Shown one piece after another: positions 1 through 64,000 of a stretch of DNA of 64,000 nt (positions within the stretch are counted from its first letter, which is position 1; every line of letters starts with the position of its first letter). Origin of the DNA: Centroscyllium fabricii (lineage: Eukaryota). The translations under genes and the position numbers were made by a program. The stretch lies in contig JBNRSN020000024.1 of NCBI GenBank assembly GCA_051313645.2, positions 74,028,001-74,092,000 of the forward strand, given 5' to 3'. Under the pieces are notes generated by a model. That model was not told where the DNA came from, ran no database searches, and saw only the letters and a list, made by a program, of their open reading frames with translations.

Positions 1-435
1 CCGGCAAAAGAGCCTGGCACTCGAGAGAAGTGCCGGGCTCACGGAGCACAGCTGGCACTCCGCGGGGGGGCTGGTCAGGAGGCCGGGGACGGCAGAGGGG
101 GAGGATGTTGGCAGGCGGCCAGCAACAAAAATGGCCGCCCGGCACCTCTGCTTTAATTTGCGCTCCCCCGGCTGCAAGTACGCCCCCCTGACCCTGTTGG
201 ACATAGCGTCCGGCAGTAAGTCAGGGGGCGCGAACAGGACGCTGCGCATGGCGATGACGTCATCGCTGGCGGTGCAGCACCATGGGGGCACGAACGGCTA
301 CCGCCGCCGCCAGCATCCTGCTGAATTTCACGGGCGGCGTGGGTAGTGCCACGCCCAGGCGCTAGGTGCTTTGCGCCCCATTAGTGCCCCTCCTAGGCCG
401 CTAACGGCTGGCGCAAGCGACCGAATGTTTCCCCC
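1..435. mobile_element. End of a GC/CpG-rich non-autonomous DNA element (shark MITE-like), truncated by the window start
   Basis: CpG-rich block ends abruptly at ...GACCGAATGTTTCCCCC before AT-rich flank; resembles termini of elasmobranch GC-rich MITEs; other terminus not visible. Confidence 0.4.
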
Positions 436-879
436 AATGACTTTCCAAAAGATTCAGTATCGATGGCAATGCAGTTCTCTGTCTCTGGATATCAGGAATA
501 TTTAAATATTTTTAAAAGACAAGATTCATAAAAAATTTTAAAAAATGTCCCAGTGGCTCAGTGAGCGACTGGATTGTGTAGTTTGTTACAAAACAACTCG
601 GGTTAAGGAGCTCCCAGACTTGAGGCCTGGTCTGCATTCAGTTCACTGATCTTGTTCAGGAACGTGGTCCGGGTCCTCCAGTTGACTTTCCTGGGCTAGG
701 GAGGGGACGACCAAGACTGGGCATTGGCTCTGGCTTTGAATTACTGTCCATTGGCTCAGATGGGAAATATACATGAGTGTGGGTGTCATGAAAGGACATG
801 TTCAGGCTTGGCCGCGTTGTGAACCCCGCTCCAACCCCAATCCACCCCATCCCAAGTCAAACATGCTGCTGGGGCTCAA

Positions 880-1495
880 AGATGGTTAAGGAGAGATTTA
901 TTAGAGGTGTTCAAAATTATGAAGGGTTTATATAGAGTAAATATAGGGGAGGCGGTGGCGTAGTGGTTATGTCACAAGACTAGTAAGCCAGAGGCTCAGT
1001 CAAATGCTCTGAGGATATGGGTTCAAATCCCACCACGGCAGCTGGTGGAATTTAAATTCAATAGCAAGCCACTCAGTTGTAAACAACCGCTACGAAAAAA
1101 CAATAAGACTGCAACGGTTCAAGAAGGTGGCTCACCACCATCTTCTCAAGGGCAATTAGGGATGGGCACTAAATGCAGGCCTAGCCAGCCAGCAACGCCC
1201 ACATCCCATCAATGAATAGAAAAAAAAAATAAGGAGAAACTGTTTCCACTGGCAGGAGGGTCAGTAGCCATAGGTCACAGATTGAAGATAATTGTCAAAA
1301 GACCCAGAGAGGAGATGAGGAGAATTATTTTTATGCAGCGAGTTGTTATGATCTGGAATGCACTGCCTGGACAGGTGGTGGAAGCAGATACAATAATAAC
1401 TTTCAAAAGGGAGTTGGATAAATACTTGAAAAGGAAAAATTTGCAGGCTATGGGGAAAGGGCGGGGAAGTGGGGCTAATTGGGTCGCTATTTAAG
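880..1495 (+). mobile_element. CR1/HER1 LINE 3' fragment interrupted by a SINE
   Basis: ORF 1282-1494 MRRIIFMQRVVMIWNALPGQVVEA...FKRELDKYL is the CR1 ORF2 C-terminus; upstream part RGDLLEVFKIMKG at ~890-945. Confidence 0.8.
946..1230 (+). mobile_element. tRNA-derived SINE, internally deleted copy with L2/CR1-type 3' tail
   Basis: A-box-like GGTGGCGTAGTGG, B-box-like GGTTCAAATCCC, tail AAGGGCAATTAGGGATGGGCACTAAATG...CCCACATCCC plus A-run; same family as 10712-11203. Confidence 0.75.
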
Positions 1496-2885
1496 AAAGG
1501 ATGGAGAGAGAAAATGGAGAACTACAGACTTGTTGGCTTCACATCAGTAGTTGAGAAAATGCTGGAATCTATTATAAAGGATGCAATAACTGGGCACTTA
1601 GAAACTAATAGTAAGATTGGGCAGAGTCAACATTGATTTATGAAAGGGAAATTATGTTTAACAAACCTATCAGAGTTCTTTGAAGATGTAACTAGTGGAG
1701 TAGACAAAGGGGAACCGGTAGATGTGGTGTATTTGGATTTTCAGAAGGCCTTCGATAAGGTCCCACATGAGGTTGGTGTACAAAATTAGGGCACATGGAT
1801 TGAGAATTGGTTAACAGACAGAAAACAAAGAATAGGGATAAACAGGCCTTTTTCAGGATGGCAGGCTGTGACTAGTGGGGTGCCGCAAGGATCGGTGCGT
1901 GGGCCCCAGCTATTCACAATCTATATCAATGATTTGGATGAGGGGACTAAATGTAACATTTACAAATTTGCTGATGATACAAAGCTAGGTGGCAGTGCTA
2001 TTTGTGAAGAGGATGTGAAGAGGCTTCAAGGGGATCTCGACAGGCTCAGTGAGTGGACGAGAATATGGCAGATGGAATATAATGTGGATAAATGTGAAGT
2101 TATCCACTTTGGTAGAAAAAACAAAGGCAGAGTATTTCCTAAATGGTGAAAGATTGGGGAATGCAGATGCTCAACGGGACCTGGGTGTCCTTGTACATGG
2201 AGTCACTGAAGTGAAGGTGCAGCAAGCCATTAAGAAGGCAAATTGTATGCTGGCCTTCATTACAAGAGGGTTTGAGTACAAGGGTAAAGAAGTCTTACTC
2301 CAATTATATAGGGCCTTGGTGAGACCACACCTGGAGTACTGTGTACAGTTTTGGTCTCCTTACCTAAGGAAGGATATACTTGCCATAGAGGGAATGCAAC
2401 GAAGGTTCACGAGATTGATTCCTGGGATGGTGGGTCTCGTATGAGAAGAGATTGCATAAACTAGGCCTGTATTGTCTTAAATTCAGAAGAATGAGAGGGG
2501 ATCTCATTGAAGCATGCAAAATTATTACAGGGCTTGATAGGGTGGATGCTGGGAGAATGTTTCCCTTGGCTGGGGAGTCTAGAACCAGTGGCCACAGCCT
2601 CAGGATAAAGGGTGGGTCATTCAGGACTGAGATGAGAAGAAATTTCTTCACACGGAGGGTGGTGAATCTTTGGAATTCTCTACCCCAGAGGGCTGTGGAG
2701 GCTCAGTCATTGGCTATATTGAAAACAGAAGGTCGATAGATTTCTGACTAGTAAGGGCATCAAGGGAAATGGCGATAGGGCCGGTGAATGGAGTTGAGGC
2801 AGAAGATCAGCCATGATCTCATTGAATGGCAGAGCAGGCTCGAAGAGCCAAATGGCCGACTCCTGCTCCTATTTCTTATGTTCTT
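1495..2885 (+). mobile_element. CR1/HER1 LINE, 5'-truncated, degenerate RT and 3' end
   Basis: SGVPQGSV.GPQLFTIYINDL, KFADDTKLGG, LVRPHLEYCVQFWSP, RRNFFTRRVVNLWNSLP across frameshifted ORFs; HER1-type 3' tail. Confidence 0.92.
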
Positions 2886-3372
2886 TCAAAGAGCCGGCAC
2901 AGGCACGATGGGCCGAATGGCCTCCTTCTGTGCTTAAGAAGAACAGACACTTGGATGAGATACTGGAGGGCTGCAGAAATCTGTAAAATTGTACTCCAGG
3001 ACAAGTACAGGTTTTCAGAAGTCGAAAGGAAAAAAAACTGAAAAATAGAGGGGGGAAATTTGTAAGAGGCGCACCTTCTGGGAGTGAGGTGGCCAAAGTA
3101 ATCAGAAGATATAAAGAATGGGATCATCAGCCATTATAGGTGAACAAAGGAAAAGTTAGCAAGATTGCCTTCTCTTGGTTTACCATGGGTTGGCATTCAT
3201 GGTCATAGAGAGGGCCAGGGCCCAAACATGACAGCTCTTTCCATTTAAGCGATGGGACAACTGGAGGCTGAGCTCGGGGTATTTATGCGGCCTAAAACAT
3301 TTTCTTGAAAGGAGCCAGTTCCAAGTGTTTTTGAATTTTAAAATCGACCTCTCTTTCTCATTTCCTTTGCAG

Positions 3373-4112
3373 ACGACTGTGAGCAGCAGGAGGACTGTGC
3401 CCCCATCGAGGCACAAATCAGAGAGAAGGAGTTACAAAATGCAGCGCTAAGAAAAGAACTCCGCCACAAAGAGGCCCTGATAACCGCGCTGGAGGACAGC
3501 ATGAGGAGGAGGGAGCGGCTGTTCCTAGAGGAACTCAAGAGACGGAGTCACAGGATGACCGTGCTGAACAGTGAACTGCAGAAGCAGTCCGAGACTGCGG
3601 CCCATCTCTCGTTTCAGCTGCACAGCGTCAAACAGAAACTAATTAACTCCAGGCAAGGTAATCGGCCTTCTGACAAGCCTAGCGATAAAGCCATCCCTAC
3701 GTCTCCAGTATATACAGCCGTATCGCTGAAAAGGAACCATAAGGTCCATTCCAAACTGACTGATGTCATCTGCACTGACAAAGCAATGGGGACAGACTCC
3801 GTGCGGCAAAGACGACTGGCGGGGTGGGACGAACTGGACCCCATGCCCGACCCGGCACTTTTCCTGCAAGCGAGGTGGCAATATGGCCAACGGCAGAACC
3901 AGGCGACCAGTTTGGCTGCCCCAGTTAGCCAGGAGCGTGGACTTGAGAGCGGGGGCCTTGCTGCGGCATCCCAGATGCCCAGAACTGTAACAAAGGGAAG
4001 CTCAAAGTGTTCGAACATTCTGGGGCCTCCCGCTGAGACGGAGATTCCCCTCACCGACGAGGAAAGCACCGGCGAAGATTTCCAAAAGGGGCGGGAGGGT
4101 TTGCGAAAATAG
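3373..4112 (+). CDS. CCDC92B: Terminal coding exon of coiled-coil domain-containing 92 family gene (CCDC92B-like)
   Basis: Acceptor TTTCTCATTTCCTTTGCAG ends 3372; phase-1 open frame to TAG 4110-4112; coiled coil ALITALEDSMRRRERLFLEELKRRSHRMTVLNSELQKQSETAAHLSFQLH and DPMPDPALFL motif recognised as CCDC92 family; candidate AATAAA 4522-4527; upstream exons outside window. Confidence 0.8.
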
Positions 4113-5094
4113 GGCCGCTTTGTCACGGGTTTTCAAGGTTCACAATCAGTGAAAGGAAAGAACTTGCATTGGCAGAGCGCCTTCTCGTATCAGAAGGGTC
4201 CCAAAGCACGTCACATGCAATGAATTTTCAAATTGGTCACTGTGCAGGCAGATGTGGAGGCCCTTTTGCACAACGCAAGGCCCCACAGCTAGCAATGGGG
4301 TGAATGACCAGTTATTCTTCATCTGCAGCCGCCTGTCTTTATATAGTACAGCGAGACCACACTTCATTAATCTCAAACCCCAACCTGAACCTGGATCTAA
4401 CTAAACCACGTCATAGAAAAGCAGTCTCTCTAAAGTGAAGGGTAGGCAAGGAGATCAGTGGCAAGTTTTACAGAGGTTCCTTGTTAACATCAGGAACCGG
4501 ATCATGAGAAAGATTTATTAAAATAAATCAACGGGTGAGACTATTTTATAATAAATCTTTGAAAATATTACATTTATCCAAACATTTTATTAAAAATCTG
4601 TCTCTAATATTACAAAAACTCTGGCTATGCACACACTTCCTGTACCTCACACTTCAGACATCACTCTAATACACATCTCTGACACACTTGAAAAAATGCA
4701 AAGCAGTAAAAGTAATTATGTAAAACTCAGAGACTCCAGCAACAGAAAACACAAGATGCACAATATGTCCTATGTATGAACTCATTCAGTGATTGCGTAA
4801 CAACAATTAGGCTTTGAAGCCTTAAAGGGACACACACCTACACTTTACCAGCAGAACAGTGTTCCTGCCCTTACAAAGCAGTACCTCTGATTTACCATGA
4901 GTAGGGTCATAAGTCTGGATGATAAAGCCTTGCATCTAGCGCACGGTTTGTTCGTAACCCTCCAGACATCGCCTTCCCGATGTTACACCTCCAGACATCG
5001 CATATTGTCTCAGATGCAAAACAATCTTTAAACAAATCCCCAGGTGCTTCTGGCCTGGACTCTGTGAATTACAAACATTTTCCAATCGTCAGCG

Positions 5095-5182
5095 AACAAC
5101 AATTAGACTCTGCTTACTGACCAACAATTAGACTCTGCTTGCTGACCAACAATTAGACTCTGCTTACTGACCAACAATTAGC
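5095..5182. repeat. Short tandem repeat (~25-bp unit CCAACAATTAGACTCTGCTTACTGA, ~3.5 copies)
   Basis: Directly visible; lies in an unclassified LTR-like stretch ~4540-5370. Confidence 0.85.
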
Positions 5183-5384
5183 TGTAACAACCTTAAATGG
5201 ACACAGGCCCCCCTTAGCAGCAGACTAATACACGGTGCACTCTATGAGCAAACCGTTCTGTTGTTATAACACATCCAACTTACTTACTGCAGTCAATAGC
5301 TCAAGCGGTCAGCTAGTAATAATATAATTGATTCAAATTTCCTCAAAACCAAACGAAACAACACTTCACTGTTTACTTAAAGAA

Positions 5385-5790
5385 AGATTTGCATTATATA
5401 GCGCCTTTCACGACCCCAGGATGTCCCGATGTAATGTAGGAAATGTGGTAGCCGATTTGCGCACAGTAAGCTCCCACAAACAGCAATGTGATAATTAACA
5501 GATAATCTGTTTTAGTTGATTGAGGGATAAATATTTGCCAGGACACCAGGGAGAACTCCCCCCACTCCTCTTCGAAATAGTGCCATGGGATCTTTTACGT
5601 CCATCTGAGCGGCCAGACAGGGCCTCGGTTTAACATCTCATCCGAAAGATGGCACTTCTGACAGTGCAGCACTCCCTCGGCACTGCTGAGTGTCAGCCTA
5701 CATTTTTGTGCTCAAGTCTCCTGGAATGAGCGTATGAACCCTCAACCTTCTGACTCAGAGGCGAGAGCGCTACCCATTGATCCACGGCGG
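5385..5790 (-). mobile_element. DeuSINE-type SINE (SacSINE1/AmnSINE-like)
   Basis: Plus strand GGGATCTTTTACGTCCA...GGCCTCGGTTTAACATCTCATCCGAAAGATGGCAC...TGCAGCACTCCCTC and tRNA-like head ...CTTCTGACTCAGAGGCGAGAGCGCTACCCA. Confidence 0.7.
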
Positions 5791-5920
5791 TTTAAAAGTT
5801 TAAACCAGTCAGAAAGCGTTTCACTGCTAACCACCTATCTCAATTGGCTCGTTTTTCCCAGCAACCGAACACTTTTTTTCTATATATCAGCTGTTTCCCT
5901 CCACACCTCTCAGACTTTTA

Positions 5921-6315
5921 CATAGAAACTAGGAGCAGGAGTAGGAGTAGGCCATTCGGCCCTTCGAGCCTGCTCCGCCATTCAATGAGATCATAGCTGA
6001 TCATTCAAACCCAGCACCCCGCCCTCTCCCCATATCCCTCGATCCCTATCGAGCCTGCACCGACACATATCCCACCCTATCCCCATAACCCCACATATTC
6101 AATCCCCCTAACACTAAGGGTCAATTTATCCTGGCCAATCAACCTAACCCGCACATCTTTGGACTGTGGGAGGAAACCGGAGCACCCGGAGGAAACCCAC
6201 GCAGACACGGGGAGAATGTGCAAACTGCACACAGATAGTACCCGAGGCCGGATTTGAACCCGGGTCTCCAGTGCTGTGAGGCAACAGTGCTAACCACTGC
6301 GCCACTGTGCCGCCC
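5921..6315 (-). mobile_element. HE1-type V-SINE (full length)
   Basis: Head GGGCGGCACAGTGGCGCAGTGGTTAGCACTG, V-domain TTCTCCCCGTGTCTGCGTGGGTTTCCTCCGGGTGCTCCGGTTTCCTCCCACAGTCCAAAGA, HER1-derived tail. Confidence 0.9.
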
Positions 6316-6974
6316 TCTAACTCGCCAGAAGCAATGCCAAGACATGGTCCATCAGTTTCTATATATGTTTGCTTTGGGCGACACACACACAGACATCCTG
6401 GGGGTGAGCGGTGAATTAAATGATGTTTAATCAGATCTGGATTGTTCCGCAGTTACCAGTCAACACTTTCTGATCGCTGCTTAACTAACTCACCTTGAAA
6501 ACCTGACCACTGACGGGAATACATTAACGCTTTGCCCTCACCAGAAATATCCATAAGGGTGGGAGGAGAAAGGTTTGGAGAGGAAATCTCAAGCGTGAAA
6601 GCAAAGGGTTAACATATCCAATAAATCATCTGTCTAATACTGTTCAGTAGAATTGGGCAGTGTTCCTGTTAGTAATTGCGAATAAGGGCCCAACAGATGG
6701 TTTTTTTTCATTATTAGCAAAGTGTATATAAACTGCAGTACCAAAATTCTTATTTGTATAAGCTGGCTTTGATACTGCGATAATCACAGGCACTGCAAAT
6801 GAATTTCCATACTTTCGCAACGTGAAAGCCTCTGTTGAGACTAATATTTAATAGTTTTATCTCTATAGCAAGTTTAAAAAGAACAAAATAAAACAATATC
6901 ACAATTTTCGAAAGGTATGTGTAGATGGAAGTGTGGCCTCCATTGACTCTGATGCCCAAACAATAGCCCATGTG

Positions 6975-7745
6975 ACATAGAAACATAGAAGATAGGAGCA
7001 GGAGTAGGCTATTCGGCCCCTTGAGCCTGTTCCGCCATTCAATGAGATCGTGGCTGATCATCCAAACTCAGTACGGGTTGAGCACCGGTAATCCGGCACC
7101 CGATGGTCCGGCAGCTCCACTGGTTCAGCACGAATCGAAACCGGCGCTCTTCATTTTGCGGAGCACCTGCTCGGTGGCGCCACCGTTTCCTGGGAAGGCT
7201 GGGTGAGCGGCAAAGGCGTCGGGTGTTTGGGTTTCTGTTTTTTCAGGTTTTCTAAGTGTTCTATCCCCGGGCTCCATCGCGGGGAGTGTCCTACCGCGCG
7301 CTCCTCGCCCCGGGGAGTGTTCTACCGCGCACTTCCCCCGAACCTTCAATGGTTTGGAATTTTCAGGCACCAGCCTGGTCCCGAGGGTGCCGGATTAACG
7401 GTGCTCAACCTGTACCCTGTCTTCTCCCCATATTCCTTGATCCCTTCAGCCTTAAGACATATATCTAACTCCTTTTTGAATATATTTAATGAATTGGCCT
7501 CTACTGCCCTCTGTGGTAGAGAATTCTACAGGTTCACCACTCTCTGGGTGAAGAAATTCCTCCTCATCTCTGTCCTAAATGGCTTACCCCTTATCCTTAG
7601 ACTGTGACCCCTGGTTCTGGACTCCCCGACCATCGGGAACATCCTTGCTGCATCTAGTCTGTCTAGCCCTGTTAGAATTTTATAAGCTTCAATGAGATTC
7701 CCTCTCATTCTTCTAAACTCTAGTGAATATAAATCCAATCGATAA
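6975..7745 (-). mobile_element. CR1/HER1 LINE 3' fragment interrupted by a MITE
   Basis: ORF 7526-7738 YSLEFRRMRGNLIEAYKIL...RRNFFTQRVVNL; tail (TTTCTATG)n at ~6975-6995. Confidence 0.85.
7074..7412. mobile_element. Tc1/mariner-pogo (Tigger-like) MITE
   Basis: TIRs CGGGTTGAGCACCGGTAATCCGGCACCC / GGGTGCCGGATTAACGGTGCTCAACCTG; TA duplicated on both sides; removal restores the HER1 tail CAGTA|CCCTG. Confidence 0.85.
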
Positions 7746-8247
7746 TAATAAAATGACCTTGCTGAAGATTTTCTTTCCCCCCTCTGTTGCCAAGTTAAAG
7801 GGGTACTGCCTTCATCTTTATTTTGTTGGGCAAGGAGAAATTCTCCGAAGAGCCAAAGGAGGCAAGCGGGTGGGAAGGTACTTCCAGAGGATTTATGTCA
7901 TCGGCGAGCAAACCATAAAACGATTTGCCCGGAGTTCCCTGCTGGCTCAGTCGGTGCGTGCACTGCACTGCGAGCTGTGCGGCAAAGGAAAATGAGCCGA
8001 AGTCCCTCAAAAACCTCTGCTGGGAAGTGGATGTTGGGTGAGGACGTGACCAGTCTTGACTGTGCTGCCCTTCTGCATGTGAATAGATTACCGACACTCT
8101 GCTCAGACACGCATCATGGTCACTTGAGCAAGGGTACCTAATAGGGCCCCTCTGTTGCTCTATCCCAGGAGGAAGTCAGTACCTTCAGGGGAAAAGGAGA
8201 AAGTAAAGTTAAAATAATTGACAGTTTGAAAAACATGACGGCAGTGA

Positions 8248-8479
8248 TGATGTAATAAAGACTTACCAAGCTCTTGGTGAACATAAAGCAAGGCTTTATT
8301 CAACTTATAACATAACATAAAGAGAGAGAGAGCTAGTTTACAGTCACTATCCTCCTGGTTCCAGATTGTCTCTGTCCAAGGTGGGCCCAGGCCCCAGTAT
8401 TTATACTCCCTGGTCGGCGCCCTCAGGTGGCCGACCAGTAACTCTTCCTAGGTTATTTCGGAAGTCGTGTTTTACGACA
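8248..8479 (-). mobile_element. Solo LTR (Gypsy-type)
   Basis: TG...CA termini, 5-bp TSD AGTGA (8243-8247 and 8480-8484); minus-strand TATAAATA and AATAAA. Confidence 0.8.
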
Positions 8480-9419
8480 AGTGACACTTTAAGAAGTATT
8501 TAGTCACATTCGGTTTCTTGGGATAGAAAAATGAAGGAAAGATGCTCATGTTTATGTTGCAGTAGTTCCCATATCTTAACAGGAAGGTTTCAAGTTATTG
8601 AGATCTTGGTAACCTCCTAATATTTGTTCCCCTCTTTCAAAGTACTTTTTTTTTGTTGAGAGAACCAGTTGTATTCCATAAAAGTAATTTTACAGGAGTG
8701 TTAAAACCACATTAAATTGTACTGCTCCACTGTCGCTTAAACTTACCAGTGAATGTCGAAGGAAAAAGGTAACTAAAATCAGAGCTTTTATATAAAACTG
8801 GCCAAAGTACATATCCAAGGGAAATAACCAGGATAACTATTCCGTACTTATCTCGTGGTGGTTGACTGGAAAATCGGAAGGAGAGGTTGATCTTTCATTT
8901 TTAGCAAATAACTGGGGATTGCCAGTTTCTCTCCGTGATTGTCAAGATGCTAAAGAATTCCCGCAATCAGAAAGAGCAGGTCCCAAAGCTGGACAATCCC
9001 AAAATTGTGTTAGCGGGTCATGAATCATGGAGAGAATCGGGCATTGTCCTCCTCTTCTTTAATAGGAATTTTACCTGAGTGTTTCCCAGTTAGCCAGTGC
9101 TGGGTGGGTGGCACATGGTGGGAAGGACAAAGGGTGGGAGGGACAGAGGGTGGTGGGGGTCATGTCATTACTGCACAGGAGTCTTCCATTTTTTTTTACT
9201 GTAAATGGTACTGAGTTTGGATGATCAGCCATGATCTCATTGAATGGCAGAGCAGGCTCGAGGGGCCGAATAGCCTACTCCTGCTCCTAATTTCTGTGTT
9301 TCTTGCTCCCAGTTTTCTCCCTCCCTCTCCTGGAGGTGCTGACTGGCGCTACAGCAGTTACCCGGGCACCAGCTGACATCTGCTACCTTCGCCAAGTGCC
9401 CGTTCGTCATGTGTGTGCC

Positions 9420-9925
9420 TAGATTCTCAAAGGATGTAATAGCTTTGGGGAGGGTGCAAAGGAGATTCACCAGGATGCTGCCTGGGCTGGGGAGCCTCAG
9501 CTATGAAGAGAGGCTGGACAGGCTGGGGTTTTCCTTGGCGCAGAGAAGGCTGAGGGTGGACCTGATTGAGGTGTACAAAATTATGAGGGGAATAGATAAG
9601 GTGGACGGAGTGGAACTTTTTCCCTTGGTTGAGGGGTCAATAACTAGGGGGCATAATTTTAGGGTAAGGGGCAGGAGATATCGTGGGGATGTGAGGAAGA
9701 ACTTTTTCACCCAGAGGGTGGTTGGAGTCTGGAACTCACTGCCTGAGAGGGTGGTAGAGGCGGGAACCCTCAACATTCAAAAAGCATTTGGATAAGCACT
9801 TGAAATGCCACAGCATACAAGGCTACGGACCAAATGCGGGAAAATGGGACTAGTATAGACTGGGATTGATGGGCGGCACGGACGCGATGGACTGAAGGGC
9901 CTCTTTCTGTGCTGTATTACTCTTT
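9420..9925 (+). mobile_element. CR1 LINE 3' fragment
   Basis: KDVIALGRVQRRFTRMLPGL...YEERLDRLG...RKNFFTQRVVGVWNSLP. Confidence 0.88.
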
Positions 9926-10424
9926 GGTGATGCCTAGACGGTGAATTTCGACTCGCTATTTGTGCCATGGGGCACATCGCAGCGGAGCCCAGTCTTGGGT
10001 TCGCCCGGTACCTACATACTTACCAACAAGGGTGGATTGAACAGTGGTCAGGAGTGGGAAACCCCCCCTTCTCTAGTGCAAGGACCCTGGGGCCATTGTG
10101 ACACCCCTAGTGCCATCCTATTTGCGATCTGCCGAGGCCACAGATTGACTTTGGACCATTTTGGTCTGCATAGCTCAGTACCACATCGGGCAGTGCAGTT
10201 CGAACCTATTGCAGTGATGTAGGTCGTGGGGGTCCTCATGCAATGTGCCTAGGAGCCAGCAAGTAGTTTTGCAGCCCCTGCTCTTGAACAAGCAGACTGT
10301 CCGCCTTCCCTCGCACTGTGAAGCTCAATGGAGACATATCCCGACATCCTCCTTTCCTCTCCGTGCCTGTTTGTTTGCTCTGAAATGTAAGCTAGTTCTG
10401 CCCACAGAGACTGCAGGGGAGATG

Positions 10425-11335
10425 AGAACATAGCATGAGAAATAGGAGCTGGACTAGGCCATACGGCACTTCGAACCTGCCCCGCCATTCAGTAATATCA
10501 TGGCTGATCTTCTACCTCAGCACCACTTTCCCGCCCTATCCCCAGATCCCTGGATTCCCTTAGTGTCCAAAAATCTATCGGTCTCTGTCTTGAGTATACT
10601 TAACGACTGAACATCCACAGCCCTCTGGGATAGAGAATTGCAAAGATTCATAACCCTCTGAGTGAAGAAATTCCTCCTCATCTCAGTCCTAAATGGCCGA
10701 CCCCTTATCCTGAGATGGTGGCGTAGTGGTTATGTCACTAGACTAGTAAGCCAGAGGCTCAGTCAAATGCTCTGAGGATATGGGTTCAAATCTCACCACG
10801 GCAGCTGGTGGAATTTAAATTCAATTCAATTTAATTCTGGAATTAAAATGTTAGTCTTAGTAATGGTGACCATGATACCATTGTCAATTGTTGCAAAAAC
10901 CCATCTGGTTCACTAATGTCCTTTAGGGAAGGAAATCTGCCGTCCTTACCTGTTCTGGCCTACATGTGACTCCAGACCCACAGCAATGTGGTTGACTCTT
11001 AATGCCCTCTGAAATGGCCCAGCAAGCCACTCAGTTGTAAACAACCGCTACGCAACATTGTGGGTGTACCTACACCATATGGACTGCAGCGGTTCAAGAA
11101 GGCGGCTCACCACCATCTTCTCAAGGGCAATTAGAGATGGGCACTAAATGCAGGACTAGCCAGCCAGCGACGCCCACATCCCATCAACGAATTTAAAAAA
11201 AAACTTCGACCCCTAGTGCTGGATCTCCAGCCAGGGGGAAAACAGCCTCTCAGCATCTACCCTGTCAATCCCACTAAGAAGTTTGTATGTTTCAATGAGA
11301 TCACCTCTTATTCTTCAACTCCAGAGAGTATAGGC
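10425..11335 (-). mobile_element. CR1/HER1 LINE 3' fragment split by a SINE
   Basis: Reverse complement of CR1 3' end (GAAGAAATTCCTCCTCATCTCAGTCCTAAATGG...; continues after 11203). Confidence 0.75.
10712..11203 (+). mobile_element. tRNA-derived SINE, near full length, with L2/CR1-type tail
   Basis: A/B boxes (GGTGGCGTAGTGG, GGTTCAAATCTC), central domain, tail and A-run; near-identical ends to 946-1230. Confidence 0.8.
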
Positions 11336-11768
11336 CTGACATCTCGAATATGTAGCCCCCAGTCAGTTAAGAACAAACCTGACTCAGAATGTGCTGCCCT
11401 GTCATGTAGTATCTCAGCATGATTGACAGGCCAAAGCATGAGCCCCGCACAAATGCAATTTACAAGAATAGACCTTAAATTACATTCCGAAAGTGTTCTG
11501 TTTTAAACAGTAAATGGCGAATAAAAGTTTCCTGGGAATGTAATAACAGTGTCTTAATCTAATTGAAAGGTTCAACCAGTCTGATAAAAGAACAAAGCTA
11601 GCGGGTCATTCAAATACTGCCACTGGGTTACCGCCTTGAACTCCTTGCAGTTTCTGGGTTTTTTCTTCATTTAAAAAACTTACCGTTTAATTGCCTTGTA
11701 AGAAGGGCAGGTTTTATTTGACTTTTTCTGTATTGCTGCTGCTTTTAATCGATGCACTCTCATCCCCT

Positions 11769-12152
11769 TAGAAACATAGATAGGAGCAGGATTAGGCCAT
11801 TCAGCCCTTCGAGCCTGCTCCGCCACTCAACGAGATCATGGCTGATCATCCAAACCCAGCACCCCGCTTCTGCCCTCTCCTAATATCCCTCTCGAGCCTT
11901 CACCGACACATATCCCACCCTATCCCCGTAACCCCACATATTCAATCCCCCTAACACTAAGGGTCAATTTATCCTGGCCAATCAACCTAACCCGCACATC
12001 TTTGGACTGTGGGAGGAAACCGGAGCACCCGGAGGAAACCCACGCAGACACGGGGAGAATGTGCAAACTCCACACAGATAGTACCCGAGGCTGGATTTGA
12101 ACCCGGGTCTCCAGTGCTGTGAGGCAACAGTGCTAACCAATGTGCCGCCGTG
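11769..12152 (-). mobile_element. HE1-type V-SINE
   Basis: V-domain and HER1 tail as at 5921-6315. Confidence 0.9.
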
Positions 12153-13053
12153 ATGTGTGACAAGAAAAGGGGGATTTGTGAGTTAATGGGCCCTGGTTTT
12201 AGAGTGACGAGTCCTCAGTACCTTTGGAGACGCGTTATTTGCTGATGGGTTGGGTTAATTTCAACACAAATGTATGTTGGTTGCAGTCAGACAGAAGATG
12301 ACCTTCACTTGCGTTTTGCATTTCCAAGGACCCTTGTAAGATTTTGCTTCAAGGTGCCAAACATTGACCGGATGAGAATGAATTACATGTCCGCCTTGTT
12401 ATACAACGGCAAGCTAGTAAAGGCGCTACCTTCATCACGTGGTGACAGCGACAACCACTGGCAGCTTGTACGTTCTCCTTAACCCTTGAAACGCCATTCC
12501 ATTCTTTCCATTCGGTGCTTTGTTGGTGTTGTTAATTTTTTTTTAATTGTGAGTTGATCTCCTGTGGCATTGCTCCTAGGCAAAAACACTTTAAAAAAAA
12601 TGTTTGACTGTAACTAACTTTCTGCTTCACTTTCTGTAACTGGCTGCTTTTACTCCATTCCGTTAATCTTTCAGGCTCCCACTCTGTCTTTTCTGCTTGT
12701 TTACTGCCCTATCTCTCTCACTCTGCATGCCTCTCACACACTTACCTTGATCTCTCAAGTTCAAAGTATGGTTACAACTTAGACCCGGCAAGTCTTCAGG
12801 GTTTGAACAAGACACATCAAGTAAACACCCCAACTTAAACTCTTCGGACGGTACGGAAACTTGTCTTTGTTTTTTCTTTAAATCTCCATGCCACACCAGC
12901 CAATCTAACTTCGGACTTACCTACCCCTTTTTTGGGGGGGTGGGGGAATTCTCCTGGATACCCTCCCCCGCCCTTTCACACCTGCCTCTGACAGCACAGC
13001 TGACATTGGAAGCTCACTGTATGTGGGCACTCACCTGCGTCCTCTTGGGATTA

Positions 13054-13804
13054 TGGCCCAGAAAAATCAGGTCGGAGGCTTCCCGCGTGTGTAAGCCTCC
13101 AACCTGCACTTACCTACCGCGCTGGCCATTGAGCTGTGGGCCCGCGTGGAATTCCGATTCGAGGCCTTCCTCAACTGCCGGCGCGCAGTGCTCGCGTATC
13201 CCAGCGATGCAGTGAGTGCGATGGATCGCGTGGGCCATGGAGAGCCAATCAGAGCAGAGAATGCTCCGTGCACAAGTTTGACAGGAAGAGCTGTCAAAAC
13301 TATGAAAACTACAAGCCCCAAAACATCACTGAAACTTCAAATGAATTTTTTTTTTTTTTTTTAAATCACATTTTAAAAATAACTATAAATTACATTAAAT
13401 AACTATTGTAAACAATAATTTACATTTTTTATTAATTATTTTTCCTAACAGGGCTAAAAATAAACTTACCTTTAAAGTATTTAAAAATAATAAACCTGTG
13501 GAAGAAATGTTTTAATTTGAATTAATTCAGCACTTACCTTGTTAAAAGCGAGCCTTACGCCTGCTTTTTTCATTTCTAACTTATTCTTACTTACCCGGAC
13601 AGAAAATCTTGTAAAAAAAAAAAGCACAAGTGCAATCAATGCGCACGCGCTGCCACTGCCACGCACGTGCTTCACCGCGTAACCCCTTAGTTCGGGGAAC
13701 AGAAGTGCCGGTTTCCCGTGCATGCAGAAAACCGGCACCTTGCAATGGCCGACACGTGAGCACCCTCTCCGTACTCACGCGTTCAGAGCTCAATTTCTGG
13801 GCCG
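13054..13804. mobile_element. PIF/Harbinger-like MITE
   Basis: TIRs TGGCCCAGAAA / TTTCTGGGCCG; 3-bp TSD TTA at 13051-13053 and 13805-13807; GC-rich arms around an AT-rich core. Confidence 0.7.
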
Positions 13805-13937
13805 TTATCTTCTCTGGCGATCCCAGTCCAGTCCGTCTGTGTTGCGGGACCTCCACCTCGCCATCATTGTACTATTTACCGTATTTCCACCTAGTCTCAC
13901 CAAACAAAATTAAATTTTGCATTTTTATTAATATTTT

Positions 13938-14542
13938 TTCAATTCAATTCAATTCACGTTTTATTGTCATTGCAGAGTACTAGTACAATACAACGAGATG
14001 AAGACTCGACTCTCCCGAGAGTAGTGCAAACAAAATAAATAAATTACATGAAAATTGCATACAGTAAAGTTCATTATCAGGCGTGCAGGTACCGGAGTTT
14101 CTTTTTAGAGTTCAGGAGGCTGACAGCCCTGGGGAAGAAGCTGTTCTGAAATCTAGTCGTGCGGGTGCAAATTGCTCTGTAGCGTCTCCCGGAGGGCAGA
14201 GGGGCGAACAGACTGTGGCTGGGGTGTGTGGGGTCTTTAATAATGTTCATAGACCTCCGTAAGCAGCGTTTGAGGTAGATGCTTTCCATTGACGGTAGCT
14301 GTGTACCGGTAATTCGTTGGGCAGTTTTGACTACCCGCTGCAGGGTTTTCCGGTCCGAGATAGTGCAATTACCATACCAGACAGTGATGCAGCTTGTCAG
14401 TATGCTTTCTATTGTGCAGCGGTAGAAGTTGGAGAGGATGCCGGATGACAGCCTGGCTTTCTTCAGCTTCCTAAGGAAGTACAGGCGCTGTTGGGCCTTC
14501 TTAACCAGAGAGGAGGTGTTTAGTGACCAGGAGAGATCTTCC
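13938..14542 (-). mobile_element. Rex1/Babar-type LINE 3' fragment
   Basis: WSLNTSSLVKKAQQRLYFLRKL...FYRCTIESILTSCITVWYGNC and IIKDPTHPSHSLFAPLPSGRRYR...RTTRFQNSFFP (DUF1891-type C-terminus); (ATTGA)n tail. Confidence 0.85.
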
Positions 14543-15659
14543 TTTACAATGTTTTAAAGTATTTTTATCAACACCTCTAGAAAAGCAATAATGGCTTCTA
14601 GTGCCTGACAAGTTACTGGAACTTAAGATGGTTACTTTTGACCGTTGTTTTCTGCAGGTTTTAATAAAGAGAACTGGTCAAACGAACAAACGGATGGGTG
14701 AAATAATATAACCATTTGCATTATAGTACCCGTCGAGTGAAAGGTAACACTTCATGTATGTCTGGTACTAAGTTTGCCAACTTACGTCTTAATCAATTCC
14801 TGGCGCATCGACCGTGTGCTACAAGCTGGCAGAACTGTGTGCCCACCAGAGGAGAGTGGCACGGGGCTGTTTTGCGGCAAGATTGAATTCTGAAACTATG
14901 AAATAGAAATTGCTGGGAAGAGAAAGATAGATTAACCTCTCATGGGAGACCCTTCATATCAACTGCCACATTTCCTTTCATTTTGAAGCTACGACTGACT
15001 CCCCCTTTTCCTTTTTCGTTATTCTTCTCAAGTTGTGGGTGATGCTGGCAAAACCTGTTTAATTGCCCATCGCTAGTTATCCTGAGACGATGATGGTGGT
15101 GGTGGTGGTGGGCCTTCTTTCAGAGGCCACTTCAGAGGACATAAAGCATTGTGGGAATGCCTTCACCGCATGGGACTGCAACGGTTCGAGAGGAAGGCCC
15201 ACCACCCCCTCCCTCAAGGGCAGCTAGGGATGGGCTATAAATGACAGCTTTGCTAGCCCATATCTTTTAAAGAGCCAGGAACTTAGTAGAATCAGATAGA
15301 CCAGGTAGAACATTAGCGAACCAGTTGGTTTTTTCCAACAATCTGACAGCTTTCACGCCCATTTTTTTCTGCTGCTGGTCCACTAATTACCAGAATTTAC
15401 TAAATTAACTTTCACAACTTACTGTGATAGGATTTGAACTCGTGACCTTTCGTCAGTACGATAACCACCAAACCCTGATCACTTTCTAATGCTTTTTTAA
15501 CTACTTGACGGAGATGACTTGCATAGTCTGTAACACGTTGCATCTCTTACCCATATTTTAAAATCTATTTACACCTAATCATTTTCTTTTTGCGAAGGGC
15601 GTTAGCAAATCTGAACTCTGAATCCGCTTCTCCTACTTTTGCCTGTATGTTCTGGTCAG

Positions 15660-15812
15660 TCCTAAAGGGAATTGGATTAAGTATTTGAAAAGGAAAAACA
15701 AAGTGCTGGGCTTTGGGGAAAGAACAGGGGAATGGGATTAATTGGAGAGCTCGTTCAAAGAGCCGGCACAGGCACGATGGGCCGAATGGCCTCCGCCTGT
15801 GCTGTATGATTT
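15660..15812 (+). mobile_element. CR1 3' tail fragment
   Basis: AAGGGAATTGGAT...AAAGAGCCGGCACAGGCACGATGGGCCGAATGGCCTCC...GCTGTATGATT. Confidence 0.65.
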
Positions 15813-16984
15813 TATAACAGAGCTGCGACCACTTAATCATGCCAGTTCTGATGAAGGGTCCCTCGCGAAACATTAGCCCACTTTTTTTAATCTTTCAGAT
15901 GCTGCTGTGCGTTTCCAGCATTTACTCTTTGTTTCAAGCTGGTTTAGAGTTGAGCATTTGTGGCTGTAACGTCTCGGATGGGTGCAGCAGCATGTTTTCC
16001 TTGCTAACTGCGCATACCCCTCTTGCGTAATGTGCGGGTGGTTTACACATAGCACTGTTACCATTTACATTGTGGACTGTAGCTAGCAATCCCCCTGCTT
16101 ATCTGGAATGGCATTTCGATGAAAATACCATGAAAAAATAGAACACGAGAACTCTTAAAATAAAGTGATATTGTAGAGAATAAAATGGTGGTTGTGGTTT
16201 TTTCTTCCCCCCGACCCCCCACCCCCAAGTGTTTAACCAGTTGTTGTCTCTCTGCTTCCTTTAGATTGTCAGCTATACTGCCCTTGGTACAAATAAATAA
16301 ATAAATTGCCTCAGTGCATTGAAAAATTGAGCTCAAGGTTATCATTAGAGACCCAGATGAACTGATTATTTGGACAATGCAATGTACAAAACAATGAGTA
16401 CACTGCTAAGTAGGAAAATGATAAGAGTATCCTTAAAAACAGTCTAACTCACCACTGTGTTAGACTGGCTGCCAGTGGACCCTGGGTTCATTTAGGCTTT
16501 CATCCTTCCAAGGATGAAATGAGTACCACATCTTAAGATGCGCGAGGACAACAGAAGCCGTCAGAGTATTGCAGTGCTTGCTTTACTGTCTTCACATACT
16601 CCCGGTAGGGATCAGCAATGCCTCATGACTACTGTCTCTTATTTTGGTAATATGGAGATTTTGCAGGGCCACCAAAGTTCGGTGCCAAGTTGCCAAGATC
16701 AACTATTCAATGCAACCCGCTAATGGCATGGAAGCCAAGATGCTTACCACCCACCCCCAAGGAGGAAGGGCGAATGAAAGAGCGCCCCCCTTGTAAATGC
16801 CAGGTGACTGTACAGAAGGACTCATGAGAAATGGCCATGGCCATCTGGATGAGGTCTCGGAATGCAACAGGCACCATGGCATGACTCCCTGGGATGAATC
16901 ATTGTCTTCAGGGGTGGAGTTAGAAAGCCGTGGGCGGAGGGAATATAACGTTTTTTTAATTTTTTTTTAATATATAAAGGAAAA

Positions 16985-17335
16985 ATATTTGCGTTTATAT
17001 AGCATCTTTCACATCATGTGCCAAAGCACTTTGGAAGAGAATTTTTGGAAGAGATCATTTTTGGTGGTGTTTGTTGAAGGCCAGAACACCTTCCCTTCGC
17101 ATACTGCCGTGGGATCTTTTACATCCTCCTGAACAGGCAGATGGGGGCCGCAGTTTAACGTCTCATTCAAAAGACAGCACTGCAGCACTCCCTCAGTACT
17201 GCACTGGAGTGTCAGCCGAGAGTATACACTGAAGGCCTAGAGTGGGTCCTGGAATTCACGAGCTTCCAACTCGAGAGTCAAGAATAGCAACTTACATTTA
17301 TATAGCACCTTTAACATAGTAAACATCCCAAGGCA
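16985..17335 (-). mobile_element. Degenerate DeuSINE fragment
   Basis: GGGATCTTTTACATCC...GTTTAACGTCTCATTCAAAAGACAGCAC...GCAGCACTCCCTCAGTACTGCACTGGAGTGTCAGCC, similar to 5385-5790. Confidence 0.6.
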
Positions 17336-20300
17336 GCAGTGAGGCGGAGAAGGCAACAATTACAAGGCATATAATGTGGGTGTTTTTTTTTAAACATGGT
17401 CCTAAGTGTCAGATACAAAGCTTAGTTTAGCCACAGATGTGCCCCCCAAAAAAAGAAACCTTGAATGAAGCTCACTGAGCCAACTTCTATGAATGGTTTG
17501 TCAGAAAGACGTAAAAAATCACCACCTCACCTCATAAATATTAAACAAAATGTAAAATGGAAGAGGAATCCCACAGAAGGCTATTTTACTCTCATTATAA
17601 CCTTCCAGCTGCCCTTCCCATTAGCCCGATTACAGAATAAATAAATTCAGTAAATCAGGCAGGCAGCAGAGTGGTGATACCCCCTCTACTTAACTGGACA
17701 GGGAAACCCAGTGAGGATTCGTAGTGCTACATTGGTCAGGAGGGGTGGCAACCCATCCAACTTTTAGAAAAGGGGCAGGTTCAATGCCAAATAAAGATAA
17801 GGTTCTTTCTCCAAGCAAACACTCTGAACAATGTCAACATCGAGGCTGCTTCGGCTCAGTCAAAAGACCCAGGTAAAGTAGCTGCCCTGATAATGCCAGA
17901 ATAGTCACTTAATATGGATAGATACTTTCAATCTTTACTGATTCAAAACTCTAATGGACTACCATTTTTTCTGAAATTAATGTGTGCCACGTATTATGTA
18001 GTAGGAGATTAAATCAACCATTGGGCTATTAGCCAAGGCTGATCCGGTCCCCATGTGCCTTCACAAACACACGTACAATGTCCAAAGAGCCACTAGTCAG
18101 ATCAGGAGCAAGAACCTTAGCCAATCTTTAATTTCCTTAGGTGGTGCTGCTCTCCTCTTTCTCTCTCTCTCTCCCTCTCCTTCCTTTCTCTTCCTCTTCC
18201 TCTTCCTCTTCCCTCTCCACCCCCCCCAAATCCCAGAGTGCACAAAGCTGATCCTGTGGGGCCACTATAATTGGCCTAAGAGTCCCATCATATTGAGACT
18301 TTAGTGCAAAAGTATGAGAAATTAGCCAATGGACTCTGCGAACGTTATAACACCCACTCCCCAGCAGGGCCAAGACAAGCAGCAAATTTGGTTCGGGGGG
18401 GGGGTGGCTGAAGAAGAAACACAAGTGAGCGACAGGCAAAAAGACAACCATATTTTGCTGGCATAAGGTTACTTTGCAAGTTGGCATTTTCCCCCCCAAG
18501 AAACAAAATGACTAATTGCAATAAACAAAAACAGGTCAGTCATGACAAGTTATTCAGCATTTGACTGAATTAATGATTTACTGCTTGGGTAATTGTGGAG
18601 AGGGACTCTAGTATCAGAAACATTTAGTTGCAATTACTTTGGTTTTCTCCTAAAACTGCAAATGTACATTGCCAGAGTTGCAGATTCATGGAAATAAGTG
18701 TGCTGCCTAAAAGGGCAGTGGAAGCTGATGCAATAGTAAATTTCAAAGGGGAATTGGATATATACTTAGAAAGGGAAATTTTGTAGGGCTGTGGGTAAAG
18801 AGCAGGGGAGTGGGTACAGGAACGATGAGCCAAATGACCACCTTCTGTGCTGTACAATTCTACAAAATAGCACTTTTGCCCAGTTGAAGTAATGTGAAAT
18901 GAGAATTAGGGTTTAGTTTAAAGTTAGTGCAATGTCACCTTGGAGTTCACTATTTAATGTTTAATTCCAGAATTACACATTACAATTTTGTGGGGGCAGT
19001 TACAGGACTGCTGGAGATTACAGTACAAGATTCACTAGAATCAGAGGATTCACTAAAAATCAGAGGAAGGACCGTCACAGTAAGTGAAAAGGCAATTAGA
19101 ATATCTAGGAGAAAATGTGATGGCAAAGCAGCGTTAGTGAAAGCCATGACTGGGCCACACTAATGCCCTCTGGCAGAGATTGCAGTAAGGAAAAGCCTCA
19201 TGTAGGCAGCACATCAGTCTCACTTGGGCTCTGTCCCAGATTAACAAACAGTGCAGAGTAGAACAAATAGAGTAGAACAAATGTCAAGTAATTCATGAGG
19301 AAGGCATGCCACTGAAGAGCACCTATATTCAATTTTAATCAGTTTCCATTCTCCATATGGAGGCACAATCTTTAACTGGTAGCATTTCACTATTAAAAAC
19401 AAACAGACTGCATGTCTTATTTGAAACCCAGCCACACAAAAGAAAAAAAGAAGGTAGCTGCTAGCTAGACTGTATTCTATATCTGCAGCATTTGATGGAA
19501 TTCCAAGTTGATTTATGCCTAGTGCCAAGTTGCTCACCCTCACTTCTGCCTACCCCCAAAAGCAGATCCAGCCATCAGCTCGTGGGTATTGGTCACCAAT
19601 GCTCAACTTTATACAAAGTTGGCAAATACCAGATATAGAGATATCCTGTAAAAGAATTTACCTCCCCTCCCTGCATCTTGTGCTCCAGATTGAGAGAATG
19701 CCATTTAGTCTGGCTGGAGACAGCCCAATCTCAGAGGGGAGATAACATTCCAGAATAGCCGCACCAATACAAAAAACCCAAGTGTGCAACAGAAGTTCTA
19801 TTGAGCAGGTGCACAAGGTGTTGGATAATATTTAAAAACAACATGATCCTGCACACAAAATATCACAAGTTTATAAAATGTGCATCAATCTAACTATACC
19901 TTCCACAGCCTCTTGAAACAATGGGACTACTTCAGATCATTTGATCAAAAGATTGTATGGGAGTGAAGTTGTTCCAACAATTTAAGTACCAACAGGAAAT
20001 CCAGCTTGATGAAACAGAAAATGCTGGAGAAACTCAGCAGGCCAGGCAGCATCGGAGGAGAGGAGCAGAGTTGACGTTTCAGGTCGATGACCTTTTCAAA
20101 ACTAGGGCCAGTTTTTTTATATATATTCCCATCAACTGATGGGAAATTGCACCCTCTAGTGTTTAAGCTTTGGATACCACTGGGAATGAAGAGTAAAAAT
20201 TTATATTAATGTACAGTGTGCCACAAGGTTCTAGAACAACCTTTGCCTAGCTGAAAGTGCCATTTAGTGAGCTACTTTACTGAATACAGGGTACTTGATA

Positions 20301-22320
20301 AGATACAAAACTGAGTGAACAAATTATGTAAGACACCTAAATTGCTTAGTCCGCTAGTTTAACCATCATGTTAGTTTTGATTCCCGTCCAGCAATGTGCC
20401 ACCTTCTAAAAGTGTGAAGGAACCAAATTCAGAGATTAAGTTCCACATTTTAAAAGTCAAGTTAATTACTGTTGGCAAGTTATGACTGAGCAGTTGTTGC
20501 ACTGGTTGAAAGCAACCATTTGGTTACAAGCCAAAGAGGGAGGTAGATTTAAAATTCCTTCCCATGTAATACTGAACACAAAAAAAGGTCAGAAGAGGAA
20601 AGATTCACCGAGTTTAATGGTCTGCATAAATGCAACATTTTACTACAAGTTTTGATTTATAAACTATTTCTGGAAGTATACTGGATTTTGAAACAAACAC
20701 ATTAAACTGAAACAAGGTTGTTAAATGACAAGAACATTTACATTGAAAGTCCCACCCTGAAGCCAAAGGTTAAAGTAGCCATCACACCAAGTCCCCAATT
20801 TGCAGGGACTAGCATTGGTAATTTAGGAGAGTAGATTTGATTTTACCACTACCTCCTAAAAAGAATTGGCTTTGCCAAGATATGCCCAATCACATGGAGA
20901 CAGCACAAGTGTTTCCAGCACAAGGGCTCTCGACTGTCCAGTGACTTTGGAAGAAATGATTGAACAAGTTGAGAAAGCACTTGGCAATCAAGGGGGGGAA
21001 AAAGGGTCCAGAGTGTTGAAACTTGATTTAAGTACAGTTCCATGTTGTATGAAGAATGTATACAAACAAATAGCATCAGTGTTACCTTGAAACCCTGTTG
21101 GGGTCCATTTTAGATGCAGTCCACACCAGAAGGTGCACGGAGCAGCAATTATAAAGTGTTATGTAGCTAGGGGCTTATGACAAATACATTTTTTGCACAC
21201 ACAAGACATGTATAATGAGACTTCAGAATTCACCATGCTGAACAGAATTCAAGACCTGTGCATTTGACGACAGTTCCAGCACAGAAGGAGTCCAGAGATC
21301 AAGGCCAATGTGAGGGCAATCACTGCTGCTGCAAATAGGACGCCATCAGCTACATTTCCTGTAAACAGATTTAAAGTTGTGAGACTGACGCTGTATACCA
21401 ATGATTACATGCACTATCCTCCCATTCTACTTCCAGCTAGCTTATACCAATATTCTTCATCTCACTCGATTATACACCAGTGCCCAATGAATGTTTTGAA
21501 ACAGGTTCTCCACTACACCATACCAATGATAGCTTCAAGATCCCATGTTATATCAATGCCTTCAGAATTCCCAATATGGTTAATACATCTTTCCAAGGTT
21601 CTGACCACCAGTTCACCACACACCTCAATCAGGTCAGCTGCACCAAATTTAGACCAGCAACTCTAGAAAGCACAACTGCTACTTCCTTGTAACCCATGCT
21701 CTTCAATCTGAAGCCAAATATCATGACAAGGAATGTTATGTTGACTCACATCAAGCTACTACCCTATAGCAAAGGCATTAAGCCAACACTGCAATACCAT
21801 AATCTAGTACGAGCCATTTGGTCTACCAAATTTACTACAGCTGGGAGGCAAATCCAGTTAGGAGCACAGCAGAATACAAAGTGTTACCTTCATTCTGGGC
21901 TCTTGCCAAGTGAAGCTCTTTTGAGTACCCATATGCCTATTGTCCAAAGGGGTGTAATTTAACCTGGTTAACAAAAGTAAATACATACAAGTAACATTTC
22001 CCCAGTGCCAAAGACTGGTTTGTACCTTGTGGCAGTGATTTAGCGCAGGAGTTAACTTAATTTTCAAATTATTCCACATTTGTTAAGTGAACCTGAAGCA
22101 GTTTGGGGACACTGCAGTGACTACACCCAGTTGCACCAGAAGGCATTTTACAAGGACTGGCATTGCCAATATAAAAGAAATGGCAGGAGCTGTAGTGAAG
22201 TACTTACAAGAGGCAGGAAACAATGCTGGGGTAGAATGAGCGCACAAGGGCCAGAATAGCAATATCCCCGATTAGCCAATAAAGTTAGGGCCACTAGACA
22301 TGATTATTTAATTTACAATG

Positions 22321-25300
22321 TCAGGTCTGCAGGGCCTGTTCATCCAATTCTGCAAATTTACAAGTGAGCCCTTCAAAAAGTAGTTAGCTGCCAGTTCAGT
22401 CTTCACATTACAATTATGGCGCAGGATTATGACATATTTTGGTTAGGAATAGGCATGCAGAACACTTCATACCATTTGTCTGGGAAGATTCATCAACACG
22501 CTCTTCAAGAGAGAAAATTATTGGCTTCTTCAGTGTTACCAGTCCTTGGTGTTGGGCTTCAATTGAAGAAAGTAAGTCTGAATTTCTGGTGATTCCTGGC
22601 AAAGGAGAAAGTGTTAGATATTCTACATATTAGTCAGTGATATTCTACATATTAGTCAGTCATCTACAACCCACTCGAAGCCTGAAATTTGCAATCATTT
22701 AAGCCTTTCCTAGTCTCAAAATAGTTGGTTTTCTAGTGCAAGCAAATAATGAGGCACTCACGGCAGCCTGCGGTTATATTTCAGCTTCACAACTGTGAAA
22801 CACTGCTGAAAGATCCCTGCAGACTGCACATTGCAGGTTCATGCAGCTCAAATTGTGGAAAGTTGCATGAGAGAGTCAAGGCAGCAGAGAATCAGATTTA
22901 ATACACAATTATTGGTCTGCCTACAATAGCTGTAGAAAAATCATGGCTGAAAGATGGGCAGCATGAAATATTTGAAGTCGCAGGTGCTGCTTACTTTTTC
23001 CAGCGTCACACGTTGTGCTACACTTTTCCATTTCAGACAGAAGGCACACAGCTGCACTACAATGAAAGTAGACCTACAAGGGAGAAAAAAGTTATACTGG
23101 AGCACCAAGTCAGTGAGAACATAAGAGCAGGAGTAGATCTCACAGCCCCTAAAGCCTGCTCTGCCATTCAATAAAAAGTATGAAAAAAGGTCTAACCTCT
23201 CCAGTCAAGAGGACGTGAACTCTGCCCCAAAACGTAAAGGTCTTCACTTCAAACCGTTTGTGATGTGTTGGAAACTGCAAGCTGGGAGTGGCATCGACTG
23301 CATGCAACTGGGTCAAGTAGTTGTCCTTATAATATGGGCACCTAGGACAAAAAAAACCCACCAAAGGCTTTGTTGTGAAGGTGTTCATCCTGGATACAGA
23401 ATGCTTATTTGTCCAGCTTAGCTGCTGTGAAGATTATTCTTACTATGGGGGGGGGGGGGGGGGGTAAGGTACAAAAGGAGATAGATAAATTAATACTATG
23501 GGGGGGGGCGTGTAAGGTACGAAAGGATAGAGAAATTAAAAGTTCCTTTCACATCAAGTCATAGTGAACATGGGGAAACTGAATCTGCACACAGCAAAGG
23601 TCTCCCAAAAAACCAATGAGCCAAGATGAGACCAGACCATCTACAAGATGCACTGCAGCAACTCGCCAAGGCTTCTTCAGCAGCACCTCCCAAACCCATG
23701 ACCTCTACCACCTAGAAGGAAAAGGGCAGCAGGCACATGGGACCACCACCAGCTACAAGTTTCCTTCCAAGTTACACACCATCCTGATTTGGGAAGTATA
23801 TCACAGTTCTCAGTCACTGGGTCAAAATCCTGGAACTCCCTCCCCAACAGCACTGTGGGAGTACCCACAGATTGCAGTGGTTCAAGGTGGCAGCTCACCT
23901 CCTGCAGGGCAACTAGGGATGGGCAATAAATGCTGGCCTTGCCAGTGATGCCCACATCTCATAAGTGGAAAAAAAGATTGGAGTGTTGCTGCTGGAAATA
24001 AATGTTGGCCAAGACATAGAATTCCCAGCTCTGAATGGTGCCAAGAAATCTTCCACACAAAAGAGGGTATATGGACCCATTTAAAGTGTAGCGTGCAACA
24101 CTTAGCGGAGGATGTCAGCTTAGGTCTTGGTTTCTTGCCGCTGGGTCTGACAGTAGGGAAATATCAAACTGGTGTGAAGAAGGTGGAGAAGATCTTTGAA
24201 CTAAAAAAAAAAGTGAACTGGATCTTGGTCTTTTACTTAAATACTAAACAGCTTCAAATTTTAGCTGCAAGATTTTCCAGACATGCTAAATAATTATTGC
24301 ACAACTATAGCAATCCTGGTAACAAAGGGGAAATTAAGGCCAAGAAAAACAAGAAAGTTTCAATGCTGTAGTCACATTCAAGCCATGAACCTGGCTACAA
24401 AGGCAAATATTGAATTATCGATTGGGAAATAAACTGCCTAGCCACAAGCCTCAGCTGAAGAAGCTTTAAGACAGTATAAGGGAAGTGTGGAAGTATACTT
24501 GCCCTTTCACAAGAATGCTCCACTGTTTGCCATGATGAGGGGCTGGTGTTTGGGTTGCCCAACAGTCATTCAGCACGAGTGCAATGTTGGCATCCACTCT
24601 GTGGAGAAGGCGTACTTCTACATACACTGGCTCCCTAAGAAATTTTACTATCGGGTAGTCTTCATCAGCAAACCAATTACTGTAGGACTCCTCTGTGGAA
24701 ATAAACTAGATCAGTAAAAAAATGTACAGGCCTAGTATTCTTCCAACTCACATTGAAAGTTTGCGTTACCTTTTGCAATCCTCATTTCCATTTGGAGGAC
24801 ACCATCCTGCACGACAAAAGGCAGAGGCAAAGGAGTGTTCACCACCAGCGTCAAAGGGATGTTCCTCCGGCCTGTTAAATGGCAGGTCACGTGCAACCTA
24901 TAAGCAATAACATTAAAGGCTTTTCTCTTGTAGAAAGCATCAGCAAAACTACTAGAAATGGAGGAGCCAAAAAAAAGTGCCAATCATTGTAATAGACCTC
25001 CCAAGCTTAACATGAAAAGTGCTAAAGCTTTGCATCAGGGTGGAGTTATGGGTGGCAGGGGAGAAGAACTGGTGCAAGAGCCTGGGGGTAATGGAGCCAG
25101 GTTTAATCTCTGCCAATTTCACCATTACTGTACCACAATGAACTGATTTAAGCTCAGAGCTCAAATAAAGGAAGGTCTTGAGCAACTTTACCAAATGTGA
25201 CAAAAGTATATTACATGATACGATACTGCGGATGCTGGAAATCCAAACCGAAAAATGCTGGATCAACTCAGGTGGAGAGAAAGAGTTATCGTTTCAGGTC

Positions 25301-28300
25301 GATGGCCTTCAAGAAAGGTCAACTGTTTCTCTCTCCACCAATGCTGCTTGGCCTGCTGAGTTTCTCCAGCATTTTCTGCTGCTTTATATTACATGAGAAT
25401 GATGTTTTAAGTTAGAATGTTGAAAAACATGTGGGGAATACCCAAGGTGGCAGTGGCGACCAGTCTCCGTGCAATTATATATTTACATAATCAGACATGT
25501 CCATCGAGGGGGCATCAGGTAAAGCAAGAGAAAAACCTCCACAAAAAAAAAGGGACCTTTTGGCAACAGCCTGATGGATGAAACACTTTCCATTATTGCA
25601 TCGCGGTCCCATGTTAAAGTAATTGGACATGGAGGAGGAAGAGGGATGGTAGTGCAGGTCCAGCTTCATATTCCATGGGATAGCCACAGTCTCCTGAAGC
25701 TTCCTTCTGGGGGGGGGGTTTCCAATGTTTTTTGGGGGCTTGAAGTTGGCCATAAGCTCTCTCCTCTTGGATAGTGAGCACATGGATGGGTCTGGTCTTG
25801 CCAACACCTCCCATGACCTCACTAGCTGCCACAAGTGCAATTTTTAATTAGAAAGTTCGGTTTTGACCCAGTGCAGGATTCATAAGCTTACCTGAAAGTA
25901 CTGTCTCTGGTTATAGAGCCATGAGGTCCTTTACGGATTTTCCTTTTTGCCATTACATCCACTTCATAAGTGATGTTTACTCCATCAATCTATTAAAAAA
26001 CACAACTTGAGTTTGAGGAGTTGGTGACCCACTAAAAGCAAAAGATGTGCGGGTTAGGTTGATCGGCCATAAGAAATTGACCCTTAGTGTTAGGGGGATT
26101 AAATATGTGGGGTTACAGGGATAGGGTGGGCTGCGTGTCGGTGCAGACTTGATGGCCCGAAATGGCCTCTGTACTGTAGGGATTCTATGGAAAGAAAAAA
26201 AACTTACCGTTAGTGTGGTCCCACATGAACTTAAAGGAAATCTGAAGACAACAATTTCAGCCGTCCTGGCTACAGGGGCACATTCGGAACTCTCATTATT
26301 CACCAAGGAGACAGAGTCAAGATCAAGTGGGGGTACTGTTGCCACCCTGGGGACTACAATGGTAAATAGCCCATTGCTTGTGCAATCAATATAAGCTGGG
26401 GGAAGAAGAGGGTCATATGCAATTAGCAAACTTAAGTTTGCCACAAAAAAAAGTGTTTACTACAGCACTCAACTTGAAGGGACCAGTTGTCTAGCATTGG
26501 ATTTAAATTAGAACTTGCAAATTATATAAAATTTAACAAAATTTAGACTTTACAACAGGCCTCAAAGCTTTCTGCAAGCACACCGCCGATTACAAAGCTG
26601 CCACAGACTTGTGCCAACAGCACTTGAAAGTTGCCACTTTGTAGCAATGAATAAGGCTGACATGTACAAGCACCAACCTATTATTGCTGAAGTCAGAATA
26701 TGGAACAAATTGTACATTAGTAAGGTTCTCATCCATAGTCATTTTCCATAACCTGAATTTAAATAAAACCAACCAGTTTTTCCATAAAAGCAAGGGGTCT
26801 GCACATTGACTGGATCATAACAGCATCCTGTGGCACCACATGCCAGCTCACCAAGTGTGGCATTTCCACACCTTACACGGTCCTTGGCACCAACATCACA
26901 AATTTTGGCTTTGTCTGTAACAGGTAGAGGTTACAATGAATACCAAGTGGTGAACTGAACTGCAATTTAAAGAATCAAAAAGTCAAGACACCTAGTGTTG
27001 CATTCCAAGTAATCTTCAGGTGCACACATTTTACTACCCAAAGATTTGATATTAATCCCAAGTCAACATCAATTTTTCAAGATCATAATCTTGTTACAGG
27101 CTCTAGATAAGTTTGCAATATCCTATCATTTACATAAACTTGTAAATAGGTAATTTACTAGTACTTTAAGCAACAAACTTCAGGTGCGAAACACATTACC
27201 CACACTACATGGAGTAGGCTTTACATTAAAGCAAATCACTTTTGTTCTACCATTTAAAAAAAGTAATTTCCACTAACTTGATTGAGTTGTTTGATGAGGT
27301 AACAGAGGGCAGAGCAGTTGATGTTGTATATGGACTTTCAACAAGGTGTTTGATAAAGTACCACATACTAGGCTAGTTAGCAAAATGGAAGCCCATGGGA
27401 TACAAAATTAGCTAAGGGGGTAGAAAACAGTTGGTGAATGGTGGTTTCCCCAGACTGGAGGCATACAGTGGCATGTGAAGATTCAGTACTAGGACCACTG
27501 CCGCTTTTGATGGTCTTGTGGGTAAAGGGCACAATTTTGATACTTGCAGATTACACAACTTGGAAGTATAATAAACAGCAAAGAGAGCAAGACTTCAAGA
27601 CAGACTTGTGGAATGGGCAGATGCATAGCAAATGAAATTTAATGGAGACCACACTAAAAATGGTACCAGTTTAAAAAAAACAACCATGGGAAATCTTTGA
27701 AAGCAGCAGGACAAGTTAACAAAAGCAGTTTATAAAGCATATTGGATCATGGGCTTTATAAAGAGGCATATAAGAGTACAAAAGCCAGAAAGTTATGCCA
27801 AGCCTACATAAAACACCAAGTTCAGCCCCAGCTAGAGTATTGTCCATTTCTAGGCACCACACTATAGGAAATATGTGAAGGCTTTGGAGGGTACAGAAAA
27901 GATTTACTAGAATGATTCCAGGGATGAGGGATGGACAGACTAGAGAAGGTGAAGGTTGCTCTTTGGAGCAGAGAAGGTAAAGGAGATTTGACAGCGGTTT
28001 AAAATCATGAAGGGTTTAGCTAGTACTGTTTCCAATGGCTGAAGAGTTGATAACAAGAGGGCACAGATTTAAAAAGGTGACTGGCAAGGGAACTAGAGGC
28101 GACATGCGGAAGTTCAAAAGTGGTTAGGATTTGGAATGCACTGCCTGAGGAGTGGATATAGATTCAACAATAGCCTTCAAAGAGGGACATGGATAGATAC
28201 TTGAAATAGGGGAGTGGGAACTAACTGGATTGCTACGAGCCAACAGACTCAGCCTCCTGTGCTGTACTATGATTTTATGCCAGACAATACAAACTAACAT

Positions 28301-31300
28301 CTTTAAAAGCTAGTTGGCCTCTGGAGAATGATGCTTCACCGGCATTTCTACAAACAGACTCTGGCCTGCATTGGAGAAATAGCACTCTTACTGCACCAAG
28401 AAATTCCAGGGTGCTGTCCAGCCTTACTTTTAAAGCACTTAACATAGAAACTAGGAGCAGGCCATTCGGCCCTTCGAGCCTGCTCCGCCATTCAATGAGA
28501 TCATGGCTGATCATCCAAACCCAGCACCCCGCCCCTGCCCTCTCCCCATATCCCTATCGAGCCTGCATCAACACATATCCCACCCTATCCCCGTAACCCC
28601 ACATATTCAATCCCCCTAACAGTAAGAGTCAATTTATCCTGGCCAATCAACCTAACCCGCACATCTTTGGACTGTGGGAGGAAACCGGAGCACCCGGAGG
28701 AAACCCACGCAGACACGGGGAGAATGTGCAAACTCCACACAGATAGTACCAGAGGCTGGATTTGAACCCGGGTCTCCAGTGCTGTGAGACAACAGTGCTA
28801 ACCACTGAGCCACCGTGCCACCCTTGGGTGCATAAACATGCAAGAATTAGATGGTGGCAAATATTTCTTCCCAGGTAGAGGGATTTGAGAATTATACTAC
28901 CCGAAACATTAAATTGCATTTCAAAGCCAACCTTCACCCATCACCAATACAATTCCACCACCATTAGCAGTGCAAGAGGAAACGTCAAATAGCTTTTACA
29001 CTTCAAGCTTTCTGCTCCAGCACCACAAGCAAATTGGCACCAGCTTAGTTTTTGACATATCATACCTCCATTAAGACTATGATCAACTGGAATGGTTACT
29101 GGTGTTGCATTAACTGGCTTCCGATCTACTGGGATGGTTACTGGTGTTGCATTAACTGGCTTCCGATCTGCTGGGATGGTTACTGGTGTTGCATTAACTG
29201 GCTTCCGATCTGCTGGGATGGTTACTGGTGTTGCATTAACTGGCTTCAGTCCTGCTGGTATGGTTACAGGTGTTGCATTGACTGGCTTCCGATCTACTGG
29301 GATGGTTACTGGTATTGGCTTCAGTCCTGCTGGGATGGTTACTGGTGTTGCATTAACTGGCTTCCGATCGGCTGGGATGGTTACTGGTGTTGCATTAACT
29401 GGCTTCCGATCTGCTGGGATGGTTACTGGTGTTGCATTAACTGGCTTCAGTCCTGCTGGTATGGTTACAGGTGTTGCATTGACTGGCTTCCGATCTACTG
29501 GGATGGTTACTGCTGTTGCATTAACTGGCTTCAGTCCTGCTGGTATGGTTACAGGTGTTGCATTGACTGGCTTCCGATCTACTGGGATGCTTACTGGTGT
29601 TGGCTTCTGATCTACTGGGATGGTTACTGGTGTGGCATTAACTGGCTTCAGTCCTGCTGGTATGGTTACTGGTGTTGCATTAACTGGCTTCCGATCTGCT
29701 GGGATGGTTACTGGTGTTGCATTGACTGGCTTCCGATCTACTGGGATGGTTACAGGTGTTGCATTAACTGGCTTCAGATCTGCTGGGATGGTTACTGGTG
29801 TTGCATTGACTGGCTTCCGATCTACTGGGATGGTTACAGGTGTTGCATTAACTGGCTTCAGATCTGCTGGGATGGTTACTGGTGTTGCATTGACTGGCTT
29901 CCGATCTACTGGGATGGTTACAGGTGTTGCATTAACTGGCTTCAGATCTGCTGGAATGGTTACAGGTGTTGGCGTCAGTCCTGCTGGTATGGTTACTGGT
30001 GTTGCATTAACTGGCTTCCGATCTGCTGGGATGGTTACTGGTGTTGGCTTCTGATCTACTGGGATGGTTACTGGTGTTGCATTGACTGGCTTCCGATCTA
30101 CTGGGATGGTTACAGGTGTTGCATTGACTGGCTTCCGATCTACTGGGATGGTTACTGGTGTTGGCTTCCGATCTACTGGGATGGTTACTGGTGTTGCATT
30201 AACTGGCTTCTGATCTGTTGGGATGGTTACTGGTGTTGCATTAACTGGCTTCCGATCTGCTGGGATGGTTACTGGTGTTGCATTAACTGGCTTCCGATCT
30301 GCTGGGATGGTTACTGGTGTTGCATTAACTGGCTTCAGACCTGCTGGAATGGTTACTGGTGTTGGCGTCAGTCCTGCTGGTATGGTTACTGGTGTTGCAT
30401 TAACTGGCTTCCGATCTGCTGGAATGGTTACTGGTGTTGGCTTTTGTCCTGCTGGTATGGTTACTGGTGTTGGCTTCCGATCTACTGGGATGGTTACTGG
30501 TGTTGCATTAACTGGCTTCCGATCTGCTGGGATGGTTACTGGTGTTGGCTTCCGATCTGCTGGGATGGTTACTGGTGTTGCATTAACTGGCTTCCGATCT
30601 GCTGGGATGGTTACTGGTGTTGGCTTCCGATCTACTGGGATGGTTACTGGTGTTGCATTAACTGGCTTCAGTCCTGCTGGGATGGTTACAGGTGTTGCAT
30701 TGACTGGCTTCCGATCTACTGGGATAGTTACTGGTGTTGCATTAACTGGCTTCCGATCTGCTGGGATGGTTACTGGTGTTGCATTAACTGGCTTCCGATC
30801 TACTGGGATAGTTACTGGTGTTGCGTTAACTGGCTTCCGATCTACTGGGATAGTTACTGGTGTTGCGTTAACTGGCTTCAGACCTGCTGGTATGGTTGCT
30901 GGTGTTGCATTAACTGGCTTCTGATCGAAGGGAAAGGATCCTACTGTGGGGCCCACCATTGTTGAAAAGTCAGCTGTTGAAATTAAACAGACGGTTACAA
31001 AAGGAGCAAGAGTAGATTTAGAAAACAGCAGAAACATGGGTGGCAAGAGAAGACTTGTGGGCGCAAGGCTTTCAAATGCACATGGAATTTAAAAGTGCAA
31101 TTGCAAAAGAAGCAGGAGGGCATTTCTGAACTATATTGGCAGAGGAAATGAGGACCAGCAGTTACAGAGCAACAAAGACTTTCCAAAGCACCCTACAATT
31201 AGTGGGTTAATTTTGTTGTCACTTGTGTGCATCTTGACAGCCAAGGTCAAACAGTAACTGATAAAACTATATGGAATTAGTGGAATGCTGGCCAGAAGAT

Positions 31301-34300
31301 CTGGAGAACTGAATGCCTTTGTAGTAGACCATGTGGCCCTGGTTAAGTCAAGGTTCGCTCATTTAATATCACATTGGACTTGGACTATCAGCACCTCCAA
31401 CATTGCAGTACTGCTGCATGGTCAGTAGATTGCATACTGGAGTCCATATTGGGGAAGTGAATCAACAAATCAGAGCCATTAAAAAACCATGCATTACCAA
31501 CTGGACCAAGCTGCAACTGATCCAGGACACCGACATTTCAAAACAATAGGATTTGGCCACTGTGGGGCAGCAGATGGGTCAACACTGTACTGGAGGAAAG
31601 TGGCTTCTGTTGCAAATTAAATAAAACACTAAGTGTTTAAGACATACCAGTCACTTGAGCCAATGATGGCAGTGTACAGTTTACAGGAATGCGCTCGATA
31701 ACAATGATCCGTTTAGATGCATCAATTCCGTCAATTCTCAACTCCATGCTCACTGTTGTATTCTAGAGGGGGAGGAACAGCAATAGCATCCAATAAATTG
31801 AAAGCAAGCAAGCTTAATGCAATAGAACATTCCACCAAGATACAGCAGCAAAAAAAATTACACTGATCCAGTAGAGGAATATTTCTACCCATCACCAACC
31901 CATGCAAGGACAGTTACTTCACAATCAGCAATATTATTGACAGAAACAAAGACTATACTTACCATTAAATGAACATAGCATCCATTGTATGGAGTACTGA
32001 AGAGCAGTGACCCATCCAACTGTGGAATAGTTGTAAATTTACAGCTGCTAGGCAATGAACGCAAATCTCTTGGTATACCATAGTTATCTGTGCAATAAGA
32101 AAGTTTATTGTAAGATAGCAATAATACTGCAGATGCTGGAAATCCAAAACAAAAAAAACTCAAGCAGGCCAGGCAACATCGGTGGAGAGAAATATAGAGT
32201 TGATGTTTTGGGTTCAGACCCGTTGTCAAGACTAAAGCCAGGAAATGAAAGAGGTAGGAAGGCCGGGGGGGCTGCAAGGGAACAGAAAAATTAAAATAAA
32301 ATAAAAAAGTTTTATATAAAGACATTGAGGTATCCAATGCTGATGGGGCTGTGGACAGGAGACAGCTGTAGATTAGGTGTGAAAAGTACTGGTAGAATGA
32401 GGGGGCTGCTAGGAGAGAGAAGGCCAAATAAAAGGTGTGGCTAAATAGGTAAAAATACAATGGGCCAAAGTTATGATCTGAAATTGTTTAACATTGAGAG
32501 AGTCCGGAGGGCTGTAAAGTGTCTAATCGGAAGATATGGTCACTTCCAGCCACTGCAACAGTAGGGGGGTGGGGGGGAAACCAAAGCGTTATCAAAACAG
32601 TTAACCAGTAGAAATGGCTACAAGAGCAAGACAACTCAACTCACCTCCCAACTCTGATGTGGCATGTAGTTTCTACAGCAAGCACACATGGCCTATGAAC
32701 CAATTATACATGGAAGTGCCTGGGATGGTGTACCTCACGGATCTCCACACATCCATGTACCATTGATTTATAAGTCATATTAGTACAGGCTGCCCAAAGG
32801 CGATATCCATTGCAGAACACATTTAGACAGAAGCCAAAATACCACCCTTCACTTCCACTTACCTTTAAAGTGGTCATCAACACAATTCTCAAATTAATTA
32901 GTGTATGATCCATGAAGATGGCACAGAGGTGACCCAGTGTCAATGAGAAATAAATTCTCAGGCCTTGAATAAGTGATACACAGCCACACAACCAACTGAA
33001 ACAAAAAGTTAGATTCAAATAGACCCAAAAAAGGAAGCCTGAAAAGCTAATAACACACTGGCCAGTGCATGTGTCTCAGACTATTCCCAGTGGTGACCAC
33101 TGGTCATGGAAGGCCACAAGCAGATCACATGCTCCCTCTTCAGAGCCACCCAAGCAAGGACAAGACTGTGGGAGAGGCAGGCAGCCAGAGCAACCCTCCC
33201 AGTTGAGGACCTACAATACCAGCTCAACTGAGGGAATTAGAGACATGGTGTAATGTCACACTTGGCATATTCCAACCTTGTACAGCCAAATGTGGCCAAC
33301 TTATACACCACTTCAAAAGCAATCCAGTCACAAGTGCTTTGGCACATTCAGGCAACACAATAAAAGGCACTATATAAAGCATTTGTCCTAGTAAGAAGCT
33401 CAAAGAATGCCAGATTTATTTTTTTATTTTTTTAATATAAAAAAAAAGGTACAAGGAGATGCTCACATCCACATTGATCAAATAAAGCCAGCACAGCACC
33501 TGCATTACTCAACTGGTTTCAGCAACAGAGCTAATGACATTTCCAATGGCTTATATTCTTCCATACCCATCAGACACAGATCTGTCCTTTGGGAGGATCA
33601 GGTATACATCAAGAACTAAAGGGATATTGAATCTCCTAGCCAGAAGATTATATAAACCTGCAATTTTATTGCTTCAGACAGAAATCATATATTGAGAGAA
33701 CATTCACTCTTCCTTCCCCCACCCACCCCAAAAGGCAACATTTAAAATTGCCATACTCAGCCTAGAAATGACAAATAGGACATCTCAGGTTAGCAAGTTC
33801 CATTTTATAGTGCACCTCTGGTATAACATTTCCCCCAGTGTCCTGGCCATAATTTATCACTCAACTGTCCCAAAAAATCTGTTTTTTTATCCCATGATTT
33901 GAGAGACTTCAATTGGCTACCACATTCCCCTACATTAAGTGACTACTCAAAATTATCTGGTGAAAGGCACGACAGAACTTTTTTTTCCTTTTGTATAGGC
34001 AGACGTTTGAGGTCACTTCATTAGACAACCCCCCCCACCCCCCAACCCCCACCCCAAATCAGAGGAAGGAGATCAAAAGTATGAACAAAGTAGATTGAAG
34101 CGTTCAAACATTGGGCAAGCACACCACATTTATGGCAAGAATGAGGGACCAAAATAGTTAAAGGTCAAGCCAGTAGAGAAAGGTCAAGCCAGTAAGGAAC
34201 TAGAAAGCTTTGCTCCACGGAGGAGCATCACTGGCTGATACATTGACTACAGCAAGCAGCATTGGGCAGCTATTGGAAAATATTCTAGGGTAGGGAGTCA

Positions 34301-34764
34301 CACGAATAAAATTCGACCATCTGTGATGAGGTTTTACAAGAGATTCCATGAGTTACCATCCTGAGAAGGAGTGAAATTTTCCTCAATGAGAAAAAAAAAC
34401 ACCTCTCCCGATGTAGGTGTAACATCTTTGTTCAAAAAAAGAGATGGAAACAGGTATAGTTGGAGGGAAATACAACTGATGCTCCAAGTTACTTGAAACC
34501 AAGAGGAATCGAGATTGCTCCAAACCTCCCTTATTTATTTGAACCTTTCACGACTCCTGACTTACCCACGATTGAAAGTCGAATAGACATCCCCTGAAAC
34601 GAGTCATTGCGAATTCGCACCACGACCCCCAACGGCGTGCAAGTAATCTCCTCGGGATAGTCAAAGTATTGCACCGATACTGGGCCTCGCAGTCGGGGGG
34701 ATGAGCCCACAACCCGCCCCCTTAAACAGCTCCCGCAGAGAAACAAAAAGATCAAGAGCCACAT
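22321..34764 (-). CDS. ZP4: ZPB-class zona pellucida glycoprotein (ZP4/ZP1-like) with mucin-like repeat exon, copy A; 13 exons, ~1155 aa
   Basis: Exons (minus): 34764-34566, 32087-31963, 31762-31648, 30973-29066, 26914-26774, 26395-26208, 25989-25892, 24897-24770, 24692-24503, 23341-23197, 23073-22995, 22595-22473, last exon probably 22349-22321 (alternative 22189-22083). Phases compatible, total 3468 nt; signal peptide, 4-Cys ZP-N1, trefoil, GSITRDS, DYPIVKFLREPVYVEV, CWAT, GCPY, VYFHCSAAVC, furin-like KRITR. Confidence 0.88.
22473..22595 (-). CDS. ZP4: ZP copy A exon 12 (furin site, EHP)
   Basis: RITRNSD...GLVTLKKPIIFSLEE; TTTCTCCTTTGCCAG acceptor, GTATGA donor. Confidence 0.85.
22995..23073 (-). 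CDS. ZP4: ZP copy A exon 11 (end of ZP-C)
   Basis: VYFHCSAAVCLLSEMEKCSTTCDAGK. Confidence 0.92.
23197..23341 (-). CDS. ZP4: ZP copy A exon 10 (ZP-C)
   Basis: CPYYKDNYLTQL...FPTHHKRFEVKTFTF. Confidence 0.92.
23600..23960 (+). mobile_element. L2/CR1-type LINE 3' fragment (intronic; duplicated at ~53530-53895)
   Basis: Tail GGGCAACTAGGGATGGGCAATAAATGCTGGCCTTGCCAGTGATGCCCACATC shared with the SINE at 10712-11203. Confidence 0.65.
24503..24692 (-). CDS. ZP4: ZP copy A exon 9 (ZP-C; GC splice donor)
   Basis: YSNWFADEDYPIVKFLREPVYVEVRLLHRVDANIALVLNDCWAT...QWSILVKG, followed by GCAAGT. Confidence 0.92.
24770..24897 (-). CDS. ZP4: ZP copy A exon 8 (linker/IHP)
   Basis: LHVTCHLTGRRNIPLTLVVNTPLPLPFVVQDGVLQMEMRIAK. 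Confidence 0.92.
25892..25989 (-). CDS. ZP4: ZP copy A exon 7 (ZP-N)
   Basis: IDGVNITYEVDVMAKRKIRKGPHGSITRDSTFR. Confidence 0.92.
26208..26395 (-). CDS. ZP4: ZP copy A exon 6 (ZP-N)
   Basis: IDCTSNGLFTIVVPRVATVPPLDLDSVSL...ECAPV...VVFRFPLSSCGTT; GTAAG donor. Confidence 0.93.
26774..26914 (-). CDS. ZP4: ZP copy A exon 5 (trefoil domain)
   Basis: CDVGAKDRVRCGNATLGELACGATGCCYDPVNVQTPCFYG six-Cys trefoil pattern. Confidence 0.92.
27270..28275 (+). mobile_element. Old degenerate CR1 fragment (intronic; duplicated at ~57190-58190)
   Basis: Remnants AVDVVYMDF, GGAGGGTACAGAAAAGATTTACTAGAATGATTCCAGGG, TTGGAATGCACTGCCTG. Confidence 0.7.
28441..28823 (-). mobile_element. HE1-type V-SINE (intronic)
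   Basis: V-domain and HER1 tail; orthologous copy at 58351-58728. Confidence 0.9.
29066..30973 (-). CDS. ZP4: ZP copy A exon 4: Pro/Thr-rich VNTR exon (46 units, 636 codons)
   Basis: TTTCAACAG acceptor, GTATGA donor, phase 1-1; 36 x 42-bp and 10 x 33-bp units, no stop. Confidence 0.85.
29078..30922 (-). repeat. Coding minisatellite, 42-bp/33-bp units (copy A)
   Basis: Plus-strand unit GGGATGGTTACTGGTGTTGCATTAACTGGCTTCCGATCTGCT with a 9-bp-deleted variant. Confidence 0.97.
31648..31762 (-). CDS. ZP4: ZP copy A exon 3 (end of ZP-N1)
   Basis: NTTVSMELRIDGIDASKRIIVIERIPVNCTLPSLAQVT; CCCCTCTAG acceptor, GTATGT donor. Confidence 0.82.
31963..32087 (-). CDS. ZP4: ZP copy A exon 2 (ZP-N1)
   Basis: DNYGIPRDLRSLPSSCKF...STPYNGCYVHLM; TTGCACAG acceptor, GTAAGT donor. 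Confidence 0.88.
32125..32540. mobile_element. Penelope-like/short interspersed repeat fragment (related pieces at ~20010, ~25225, ~43430, ~62215)
   Basis: Recurrent motif ACTGCAGATGCTGGAAATC...CTCAGCAGGCCAGGCAGCATC...GGAGAGAAA; family assignment from recall only. Confidence 0.5.
34566..34764 (-). CDS. ZP4: ZP copy A exon 1 (signal peptide, start of ZP-N1)
   Basis: MWLLIFLFLCGSCLRG...ITCTPLGVVVRI...IRLSIV|G then GTAAG donor. Confidence 0.82.
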
Positions 34765-35019
34765 CTCGAACTGCTGGTGTCCCCTCAGCCAGCGCCAGAG
34801 CGCTTTTCAAGGGAACTTGTCTGCCCTGTTAACCATGTCTCAAATGCAAATTAAGACTCCCTGCATTCGATTGGGTGCGGTTAACCAGCAAGCCAAATAA
34901 AACACACTTTGTGCTTGATGCTACCTACTTTTCCTAATTAACTGATTGCCAATATCTTGTAACTATTTATCTATAGGCAGACATTTGAGGTCACTTCATT
35001 AGACAACCCCCCACCCCAC

Positions 35020-35275
35020 GTGGGTTCGAGGGATATGGGGAGAGGGCAGGGGCGGGGCGGGGCGGGGTACTGGGTTTGGATGATCAGCCATGATCTCATT
35101 GAATGGCGGAGCAGGCTCGAAGGGCCGAATGGCCTACTCCTGCTCCTATCTTCTGTTTCTGTTTCTGTTTCCTCCGGGTGCTCTGGTTTCCTCCCACAGT
35201 CCAAAGATATGCTGTGTCGGTGCAGGCTCCATGGGCCGAAATGGCCTCCATCTGCACTGTAGGGATTCTATGATT
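35020..35275 (+). mobile_element. Rearranged HE1/HER1 tail fragments
   Basis: GATCAGCCATGATCTCATTGAATGGCGGAGCAGGCTCGAAGGGCCGAATGGCC tail plus partial V-domain. Confidence 0.7.
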
Positions 35276-35309
35276 CTCCAAGCTTCCCGGTCATCTTCGC
35301 CCATTAATT

Positions 35310-35838
35310 GCCCTCATGCCCACAAGGCAGGGGTCAAAGTCACAAGCCCTCATGCCCACAAGGCAGGGGTCAAAGTCCAAGCCCTCATGCCTACAAGGCA
35401 GGGGTCAAAGTCCAAGCCCTCATGCCTACAAGGCAGGGGTCAAAGTCACAAGCCATCATGCCCGCAAGGCAGGGGTCAAAGTCCAAGCCCTCATGCCTAC
35501 AAGGCAGGGGTCAAAGTCACAAGCCATCATGCCCGCAAGGCAGGGGTCAAAGTCCAAGCCCTCATGCCTACAAGGCAGGGGTCAAAGTCACAAGCCATCA
35601 TGTCCGCAAGGCAGGGGTCAAAGTCCAAGCCCTCATGCCTACAAGGCAGGGGTCAAAGTCACAAGCCATCATGCCCGCAAGGCAGGGGTCAAAGTCCAAG
35701 CCCTCATGCCTACAAGGCAGGGGTCAAAGTCACAAGCCCTCATTCCTACAAGGCAGGGGTCAAAGTCCAAGCCATCATGCCCGCAAGGCAGGGGTCCCAG
35801 TCACAAGCCCTCATGCCCACAAGGCAGGGGTCCAAGTC
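35310..35838. repeat. Minisatellite, 15 units of 35/36 bp, upstream of ZP copy A
   Basis: Unit AAGCC(C/A)TCATGCC(TA/CG)CAAGGCAGGGGTCAAAGTC(C/AC); bracketed by the direct repeat AGCTTCCCGGTCATCTTCGCCC at 35281-35302 and 35845-35866. Confidence 0.95.
35330..35770. promoter_or_regulatory. Candidate homotypic array of nuclear-receptor DR1 sites (HNF4-type GGGTCAAAGTCCA x7; GGGTCAAAGTCACA x6)
   Basis: Motif matches counted by eye; 0.55-1.0 kb 5' of the ZP ATG; function untested. Confidence 0.45.
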
Positions 35839-36059
35839 TCGCCGAGCTTCCCGGTCATCTTCGCCCGTTCGTCTGGACAGCGGGTCTCCAGAAATTCACA
35901 CAGATGATCGAGTGAATTCTTGATGGACTGTTCATCGTAACTATGATTGACAAATAGACCTTTGCTCTTTAACGAGGCCTCTTTTTGCATGTTACCTTTG
36001 GAATTTGGATTTAGGGCCAGGGCCAATGCAAGGTTTTTTTTATATCTATTGTCAAATTA

Positions 36060-36700
36060 CCTAAATCATAATCACAGGCACAGGAGAGGGAGAAGAGAAG
36101 ATTTACAAGGATGATACCAGAACTGCGAGGTTATATCTATCAGGAAAGGATGAACAGGCTGGGTCTCTTTTCTCTTGAAAAGAGAAGGCTGAGGAGGTGA
36201 CCGATGGGCGGCACGGTGGCACAGTGGTTAGCTCTGTTGCCTCACAGCTCTGGAGACACGGGTTCAAATCCAGCCTCGGGTACTATCTGTGTGGAGTTTG
36301 CACATTCTCCCCGTGTCTGCGTGGGGTTCCTCCGGGTGCTCCGGTTTCCTCCCACAGTCCAAAAATGTGCGGGTTAGGTTGATTGACCAGGATAAATTGA
36401 CCCTTAGTGTTAGGGGGGTTGAATATGTGGGGTTACGGGGATAGGGTGGGATGTGTGTCGGTGCAGGCTCGATAGGGATATGGGGGGAGGGTAGGAGGGT
36501 GATGCTGGGTTTGGATGATCAGCCATGATCTCCTTGAATGGCGGAGCAGGCTCAAAGGGCCGAATGGCCTACTCCTGCTCCTATCTTCTATGTTTCTATG
36601 TTTCTAATAGAGGTCTTTAAAATTATGAAAGGTTTTCACAAGCGTGGATACATACCGAGTGTTTCCGCATGTGGGGAAGAGCAAAACTAGAGGCCGTCAA
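36060..36700 (+). mobile_element. CR1 fragment with inserted HE1 SINE
   Basis: RRFTRMIPELRGY.YQERMNRLGLFSLEKRRLR continues after the SINE as IEVFKIMKGF. Confidence 0.7.
36206..36606 (+). mobile_element. HE1-type V-SINE
   Basis: GGGCGGCACGGTGGCACAGTGGTTAGC head, V-domain, (TTTCTATG)n tail. Confidence 0.9.
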
Positions 36701-37893
36701 TATAGAAGATAGGAGCAGGAGTAGGCCATTTGGCCCCTCGAGCCTGCTCCGAGATCATGGCTGAATATCCACATTCAGTACCCTGTTCCTGCTTTCTCCC
36801 CATATCCCTTGATCCCTTTAGCCTTAAGAAATATATCCAACTCCTTCTTGAATATATTTAATGAATTGGCCTCCACCGCCCTCTGTGGCAGAGAATTCCA
36901 CAGGTTCACCACTCTCTGGGTGAAGAAATTCCTCCTCATCTCAGTCCTAAATGGATTACCCCTTATCTTTAAACTGTGCCCCCTGGTTCTGGACTCCCCG
37001 ACCATCGGGAACATCCTTCCTGCGTCTAGTCTGTCCAGGCCTGACAGAATTTTATAGGTTTCAATGAGATCCCCTCTCAATCTGCTAAACTCCAGTGAGT
37101 ATAAGCCCAATCGACCCAATCTCTCCCCATACGTCATTCCTACCATCCCAGGTATCAGCCTCGGACCGATCCTTGCGGTACCCCACTAGTCACTGCCTGC
37201 CACTCAGAAAACAACCCATTGCTGCACTCCTTCGATGGCAAGAACATCCTTCCACAGATAAGGTGACCAAAACTGCACACAATACTCGAGGTGCGGTCTC
37301 ACCAAGGCCCTGTACATCTGCAGCAAGACATCCTTGTTTCTGTATTGAACCCTCTCGCTACGAAGGCCAACATACCATTTGCCTTCTTAACTGCCTGCTG
37401 CACCTGCATGCTTACCTTTAGCGACTGGTGCACAAGAACACCCAGGTCTCTTTGCACTTCCCCTTCTCCCAATCTATTGCCATTCAAATAATAATCTGCC
37501 TTCCTGTTTTTGCCATCAAAGTGGATAACCTCACATTTATCCACATTATAGTGCATTTGCCATGTTTCTGCCTAATCACCCAACCTGTTCAAATCGTACT
37601 GGGGTTTCACGACATCCTTCTCACAGTATACCCTCCCACCCAGCTTTGTGTCGTCTGCAAATTTGGAGATACTACATCCAATTCCCTTGTCCAGATCATT
37701 TATATATATTGTGAACAGCTGGGGTCCTAGGACCGATCCTTGCGGTACCCCACTAGTCACTGCCTGCCACTCAGAAAACAACCCGTTTATTCCAACTCTT
37801 TGCTTTCTATCTGCCAACCAGTTCTCTATCCAAGTCAATACCTTACCCCCAATCCCATGAGCCTTAATTTTGCACGCTAATCTCTTATGTGGG

Positions 37894-38165
37894 TGATGCA
37901 CAATCAATTACTACAGTCGATGGTTAGATATAATCGAGGCTTTTATTCACATAGAAGTGGACACAGGTCCGACGATCTTCCAAGCCAAAGTGAGAGCACT
38001 CAGGTGTGCTGGCACTTTTATACCCAGTGGGCGGAGCCTGGGGAGGAAGCCGGGGAGCGGAGTCCTCCCAGGTGAGTCCTTCCTGGCAAGGAGGCGTTAC
38101 GTACAATTACAGGGAGGGGACACAAGGGGGAGACATATATATACTATATACAGGCGTTTACCACA
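37894..38165 (-). repeat. Gypsy 3' LTR (272 bp)
   Basis: Direct repeat of 41793-42062. Confidence 0.95.
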
Positions 38166-38246
38166 TTCACCCCCTGTTTAAAAAAATGATGGCGGGGTGA
38201 ACAATCTTTCAGCATATTATACGAAAGTCAGCATATTATACAAAAG

Positions 38247-40403
38247 TCAAATATTAAGTCTCTCTGGGGGTCTGGTCTGCCGAGTCGACCGTCGCAGTGC
38301 AGGTCTTGGAGTCGTTTCTGGGGTCGACGGTCGTGCAGTCTCCAGTGGTTGTCCGATCTCCGTCTGTATGGTGTCTTCCGAAGTCGGTGGTGGCACAGTC
38401 GAGGGGGGGTGGGCGTCGTGCATCGTTCCGTCCCGCGTTTCCAGTGTGCCATCTACTGGAGCTGTAAAGGAACCATACGACAGCGTCTCGTGAAGGGGGA
38501 CGGTGGTGGGGGTGGGGGTGGGGATGGGGGTAGTAGGGTGGCCGGTGGTCTCTGGGGCCCCCGAGGGCGCAAGGTCTCTAATGGAGACCGTGTCCTCCTG
38601 CCCGTCTGGGAACGCCACGTAGGCGTACTGGGGGTTGGCGTGGAGGAGCTGTACCCTTTCGACCAGGGGGTCTGTCTTGTGGGCCCTCACGTGTCTCCGG
38701 AGCAAGACAGGCCCAGGGGACGTCAGCCACATTGGCAGCGAGGTCCCGGATGCAGACTTCCTGGGGAAGCAAAACATCCGCTCGTGGGGGGTGGCATTGG
38801 TGGCGGTGCAGAGCAGTGACCTGATCGAGTGGAGGGCATCTGGGAGAACCTCCTGCCAGCGGGAGGCGGGGAGGCCCCTAGAACGCAGGGCGAGGCTGAT
38901 GGCCTTCCAGACAGTGCCGTTTTCCCGCTCAACCTGCCTGTTGCCCCGGGGGTTGTAGCTAGTGGTCCTGCTTGTCGCAATCCCTTTGGACAGCAGGTAC
39001 TGGCGCAGCTCGTCACTCATGAATGACAACCCCCTGTCTGAGTGAATATAGTTGGGGTAGCTGAACATGGTAAAGATGCTGTGCAGACACCTGATGGTTG
39101 TGGCTGTGGTCATGTCTGGGCAAGGGATTGTGAAGGGGAAACGTGAGTACTCATCGATCACTGTCAGGAAGTACCCGTTCCTGTTGGTGGAGGGGAGGGG
39201 GCCCTTGAAATCGACGCTCAGTCGTTCAAAGGGTCTGGTGGCTTTGACCAAGCTGGCTCTGCTAGGCCAGAAAAAATTGGGTTTGCACTCTGCACAGGTG
39301 GAGCAGTGCCTGGTGACGTCCCGGACGTCCGAAATGGAGTAGGGTAGGTTGCAGGACTTTACGAAGTGGTAGAGCCGCGAGACTCCAGGATGGCAGAGGT
39401 CATTGTGGATGGCTTGCAGTCTATCCACTTGTGCGCTGGCACAGGTTCCACGGGATAGTGCGTCCGGGGGCTCATTGAGTTTACCGGGCCGGTACAAGAT
39501 GTCGTAATTATAGGTGGACAGTTCAATTCTCCACCTTAGTATTTTGTCATTTTTTATTTTACCCCGCTGGTTGTTACTAAACATAAAAGCCATAGACCGC
39601 TGGGGGAGCTCCATGAGGGGGCGCATGCATTCGGGGTCCGGGCCGATGACCCCGTTTGCCACGACGCACCCCAGGATGGCGATGCGGGTGGTGTGGAAAA
39701 CGCATTTTTCCTCATTGTAGTTGAGGTTGAGGAGCTTGGCGGTGTGGAGGAATTTGGCCAGGTTGGCATCGTGATCGCTCATGTCGTGGCCACAGATCGT
39801 GACATTGTCGAGGTAGGGGAAGGTAGCCAGCAGCCCGTTTTGGTCCACCATCCGGTCCATCTCCCGTTGGAAGACCGACACGCCGTTGGTGACCCCGAAA
39901 GGGACCCTCAGAAAGTGGTAGAGGCAGCCATTCGCCTCAAAGGCAGTGAAGTGGCGGTCTCCAGGGTGGATGGGGAGCTGGTGGTATGCCGATTTAAGGT
40001 CAATTGTGGAGAACACCCTGTACTGCGCAATCTCATTGACCATGTCTGAGATGTGAGGCAGTGGGTATGCGTCCAATTGGGTGAAACGGTTTATCGTCTG
40101 GCTGTAATCGATGACCAGGCGGTGTTTGGTGCCGGTCTTGATGACTACAACCTGGGCTCTCCAGGGACTGTTGCTGGCCTCAATGATCCCCTCCTTCAGT
40201 AGCCGCTGGACCTCAGACTTAATAAACAGTCTGTCCCCCGTGCTGTAGCGCCTGCTTTTGGTAGCTATGGGCTTACAGTCGGGGGTGAGGTTAGCAAATA
40301 GTGAGGGAGGGGCGACTTTAAGGGTCGAAAGGCTGCAAACGGTGTGGGATTCGCGCTGCGCAAACTGCTGGCTACAGACAGTCAACGGGGGGGTGGGGGC
40401 CAC
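38247..40403 (-). CDS. pol: Gypsy pol ORF (RT, truncated RNase H, integrase), 718 aa
   Basis: SPWRAQVVV, IDYSQTIN, IDLKSAYHQL, VPFGVTNG, YLDN; integrase HHCC (H..LCHPG...CSTCAEC), VDFKGP, IHSDRG, QVERENG. Confidence 0.9.
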   Translation of the reverse strand: MAPTPPLTVCSQQFAQRESHTVCSLSTLKVAPPSLFANLTPDCKPIATKSRRYSTGDRLFIKSEVQRLLKEGIIEASNSPWRAQVVVIKTGTKHRLVIDYSQTINRFTQLDAYPLPHISDMVNEIAQYRVFSTIDLKSAYHQLPIHPGDRHFTAFEANGCLYHFLRVPFGVTNGVSVFQREMDRMVDQNGLLATFPYLDNVTICGHDMSDHDANLAKFLHTAKLLNLNYNEEKCVFHTTRIAILGCVVANGVIGPDPECMRPLMELPQRSMAFMFSNNQRGKIKNDKILRWRIELSTYNYDILYRPGKLNEPPDALSRGTCASAQVDRLQAIHNDLCHPGVSRLYHFVKSCNLPYSISDVRDVTRHCSTCAECKPNFFWPSRASLVKATRPFERLSVDFKGPLPSTNRNGYFLTVIDEYSRFPFTIPCPDMTTATTIRCLHSIFTMFSYPNYIHSDRGLSFMSDELRQYLLSKGIATSRTTSYNPRGNRQVERENGTVWKAISLALRSRGLPASRWQEVLPDALHSIRSLLCTATNATPHERMFCFPRKSASGTSLPMWLTSPGPVLLRRHVRAHKTDPLVERVQLLHANPQYAYVAFPDGQEDTVSIRDLAPSGAPETTGHPTTPIPTPTPTTVPLHETLSYGSFTAPVDGTLETRDGTMHDAHPPSTVPPPTSEDTIQTEIGQPLETARPSTPETTPRPALRRSTRQTRPPERLNI

Positions 40404-41760
40404 CGTATTTCATGATGACGCTGTCTAGGTGGCTCTGAAAGTCAAGGCCCAGTAGGACGGCAGCACAGAGGTGGGGGAGGACTAATAGTTTTAAATGGTT
40501 ATACACGGTACCCCGCACCTTTAGTGTCACTACGCAAATACCACCGACTTCCGCCGACGCGGCGTTGGAGGCCATTAGGATCCGCTGGCACGCGGGGAGT
40601 ACCATGAGGGAAAGCCTCCGTACAGTGTCCGGGTGTATAAAACTTTCGGTACTCCCCGAATCGAAAAGGCAATTAATCGCACAGCCGTTTACCTCAATAT
40701 CCATTTTTGATCGCGCCAGTTGGTGGGGCCGGGTCTGGTCCAGTGTTACCGATGCGAGCTGCGGGAGCTCCGTCGTTAGGCGTGGTGATGTCCATTGGTC
40801 GCACGCGGCTGAGTAGGCCTCAAGATGGCCGCCCTGTGGGAGTAAGCGTGGCACTGGTGCAAGATGGCTGCTGTGTTCGCCGTGTGGAGGGGGGGAGGGT
40901 GCAAGATGGCCGTCCGATCCAAAATGGCCGCCTCCACATTCACCACTTGAGGTTGAGTGCTGGTTGCCCCAAAATGGCTGCTCTGATGGAGCCCACGCGG
41001 CGCTGCTGGAGGGGGATGGTCTGCTCTTGCAGACTGCAGCATAATGTCCCTTCTTCCTGCAGCTGGAGCACAGCGCTTCTTTAGCAGGGCAGCGCTGCCT
41101 GGGGTGTTTCGACTGCCCACAGAAATAGCACTTCTGGGGTCGGGCCGCTGCCGCGGCCGTGAGTGGGGGCGCAGTGGTGGTCGTCTCGCCCGCCCACAGG
41201 GTCAGCGCCCGCGCACCATGCTAGTCGTAGGACTCTCTCTGCAAATGTGCCGCCTCCAGCGATTCTGCGAGCGCTTCAGCCGCCGCCAGGCCTATGTTAC
41301 TCTGCTCCAGCAGCCGCTGGCGCATATAGGATGACCTGAGTCCGGCCACTAGCGCATCTCTTAGGATTATGTCCTGGTGCTCGTTGGCTGTTAGCAGCCT
41401 ACAATTGCAGGTGCGCATGAGCGTTCACAACGCTGCCATATAGTTCGTTAGGGACTCACCAGGCTGTTGTTTCCTGTTTAACAGTAGATGCCTGGTGTAG
41501 ATCTCGTTCGTCGGTGTGGAGAACCGAGCTTTTAAGATGTCCAGGGCGCTCCTGTAGGTCGTTTCGCCCTCGATTAAGCTGAAGAGCTCAGGGCTGACCT
41601 GGGCCCGCAGGACGTTGAGCTTCCGCTGGTCTGTGTCCACGGTCAGGCGGGATTCCGCGATGAAGGCTTCGAAGCAGGAGACCCAGTGCGTGAAGGCCCG
41701 CTCAGCGCCTGCTGATCATGGGACGAGGTTGAGTCTTTCGGGCCTCAGGAACTTCTCCAT
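40372..41760 (-). pseudogene. gag: Gypsy gag-protease, disrupted by stops and frameshifts
   Basis: ATG at 41760 (MEKFLRPERLNL), early TGA; ILRDALVAGLRSSYMRQRLLE; CYFCGQSKHPRQRCPA...CSSCRKKGHYAAVCK; CLFDSGSTESFI. Confidence 0.85.
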
Positions 41761-41792
41761 CCTCTTTGTAAAAAAGATTATGTGAATAATAT

Positions 41793-42062
41793 TGATGCAC
41801 AATCAATGACTCCAGTCGATGGTTAGATATAATCGAGGATTTTATTCACATAGAAGTGGACACAGGTCCGCCGATCTTCCAAGCCAAAGTGAGACCACTC
41901 AGGTGTGCTGGCACATTTATACCCAGTGGGCGGAGCCTGGGGAGGAAGCCGGGGAGCGGAGTCCTCCCAGGTGAGTCCTCCCTGGCAAGGAGGTGTTACG
42001 TAGTTACAGGGAGGGGACACAAGGGGGAGACATATATATACTATATACAGTGGTTTACCACA
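41793..42062 (-). repeat. Gypsy 5' LTR (270 bp)
   Basis: Direct repeat of 37894-38165 with ~11 substitutions and 2 small indels. Confidence 0.95.
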
Positions 42063-42339
42063 GTGGGACCTTATCGAAAGCCTTCTGAAAGTCCAAATAT
42101 ACCACATCCACTGGTTGTCCCTTATCTATTTTACCAGTTACATCCTCCAAAAATTCCAATAGATTAGTCAAGCATGATTTACCTTTTGTAAATCGTTGTT
42201 GACTTTGTCCGATCCTGTCACTGTTTTCCAAGTGCTCTGCTATTACATCTTTAATAATGGACTCTAGCATTTTCCCCACTACCGATGTCAGGCTTATAAT
42301 TCCCCGTTTTCTCTCTACCACTTTTTTGAATAGTGGGAT

Positions 42340-43045
42340 AGTTGAATATAAGATACCAAGAAATCCAATAGGGCAGGGGTCCCCAAACTTTTTTGGCCTG
42401 CAGCCCATTTTGGACTTTTCAATTTTTTCATGGACCGGGGGTGGGGTGCTGCCGGACTCTCTTTCACTCACCGGGGCGGAGGGGGGGGGGGGGGGGAGGT
42501 GCTGGCGGACTTTCTTTCACTCACCGGGGGGGGGGGCGCTGGCGGACTTTCTTTCACTCACCTGGGGAGGGGGGGTGGGGGTGCTGGCGGACTTTCTTTC
42601 ACTCACCAGGGGCGGGGCGGGTGCTGGCGGAGATTATTTATCTGACCTGGCGGGGGACTGTGTTCCGTCTGTGCCTCGCGTCTTCCGGCGGTGAATGATC
42701 TGCGCATGCGCCGAGGCACAGACCCTTCCGCGGCCCTGTAACAATGTCCCGCGGACCGGCCGTTGGGGAACGCTGCAATAGGGAATTCAGAAGAAACTTC
42801 TTTACCGAGAGAGTGGTAAGAATGTGGAACTCGCTCCCACGGGGAGTGGTTGAAGCGAATAGTATAGGTGGATTGAAGTGGAAGCAAGACAAGCACATAA
42901 GGGAGAAGGGAATCGAGGGTTACGCTGATAGAGTTAGATGAGGAAAGACGAGAGGAGGCTCGAGTGGAGCATATGCACTGGCATGGCCTGGGTGGGCCGA
43001 ATGGCCTGTTTCCGTGCTATATATCCAATGTAATACGATGTAATA
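42340..43045 (+). mobile_element. CR1 3' fragment hosting the hAT MITE
   Basis: NREFRRNFFTERVVRMWNSLPRGVVEA and CR1 tail. Confidence 0.8.
42374..42775. mobile_element. hAT (Charlie-like) MITE with internal G-rich tandem repeats
   Basis: TIRs CAGGGGTCCCCAA / TTGGGGAACGCTG; 8-bp TSD CAATAGGG at 42366-42373 and 42776-42783; internal GCTGGCGGACTTTCTTTCACTCACC+G-run x4-5. Confidence 0.88.
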
Positions 43046-43630
43046 ATCCTCTCATTTGTCTGTTCCTCAAATGTATCACAAATCCATTTGGGCAGTAGAC
43101 ACTCAGAAGGTTTTCACAGAATCATATATTAACATAACATCCGGAAGATATTGACCTGGAACAAAATTCAATATCCAGTTTCTAATAAAACAGTAATGAA
43201 TGATCCTGTAGGTTTGGTGCTGAAATAAGACACTTCCAGCAGATTAATTGCCTCCCACCTTAATTAGCTCAAGCCCTTATTTTAGTAGTCGATCCCCAGG
43301 ATTGCTATTTTATGACTATTTTTGGCAGATGTTAAAATGAAGACCATTAGAGATAGGTAGCTAATCTCATCACTCCCCCTTGGTGAAGGCGAAGAATGAA
43401 AGCCTGGTCAGCGAACCAGAGAGATATGGTGCTGGAATAACAACAGAAAATGCTGTAAATACTCAGCAGGCCAGGCAGCATCTGTGGAGAGAGAAACAGG
43501 GTCAACGTTTCAGGTCTGGGACCCTTCATCAGAACTGGAAAAAGCTGGAGATGTAACGGTTATTAAGCAGGTGCAGAGACGGGGGGGTGGAAGGGGGGAG
43601 GAATTGAAGGAACAAACTGTACTTTTGTAA

Positions 43631-45271
43631 GGGGCCCTTCACAATTTTCAACATTTTCACGAGCGTACAAACCGTACGCTGGGGGGGAGGGGGTCCGACT
43701 TGTCCGTACGCTTTTTTTCGTTTTAAAAATGTCGGCCCCACCCCGTCAGTTCTTGTGTTTTGCGTCGGATCCATTTGAAAGACCGCATTGTGCGCTTGCG
43801 CGGTCGGGCTGCGCCTTGGGCCTTGCTGCCGCGGTTGAGGTTTGTCCTCCCGGAGGAGCCGGGGCCGGGGATGGGGATTGCTGTGCGGCTGGTCAGTCAG
43901 TGTGTTTACTGTCATCTTGTGTATTTAGTTGAAATCCCACTTATATTAAACACTAAACACAGTGGTTAAGGACTAAGCGGGATTTGTTCATTTAAATAAG
44001 ATTAAAACGGATGCTGCTTTCACACACTCCTAAGTACTGTTTTAATCGACATCTATGGCACTTTTGAATTCTAACGGGGTCAAAGATTTTGTTGCACTTG
44101 AGGAGATCGCTCGGAAATTGCAGAGAACGGCCCTGAAATTGACTAAAGCTTAAATTTCACCGATAGCCAAGCGAATGGGTCTCCGTTTCCCGCCCACTAT
44201 TGAGTGTTTCGGATTTCGCCCTCGGAGCTTTTTCCCCCAAATGTATATAGCTCCGAAATTTACATTAATCTGTAAAATGCATAATTTTGATTTATTAACT
44301 TGCTATCCAGCAGATCCATGATGAAAGTTTAACAAGTGTCATGATAATCCCCAATCAAAACATAGTTTTCCTTTATTTTCCGGCAAACGTCGTCATTGCA
44401 AATTATCCCATATAAGAAAGAGACATTAGGCGACGGTCTGATAAATCCACGTTTCGCTACCATTCTTTATTTCACATGGATGTCATGAATACTGGGCATT
44501 CATCGAATCAGACAGCACAGAAGGAGGCCTGCACCAGCTCTTTGAAAGAACCAGCCAATTAATCGCACTCCCCTTCCATACGCGGGATGGAAAGCTTTTA
44601 ACTGCAGATTTCCGGTAATTGAATGAGCGATCCTCCAATCTCCGTAAATATTCCGCAATGGCAAACGATGGACAACTGGACAGAAAATGTTGTGGTTTAC
44701 AACAGATACGTGAATGGTTGTATAAGGTAGCTGGGACCAATGTCAAGTCCTAATAGACCTCCACATTCCAAACTGTACTTTAGCAATCCCATCCCTCCCA
44801 AGTCACACATTATGGAGACATGGGCATATATCGCCATTCTTTCATATTGGCTGGGTCAACACCCCCCCCCTAACACCATGTTTGTCTTGGCGCACCATCC
44901 TGGTCCGGTGGAGGCAGGGGTCCCCAATGGGGGGGCTCTCTACGCGGGTGTCCTCCCTTTATCTGCCAAGGGTCGTACACTGCTCCCTGAAGACTGAATG
45001 CCTTTTTCTTGTAATTATTAATTATTATTTGTATTTATTGTTATCCGGAGAGCACAGACATGGAGCTTGCGATTAAGCATTTCACTGCACTTTGTACATG
45101 TATAATGATGTATGTGACAAATAAAGGAAACTTGAATTATCTATTGGGGACTTGGCCTGGAGGGTGTTGCGCGGAGCAGTCCTGTGCAATAACGTTTTAA
45201 GTTCACAACTGCCTTTTCTGCAAAAAAGAGTACTCTTTGTACACTTGTGAAAATGTTGAAAATTGTGAAGG
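43631..45271. mobile_element. Non-autonomous TIR DNA transposon (Zator/Harbinger-like termini)
   Basis: Left TAA|GGGGCCCTTCACAATTTTCAACATTTTCACGAGCGTACAAA; right TTTGTACACTTGTGAAAATGTTGAAAATTGTGAAGG (tip missing); interrupts a Penelope-like fragment. Confidence 0.65.
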
Positions 45272-47578
45272 CAGGAAAGATAAAATGTTGCAAATGGGAA
45301 TGGCAAAACCACACAGCATGAAAAATGGGGGCAGGGATTATTATCTGAAATTGTTGAACTTGATGTAATAGATATTAAGCAGGTGCAGAGACGGGGGTGG
45401 GGGGGGGGGGGGGGGGGGGGGGGAGTAATTCATGTGCATTCCCAGTGGTATCCAAAGCTTAAACACTAGAGGGTGCAATTGCCCATCAGTTGATGGGAAT
45501 ATATATTAAAAAACTGGCCCTAGTTTTGAAGAGGTCATCAACGTGAAATGTCAACTCTGCTCCTCTCATGCTGCCTGGCCCTATGAGTTTCTCCAGCATT
45601 TTCTGTTTTATCAAACTGGATTTCCTGTTGGTACTTAAATTGTTGGAACAACTTCACTCCCATTTACAATCTTTTGATCAAATGATCTGAAGTAGTCCCA
45701 TTGTTTCAAGAGGCTGTGGAAGGTATAGTTAGATTGATGCACATTTTATAAACTGGTGATATTTTGTGTACAGGATCATGTTTTTAAATATTATCCAACA
45801 CCTTGTGCATCTGCTCAATAGAACTTCTGTTGCACACTTGGGTTTTTTGTATTGTGCGGCTATTCTGGAATGCTATGAGATTGGGCTGTCTCCAGCCAGA
45901 CTAAATGGCACTCTCTCAATCTGGAGCACAAGATGCAGGGAGGGGAGGTAAATTCTCTTACAGGATATCTCTACATCTGGTATTTGCCAACTTTGTATAA
46001 AGTTGAGCATTGGTGACTAATACCCACGAGCTGATGGCTGGATCTGCTTTTGGGGGCAGGCAGAAGAGAGTGTGAGCAACTTGGCACTAGGCATAAATCA
46101 ACTTGGAATTCCATCAAATGCTGCAGCTATATAGAATACAGTCTAGCTAGCAGCTACCTTTTCTTGTGTGGCTGGGTTTCAAATAAGACATGCAGTCTGT
46201 TTGTTTTTAATAGTGAAATGCTACCAGTTAGATTGTGCCTCCATACTGAGAATGGAAACTGATTAAAATTGAATATAGGTGCTCTTCAGTGGCATGCCTT
46301 CCATGAATTACTTGACATTTGTTCTACTCTATTTGTTCTACTCTGCACTGTTTGTTAATCTGGGACAGAGCCCAAGTGAGACTGATGTGCTGCATACATG
46401 AGGCTTTTCCTTACTGCAATCTCTGCCAGAGGGCATTAGTATGGCCCAGTCATGGCTTTCACTAACACTGCTTTGCTATCACATTTTCTCACCTAGATAT
46501 TCTAATTGCCTTTTCACTTGCTGTGATGGTCCTTCCTCTGATTCTAGTGAATCTTGTACTGTAATCTCCAGCAGTCCTGTAACTGCCCCCACAAAATGGA
46601 AATGTGTAATTCTGGAATTAAACATTAAATAGTGAACTCCAAGTGACATTACACTAACTTTAAACTATAAACCCTAATTATTATTTCACATTACTTCAAC
46701 TGGGCAAAAGTGCTATTTTGTAGAATTGTACAGCACAGAAGGTCATTTGGCTCATTGTTCCTGTGCCCACTACCCTGCTCTTTACCCACAGCCCTACAAA
46801 ATTTCCCTTTCCAAGTATATATCCAATTCCCCTTTGAAATTTACTATTGCATCAGCTTCCACTGTCCTTTTAGGCAGCACACTTAATTTTCAAAGTAATT
46901 TCCATGAATCTGCAACTCTGGTTTACTCCTAAAACTGCAAATGTACATTGCCAAAGTAATTGCAACTAAATGTTTTGATGCTAGTGTCCCTGACTTCCCA
47001 AATTGCACAGAAGGAGCAGGACACGGGTCTGAGCTGCTCTGCCATGACTTAACCCTTATTTACTGAGATTTAACTTACTTATTAAATTAAGTTGTACTTC
47101 TTTGTAAATGTTTGAGAAGTACTTACCAACCAGTCACCTACCTACTTTCTTGATGTATTTCTCAGTCACCTCCTGTTTCCCTTAACCCCTAAAAGGTTAG
47201 AGGAGGTGGGAGGGTAGGAAACATTAATGTAGTGTGCCACAAGGTTCTAGAACAACCTTTGCCTAGCTGAAAGTGCCATTTAGTGAGCTACTTTACTGAA
47301 TACAGGGTACTTGATAAGATACAAAACTGAGTGAACAAATTATGTAAGACACCTAAATTGCTTAGTCTGCTAGTTTAACCATCAAGTTCGTTTTGATTCC
47401 CGTCCAGCAATGTGCCACCTTCTAAGTGTGAAGGAACCAAATTCAGAGATTAAGTTCCACATTTTAAAAGTCAAGTTAATTACTGTTGGCAAGTTATGAC
47501 TGAGCAGTTGTTGCATTGGTTGAAAGCAGCCATTTGGTTACAAGCCAAAGAGGGAGGTAGATTTAAAATTCCTTCCCA

Positions 47579-50574
47579 TATGTGAAGACTGGGACCCAGA
47601 GTGAAGGCATAAATGGTAGGGGAATACAACCTAATAAAGGAAAGCAGACTAGACAGCAAAACAAGGTAGTATTAGGTCAGAGAATGAAAGGTATATATTT
47701 TAACGCAAGGAGTCTGACTGACAAGGTGGATGAGTTAAAGGTATTGGTTGACACATGGGAATATGATATAGTAGCTATCACGGAGACGTGGCTGAAGGAG
47801 GGGCAGGAATGGCAGCTAAATATTCCGGGGTATAGAATTTTCAGGCGGGACAGAGACGAGGGAAAAAGGGGAGGGGGTAGCGATACTGATTAAGGATTCA
47901 ATCACAGCCATCAGGCGGGTCGACCTAATGGATGATTCCTCAAACGAGGCACTATGGGTGGAGGTAAAAAATAAAAAGGGGGGGGCACCTTACTGGGAGT
48001 ATATTATAGACCACCAAACAGTAATGGGGAGATGGAGGGCAAGATATGTGAGCAAATCACGAAGATAAGCGAAAATAACAAAGTAATAATATTAGGGGAC
48101 TTTAATTTCCCCAACATCAACTGGGATTGTCAGAGTATGAGGGACACGGAAGGTTCAGCATTCTTAAAATGCAGCCAAGAGAGTTTTTTGAAGCAATATG
48201 TTGGGTCACCTACAAGGGGGGGGGCGGTACTAGACCTAATACTTGGGAACGAAGACAGGCAGATAGAGGTGGTAACAGTGGGGGAGCACTTCGGGGATAG
48301 TGACCACAATTCAGTTAGTTTCAAGATTGTAATAGAGAAGGATAAAAATGGACCAGGGGTAAAAGTACTAAACTGGGGGAAGGCGGATTTCATTAAAATT
48401 AGGCGCGATGTAGCCGCAGTAGACTGGGGCCATCTTCTCAGAGGAAGATCTGCATCAGAGCAGGGGGAGGCCTTCAGAGGGAAGGTCGGGAAGATACAGG
48501 AGGAACATGTTCCTGCAAAAATCAAGGGCGGGGGAGGTAAACAAAGGGAACCTTGGATGTCTAGGGATATATGTAAATTAATGAAGAAAAAAAGGGGGGC
48601 CTTCAATGAATATAAACAGCTAAAAACGGAGGAGGTGCTAGGGGAGTATAAGAAGTATAGGGGGGAATTAAAGAAGGAGATAAGAAAAGCCAAGAGGGGT
48701 CATGAGATTGCAATGGCCGGCAAAATCAAGGATAACCCTAAGGCATTTTACAGTTATATAAAAAACAAAAGGATCACGAGGGAAAGAGTGGGGCCCATTA
48801 AGGACGATAGCGGAAAGCTGTGCGTCGAGCCCGAGGCGGTGGGGGAGGTACTAAACGAATTTTTCTCTTCAGTATTCACAAGAGAGAGGGACGGAACCGA
48901 CATTGTAATCGGACAGAGGGTAGGGGGGGTAATTGAGGATATTACCATTACAAGGGAAGAAGTACTAGAAATCTTGGGAAGCTTAAGGGTAGACAAATCA
49001 CCAGGGCCGGACGCGATGTTCCCCAGGCTGCTGTTCGAGGCCAGGGAAGAGCTTGCAGGCCCCCTGTCTCAAATTTTCAGGTCCTCTCTCGCGTCAGGGG
49101 AGGTACCCGAGGACTGGAGAACAGCTAATGTAGTACCCCTGTTTAAAAAGGGTAGTAGGGACAAACCGGGTAACTATAGGCCAATCAGTCTTACATCTGT
49201 AGTGGGGAAAGTAATGGAAAAAATTCTGAGGGACAAAATCAGTCTGCATTTGGAAAGGCAGGGTCTGATAAGAGATAGTCAACATGGCTTCGTCAAAGGT
49301 AAGTCGTGCCTAACTAATCTCTTGGAATTCTTCGAAGAGGTAACAAAAAGGGTGGATGAAGGGAGTACGGTCGACGTGGTGTATATGGACTTCAGCAAGG
49401 CTTTTGATAAAGTCCCACATAGGAGACTGATAACAAAGGTAAAAGCACATGGGATACAGGGCAACGTGGCAGTGGATTCAAAATTGGCTGGGGGACAGGA
49501 GACAAAGGGTAATGGTAGAGGGCTGCTTCTGTGACTGGAAACCAGTAACCAGCGGAGTCCCCCAAGGATCGGTTTTGGGACCCTTACTGTTTCTAGTATA
49601 CATTAATGATTTGGACACGGGAGTAGGGGGTACGATCAGCAAATTTGCTGATGATACGAAAATTGGAAGGGTGGTAAATAACGATGAAGATAGTAAAAGG
49701 CTCCAGGAAGATATAAATGTAATGGTTAGTTGGGCAGAAAAATGGCAAATGGAGTTCAACCCAGAGAAATGTGAGGTCATACAATTTGGCAGACCAAATG
49801 GGGTAAGGGAATATACCATGAACAAAAAAACATTAGGTAGGACCGAGGAACAGAGGGACCTTCGGGTACAGGTGCACAGCTCCCTGAAGGTTGCTGGACA
49901 CGTAAACAAGGTGGTTAAGAAGGCATATGGAATTCTGGCCTTTATTAACCAGGGCATAGTGTACAAAAGTAGGGAGGTAATGTTAAACTTGTATAACACG
50001 CTGGTGAGACCTCAGCTGGAGTACTGTGTGCAGTTCTGGTGACCGCACTTCAGGAAGGATGTGGTTGCCCTGGAGAGGGTGCAGAGAAGGTTTACCAGGA
50101 TGATACCTGGTCTGGGGGACTTATGCTACGAGGAAAGGCTGGACAGGCTGGGGTTGTTTGCCTTGGAGAAGAGAAGATTGAGGGGTGACATGATCGAGGT
50201 GTACAGGATCATGAGGGGACACAATAAGGTGGATAAAGGGGCATTGTTTCCCTTGGTGGGAGAGTCAAGTACCAGGGGACATGGATTCAAGATTAGGGGG
50301 GGGGGGGGGGGAAAGGTAAGGAGAAATTTCTTTACTCAGAGGGTGGTGGAAGTGTGGAACTCCCTGCCTGTAAGGGTGGTGGAGGCAGAAACCATCGCAA
50401 CATTTAAAAAAAATTTGGACCAGCACATGAAGGACCGTAACATACAGGGTTATGGGCCAGATGCGGGCAAATGGGGTTAGTATAGTGAGGAGTTTCCTGG
50501 GCCGGTGCGGACTGGATGGGCCGAATGGCCTTTATCCGCACTGTAAAGTTTCTATGATTCTATGATTCTATGAT
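47579..50574 (+). mobile_element. Young CR1 LINE, 5'-truncated but with whole ORF2 (APE endonuclease + RT), present only in copy B
   Basis: MKGIYFNARSL...[58 protein letters not shown]; (ATTCTATG)n tail; empty site CCCATG|TAATACTGAAC at 20561-20577. Confidence 0.95.
47684..50480 (+). pseudogene. CR1 ORF2 with a few frameshifts and one in-frame stop
   Basis: Pieces 47582-47893, 48032-49534, 49449-50042, 50061-50480; TGA at 50040-50042 where the family has Ser (QFWSP). Confidence 0.85.
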
Positions 50575-52306
50575 AATACTGAACACAAAAAAGGTCAGAA
50601 GAGGAAAGATTCACCGAGTTTAATGGTCTGCATAAATGCAACATTTTACTACAAGTTTTGATTTATAAACTATTTCTGGAAGTAGACTGGATTTTGGAAC
50701 AAACATTAAACTGAAACAAGGTTGTTACGACAAGAACATTTACATTGAAAGTCCCACCCTGGAGTCAAAGGTTAACGTAGCCATCACACCAAGTCCCCAA
50801 TTTGCAGGGACTTGCATTGGTAATTTAGGAGAGTGAGTAGATTTGATTTTACCACTACCTCCTAAAAAGAATTGGCTTTGCCAAGATATGTCCAATCACA
50901 TGGAGACAGCACAAGTGTTTCCAGCACAAGGGCTCTCGACTGTCCAGTGACTTTGGAAGAAGTGATTGAACAAGTTGAGAAAGCACTTGGCAATCAAGGG
51001 GGGGGAAAAAAGGGTCCAGAGTGTTGAAACTTGATTTAAGTACAGTTCCATGTTGTATGAAGAATGTATACAAACAAATCGCATCAGTGTTACCTTGAAA
51101 CCCTGTTGGGGTCCATTTTAGATGCAATCCACACCAGAAGGTGCACTGAGCAGCTAGGGGCTTATGACAAATACATTTTTTGCACACACAAGACATGTAT
51201 AATGAGACTTCAGAATTCACCATGCTGAACAGAATTCAAGACCTGTGCATTTGACGACAGTTCCAGCACAGAAGGAGTCCAGAGATCAAGGCCAATGTGA
51301 GGGCAATCACTGCTGCTGCAAATAGGACGCCATCAGCTACATTTCCTGTAAACAGATTTAAAGTTGTGAGACTGACGCTGTATACCAATGATTACATGCA
51401 CTATCCTCCCATTCTACTTCCAGCTAGCTTATACCAATATTCTTCATCTCACTCCATTATACACCAGTGCCCAATGAATGTTTTGAAACAGGTTCTCCAC
51501 TACACCATACCAATGATAGCTTCAAGATCCCATGTTATATCATGCCTTCAGAATTCCCAATATGGTTAATACATTTTTCCAAGATTCTGACCAGTTCACC
51601 ACACACCTCAATCAGGTCAGCTGCACCAAATTTAGACCAGCAACTCTAGAAAGCACAACTGCTACTTCCTTGTAACCCATGCTCTTCAATCTGAAGCCAG
51701 ATATCATGACAAGGAATGTTATGTTGACTCACATCAAGCTATTACCCTATAGCAAAGGCATTAAGCTAACACTGCAATACCATAATCTAGTACGAGCCAT
51801 TTCGTTTACCAAATTTACTACAGCTGGGAGGCAAATCCAGTTAGGAGCACAGCAGAATACAAAGTGTTACCTTCATTCTGGGCTCTTGCCAAGTGAAGCT
51901 CTTGAGTACCCATATGCCTATTGTCCAAAGGGGTGTAATTTAACCTTGTTAACAAAAGTAAATACATACAAGTAACATTTCCCCAGTGCCAAAGACTGGT
52001 TTGTACCTTGTGGCAGTGATTCAGCGCAGGAGTTAATTTTCAAATTATTCCACATTTGTTAAGTTAAGTTAAGTGAACCTGAAGCAGTTTAGGGACACTG
52101 CAGTGACTACACCCAGTTGCACCAGAAGGCATTTTACAAGGACTGGCATTGCCAATATAAAAGAAATGGCAGGAGCTGTAGTGAAGTACTTACAAGAGGC
52201 AGGAAACAATGCTGGGGTAGAATGAGCGCACAAGGGCCAGAATAGCAATATCCCCGATTAGCCAATAAAGTTAGGGCCACTAGACATGATTATTTAATTT
52301 ACAATG

Positions 52307-55300
52307 TCAGGTCTGCAGGGCCTGTTCATCCAATTCTGCAAATTTACAAGCGAGCCCTTCAAAAAGTAGTTAGCTGCCAGTTCAGTCTTCACATTACAAT
52401 TATGGCGCAGGATTATGACATTTTGGTTAGGAATAGGCATGCAGAACACTTCATACCATTTGTCTGGGAAGATTCATCAACACGCTCTTCAAGAGAGAAA
52501 ATTATTGGCTTCTTCAGTGTTACCAGTCCTTGGTGTTGGGCTTCAATTGAAGAAAGTAAGTCTGAATTTCTGGTGATTCCTGGCAAAGGAGAAAGTGTTA
52601 GTGATATTCTACATATTAGTCAGTCATCTACAACCCACTCGAAGCCTGAAATTTGCAATCATTTAAGCCTTTCCTAGTCTCAAAATAGTTGGTTTTCTAG
52701 TGCAAGCAAATAATGAGGCACTCATGGCAGCCTGCGGTTATATTTCAGCTTCACAACTGTGAAACACTGCTGAAAGATCCCTGCAGACTGCACATTGCAG
52801 GTTCATGCAGCTCAAATTGTGGAAAGTTGCATGAGAGAGTCAAGGCAGCAGAGAATCAGATTTAACACACAATTATTGGTCTGCCTACAATAGCTGTAGA
52901 AAAACCATCATGGCTGAAAGATGGGCAGCATGAAATATTTGAAGTCGTAGGTGCTGCTTACTTTTTCCAGCGTCACACGTTGTGCTACACTTTTCCATTT
53001 CAGACAGAAGGCACACAGCTGCACTACAATGAAAGTAGACCTACAAGGGAGAAAAAAGTTATACTGGAGCACCAAGTCAGTGAGAACATAAGAGCAGGAG
53101 TAGATATCTCAGCCCCTAAAGCCTGCTCTGCCATTCAATAAAAGGTATAAAAAAAGGTCTAACCTCTCCAGTCAAGAGGACGTGAACTCTGCCCCAAAAC
53201 GTAAAGGTCTTCACTTCAAACCGTTTGTGATGTGTTGGAAACTGCAAGCTGGGAGTGGCATCGACTGCATGCAACTGGGTCAAGTAGTTGTCCTTATAAT
53301 ATGGGCACCTAGGACAAAAAAAAACACCAAAGGCTTTGTTGTGAAGGTGTTCATCCTGGATACAGAATGCTTATTTGTCCAGTTCAGCTTCTGTGAAGAT
53401 TATTCTTACTATTGGGGGGGGGGGGGGGGGGGGGGGGAAGAAGTGAGGTACAAAAGGATAGAGAAAAGTTCCTTTCACATCAAGTCAGTCATAGTTAACA
53501 TGGGGAAACTGAATCTGCACACAGCAAAGGTCTCCCAAAAAACCAATGAGCCAAGATGAGACCAGACCATCTACAAGATGCACTGCAGCAACTCGCCAAG
53601 GCTTCTTCAGCAGCACCTCCAAACCCATGACCTCTACCATCTAGAAGGAAAAGGGCAGCAGGCACATGGGACCACCACCAGCTACAAGTTTCCTTCCAAG
53701 TTACACACCATCCTGACTTGGGAAGTGTATCACAGTTCTCAGTCACTTGGTCAAAATCCTGGAACTCCCTCCCCAACAGCACTGTGGGAGTACCTTCAGA
53801 TTGCAGTGGTTCAAGGTGGCAGCTCACCTCCTCCTGCAGGGCAACTAGGGGTAGGCAATAAATGCTGGCCTTGCCAGTGATGCCCACATCTCAAGTGGAA
53901 AAAAAAATAAAAAAATGTGTGTGTTACTGCTGGAGATAAATGTTGGCCAAGACATAGAATTCCCAGCTCTCTGAATGGTGCCAAGAAATCTTCCACACCC
54001 AAGAGGGTATATGGACCCATTTAAAGTGTAGCGTGCAACACTTAGTGGAGGATGTCAGCTTAGGTCTTGGTTTCATGCCTCTGGGTCTGACAGTAGGGAA
54101 ATATCAAACTGGTGAAGGTGGAGAAGATCTTTGAACTAAAAAAAAATAAGTGAACTGGATCTTGGTCTTTTACTTAAATACTAAACAGCTTCAAATTTTA
54201 GCTGCAAGATTTTCAGACATGCTAAACAATTATTGCACAACTATAGCAATCCTGGTAACAAAGGGGAAATTAAGGCCAAGAAAAACAAGAAAGTTTCAAT
54301 GCTGTAGTCACATTCAAGCCATGAACCTGGCTACAAAGGCAAATATTGAATTATCGATTGGGAAATAAACTGCCTTGCCACAAGCCTCAGCTGAAGAAGC
54401 TTTAATACAGCACAAGGGAAGTGTGGAAGTATACTTGCCCTTTCACAAGAATGCTCCACTGTTTGCCATGAGGGGCTGGTGTTTGGGTTGCCCAACAGTC
54501 ATTCAGCACTAGTGCAATGTTGGCATCCACTCTGTGGAGAAGGCGTACTTCTGCATACACTGGCTCCCTAAGAAATTTTACTATCGGGTAGTCTTCATCA
54601 GCAAACCAAGTACTGTAGGACTCCTCTGTGGAAATAAACTAAATCAGTAAAATGTACAGGCCTAGTATTCTTCCAACTCACATTGAAAGTTTGCGTTACC
54701 TTTTGCAATCCTCATTTCCATTTGGAGGACACCATCCTGCACGACAAAAGGCAGAGGCGAAGGAGTGTTCACCACCAGCGTCAAAGGGATGTTCCTCCTG
54801 CCTGTTAAATGGCAGGTCACGTGCAACCTATAAGCAATAACATTAAAGGCTTTTCTCTTGTAGAAAGCATCAGCAAAACTACTAGAAATGGAGGAGCCAA
54901 AAAAAGTGCCAATCATTGTAGTAGACCTCCCAAGCTGAACATGAAAAGTGCTAAAGCTTTGCATCAGGGTGGAGTTATGGGGGGCAGGGGAGAAGAACTG
55001 GTGCAAGAGCCTGGGGGGGTAATGGAGCCAGGTTTAATCTCTGCAAATTTCAACATTACCACAGAATGAACTGATTTAAGCTCGGAGTTCAAAAAAAGGA
55101 AGGGTGTGAGCAACTTTACCAAATGTGACAAAAGTATATTACATGATACGATAGCAAAATACTGCGGATACTGGAAATCCAACCGAAAAATGCTGGAGAA
55201 ACTCAGGCCAGGCAGCATCGGTGGAGAGTTATTGTTTCAGGTCGATGACCGTCAACTGTTTCTCTCTCCACCGATGCTGCCTGGCCTGCTGAGTTTCTCC

Positions 55301-58300
55301 AGCATTTTCTGCTGCTTTATATTACATGAGAATGATGTTTTAAGTTAGAACGTTGAAAAACATGTGGGGAATACCCAAGGTGGCAGTGGCGACCAGTCTC
55401 CGTGCAATTATATATTTACATAATCAGACATGTCCATCGAGGGGGCATCAGGTAAAGCAAGAGAAAAACTCAAAAAAGGACCTTTTGGCAACAGCCTGAT
55501 GGATGAAACACTTTCCATTATTGCATCACGGTCCCATGTTAAAGTAATTGGACATGGAGGAGGAAGAGGGATGGTAGTGCAGGTCCAGCTTCATATTCCA
55601 TGGGATAGCCACAGTCTCCTGAAGCTTCCTTCTGGGGGGGGGGTTCCAATGTTTGGGGGCTTGAAGTTGGCCATAAGCTCTCCTCTTGGATAGTGAGCAC
55701 ATGGATGGGTCTGGTCTTGCCAACACCTCACTAGCTGCCACAAGTGCAATTTTTAATTAGAAAGTTCGTTAGAAAGTTCGGTTTTGACCCAGTGCAGGAT
55801 TCATAAGCTTACCTGAAAGTACTGTCTCTGGTTATAGAGCCATGAGGTCCTTTACGGATTTTCCTTTTTGCCATTACATCCACTTCATAAGTGATGTTTA
55901 CTCCATCAATCTATTAAAAAACACAACTTGAGTTTGAGGAGTTGGTGACCCACTAAAAGCAAAAGATGTGCAGGTTAGGTTGATTGGCCATAAGAAATTG
56001 ACCCTTAGTGTTAGGGGGATTAAATATGTGGGGTTACAGGGATAGGGTGGGATGTGTGTCGGTGCAGGCTCGATGGCCCGAAATGGCCTCTACTGTCGGG
56101 ATTCTATGGAAAGAAAAAAACTTACCGTTAGTGTGGTCCCACATGAACTTAAAGGAAATCTGAAGACAACAATTTCAGCCGTCCTGGCTACAGAGGCACA
56201 TTCGGAACTCTCATTATTCACCAAGGAGACAGAGTCAAGATCAAGTGGGGGTACCGTTGCCACCCTGGGGACTACAATGGTAAATAGCCCATTGCTTGTG
56301 CAATCAATATAAGCTGGGGGAAGAAGAGGGTCATATGCAATTAGCAAACTTAAGTTTGCCACAAAAAAGTGTTTACTACAGCACTCAACTTGAAGGGACC
56401 AGTTGTCTAGCATTGGATTTAAATTAGAACTTGCAAATTATATAAAATTTAATAAACAAAATTTAGACTTTACAACAGGCCTCAAAGCTTTCTGCAAGCA
56501 CACCGCCGATTACAAAGCTGCCACAGACTTGTGCCAACAGCACTTGAAAGTTGCCACTTTGTAGCAATGAATAAGGCTGACATGTACAAGCACCAAACTA
56601 TTATTGCTGAAGTCAGAATATGGAACAAATTGTACATTAGTAAGGTTCTCATCCAGTCATTTTCCATAACCTGAATTTAAATAAAACCAACCAGTTTTTC
56701 CATAAAAGCAAGGGGTCTGCACATTGACTGGATCATAACAGCATCCTGTGGCACCACATGCCAGCTCACCAAGTGTGGCATTTCCACACCTTACACGGTC
56801 CTTGGCACCAACATCACAAATTTTGGCTTTGTCTGTAACAGGTAGAGGTTACAATGAATACCAAGTGGTGAACTGAACTGCAATTTAAAGAATCAAAAAG
56901 TCAAGACACCTAGTGTTGCATTCCAAGTAATCTTCAGGTGCACACATTTTACTACCCAAAGATTTGATATTAATCCCAAGTCAACATCAATTTTTCAAGA
57001 TCATAATCTTGTTACAGGCTCTAGATAAGTTTGCAATATCCTATCTTTTACATAAACTTGTAAATAGGTAATTTACTAGTACTTTAAGCAACAAACTTCA
57101 GGTGTGAAACACATTAGCCACACTACATTGAGTAGGCTTTACATTAAAGCAAATCACTTTTGTTCTACCATTTAAAAAAAGTAATTTCCACTAACTTGAT
57201 TGAGTTGTTTGATGAGGTAACAGGGCAGAGCAGTTGATGTTGTATATGGACTTTCAACAAGGTGTTTGATAAAGTACCACATACTAGGCTAGTTAGCAAA
57301 ATGAAAGCCCATGGGATACAAAATTAGCTAAGGGGGTAGAAAACAGTTGGTGAATGGCGGTTTCCCCAGACTGGAGGCATACAGTGGCATGTGAAGATTC
57401 AGTACTAGGACCACTGCCGCTTTTGATGGTCTTGTGGGTAAAGGGCACAATTTTGATACTTGCAGATTACACAACTTGGAAGTATAATAAACAGCAAAGA
57501 ATGCAAGACTTCAAGACAGACTTGTGGAATGGGCAGATGCATAGCAAATGAAATTTAATGGAGACCACACTAAAAATGGTACCAGTTTAAAAAAAAAAAC
57601 CATGGGAAATCTTTGAAAGCAGCAGGACAAGTTAACAAAAGCAGTTTATAAAGCATATTGGATCATGGGCTTTATAAAGAGGCATATAGAGTACAAAAGC
57701 CAGAAAGTTATGCCAAGCCTACATAAAACACCAAGTTCAGCCCCAGCTAGAGTATTGTCCATTTCTAGGCACCACACTATAGGAAATATGTGAAGGCTTT
57801 GGAGGGTACAGAAAAGATTTACTAGAATGATTCCAGGGATGAGGGATGGACAGACTAGAAGGTGAAGGTTGCTCTTTGGAGCAGAGAAGGTAAAGGAGAT
57901 TTGACAGCGGTTTAAAATCATGAAGGGTTTAGCTAGTACTGTTTCCAATGGCTGAAGAGTTGATAACAAGAGGGCACAGATTTAAAAAGGTGACTGGCAA
58001 GGGAACTAGAGGCGACATGAGGAAGTTCAAAAGTGGTTAGGATTTGGAATGCACTGCCTGAGGAGTGGATATAGATTCAACAATAGCCTTCAAAGAGGAC
58101 ATGGATAGATACTTGAAATAGGGGAGTGGGAACTAACTGGATTGCTAAGAGGCAACAGACTCAGCCTCCTGTGCTGTACTATGATTTTATGCCAGACAAT
58201 ACAAATAACATCTTTAAAAGCTAGTTGGCCTCTGGAGAATGATGCTTCATCGGTATTTCTACAAACAGACTCTGGCCTGCATTGGAGAAATAGCACTCTT

Positions 58301-61300
58301 ACTGCACCAGGAAATTCCAGGGTGCTGTCCAGCCTTACTTTTAAAGCACTTAACATAAAAACTAGGAGCAGGCCATTCGGCCCTTCGAGCCTGCTCCGCC
58401 ATTCAATGAGATCATGGCTGATCCAAACCCAGCACCCCGCCCTGCCCTCTCCCCATATCCCTATCGAGCCTGCATCAACACATATCCCACCCTATCCCCG
58501 TAACCCCACATATTCAATCCCCCCAACACTAAGGGTCAATTTATCCTGGCCAATCAACCTAACCCGCACATCTTTGGACTGTGGGAGGAAACCGGAGCAC
58601 CCGGAGGAAACCCACGCAGACACGGGGAGAATGTGCAAACTCCACAGATAGTACCAGAGGCTGGATTTGAACCCGGGTCTCCAGTGCTGTGAGACAACAG
58701 TGCTAACCACTGAGCCACCGTGCCGCCCTTGGGTGCATAAACATGCAAGAATTAGATGGTGGCAAATATTTCTTCCCAGGTAGAGGGATTTGAGAATTAT
58801 ACTACCCGAAACATTAAATTGCATTTCAAAGCCAACCTTCACCAATACAATTCCACCACCATTAGCAGTGCAAGAGGAAACATCAAATAGCTTTTACACT
58901 TCAAGCCTTCTGGTCCAGCACCACAAGCAAATTGACACCAGCTTAGTTTTTGACATGTATATCATACCTCCATTAAGACTATGATCCACTGGAATGGTTA
59001 CTGGTGTTGCATTAACTGGCTTCCAATCTACTGGGATGGTTACTGGTGTTGCATTAACTGGCTTCCGATCTGCTGGAATGGTTACTGGTGTTGCATTAAC
59101 TGGCTTCCGATCTGCTGGGATGGTTACTGGTGTTGGCTTCCGATCAGCTGGGATGGTTACAGGTGTTGTATTAACTGGCTTCAGACCTGCTGGGATGGTT
59201 ACTGGTGTTGGCTTCCGATCAGCTGGGATGGTTACAGGTGTTGCATTAACTGGCTTCCAATCTACTGGGATGGTTACTGGTGTTGCATTAACTGGCTTCA
59301 GACCTGCTGGAATGGTTACTGGTGTTGGCGTCAGTCCTGCTGGCATGGTTACTGGTGTTGCATTAACTGGCTTCTGATCTGCTGGGATGGTTACTGGTGT
59401 TGCATTAACTGGCTTCCGATCTACTGGGATGGTTACTGGTGTTGCATTAACTGGCTTCAGACCTGCTGGGATGGTTACTGGTGTTGCATTGACTGGCTTC
59501 CGATCTACTGGGATGGTTACTGGTGTTGCATTGACTGGCTTCCGATCTACTGGGATGGTTACTGCTGTTGCATTAACTGGCTTCAGATCTGTTGGGATGG
59601 TTACTGGTGTTGGCTTCCGATCGGCTGGGATAGTTACTGGTGTTGCATTAACTGGCTTCCGATCTGCTGGGATGGTTACTGGTGTTGGCTTCCGATCGGC
59701 TGGGATGGTTACTGGTGTTGCATTAACTGGCTTCCAATCTACTGGGATGGTTACTGGTGTTGCATTAACTGGCTTCAGACCTGCTGGAATGGTTACTGGT
59801 GTTGGCGTCAGTCCTGCTGGTATGGTTACTGGTGTTGCATTAACTGGCTTCTGATCTGCTGGGATGGTTACTGGTGTTGGCTTCTGATCTACTGGGATGG
59901 TTACTGGTGTTGCATTAACTGGCTTCCGATCGGCTGGGATGGTTACTGGTGTTGCATTAACTGGCTTCAGATCAGCTGGAATGGTTACTGGTGTTGGCTT
60001 CAGTCCTGCTGGGATGGTTACTGGTGTTGCATTAACTGGCTTCCGATCGGCTGGGATGGTTACTGGTGTTGCATTAACTGGCTTCAGATCAGCTGGAATG
60101 GTTACTGGTGTTGGCTTCAGTCCTGCTGGGATGGTTACTGGTGTTGCATTAACTGGCTTCCGATCGGCTGGGATGGTTACTGGTGTTGCATTAACTGGCT
60201 TCCGATCTGCTGGGATGGTTACTGGTGTTGCATTAACTGGCTTCAGTCCTGCTGGGATGGTTACAGGTGTTGCATTGACTGGCTTCCGATCTACTGGGAT
60301 GGTTACTGGTGTTGCATTAACTGGCTTCAGACCTGCTGGAATGGTTACTGGTGTTGGCGTCAGTCCTGCTGGTATGGTTACTGGTGTTGGCTTCTGATCT
60401 ACTGGGATGGTTACTGGTGTTACATTAACTGGCTTCTGATCTGTTGGGATAGTTACTGGTGTTGCATTAACTGGCTTCAGTCCTGCTGGGATGGTTACAG
60501 GTGTTGCATTGACTGGCTTCCGATCTACTGGGATGGTTACTGGTGTTACATTAACTGGCTTCTGATCTGTTGGGATAGTTACTGGTGTTGCATTAACTGG
60601 CTTCAGTCCTGCTGGGATGGTTACTGGTGTTGCATTGACTGGCTTCCGATCTACTGGGATGGTTACTGGTGTTGCATTAACTGGCTTCAGACCTGCTGGA
60701 ATGGTTACTGGTGTTGGCGTCAGTCCTGCTGGTATGGTTACTGGTGTTGCATTAACTGGCTTCCGATCTGCTGGAATGGTTACTGGTGTTGCATTAACTG
60801 GCTTCAGACCTGCTGGAATGGTTACTGGTGTTGGCGTCAGTCCTGCTGGTATGGTTACTGGTGTTGCATTAACTGGCTTCCGATCTGCTGGTATGGTTAC
60901 TGGTGTTGCATTAACTGGCTTCCGATCTGCTGGGATGGTTACTGGTGTTGCATTAACTGGCTTCAGACCTGCTGGTATGGTTGCTGGTGTTGCATTAACT
61001 GGCTTCTGATCGAAGGGAAAGGATCCTACTGTGGGGCCCACCATTGTTGAAAAGTCAGCTGTTGAAATTAAACAGACGGTTACAAAAGGAGCAAGAGTAG
61101 ATTTAGAAAACAGCAGAAACATGGGTGGCAAGAGAAGACTTGTGGGCGCAAGGCTTTCAAATGCACATGGAATTTAAAAGTGCAATTGCAAAAGAAGCAG
61201 GAGGGCATTTCTGAACTATATTGGCAGAGGAAATGAGGACCAGCAGTTACAGAGCAACAAAGACTTTCCAAAGCACCCTACAATTAGTGGGTTAATTTTG

Positions 61301-62178
61301 TTGTCACTTGTGTGCATCTTGACAGCCAAGGTCAAACAGTAACTGATAAAACTATATGGAATTAGTGGATTGTGGAATGCTGGCCAGAAGATCTGGAGAA
61401 CTGAATGCCTTTGTAGTAGACCATGTGGCCCTGGTTAAGTCAAGGTTCGCTCATTTAATATCACATTGGACTTGGACTATCAGCACCTCCAACAGTGCAG
61501 TACTGCTGCATGGTCAGTAGATTGCATACTGAGTCCATATTGGGGAAGTGAATCAACAAATCAGAGCCATTAAAAAACCATGCATTACCAACTGGACCAA
61601 GCTGCAACTGATCCAGGACACCGACATTTCAAAGCAATAGGATTTGGCCACTGTGGGGCAGCAGATGGGTCAACACTGTACTGGAGGAAAGTGGCTTCTG
61701 TTGCAAATTAAATAAAACACTAAGTGTTTAAGACATACCAGTCACTTGAGCCAATGATGGCAGTGTACAGTTTACAGGAATGCGCTCGATAACAATGATC
61801 CGTTTAGATGCATCAATTCCGTCAATTCTCAACTCCATGCTCACTGTTGTATTCTAGAGGGGGAGGAACAGCAATAGCATCCAATAAATTGAAAGCAAGC
61901 AAGCTTAATGCAATAGAACATTCCACCAAGATACAACAGCAAAAAAAATTACACTGATCCAGCAGAGGAATATTTCTACCCATCACCAACCCATGCAAGG
62001 ACAGTTACTTCACAATCAGCAATATTATTGACAGAAACAAAGACTATACTTACCATTAAATGAACATAGCATCCATTGTATGGAGTACTGAAGAGCAATG
62101 ACCCATCCAACTGTGGAATGGTTGTAAATTTACAGCTGCTGGGCAATGAACGCAAATCCCTTGGTATACCATAGTTAT
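52307..62178 (-). CDS. ZP4: ZPB-class zona pellucida glycoprotein (ZP4/ZP1-like), copy B, exons 2-13 (exon 1 beyond window)
   Basis: Exons (minus): 62178-62054, 61853-61739, 61058-58968, 56832-56692, 56313-56126, 55910-55813, 54827-54700, 54625-54439, 53308-53164, 53040-52962, 52579-52457, probable last 52335-52307; splice sites intact, frames open. Confidence 0.86.
54439..54625 (-). CDS. ZP4: ZP copy B ZP-C exon with GC donor
   Basis: 3 nt shorter than copy A (HH>H), in frame. Confidence 0.9.
56126..56313 (-). CDS. ZP4: ZP copy B ZP-N exon
   Basis: As copy A except CAPV>CASV. Confidence 0.9.
56692..56832 (-). CDS. ZP4: ZP copy B trefoil exon
   Basis: Matches 26774-26914. Confidence 0.9.
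58351..58728 (-). mobile_element. HE1-type V-SINE (duplicate of 28441-28823)
   Basis: Same intronic position in copy B. Confidence 0.9.
58968..61058 (-). CDS. ZP4: ZP copy B VNTR exon (51 units, 697 codons)
   Basis: 38 x 42-bp and 13 x 33-bp units; same acceptor and donor as copy A. Confidence 0.85.
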
Positions 62179-64000
62179 CTGTGCAATAAGAACAGTTTAT
62201 TGTAAGATAGCAATAATACTGCAGATGCTGGAAATCCAAAACAAAAAACCTCAAGCAGACCAGGCAACATCGGTGGAGAGAAATATAGAGTTGATGTTTT
62301 GGGTTCGGACCCGCTGTCAAGACTAAAGCCAGGAAATGAAAGAGGTAGGAAGGCCGGGGGGCTGCAAGGGAACAGAAATATTTTTTTTTTTTTTTTTTTT
62401 TTTTAAATAAAGACATTGAGGTATTCAACGCTGATGGGGCTGTGGACAGGAGACAGCTGTAGATTAGGTGTGAAAAGTACTGGTAGAATGAGGGGGCTGC
62501 TAGGAGAGAGAAGAAAGGCCAAATAAAAGGTGTGGCTAAATAGGTAAAAATACAATGGGCCAAAGTTATGATCTGAAATTGTTTAACATTGATAGAGTCT
62601 GGAGGGCTGTAAAGTGTCTAATCGGAAGATATGGTCACTTACAGCCACTACAACAGTAGTGGGGTGGGGGAAACCGAGTGTTAGCAAAACAGTTAACCAG
62701 TAGAAATGGCTACAAGAGCAAGACAACTCGGCTCACCTCCCAACTCGGATGTGGCATGTAGTTTCTACAGCAAGCACACATGGCCTATGAACCAATTATA
62801 CATGGAAGTGCCTGGGATGGTGTACCTCACAGATCTCCACCCATCCATGTACCACTGATTTATAAGTCATAAATTAGTACAGGCTGCCCACCAAAAAGAC
62901 AATATCCATTGCAGAACACATTTATACAGAAGCCAAAATAATACCACCCTTCACTTCCACTTACCTTTAAAGTGGTCATCAAAACAATTCTCAAAAATCA
63001 ATTAGTGTATGATCCATGAAGATGGCACAGAGGTGACCCAGTGTCAATGAGAAATACATTCTCATGCCCTTGAATAAGTGATACACAACCAATAAAAAAA
63101 GGAACTGAAACAAAAAGTTAAATTCAAATAGACCCAGAAAAGGAAGCCTGAAAAGCTAATAACACACTGGCCAGTGCATGTGTCTCAGACTATTCCCAGT
63201 GGTGACCACTGGTCATGGAAGGCCACAAGCAGATCACATGCTCCCTCTTCAGAGCCACCCAAGCAAGGACAAGACTGTGGGAGAGGCAGCCAGAGCAACC
63301 CTCCCAGTTGAGGACCTACAATACCAGCTCAACTGAGGGAATTAGAGACATGGTGTAAGGTCACACTTGGCATATTCCAACCTTGTACAGACAAATGTGG
63401 CCAACTTGTGCAACACTTCAAAAGCAATCCAGTCACAAGTGCTTTGGCACATTCAGGCAACACAATAAAAGGCACTATATAAAGCATTTGTCCTAGTACA
63501 AAGCTCAAAGAATGCCAGATTTTTATGTATTTTTTAATATAAAAAAGGTACAAGGAGATGCTCACATCCACATTGATCAAATAAAGCCAGCACAGCATTA
63601 CTCAACTGGTTTCAGCAATAGAGCTAGTGACAAATGGTTTATATTCTTCCATACCCATCAGACACAGATCTGTCCTTTGGGAGGATCAGGTATACATCAA
63701 GAACTAAAGGGACATTGAATCTCCTAGCCAAAAGATTATATAAACCTGCAATTGTATTGCTTCAGACAGAAAGCCTATATTGAGAGAACATTCACTCTTC
63801 CTTCCCCCACCGCCCCCCCCCACCCAACCCCAAAAGGCAACATTTAAAATTGCCATACTCAGCCTAGAAATGACAAATAGGACACCTCAGGTTAGCAAGT
63901 TCCATTTTATAGTGCACCTCTAGTATAAAATTTTCCCCAGTGTCCTGGCCAATATTTATCACTCAACTGTCCAAAAAATCTGTTTTTTTATCCCATGATT

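What the first reader, a model, noticed from the sequence alone, without database searches (positions are those of the whole stretch)
29066..30973. Single-exon mucin-like VNTR with an N-x-T sequon and a lysine in nearly every unit
Seen: 46 units (36 of 14 aa, 10 of 11 aa lacking VNA), over half of the ~1155-aa protein. All 36 long units carry N-A-T, and copy B variants (NVT, NTT) still keep the sequon. Most are followed by Pro, which is known to lower N-glycan occupancy. Thr/Pro density suggests O-glycosylation. Inference: an extended glycosylated spacer or brush on the egg coat; the regular Lys (with scattered Gln) could be transglutaminase cross-link sites as in teleost envelope hardening.
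Basis: partly seen in the sequence, partly recalled or inferred. Interest (0 to 1): 0.7.

Follow-up and report, generated by a model that had tools for sequence, protein, structure and literature searches.

The report
Repeat linker in shark egg-coat protein
A shark egg-coat gene carries a long repetitive stretch in the same place as the repeat of the bird egg-coat protein ZP1, apparently evolved separately, and it most likely serves as a stretchable spacer rather than a sugar brush or a glue site.

Summary
In detail: a 1,908-nt phase 1-1 exon (30973-29066, minus strand) encodes 46 units (36 long, 10 short), 36 N-A-T sequons and 43 Lys, 54% of a 1,182-aa protein. The gene is a shark ZP1/4 (ZPB): ZP-N1, repeat, trefoil, ZP module, furin site, membrane anchor, in two tandem copies. 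The repeat is the N1-to-trefoil linker. Related K-(E)-P-[VA]-[ND]-x-T repeats sit there in 5 of 7 other elasmobranch species (whale shark short, Narcine none). Lamprey, lungfish, sturgeon and tetrapod ZP4 linkers are 13-30 aa, and a clade of elasmobranch ZP1/4 plus tetrapod ZP1 is rejected (AU p=0.025), so it looks convergent with the bird/reptile ZP1 repeat, a proposed molecular spring. 35 of 36 sequons are followed by Pro, one Heptranchias paralogue and Stegostoma use Asp instead, and sequon retention within the window is not significant (P=0.09). Gln is rare, there are no Pro-Gln repeats, and the hardening transglutaminase is reported as teleost-specific. Lys is conserved except in catshark, which is unexplained. 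Best reading: a disordered, probably O-glycosylated spacer or spring. Expression, exon inclusion and the N1 anchor are unshown. New variant of a known kind; interest 0.45.

The parts
34566..34764 (-). Copy A exon 1: start codon, hydrophobic signal-like N-terminus, start of ZP-N1 (Cys42)
   Evidence: aligns with elasmobranch orthologues; no signal-peptide predictor was run
31963..32087 (-). Copy A exon 2: ZP-N1 middle (Cys82, Cys103); no cross-link Cys
   Evidence: Pfam PF22821 E=8.6e-4, 20.2 bits, below the cut-off of 28; alignment
31648..31762 (-). Copy A exon 3: end of ZP-N1 (Cys137)
29066..30973 (-). Copy A exon 4: repeat linker, 1,908 nt, phase 1-1; array about 30917-29079, 46 units, consensus PVNATPVTIPADRK
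26774..26914 (-). Copy A exon 5: trefoil domain (phase 1-1)
   Evidence: Pfam PF00088 E=7.1e-10
24770..26395 (-). Copy A exons 6-8 (26395-26208, 25989-25892, 24897-24770): ZP-N and interdomain linker
   Evidence: Pfam PF23344 E=3.5e-10 on exon 6; splice sites
22995..24692 (-). Copy A exons 9-11 (24692-24503 with GC donor, 23341-23197, 23073-22995): ZP-C
   Evidence: Pfam PF00100 E=2.1e-15 and 4.1e-5
22473..22595 (-). Copy A exon 12: minimal furin-type site RITR and C-terminal propeptide
   Evidence: read from the translation; the R-x-x-R rule is recalled
21249..21358 (-). Copy A exon 13: hydrophobic membrane anchor (about 21341-21276), short tail, stop
   Evidence: read from the translation
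58968..61058 (-). Copy B repeat exon, 2,091 nt, 51 units
51236..62178 (-). Copy B exons 2-13, open to the stop; exon 1 lies outside the window

Best explanation
The exon is the inter-domain linker of a shark ZP1/4 (ZPB) egg-coat subunit. Shown: architecture, orthology, position and turnover of the repeat. Inferred: the precursor is membrane-anchored in the ovary, cut at the furin site and polymerises through its ZP module; the ~640-residue Pro/Val/Thr/Lys/Asp chain stays disordered, probably carries O-glycans on Thr, and holds ZP-N1 on a long leash (coil radius ~9 nm, ~200 nm stretched) that gives slack between filaments while the coat expands round a large yolky oocyte. What matters is length and composition, not the exact unit. 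Most N-A-T-P sequons are probably empty in this lineage. It works like the bird/reptile ZP1 repeat but arose separately.
For: Domain order by Pfam. Linker from the last N1 Cys to the first trefoil Cys: window 650, Heptranchias 587 and 431, Chiloscyllium 631, Pristis 471, Scyliorhinus 454, Stegostoma 432; lamprey 13-23, lungfish 17-30, sterlet 25, reedfish 15, frog/lizard ZP4 13-14; turtle 297, turnstone 461, cobra 544. N1-to-trefoil-CC distance: median 414 in 22 sauropsid ZP1, 22 in 73 tetrapod ZP4. Elasmobranch clade 99-100% and outside tetrapod ZP1+ZP4; joining it with ZP1 is rejected, AU p=0.025. Units, charge (+36 to -29) and sequon use differ widely while Pro/Thr/Val richness stays. Arrays A and B share only 10 of 27 and 30 distinct DNA units yet keep frame. 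Chicken ZP1 repeat proposed as a molecular spring (PMC6626044, Discussion); human ZP1 linker unstructured (bioRxiv 2023.06.21.544075, passage). Size estimates use recalled constants.
Against: A spring needs an anchor, and shark N1 has only four Cys, without the N-C-[ST]-x-C cross-link motif found in 21 of 22 sauropsid ZP1. The whale shark model has an 84-aa linker and the Narcine model 15 aa, though both have yolky eggs (recalled); a tuatara ZP1 model is also short (95). No transcript or protein evidence. All orthologues are predicted gene models. The AU test is one quick LG+G4 tree of 22 rows, run after I had seen the free tree, and p is only moderately under 0.05. Convergence rests on two lineages. 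The conserved Lys and Asx-x-Thr core suggest something beyond length.
Confidence: 0.58

Rival explanations
1. N-glycan brush: each long unit carries an N-glycan, making a dense hydrated, possibly sperm-binding layer. It is plausible for sawfish and catshark, much less so for this gene.
For: 36 of 37 Asn in the linker lie in sequons, against a shuffle mean of 4.6 (units are not independent). Sequons without a following Pro: Pristis 24 of 26, Scyliorhinus 21 of 21, Chiloscyllium 15 of 15. The core is kept across sharks and a ray.
Against: Only 1 of 36 (A), 1 of 38 (B) and 2 of 38 (Heptranchias P0020) sequons escape a following Pro; PMC12818257 passage. Asp replaces Asn in Heptranchias P0002 (24 of 28) and Stegostoma (21 of 23). 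Within the window P=0.09.
Confidence: 0.12
2. Transglutaminase substrate: the regular Lys are amine donors for isopeptide cross-links to Gln in this or another coat protein, hardening the envelope.
For: Lys lies one or two residues before the core in 8 of 9 repeat linkers, 6 of 7 species. It could replace the missing disulfide cross-link. Other transglutaminases exist in sharks (recalled).
Against: No Pro-Gln in the linker; Gln 0-8 per linker against 18-84 in sauropsid ZP1. Catshark has 2 Lys in 454 aa. The hardening enzyme and cross-link system are placed in the teleost ancestor (PMC13187792, PMC12186722, passages). I did not look for Gln-rich partner subunits in sharks.
Confidence: 0.08
3. 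Sacrificial protease target: sperm proteases cut the repeat and open a hole, as reported for the chicken ZP1 repeat.
For: Chicken repeat degraded by penetrating sperm (PMC6626044 Discussion). Chondrichthyans keep acrosin and have no micropyle (PMC13762310, passages). Copy A has 30 trypsin-type sites; Chiloscyllium 36, Stegostoma 31. Compatible with the spring reading.
Against: Lys is followed by Pro in 44 of 46 cases; Heptranchias has 1 and Pristis 0 trypsin-type sites, catshark 3.
Confidence: 0.1
4. Near-neutral coding minisatellite in a tolerant linker, or a cassette exon that is often skipped; it has no job of its own.
For: Phase 1-1, so skipping gives a ~546-aa protein with a 14-aa linker, like the 545-aa Narcine model and ancestral ZP1/4. 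Synonymous versus replacement alleles in the arrays (10 and 15) do not differ from expectation, p=0.22. Catshark models X1-X12 differ in repeat length (753-1,022 aa).
Against: Both arrays stay open, with length changes in whole codons. A long linker is kept in 6 of 8 elasmobranch species examined, window included, and a recognisable core in sharks and a sawfish.
Confidence: 0.12

Closest known systems
Avian/reptilian ZP1 with its P/Q-rich repeat domain (PMC6626044; PMC4475693)
   Same: Order ZP-N1, repeat, trefoil, ZP module; linker of several hundred residues; large yolky eggs (recalled).
   Different: No cross-link Cys in N1; repeat is P/V/T/K/D with sequons, not P/Q/G/H (the chicken repeat has no N-glycosylation site); membrane anchor present, whereas chicken ZP1 is liver-made; not orthologous to ZP1 alone.
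Tetrapod ZP4 and ZP1/4 of lamprey, lungfish, sturgeon, bichir
   Same: Four-Cys N1, trefoil, ZP module; ZP1/4 subfamily (PMC6262864 places Chondrichthyes as outgroup to ZP1+ZP4).
   Different: Linker 13-30 aa instead of 650.
Teleost ZPB / choriogenin H with Pro-Gln-X repeats
   Same: Repeat immediately upstream of the trefoil.
   Different: No N1 in teleosts; Gln-rich and cross-linked by a teleost-specific transglutaminase; the shark repeat has no Pro-Gln.
Elasmobranch orthologues in RefSeq (Heptranchias XP_067823991.1, XP_067864438.1; Pristis XP_051891486.1; Chiloscyllium XP_043574249.1 'mucin-2-like'; Stegostoma XP_059511267.1 'mucin-17-like'; Scyliorhinus LOC119975182)
   Same: Same gene, same linker position, homologous core; Heptranchias P0020 has the same KPVNATP.
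   Different: Unit sequence, charge and Asn/Asp differ; several are misnamed or uncharacterised.
Mucin PTS/VNTR domains
   Same: One large exon of variable tandem repeats rich in Pro and Thr.
   Different: Ser+Thr only 16%, aliphatic residues 36%; composition is as near to titin PEVK-type elastic segments (P+E+D+V+K 50%; the likeness is recalled, not tested).

Membership tests
ZP1/4 (ZPB) subfamily | Trefoil directly before a ZP-N/ZP-C module | tested here: met
   Pfam PF00088, PF23344, PF00100 on exons 5, 6, 9, 10
ZP1/4 (ZPB) subfamily | N-terminal ZP-N1 domain with four Cys | tested here: met
   Weak PF22821 on exon 2 alone; PF22821 precomputed on orthologues; four Cys align with ZP1/ZP4 N1
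ZP1/4 (ZPB) subfamily | Groups with ZP1/4 sequences in a tree | tested here: met
   Elasmobranch clade 99-100%, with Callorhinchus as sister at 99%
ZP1/4 (ZPB) subfamily | Made in ovary or liver and built into the egg coat | not testable with these tools
   No expression or protein data obtained
Tetrapod ZP1 | Extra cross-linking Cys in N1 (N-C-[ST]-x-C) | tested here: not met
   Absent in the window and the 8 elasmobranch N1 aligned; present in 21 of 22 sauropsid ZP1
Tetrapod ZP1 | Member of the ZP1 clade | tested here: not met
   AU p=0.025 against a clade of 6 elasmobranch plus 6 ZP1 rows
Tetrapod ZP1 (sauropsid type) | P/Q-rich repeat between N1 and trefoil | tested here: not met
   Repeat at that position, but 6 Gln in 650 aa against 18-84
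Tetrapod ZP4 | N1 abuts the trefoil | tested here: not met
   650 aa; ZP4 N1-to-CC median 22, maximum 92 in 73; met only by the hypothetical skipped form
Teleost transglutaminase-hardened ZPB | Pro-Gln-X repeats | tested here: not met
   0 PQ and 0 QP in the linker
Teleost transglutaminase-hardened ZPB | Fish hardening transglutaminase in the genome | not tested
   No whole genome held; literature calls it teleost-specific
Mucin PTS domain | High Ser+Thr content (about 40%, recalled threshold) with Pro | tested here: not met
   Ser+Thr 16%, Pro 22%; orectolobiform orthologues reach 30-33%
Mucin PTS domain | Dense O-glycosylation | not testable with these tools
   Two Thr per unit next to Pro; needs glycoproteomics

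The most novel reading that the evidence does not exclude
Elasmobranchs and sauropsids independently inserted a several-hundred-residue spring at the same N1-trefoil junction of ZP1/4 as an answer to giant yolky oocytes. The shark version came as one symmetric exon, is anchored without the disulfide, and its array switches whole-scale between glycan-on (N-x-T-V/T/A), Pro-blocked (N-A-T-P) and glycan-off (D-x-T) states by homogenisation, even between tandem paralogues of one species, so tuning coat stiffness or sperm access.
Probability: 0.3. Interest if true: 0.68.

Novelty: new variant of a known kind. Interest (0 to 1): 0.45.

Why it matters
The idea that the bird ZP1 repeat is a spring for a growing egg coat rests on one lineage and is offered as a suggestion in PMC6626044. 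An independent long linker at the same junction in sharks and rays gives a second case and a natural series (15 to 650 aa; Asn or Asp; Pro-blocked or free; Lys or His/Gln) on which to test it. It also narrows that paper's remark that ZP1-N1 is not found in fish: N1 is present in lamprey, shark, lungfish, sturgeon and bichir proteins here, and it was the teleost-type sequences that lacked it. It also corrects 'mucin-like' annotations of these genes. It is not a new mechanism.

Tried and rejected
Antisense Trp/Cys-rich ORF (29049-30965, +): no Pfam match; the unit has 3 of 6 frames open, and 15,590 of 20,000 shuffled units have 3 or more; rejected as a by-product. Selection on the sequon within the window: P=0.09; synonymous excess p=0.22 (alleles counted per base, so two of them are artefacts of double changes); not shown. 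A candidate small exon after exon 3 was dropped because its intron would be 41 nt (read). N1 homodimer prediction with the Narcine N1: no answer, neither support nor evidence against. Sequencing runs: four holders from one study, no RNA holder listed; no read-level result was obtained, so whether copies A and B are true paralogues or two haplotypes stays open. No whole genome held. PDB sequence search with the Narcine protein matched ZP2 ZP-C, choriogenin H, uromodulin and trefoil factors but no ZP1-N1 structure. Earlier findings: none. Literature: six searches on shark or vertebrate ZP1/4 and repeats listed no paper that describes this repeat; they cover open-access text only, and I read listings, not all hits. 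Callorhinchus (P0032) is a 349-aa model that starts just before the trefoil, so its linker is unknown. No skate orthologue appeared.

Full report
Observation. The minus-strand exon 30973-29066 is real: 1,908 nt, AG/GT borders, phase 1-1, open, with a 42-nt repeat of 46 copies. Copy A has 46 units, 36 long and 10 short, 36 sequons (35 NATP, 1 NATA), Lys ending 43 of 45 complete units, and 4 Gln. A second copy lies 30 kb away with 51 units and 38 sequons.

The gene. Exons scanned singly hit Trefoil, ZP-N, ZP-C and, weakly, ZP1/ZP4 Ig-like (6 of 10 pieces had a match, the repeat only a compositional Extensin hit below cut-off). The order is N1, repeat, trefoil, ZP module, RITR, membrane anchor. 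The best homologues are elasmobranch proteins; Heptranchias is nearest (93% on exon 9; 82% over 337 columns). The organism is therefore a shark; I did not determine the species. Three quick trees put the gene in an elasmobranch clade outside tetrapod ZP1 and ZP4, as PMC6262864 reports for Chondrichthyes (passages). Sharks also have a second ZPB of 433-446 aa with no N1 or repeat.

Two copies. A and B differ by 111 substitutions in 7,331 aligned intron bases (1.5%) with 58 indels, and by 7 synonymous, 4 replacement and one codon indel in 479 non-repeat codons; both are open. The arrays share 10 DNA unit types of 27 and 30, in different order. Retroelements and an inversion differ around them. 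Heptranchias has three models on a scaffold of one length, so a real tandem duplication is likely, but a duplicated haplotype is not excluded.

The repeat across species. Of 7 other elasmobranch species found, five have linkers of 431-631 aa, whale shark 84 and Narcine 15. The units share K-(E)-P-[VA]-[ND]-x-T. Heptranchias P0020 has Asn in 38 of 39 cores, its paralogue P0002 Asp in 24 of 28; Stegostoma Asp in 21 of 23; Pristis Asn in 26 of 26, mostly without a following Pro; catshark Asn in 22 of 23 with His or Gln and almost no Lys. Net charge runs from +36 to -29. Lamprey, lungfish, sterlet, reedfish and frog or lizard ZP4 have 13-30 aa (names). Among one search's new hits plus four earlier ones, 22 sauropsid ZP1 have a median N1-to-trefoil-CC distance of 414 and 73 tetrapod ZP4 of 22; 12 other rows (no N1, tandem or unnamed) were counted apart. 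A short linker is thus ancestral, and holding elasmobranch ZP1/4 with tetrapod ZP1 is rejected at p=0.025. I infer two separate expansions at one junction. Skipping exon 4 would restore a 14-aa linker, which suggests the shark repeat arrived as one symmetric exon (inference).

A review states that Pro right after the Ser/Thr abrogates core glycosylation (PMC12818257, passage); that applies to 35 of 36 sequons here. No sequon-destroying point allele occurs in long units, but with 14 of 89 possible replacements destroying it the chance is 0.09, and 23 of 97 units delete it. An N-glycan brush is more credible in sawfish and catshark. For transglutaminase, the teleost enzyme is an F13A duplicate from early teleost evolution acting on Pro-Gln-X repeats (PMC13187792 and PMC12186722, passages; the primary paper was seen only as a reference). 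The shark linker has no Pro-Gln, and its Gln codons sit where CGG decays to CAG and TGG (CpG decay is established knowledge). Against my reading, Lys is kept at the same place in 8 of 9 repeat linkers; I cannot explain that fully. Pairing with Asp/Glu in a charged elastic chain is my guess.

Mechanism. In human ZP1 the N1 domain hangs on a ~90-residue unstructured linker (bioRxiv 2023.06.21.544075, passages). In chicken the P/Q repeat at this position self-associates (PMC4475693, passages) and is proposed to be a spring that stretches as the coat expands, later cut by sperm (PMC6626044, passages and whole Discussion). Catshark zona pellucida thickens in vitellogenic follicles (PMC10794776, passages), and chondrichthyans keep acrosin and lack a micropyle (PMC13762310, passages). 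I therefore read the exon as a disordered, probably O-glycosylated leash, about 9 nm in coil radius and about 200 nm stretched (recalled constants). The weak step is the anchor: shark N1 lacks the cross-link Cys. Chicken ZP4-N1 dimerises without it and human ZP4-N1 does not, so both outcomes have precedent. The short whale shark and Narcine models count against a strict need, unless they are assembly or annotation losses. Shown: sequence, architecture, orthology, variation. Inferred: expression, inclusion, disorder, glycosylation, function.

Novelty. A repeat between N1 and trefoil is known. This composition, its spread in elasmobranchs and its separate origin were not found in six searches; a 2026 review has no mention of sharks (PMC13361971, term search). 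The library lacks most subscription papers, among them Sano et al. 2022 on fish ZP genes (seen only as a reference), and I did not open the supplements of PMC6262864 or PMC6626044, whose alignments may include shark sequences. Verdict: new variant of a known kind, interest 0.45.

Noticed in passing
window 24503-24498 (minus), and copy B 54439: Intron 9 has a GC donor in both copies.
   Followed up: partly
window 37894-42062: LTR retrotransposon between the copies: 272-bp LTR pair 95% identical; protease, reverse transcriptase and integrase ORFs on the minus strand.
   Followed up: partly
window 35310-35838: 71-bp minisatellite, 7.5 copies, 95% matches, about 550 bp upstream of copy A's start codon; no Pfam match for its ORF.
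   Followed up: no
window 18692-20188 versus 45437-46889; 47975-50480: The 3' flank of copy A recurs inverted before copy B, followed by a LINE endonuclease/reverse transcriptase remnant that copy A's flank lacks.
   Followed up: partly
window 3342-4112 (+): 256-aa coiled-coil-like ORF, weak Angiomotin_C hit E=0.002; resembles a CCDC92-type last exon (recalled, not tested).
   Followed up: no
window 29049-30965 (+) and 58954-61050 (+): Long Trp/Cys-rich antisense ORFs over both arrays; explained as a by-product of the unit.
   Followed up: yes
proteins P0264, P0280, P0305, P0079: Elasmobranchs have a second ZPB paralogue with no N1 and no repeat, forming its own 99% clade.
   Followed up: partly
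proteins P0020 and P0002 (Heptranchias): Two paralogues nearly identical outside the repeat differ array-wide in Asn versus Asp at the sequon.
   Followed up: partly
proteins P0136, P0153, P0157, P0158: Unnamed ZP proteins of 1,252-3,066 aa with 4 to 23 tandem N1-like matches.
   Followed up: no
window 54625-54439: Copy B exon 9 lacks one His codon and has two replacements relative to copy A.
   Followed up: no

Follow-up and report, generated by a model that had tools for sequence, protein, structure and literature searches.

A 35/36-bp minisatellite with HNF4-type sites upstream of a shark egg-coat gene is probably a local copy of an abundant repeat family

Does a tandem array rich in nuclear-receptor sites, lying close upstream of a shark ZP gene, control that gene, or is it a repeat that happens to stand beside it? 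The preliminary description of this locus proposed the former, an enhancer amplified in tandem. We examined the array, its flanks and the neighboring gene within the whole stretch of DNA analyzed (64 kb, hereafter the window), as well as the abundance of its unit in public sequencing runs, and consider the latter answer the probable one.

RESULTS AND DISCUSSION

Structure of the array

The array and the features around it are listed below, with coordinates given within the window.

35022..35277, plus strand: cluster of very high-copy retroposon pieces between promoter and array, with many copies in the window and a summed depth of up to ~2 to 3 million times that of exon 1 (runs described below)
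35278..35305, plus strand: left copy of the flanking direct repeat, containing the 22-mer 35281-35302 and starting at the end of a SINE/LINE-type tail
35310..35838, unstranded: minisatellite, 15 units of 35/36 bp (unit count and TRF)
35367..35769, plus strand: seven copies of the DR1 13-mer GGGTCAAAGTCCA, starting at 35367, 35402, 35473, 35544, 35615, 35686 and 35757, all in 35-bp units
35842..35869, plus strand: right copy of the flanking direct repeat, retaining two CpG that are CpA in the left copy
35870..36082, unstranded: right flank, unique within the window and CpG-rich
36083..36601, unstranded: LINE fragment and full SINE-like copy, the far-side boundary of the region; 36083-36201 matches the LINE at 50072-50189, which has RT domains

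Unit starts span 35310-35807. The 36-bp and 35-bp lengths account for seven units each, and the final unit stops after 32 nt at 35838. TRF described the array with a period of 71 and 7.5 copies (95% matches, score 909), and the corresponding alternation of 71-bp dimers occupies units 4 to 13. The edge units 1 and 14 are of the 36-bp form and the interior is alternating. Mean pairwise identity among units was 93% over the shared 32 nt, units 1, 2 and 15 being the nearest to the consensus, and the unit was found nowhere else in the 64-kb window. The 13-mer GGGTCAAAGTCCA appears in 7 of the 15 units and GGGTCAAAGTCACA in 6, preceded in every unit by CAAGGCA. All these counts and coordinates confirm those first described, including the position of the array, given as 0.55 to 1.07 kb upstream of the ZP ATG and found at 546 to 1074 bp (ATG at 34764, minus strand). 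There are thus seven homotypic sites at 0.6 to 1.0 kb from the ATG, the kind of motif cluster looked for in a tandem-repeat enhancer. A shuffle test of the motif count (seven observed versus a mean of 1.1) restates the repetition of the unit, and the seven copies of GGGTCAAAGTCCA are one event, not seven.

Around the array, a perfect direct repeat of 22 bp had been described. The 22-mer is indeed present at both ends, at 35281 and 35845 and at no other position of the window (0 of 100 shuffles reached two matches), but the true repeat is longer, 28 to 31 bp, and imperfect, with 28 of 31 positions identical between 35275-35305 and 35839-35869. The 31-bp version begins on the right at 35839, directly after the last unit. 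The 28-bp core has two differences, at each of which the left copy has changed from CpG to CpA, so that the duplication probably has some age.

Pieces of SINEs and LINEs neighbor the array on both sides. Toward the promoter, ~255 bp of retroposon intervene, whose pieces (35022-35277) we take to be HE1/HER1. Both HE1/HER1 and SacSINE1 are known shark retroposons (PMC10468316, PMC3747384, PMC10315846). On the far side, the segment 36200-36601 has four other copies in the window, and the stretch 35839-36080 stands out by a CpG observed/expected ratio of 0.9 versus 0.4 for the whole window. Local repeat searches found no terminal inverted repeats around the array, Rfam recognized no family in it (one chance match fell outside), and its translation gave no match among 8,000 candidates scored from a protein database. 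A bacterial promoter scan of the region was empty and irrelevant. As a source of the unit, a LINE segment at 7596-7613 that matches it at 16 of 18 bases (E 0.22) was considered insufficient. On the minus strand, an 81-codon open frame (35814-36056) runs through the right direct repeat. Its faint likeness to ferritin, over 25 residues (best E 0.032), was judged to be chance. This frame had no Pfam hit, no match among 146 candidates and Atlas scores below 0.9, and a search against 1.84 billion representatives returned a repeat-protein artefact as the sole match.

The neighboring ZP gene and its promoter

The gene downstream of the array, its promoter and a second copy of it have the following coordinates.

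21249..34764, minus strand: ZP1/ZP4 (ZPB)-type gene, copy A, with signal peptide, N-terminal ZP-N, mucin-like repeat exon, trefoil, ZP-N, ZP-C and transmembrane helix
34765..35021, minus strand: proximal promoter region (word matches only, without a chance test)
50574..64000, minus strand: copy B of the ZP gene, 90 to 93% identical, with exon 1 and promoter beyond the window

Pfam searches with the window exons of copy A and with full homologs recovered the N-terminal ZP-N, trefoil, ZP-N and ZP-C domains, the N-terminal piece below the cut-off (E 1.5e-4). Copy A would appear to be intact, since its exon flanks are consistent with an intact gene. The closest named proteins came from Heptranchias perlo (86% over one exon), followed by other sharks and rays, and the homologs (18 matches among 32 candidates) were annotated as ZP4-like, ZP1-like or mucin-like. 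Scyliorhinus, Pristis and Rhincodon also have homologs. By its domains we assign the gene to the ZP1/ZP4 (ZPB) subfamily as a whole. A transmembrane helix is predicted in both gene copies (19-residue hydropathy of 2.6) and in 18 of 18 homologs.

The window contains a tandem duplication of the ZP gene region (20567-33899 and 50574-64000, 90 to 93% identical), with exons found by homology in both copies. Next to it, 18601-20565 matches 45437-47579, partly inverted, and a 3-kb LINE occupies ~47580-50574. In both copies the ZP-C exon seems to end at a GC donor (~24503 and near 54439). A coding minisatellite with 42-bp and 33-bp units (29081-30926 and 58983-61011) encodes a long insert between ZP-N1 and trefoil that is rich in Pro, Thr and Val and has numerous N-A-T sequons. 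Turnover of this insert is fast, as the homologs have other repeat units in its place and Narcine lacks such units altogether.

Within the proximal promoter, the words detected were E-box hexamers at 223 and 82 bp before the ATG, CCAAT at 189 and 110, an octamer at 87 and a receptor half-site at 229. The stretch 34972-35017 (46 to 48 bp, with E-box and receptor half-site) is repeated at 94% in intron 1 (33994-34041). A search of the window for estrogen elements with up to two mismatches gave five matches, none of them within 1.6 kb of the ATG and the nearest in a SINE.

The gene is most likely of the oocyte type rather than the liver type, to judge from its predicted features, because the transmembrane anchor is retained, an E-box is present and no estrogen element lies nearby. 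In stickleback, the ZP proteins made in the liver are described as having lost the transmembrane domain (PMC8362008), a loss that the shark gene does not share. Mammalian ZP genes carry an E-box at ~200 bp upstream that has been tied to oocyte expression (PMC8391237), and the shark E-box at 223 bp is near that spacing, a hexamer match alone being weak. Liver expression of ZP genes in fish has been dated to the Clupeocephala (PMC13704971). One observation goes against the oocyte reading: avian ZP1, a product of the liver, contains an insert similar to the repeat that separates ZP-N1 from trefoil in the shark protein (PMC6626044). Avian ZP1 and the hepatic ZP genes of teleosts, as far as these sources describe them (PMC6626044, PMC8362008, PMC13704971), thus resemble the shark gene in the ZP1/ZP4 architecture and in the place of the repeat, and differ from it in that the shark gene retains the transmembrane helix, has a Pro/Thr/Val-rich rather than Pro/Gln-rich repeat, and has no estrogen element near the ATG. 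Expression in oocytes would not exclude HNF4, which has been described as maternally transferred, with references to Xenopus oogenesis (PMC5041327). We found no report on the sites of ZP expression in sharks in the literature covered, most subscription journals being outside the search.

Nuclear-receptor motifs in the unit

The repeated element had been read as the HNF4-specific DR1 signature. Fang et al. (2012; PMC3384313) defined CAAAGTCCA as the HNF4-specific core, and in the 35-bp units (7 of 15) it occupies positions 5 to 13 of a DR1. The likeness extends to the exact 13-mer, since GGGTCAAAGTCCA was itself tested and has an HNF4-alpha PBM2 signal of 17.8 in the first row with a value of Table S4, the highest among the rows examined. 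The next signals in the 3,000-probe sheet are 15.4 and 15.0, and the canonical DR1 has 12.0 (PMC3384313). Because this sheet is sorted by signal, descending in every row examined, GGGTCAAAGTCCA is apparently the strongest HNF4-alpha probe of the published array. It differs from the HNF4-specific class in being a hybrid, named there as one of two exceptions that are weakly bound also by RXR and COUP-TF2 (2.2 and 2.6; class "common"), and the binding was measured on naked DNA with human proteins. The CAAAGTCCA core is missing from the 36-bp units, and their exact 13-mer was absent from the four supplementary files of PMC3384313 that were searched (file 1 excepted). The nearest probes gave 1.22 and 1.31, barely over the cut-off of log2 0.046 (PMC3384313), and these units probably bind HNF4 weakly. 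The signature was therefore recognized correctly as to the core in 7 of the 15 units, with a top-signal probe, but it is not exclusive to HNF4 and does not extend to the 36-bp units.

Where chromatin is open, HNF4 would be expected to bind the 35-bp form, because this form spells a top-affinity HNF4 site. The chance of such a match is, per unit, ~3e-4 for the 9-mer, ~1e-6 for the exact 13-mer and ~3e-3 for any of the ~3,000 predicted HNF4-specific 13-mers. The match is a real coincidence that needs explanation, yet it is one draw, picked post hoc among many repeats and factors.

The CAAGGCA heptamer had been called loosely NR5A-like, a suggestion that did not hold. The NR5A (SF-1/LRH-1) consensus, which we take to be YCAAGGYCR, matches four sites in the window and none in the array, with 5.0 expected by chance, and CAAGGCAG does not fit it.

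Abundance of the unit in close relatives

Twenty public runs contain part of 34562-36080, and four of these were analyzed, three from organism A (two samples) and one from organism B, with contigs placed on 34400-35345. This interval ends after unit 1, so that the depth concerns a 36-bp unit only. Exon 1 in both organisms was ~99% identical to the window, and for this reason they would belong to the same species as the window or to closely related ones. Over exon 1 and promoter (34400-35012), organism A had five to six site differences and a 4-bp insertion relative to the window, with two of the differences common to B.

Exon 1 depth in the four runs was ~22.8, 10.9, 12.2 and 3.1, while on the second half of unit 1 it reached 128,440, 66,327, 70,688 and 4,816. 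The summed contig depth of unit 1 was 5,633, 6,085 and 5,794 times that of exon 1 in organism A and 1,554 times in organism B, an excess present in all four runs. LINE sequence that happens to match the second half of the unit does not account for this depth, since the first half was deep too (1,100 to 4,000 times exon 1 in its bin). Summed depth is no copy number, and it was corrected with our own model, which uses unitigs and a placement rule of our own. In this model a single array of this kind would reach 44 times exon 1, or 318 in the worst case, with each 31-mer its own contig. The modeled excess would amount to ~130 arrays' worth (~2,000 units) in A and ~35 (~500 units) in B, with lower bounds of at least 18 (~270 units) and at least 5 (~70 units), respectively. 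Contigs running over the ends of the stretch numbered 72, 60, 67 and 23, with an expectation of 9 for the right end. Three variants of the unit-to-unit junction, none of them present in the window, appeared at depths of 79 to 513.

The unit is thus far too abundant for a single locus of the size of the window array, and it belongs to an abundant minisatellite family in these close relatives. The depth fits many short arrays or a few very long blocks equally well, even blocks at this very locus in the relatives. Finding the array within a dispersed repeat at unrelated loci had been named beforehand as evidence against an enhancer. The abundance beyond one locus goes in that direction, but unrelated flanks were not among the contigs displayed. 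The bin at the end of the direct repeat was slightly deeper than a pure array predicts (ratio of 0.66 to 0.72 observed versus 0.44 modeled).

The shares of words found per run (0.35 to 0.47 for A and 0.25 for B) are mostly explained by words of the exon, promoter and SINE. They would hint that the exact variants of the window array are scarce in the relatives and are too rough to use. Runs labeled as RNA had shares below 0.1 and carried no tissue label. Exact 19-mer scans of metagenome and viral contigs gave 21 and 2 loci, with one match each extending to at most 23 bp, which is chance. In the shark repeat literature covered by our search, which left out most subscription journals, we found no description of such a family.

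Passenger or regulatory element

Families of multicopy minisatellites or satellites that are scattered through genomes in short arrays form a general class of repeats. The shark array shares with them a 35/36-bp unit, a higher-order dimer, variant junctions and differing abundance in related organisms. It is probably a slippage-expanded local copy of an abundant shark minisatellite family, a passenger that does not control the oocyte-type ZP4/ZP1 gene beside it, and it is the abundance of the unit in close relatives that makes this likelier than an enhancer built for the gene. A short unit-bearing piece would have arrived, or been duplicated, together with the direct repeat of 28 to 31 bp; a 1-bp indel would have produced the two unit lengths, 35 and 36 bp, and slippage or unequal exchange would then have duplicated the 35+36 dimer some five times. 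The ZP gene would most likely be driven in oocytes from its proximal promoter, with the array neutral or silenced there. Clusters of homotypic motifs in tandem repeats can be enhancers but are described as often held closed (PMC13373173).

The enhancer reading from which we started, a locus-specific amplification at the ZP gene alone whose copy number tunes hepatic expression, now looks very unlikely. Its factual core remains, the motif in 7 of 15 units, but the step to an enhancer of this gene is undercut because the unit, at 1,554 to 6,085 times exon depth in the relatives versus 44 (318 at worst) for one array, is too abundant for one locus of this size. Arrays confined to the locus would give the same depth if they were giant (~70 kb in A and 19 kb in B), and the position of the array, the quality of the motif and the restriction of the unit to a single place in the 64-kb window agree with such a view. 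It demands, however, arrays 35 to 130 times longer in two organisms, with variants absent from the window array, next to a gene that looks oocyte-type. Better placed, though still unlikely, is a widespread family in which the HNF4-optimal 35-bp form arose or amplified here and enhances the ZP gene, in the liver or in oocytes via maternal HNF4; we give co-option of the array in general a similarly low probability. The apparently top HNF4-alpha probe in seven copies within 1.1 kb of the ATG speaks for it, and the 36-bp edge units 1 and 14 beside an alternating interior fit a later origin of the 35-bp form, as we infer. Maternal transfer of HNF4 (PMC5041327) and the enhancer activity that homotypic clusters in tandem repeats can have (PMC13373173) are compatible with it too. 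Weighing against co-option are the retained transmembrane anchor, the E-box, the lack of an estrogen element within 1.6 kb of the ATG, the ~255 bp of retroposon that separate array and promoter, and the closed state in which such clusters are often held (PMC13373173).

The passenger reading overlaps with another account, by which an unrecognized nonautonomous mobile element contains the array as its internal repeat and also comprises the direct repeat and the right flank. This account would only name the vehicle, and we regard it as quite unlikely. The bracketing direct repeats and the CpG-rich flank suggest such an element, as does the deeper bin at the end of the direct repeat (0.66 to 0.72 versus 0.44), an excess that could stem from overhang placement; no inverted termini were found by the local repeat searches, nor any protein homolog for the frames of flank or array. 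A length of 28 to 31 bp is long for a target-site duplication. Finally, that the array is an assembly artefact, or a decayed ferritin-like coding sequence with a repeated end, is extremely unlikely. Independent runs contain the unit in tandem, and the weak 25-residue match of the flank frame to ferritin chains is set against the empty Pfam, candidate and representative searches given above.

Among enhancers made of tandem repeats, the MORC3-repressed IFNB1 enhancer (PMC13373173) is the nearest comparison, a head-to-tail repeat with many copies of the motif of one factor near a gene. As described there, it has SPI, AP-1 and SP/KLF motifs and its activity was shown, whereas the shark array has nuclear-receptor DR1 motifs in seven copies, is built from a multicopy unit and is known from its sequence.

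The most likely reading is therefore an ordinary repeat, with the caution that a motif repeated within a minisatellite counts as a single chance event and that abundance across the genome needs checking before an enhancer is called. What rises above this background is that the 35-bp unit matches the apparently best HNF4 probe and that one relative would contain ~2,000 units of the family. A family in which the HNF4-optimal form is common could add many HNF4 sites to these genomes; a form restricted to this locus would offer a clean test case of how a repeat becomes an enhancer and of where sharks make their egg-coat proteins. There is a slim chance that the family seeds clusters of near-optimal HNF4 sites genome-wide and that this one has been recruited as a driver of the duplicated egg-coat gene with its membrane anchor, via liver HNF4 or maternal HNF4 in the oocyte. 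Cartilaginous fishes would then have an independent route to egg-coat synthesis under HNF4 control, with repeat number as a means of tuning it.

Other elements in the window

Two further elements were observed elsewhere in the window. An LTR retrotransposon-like element at 37894-42062 has direct repeats of 272 bp (95% identity), with protease, RT and integrase domains between them. On the plus strand, a coiled-coil open frame of 256 codons (3342-4112), presumably resembling CCDC92, is probably the last exon of a neighboring gene, its Pfam match being weak and the Atlas result ambiguous.
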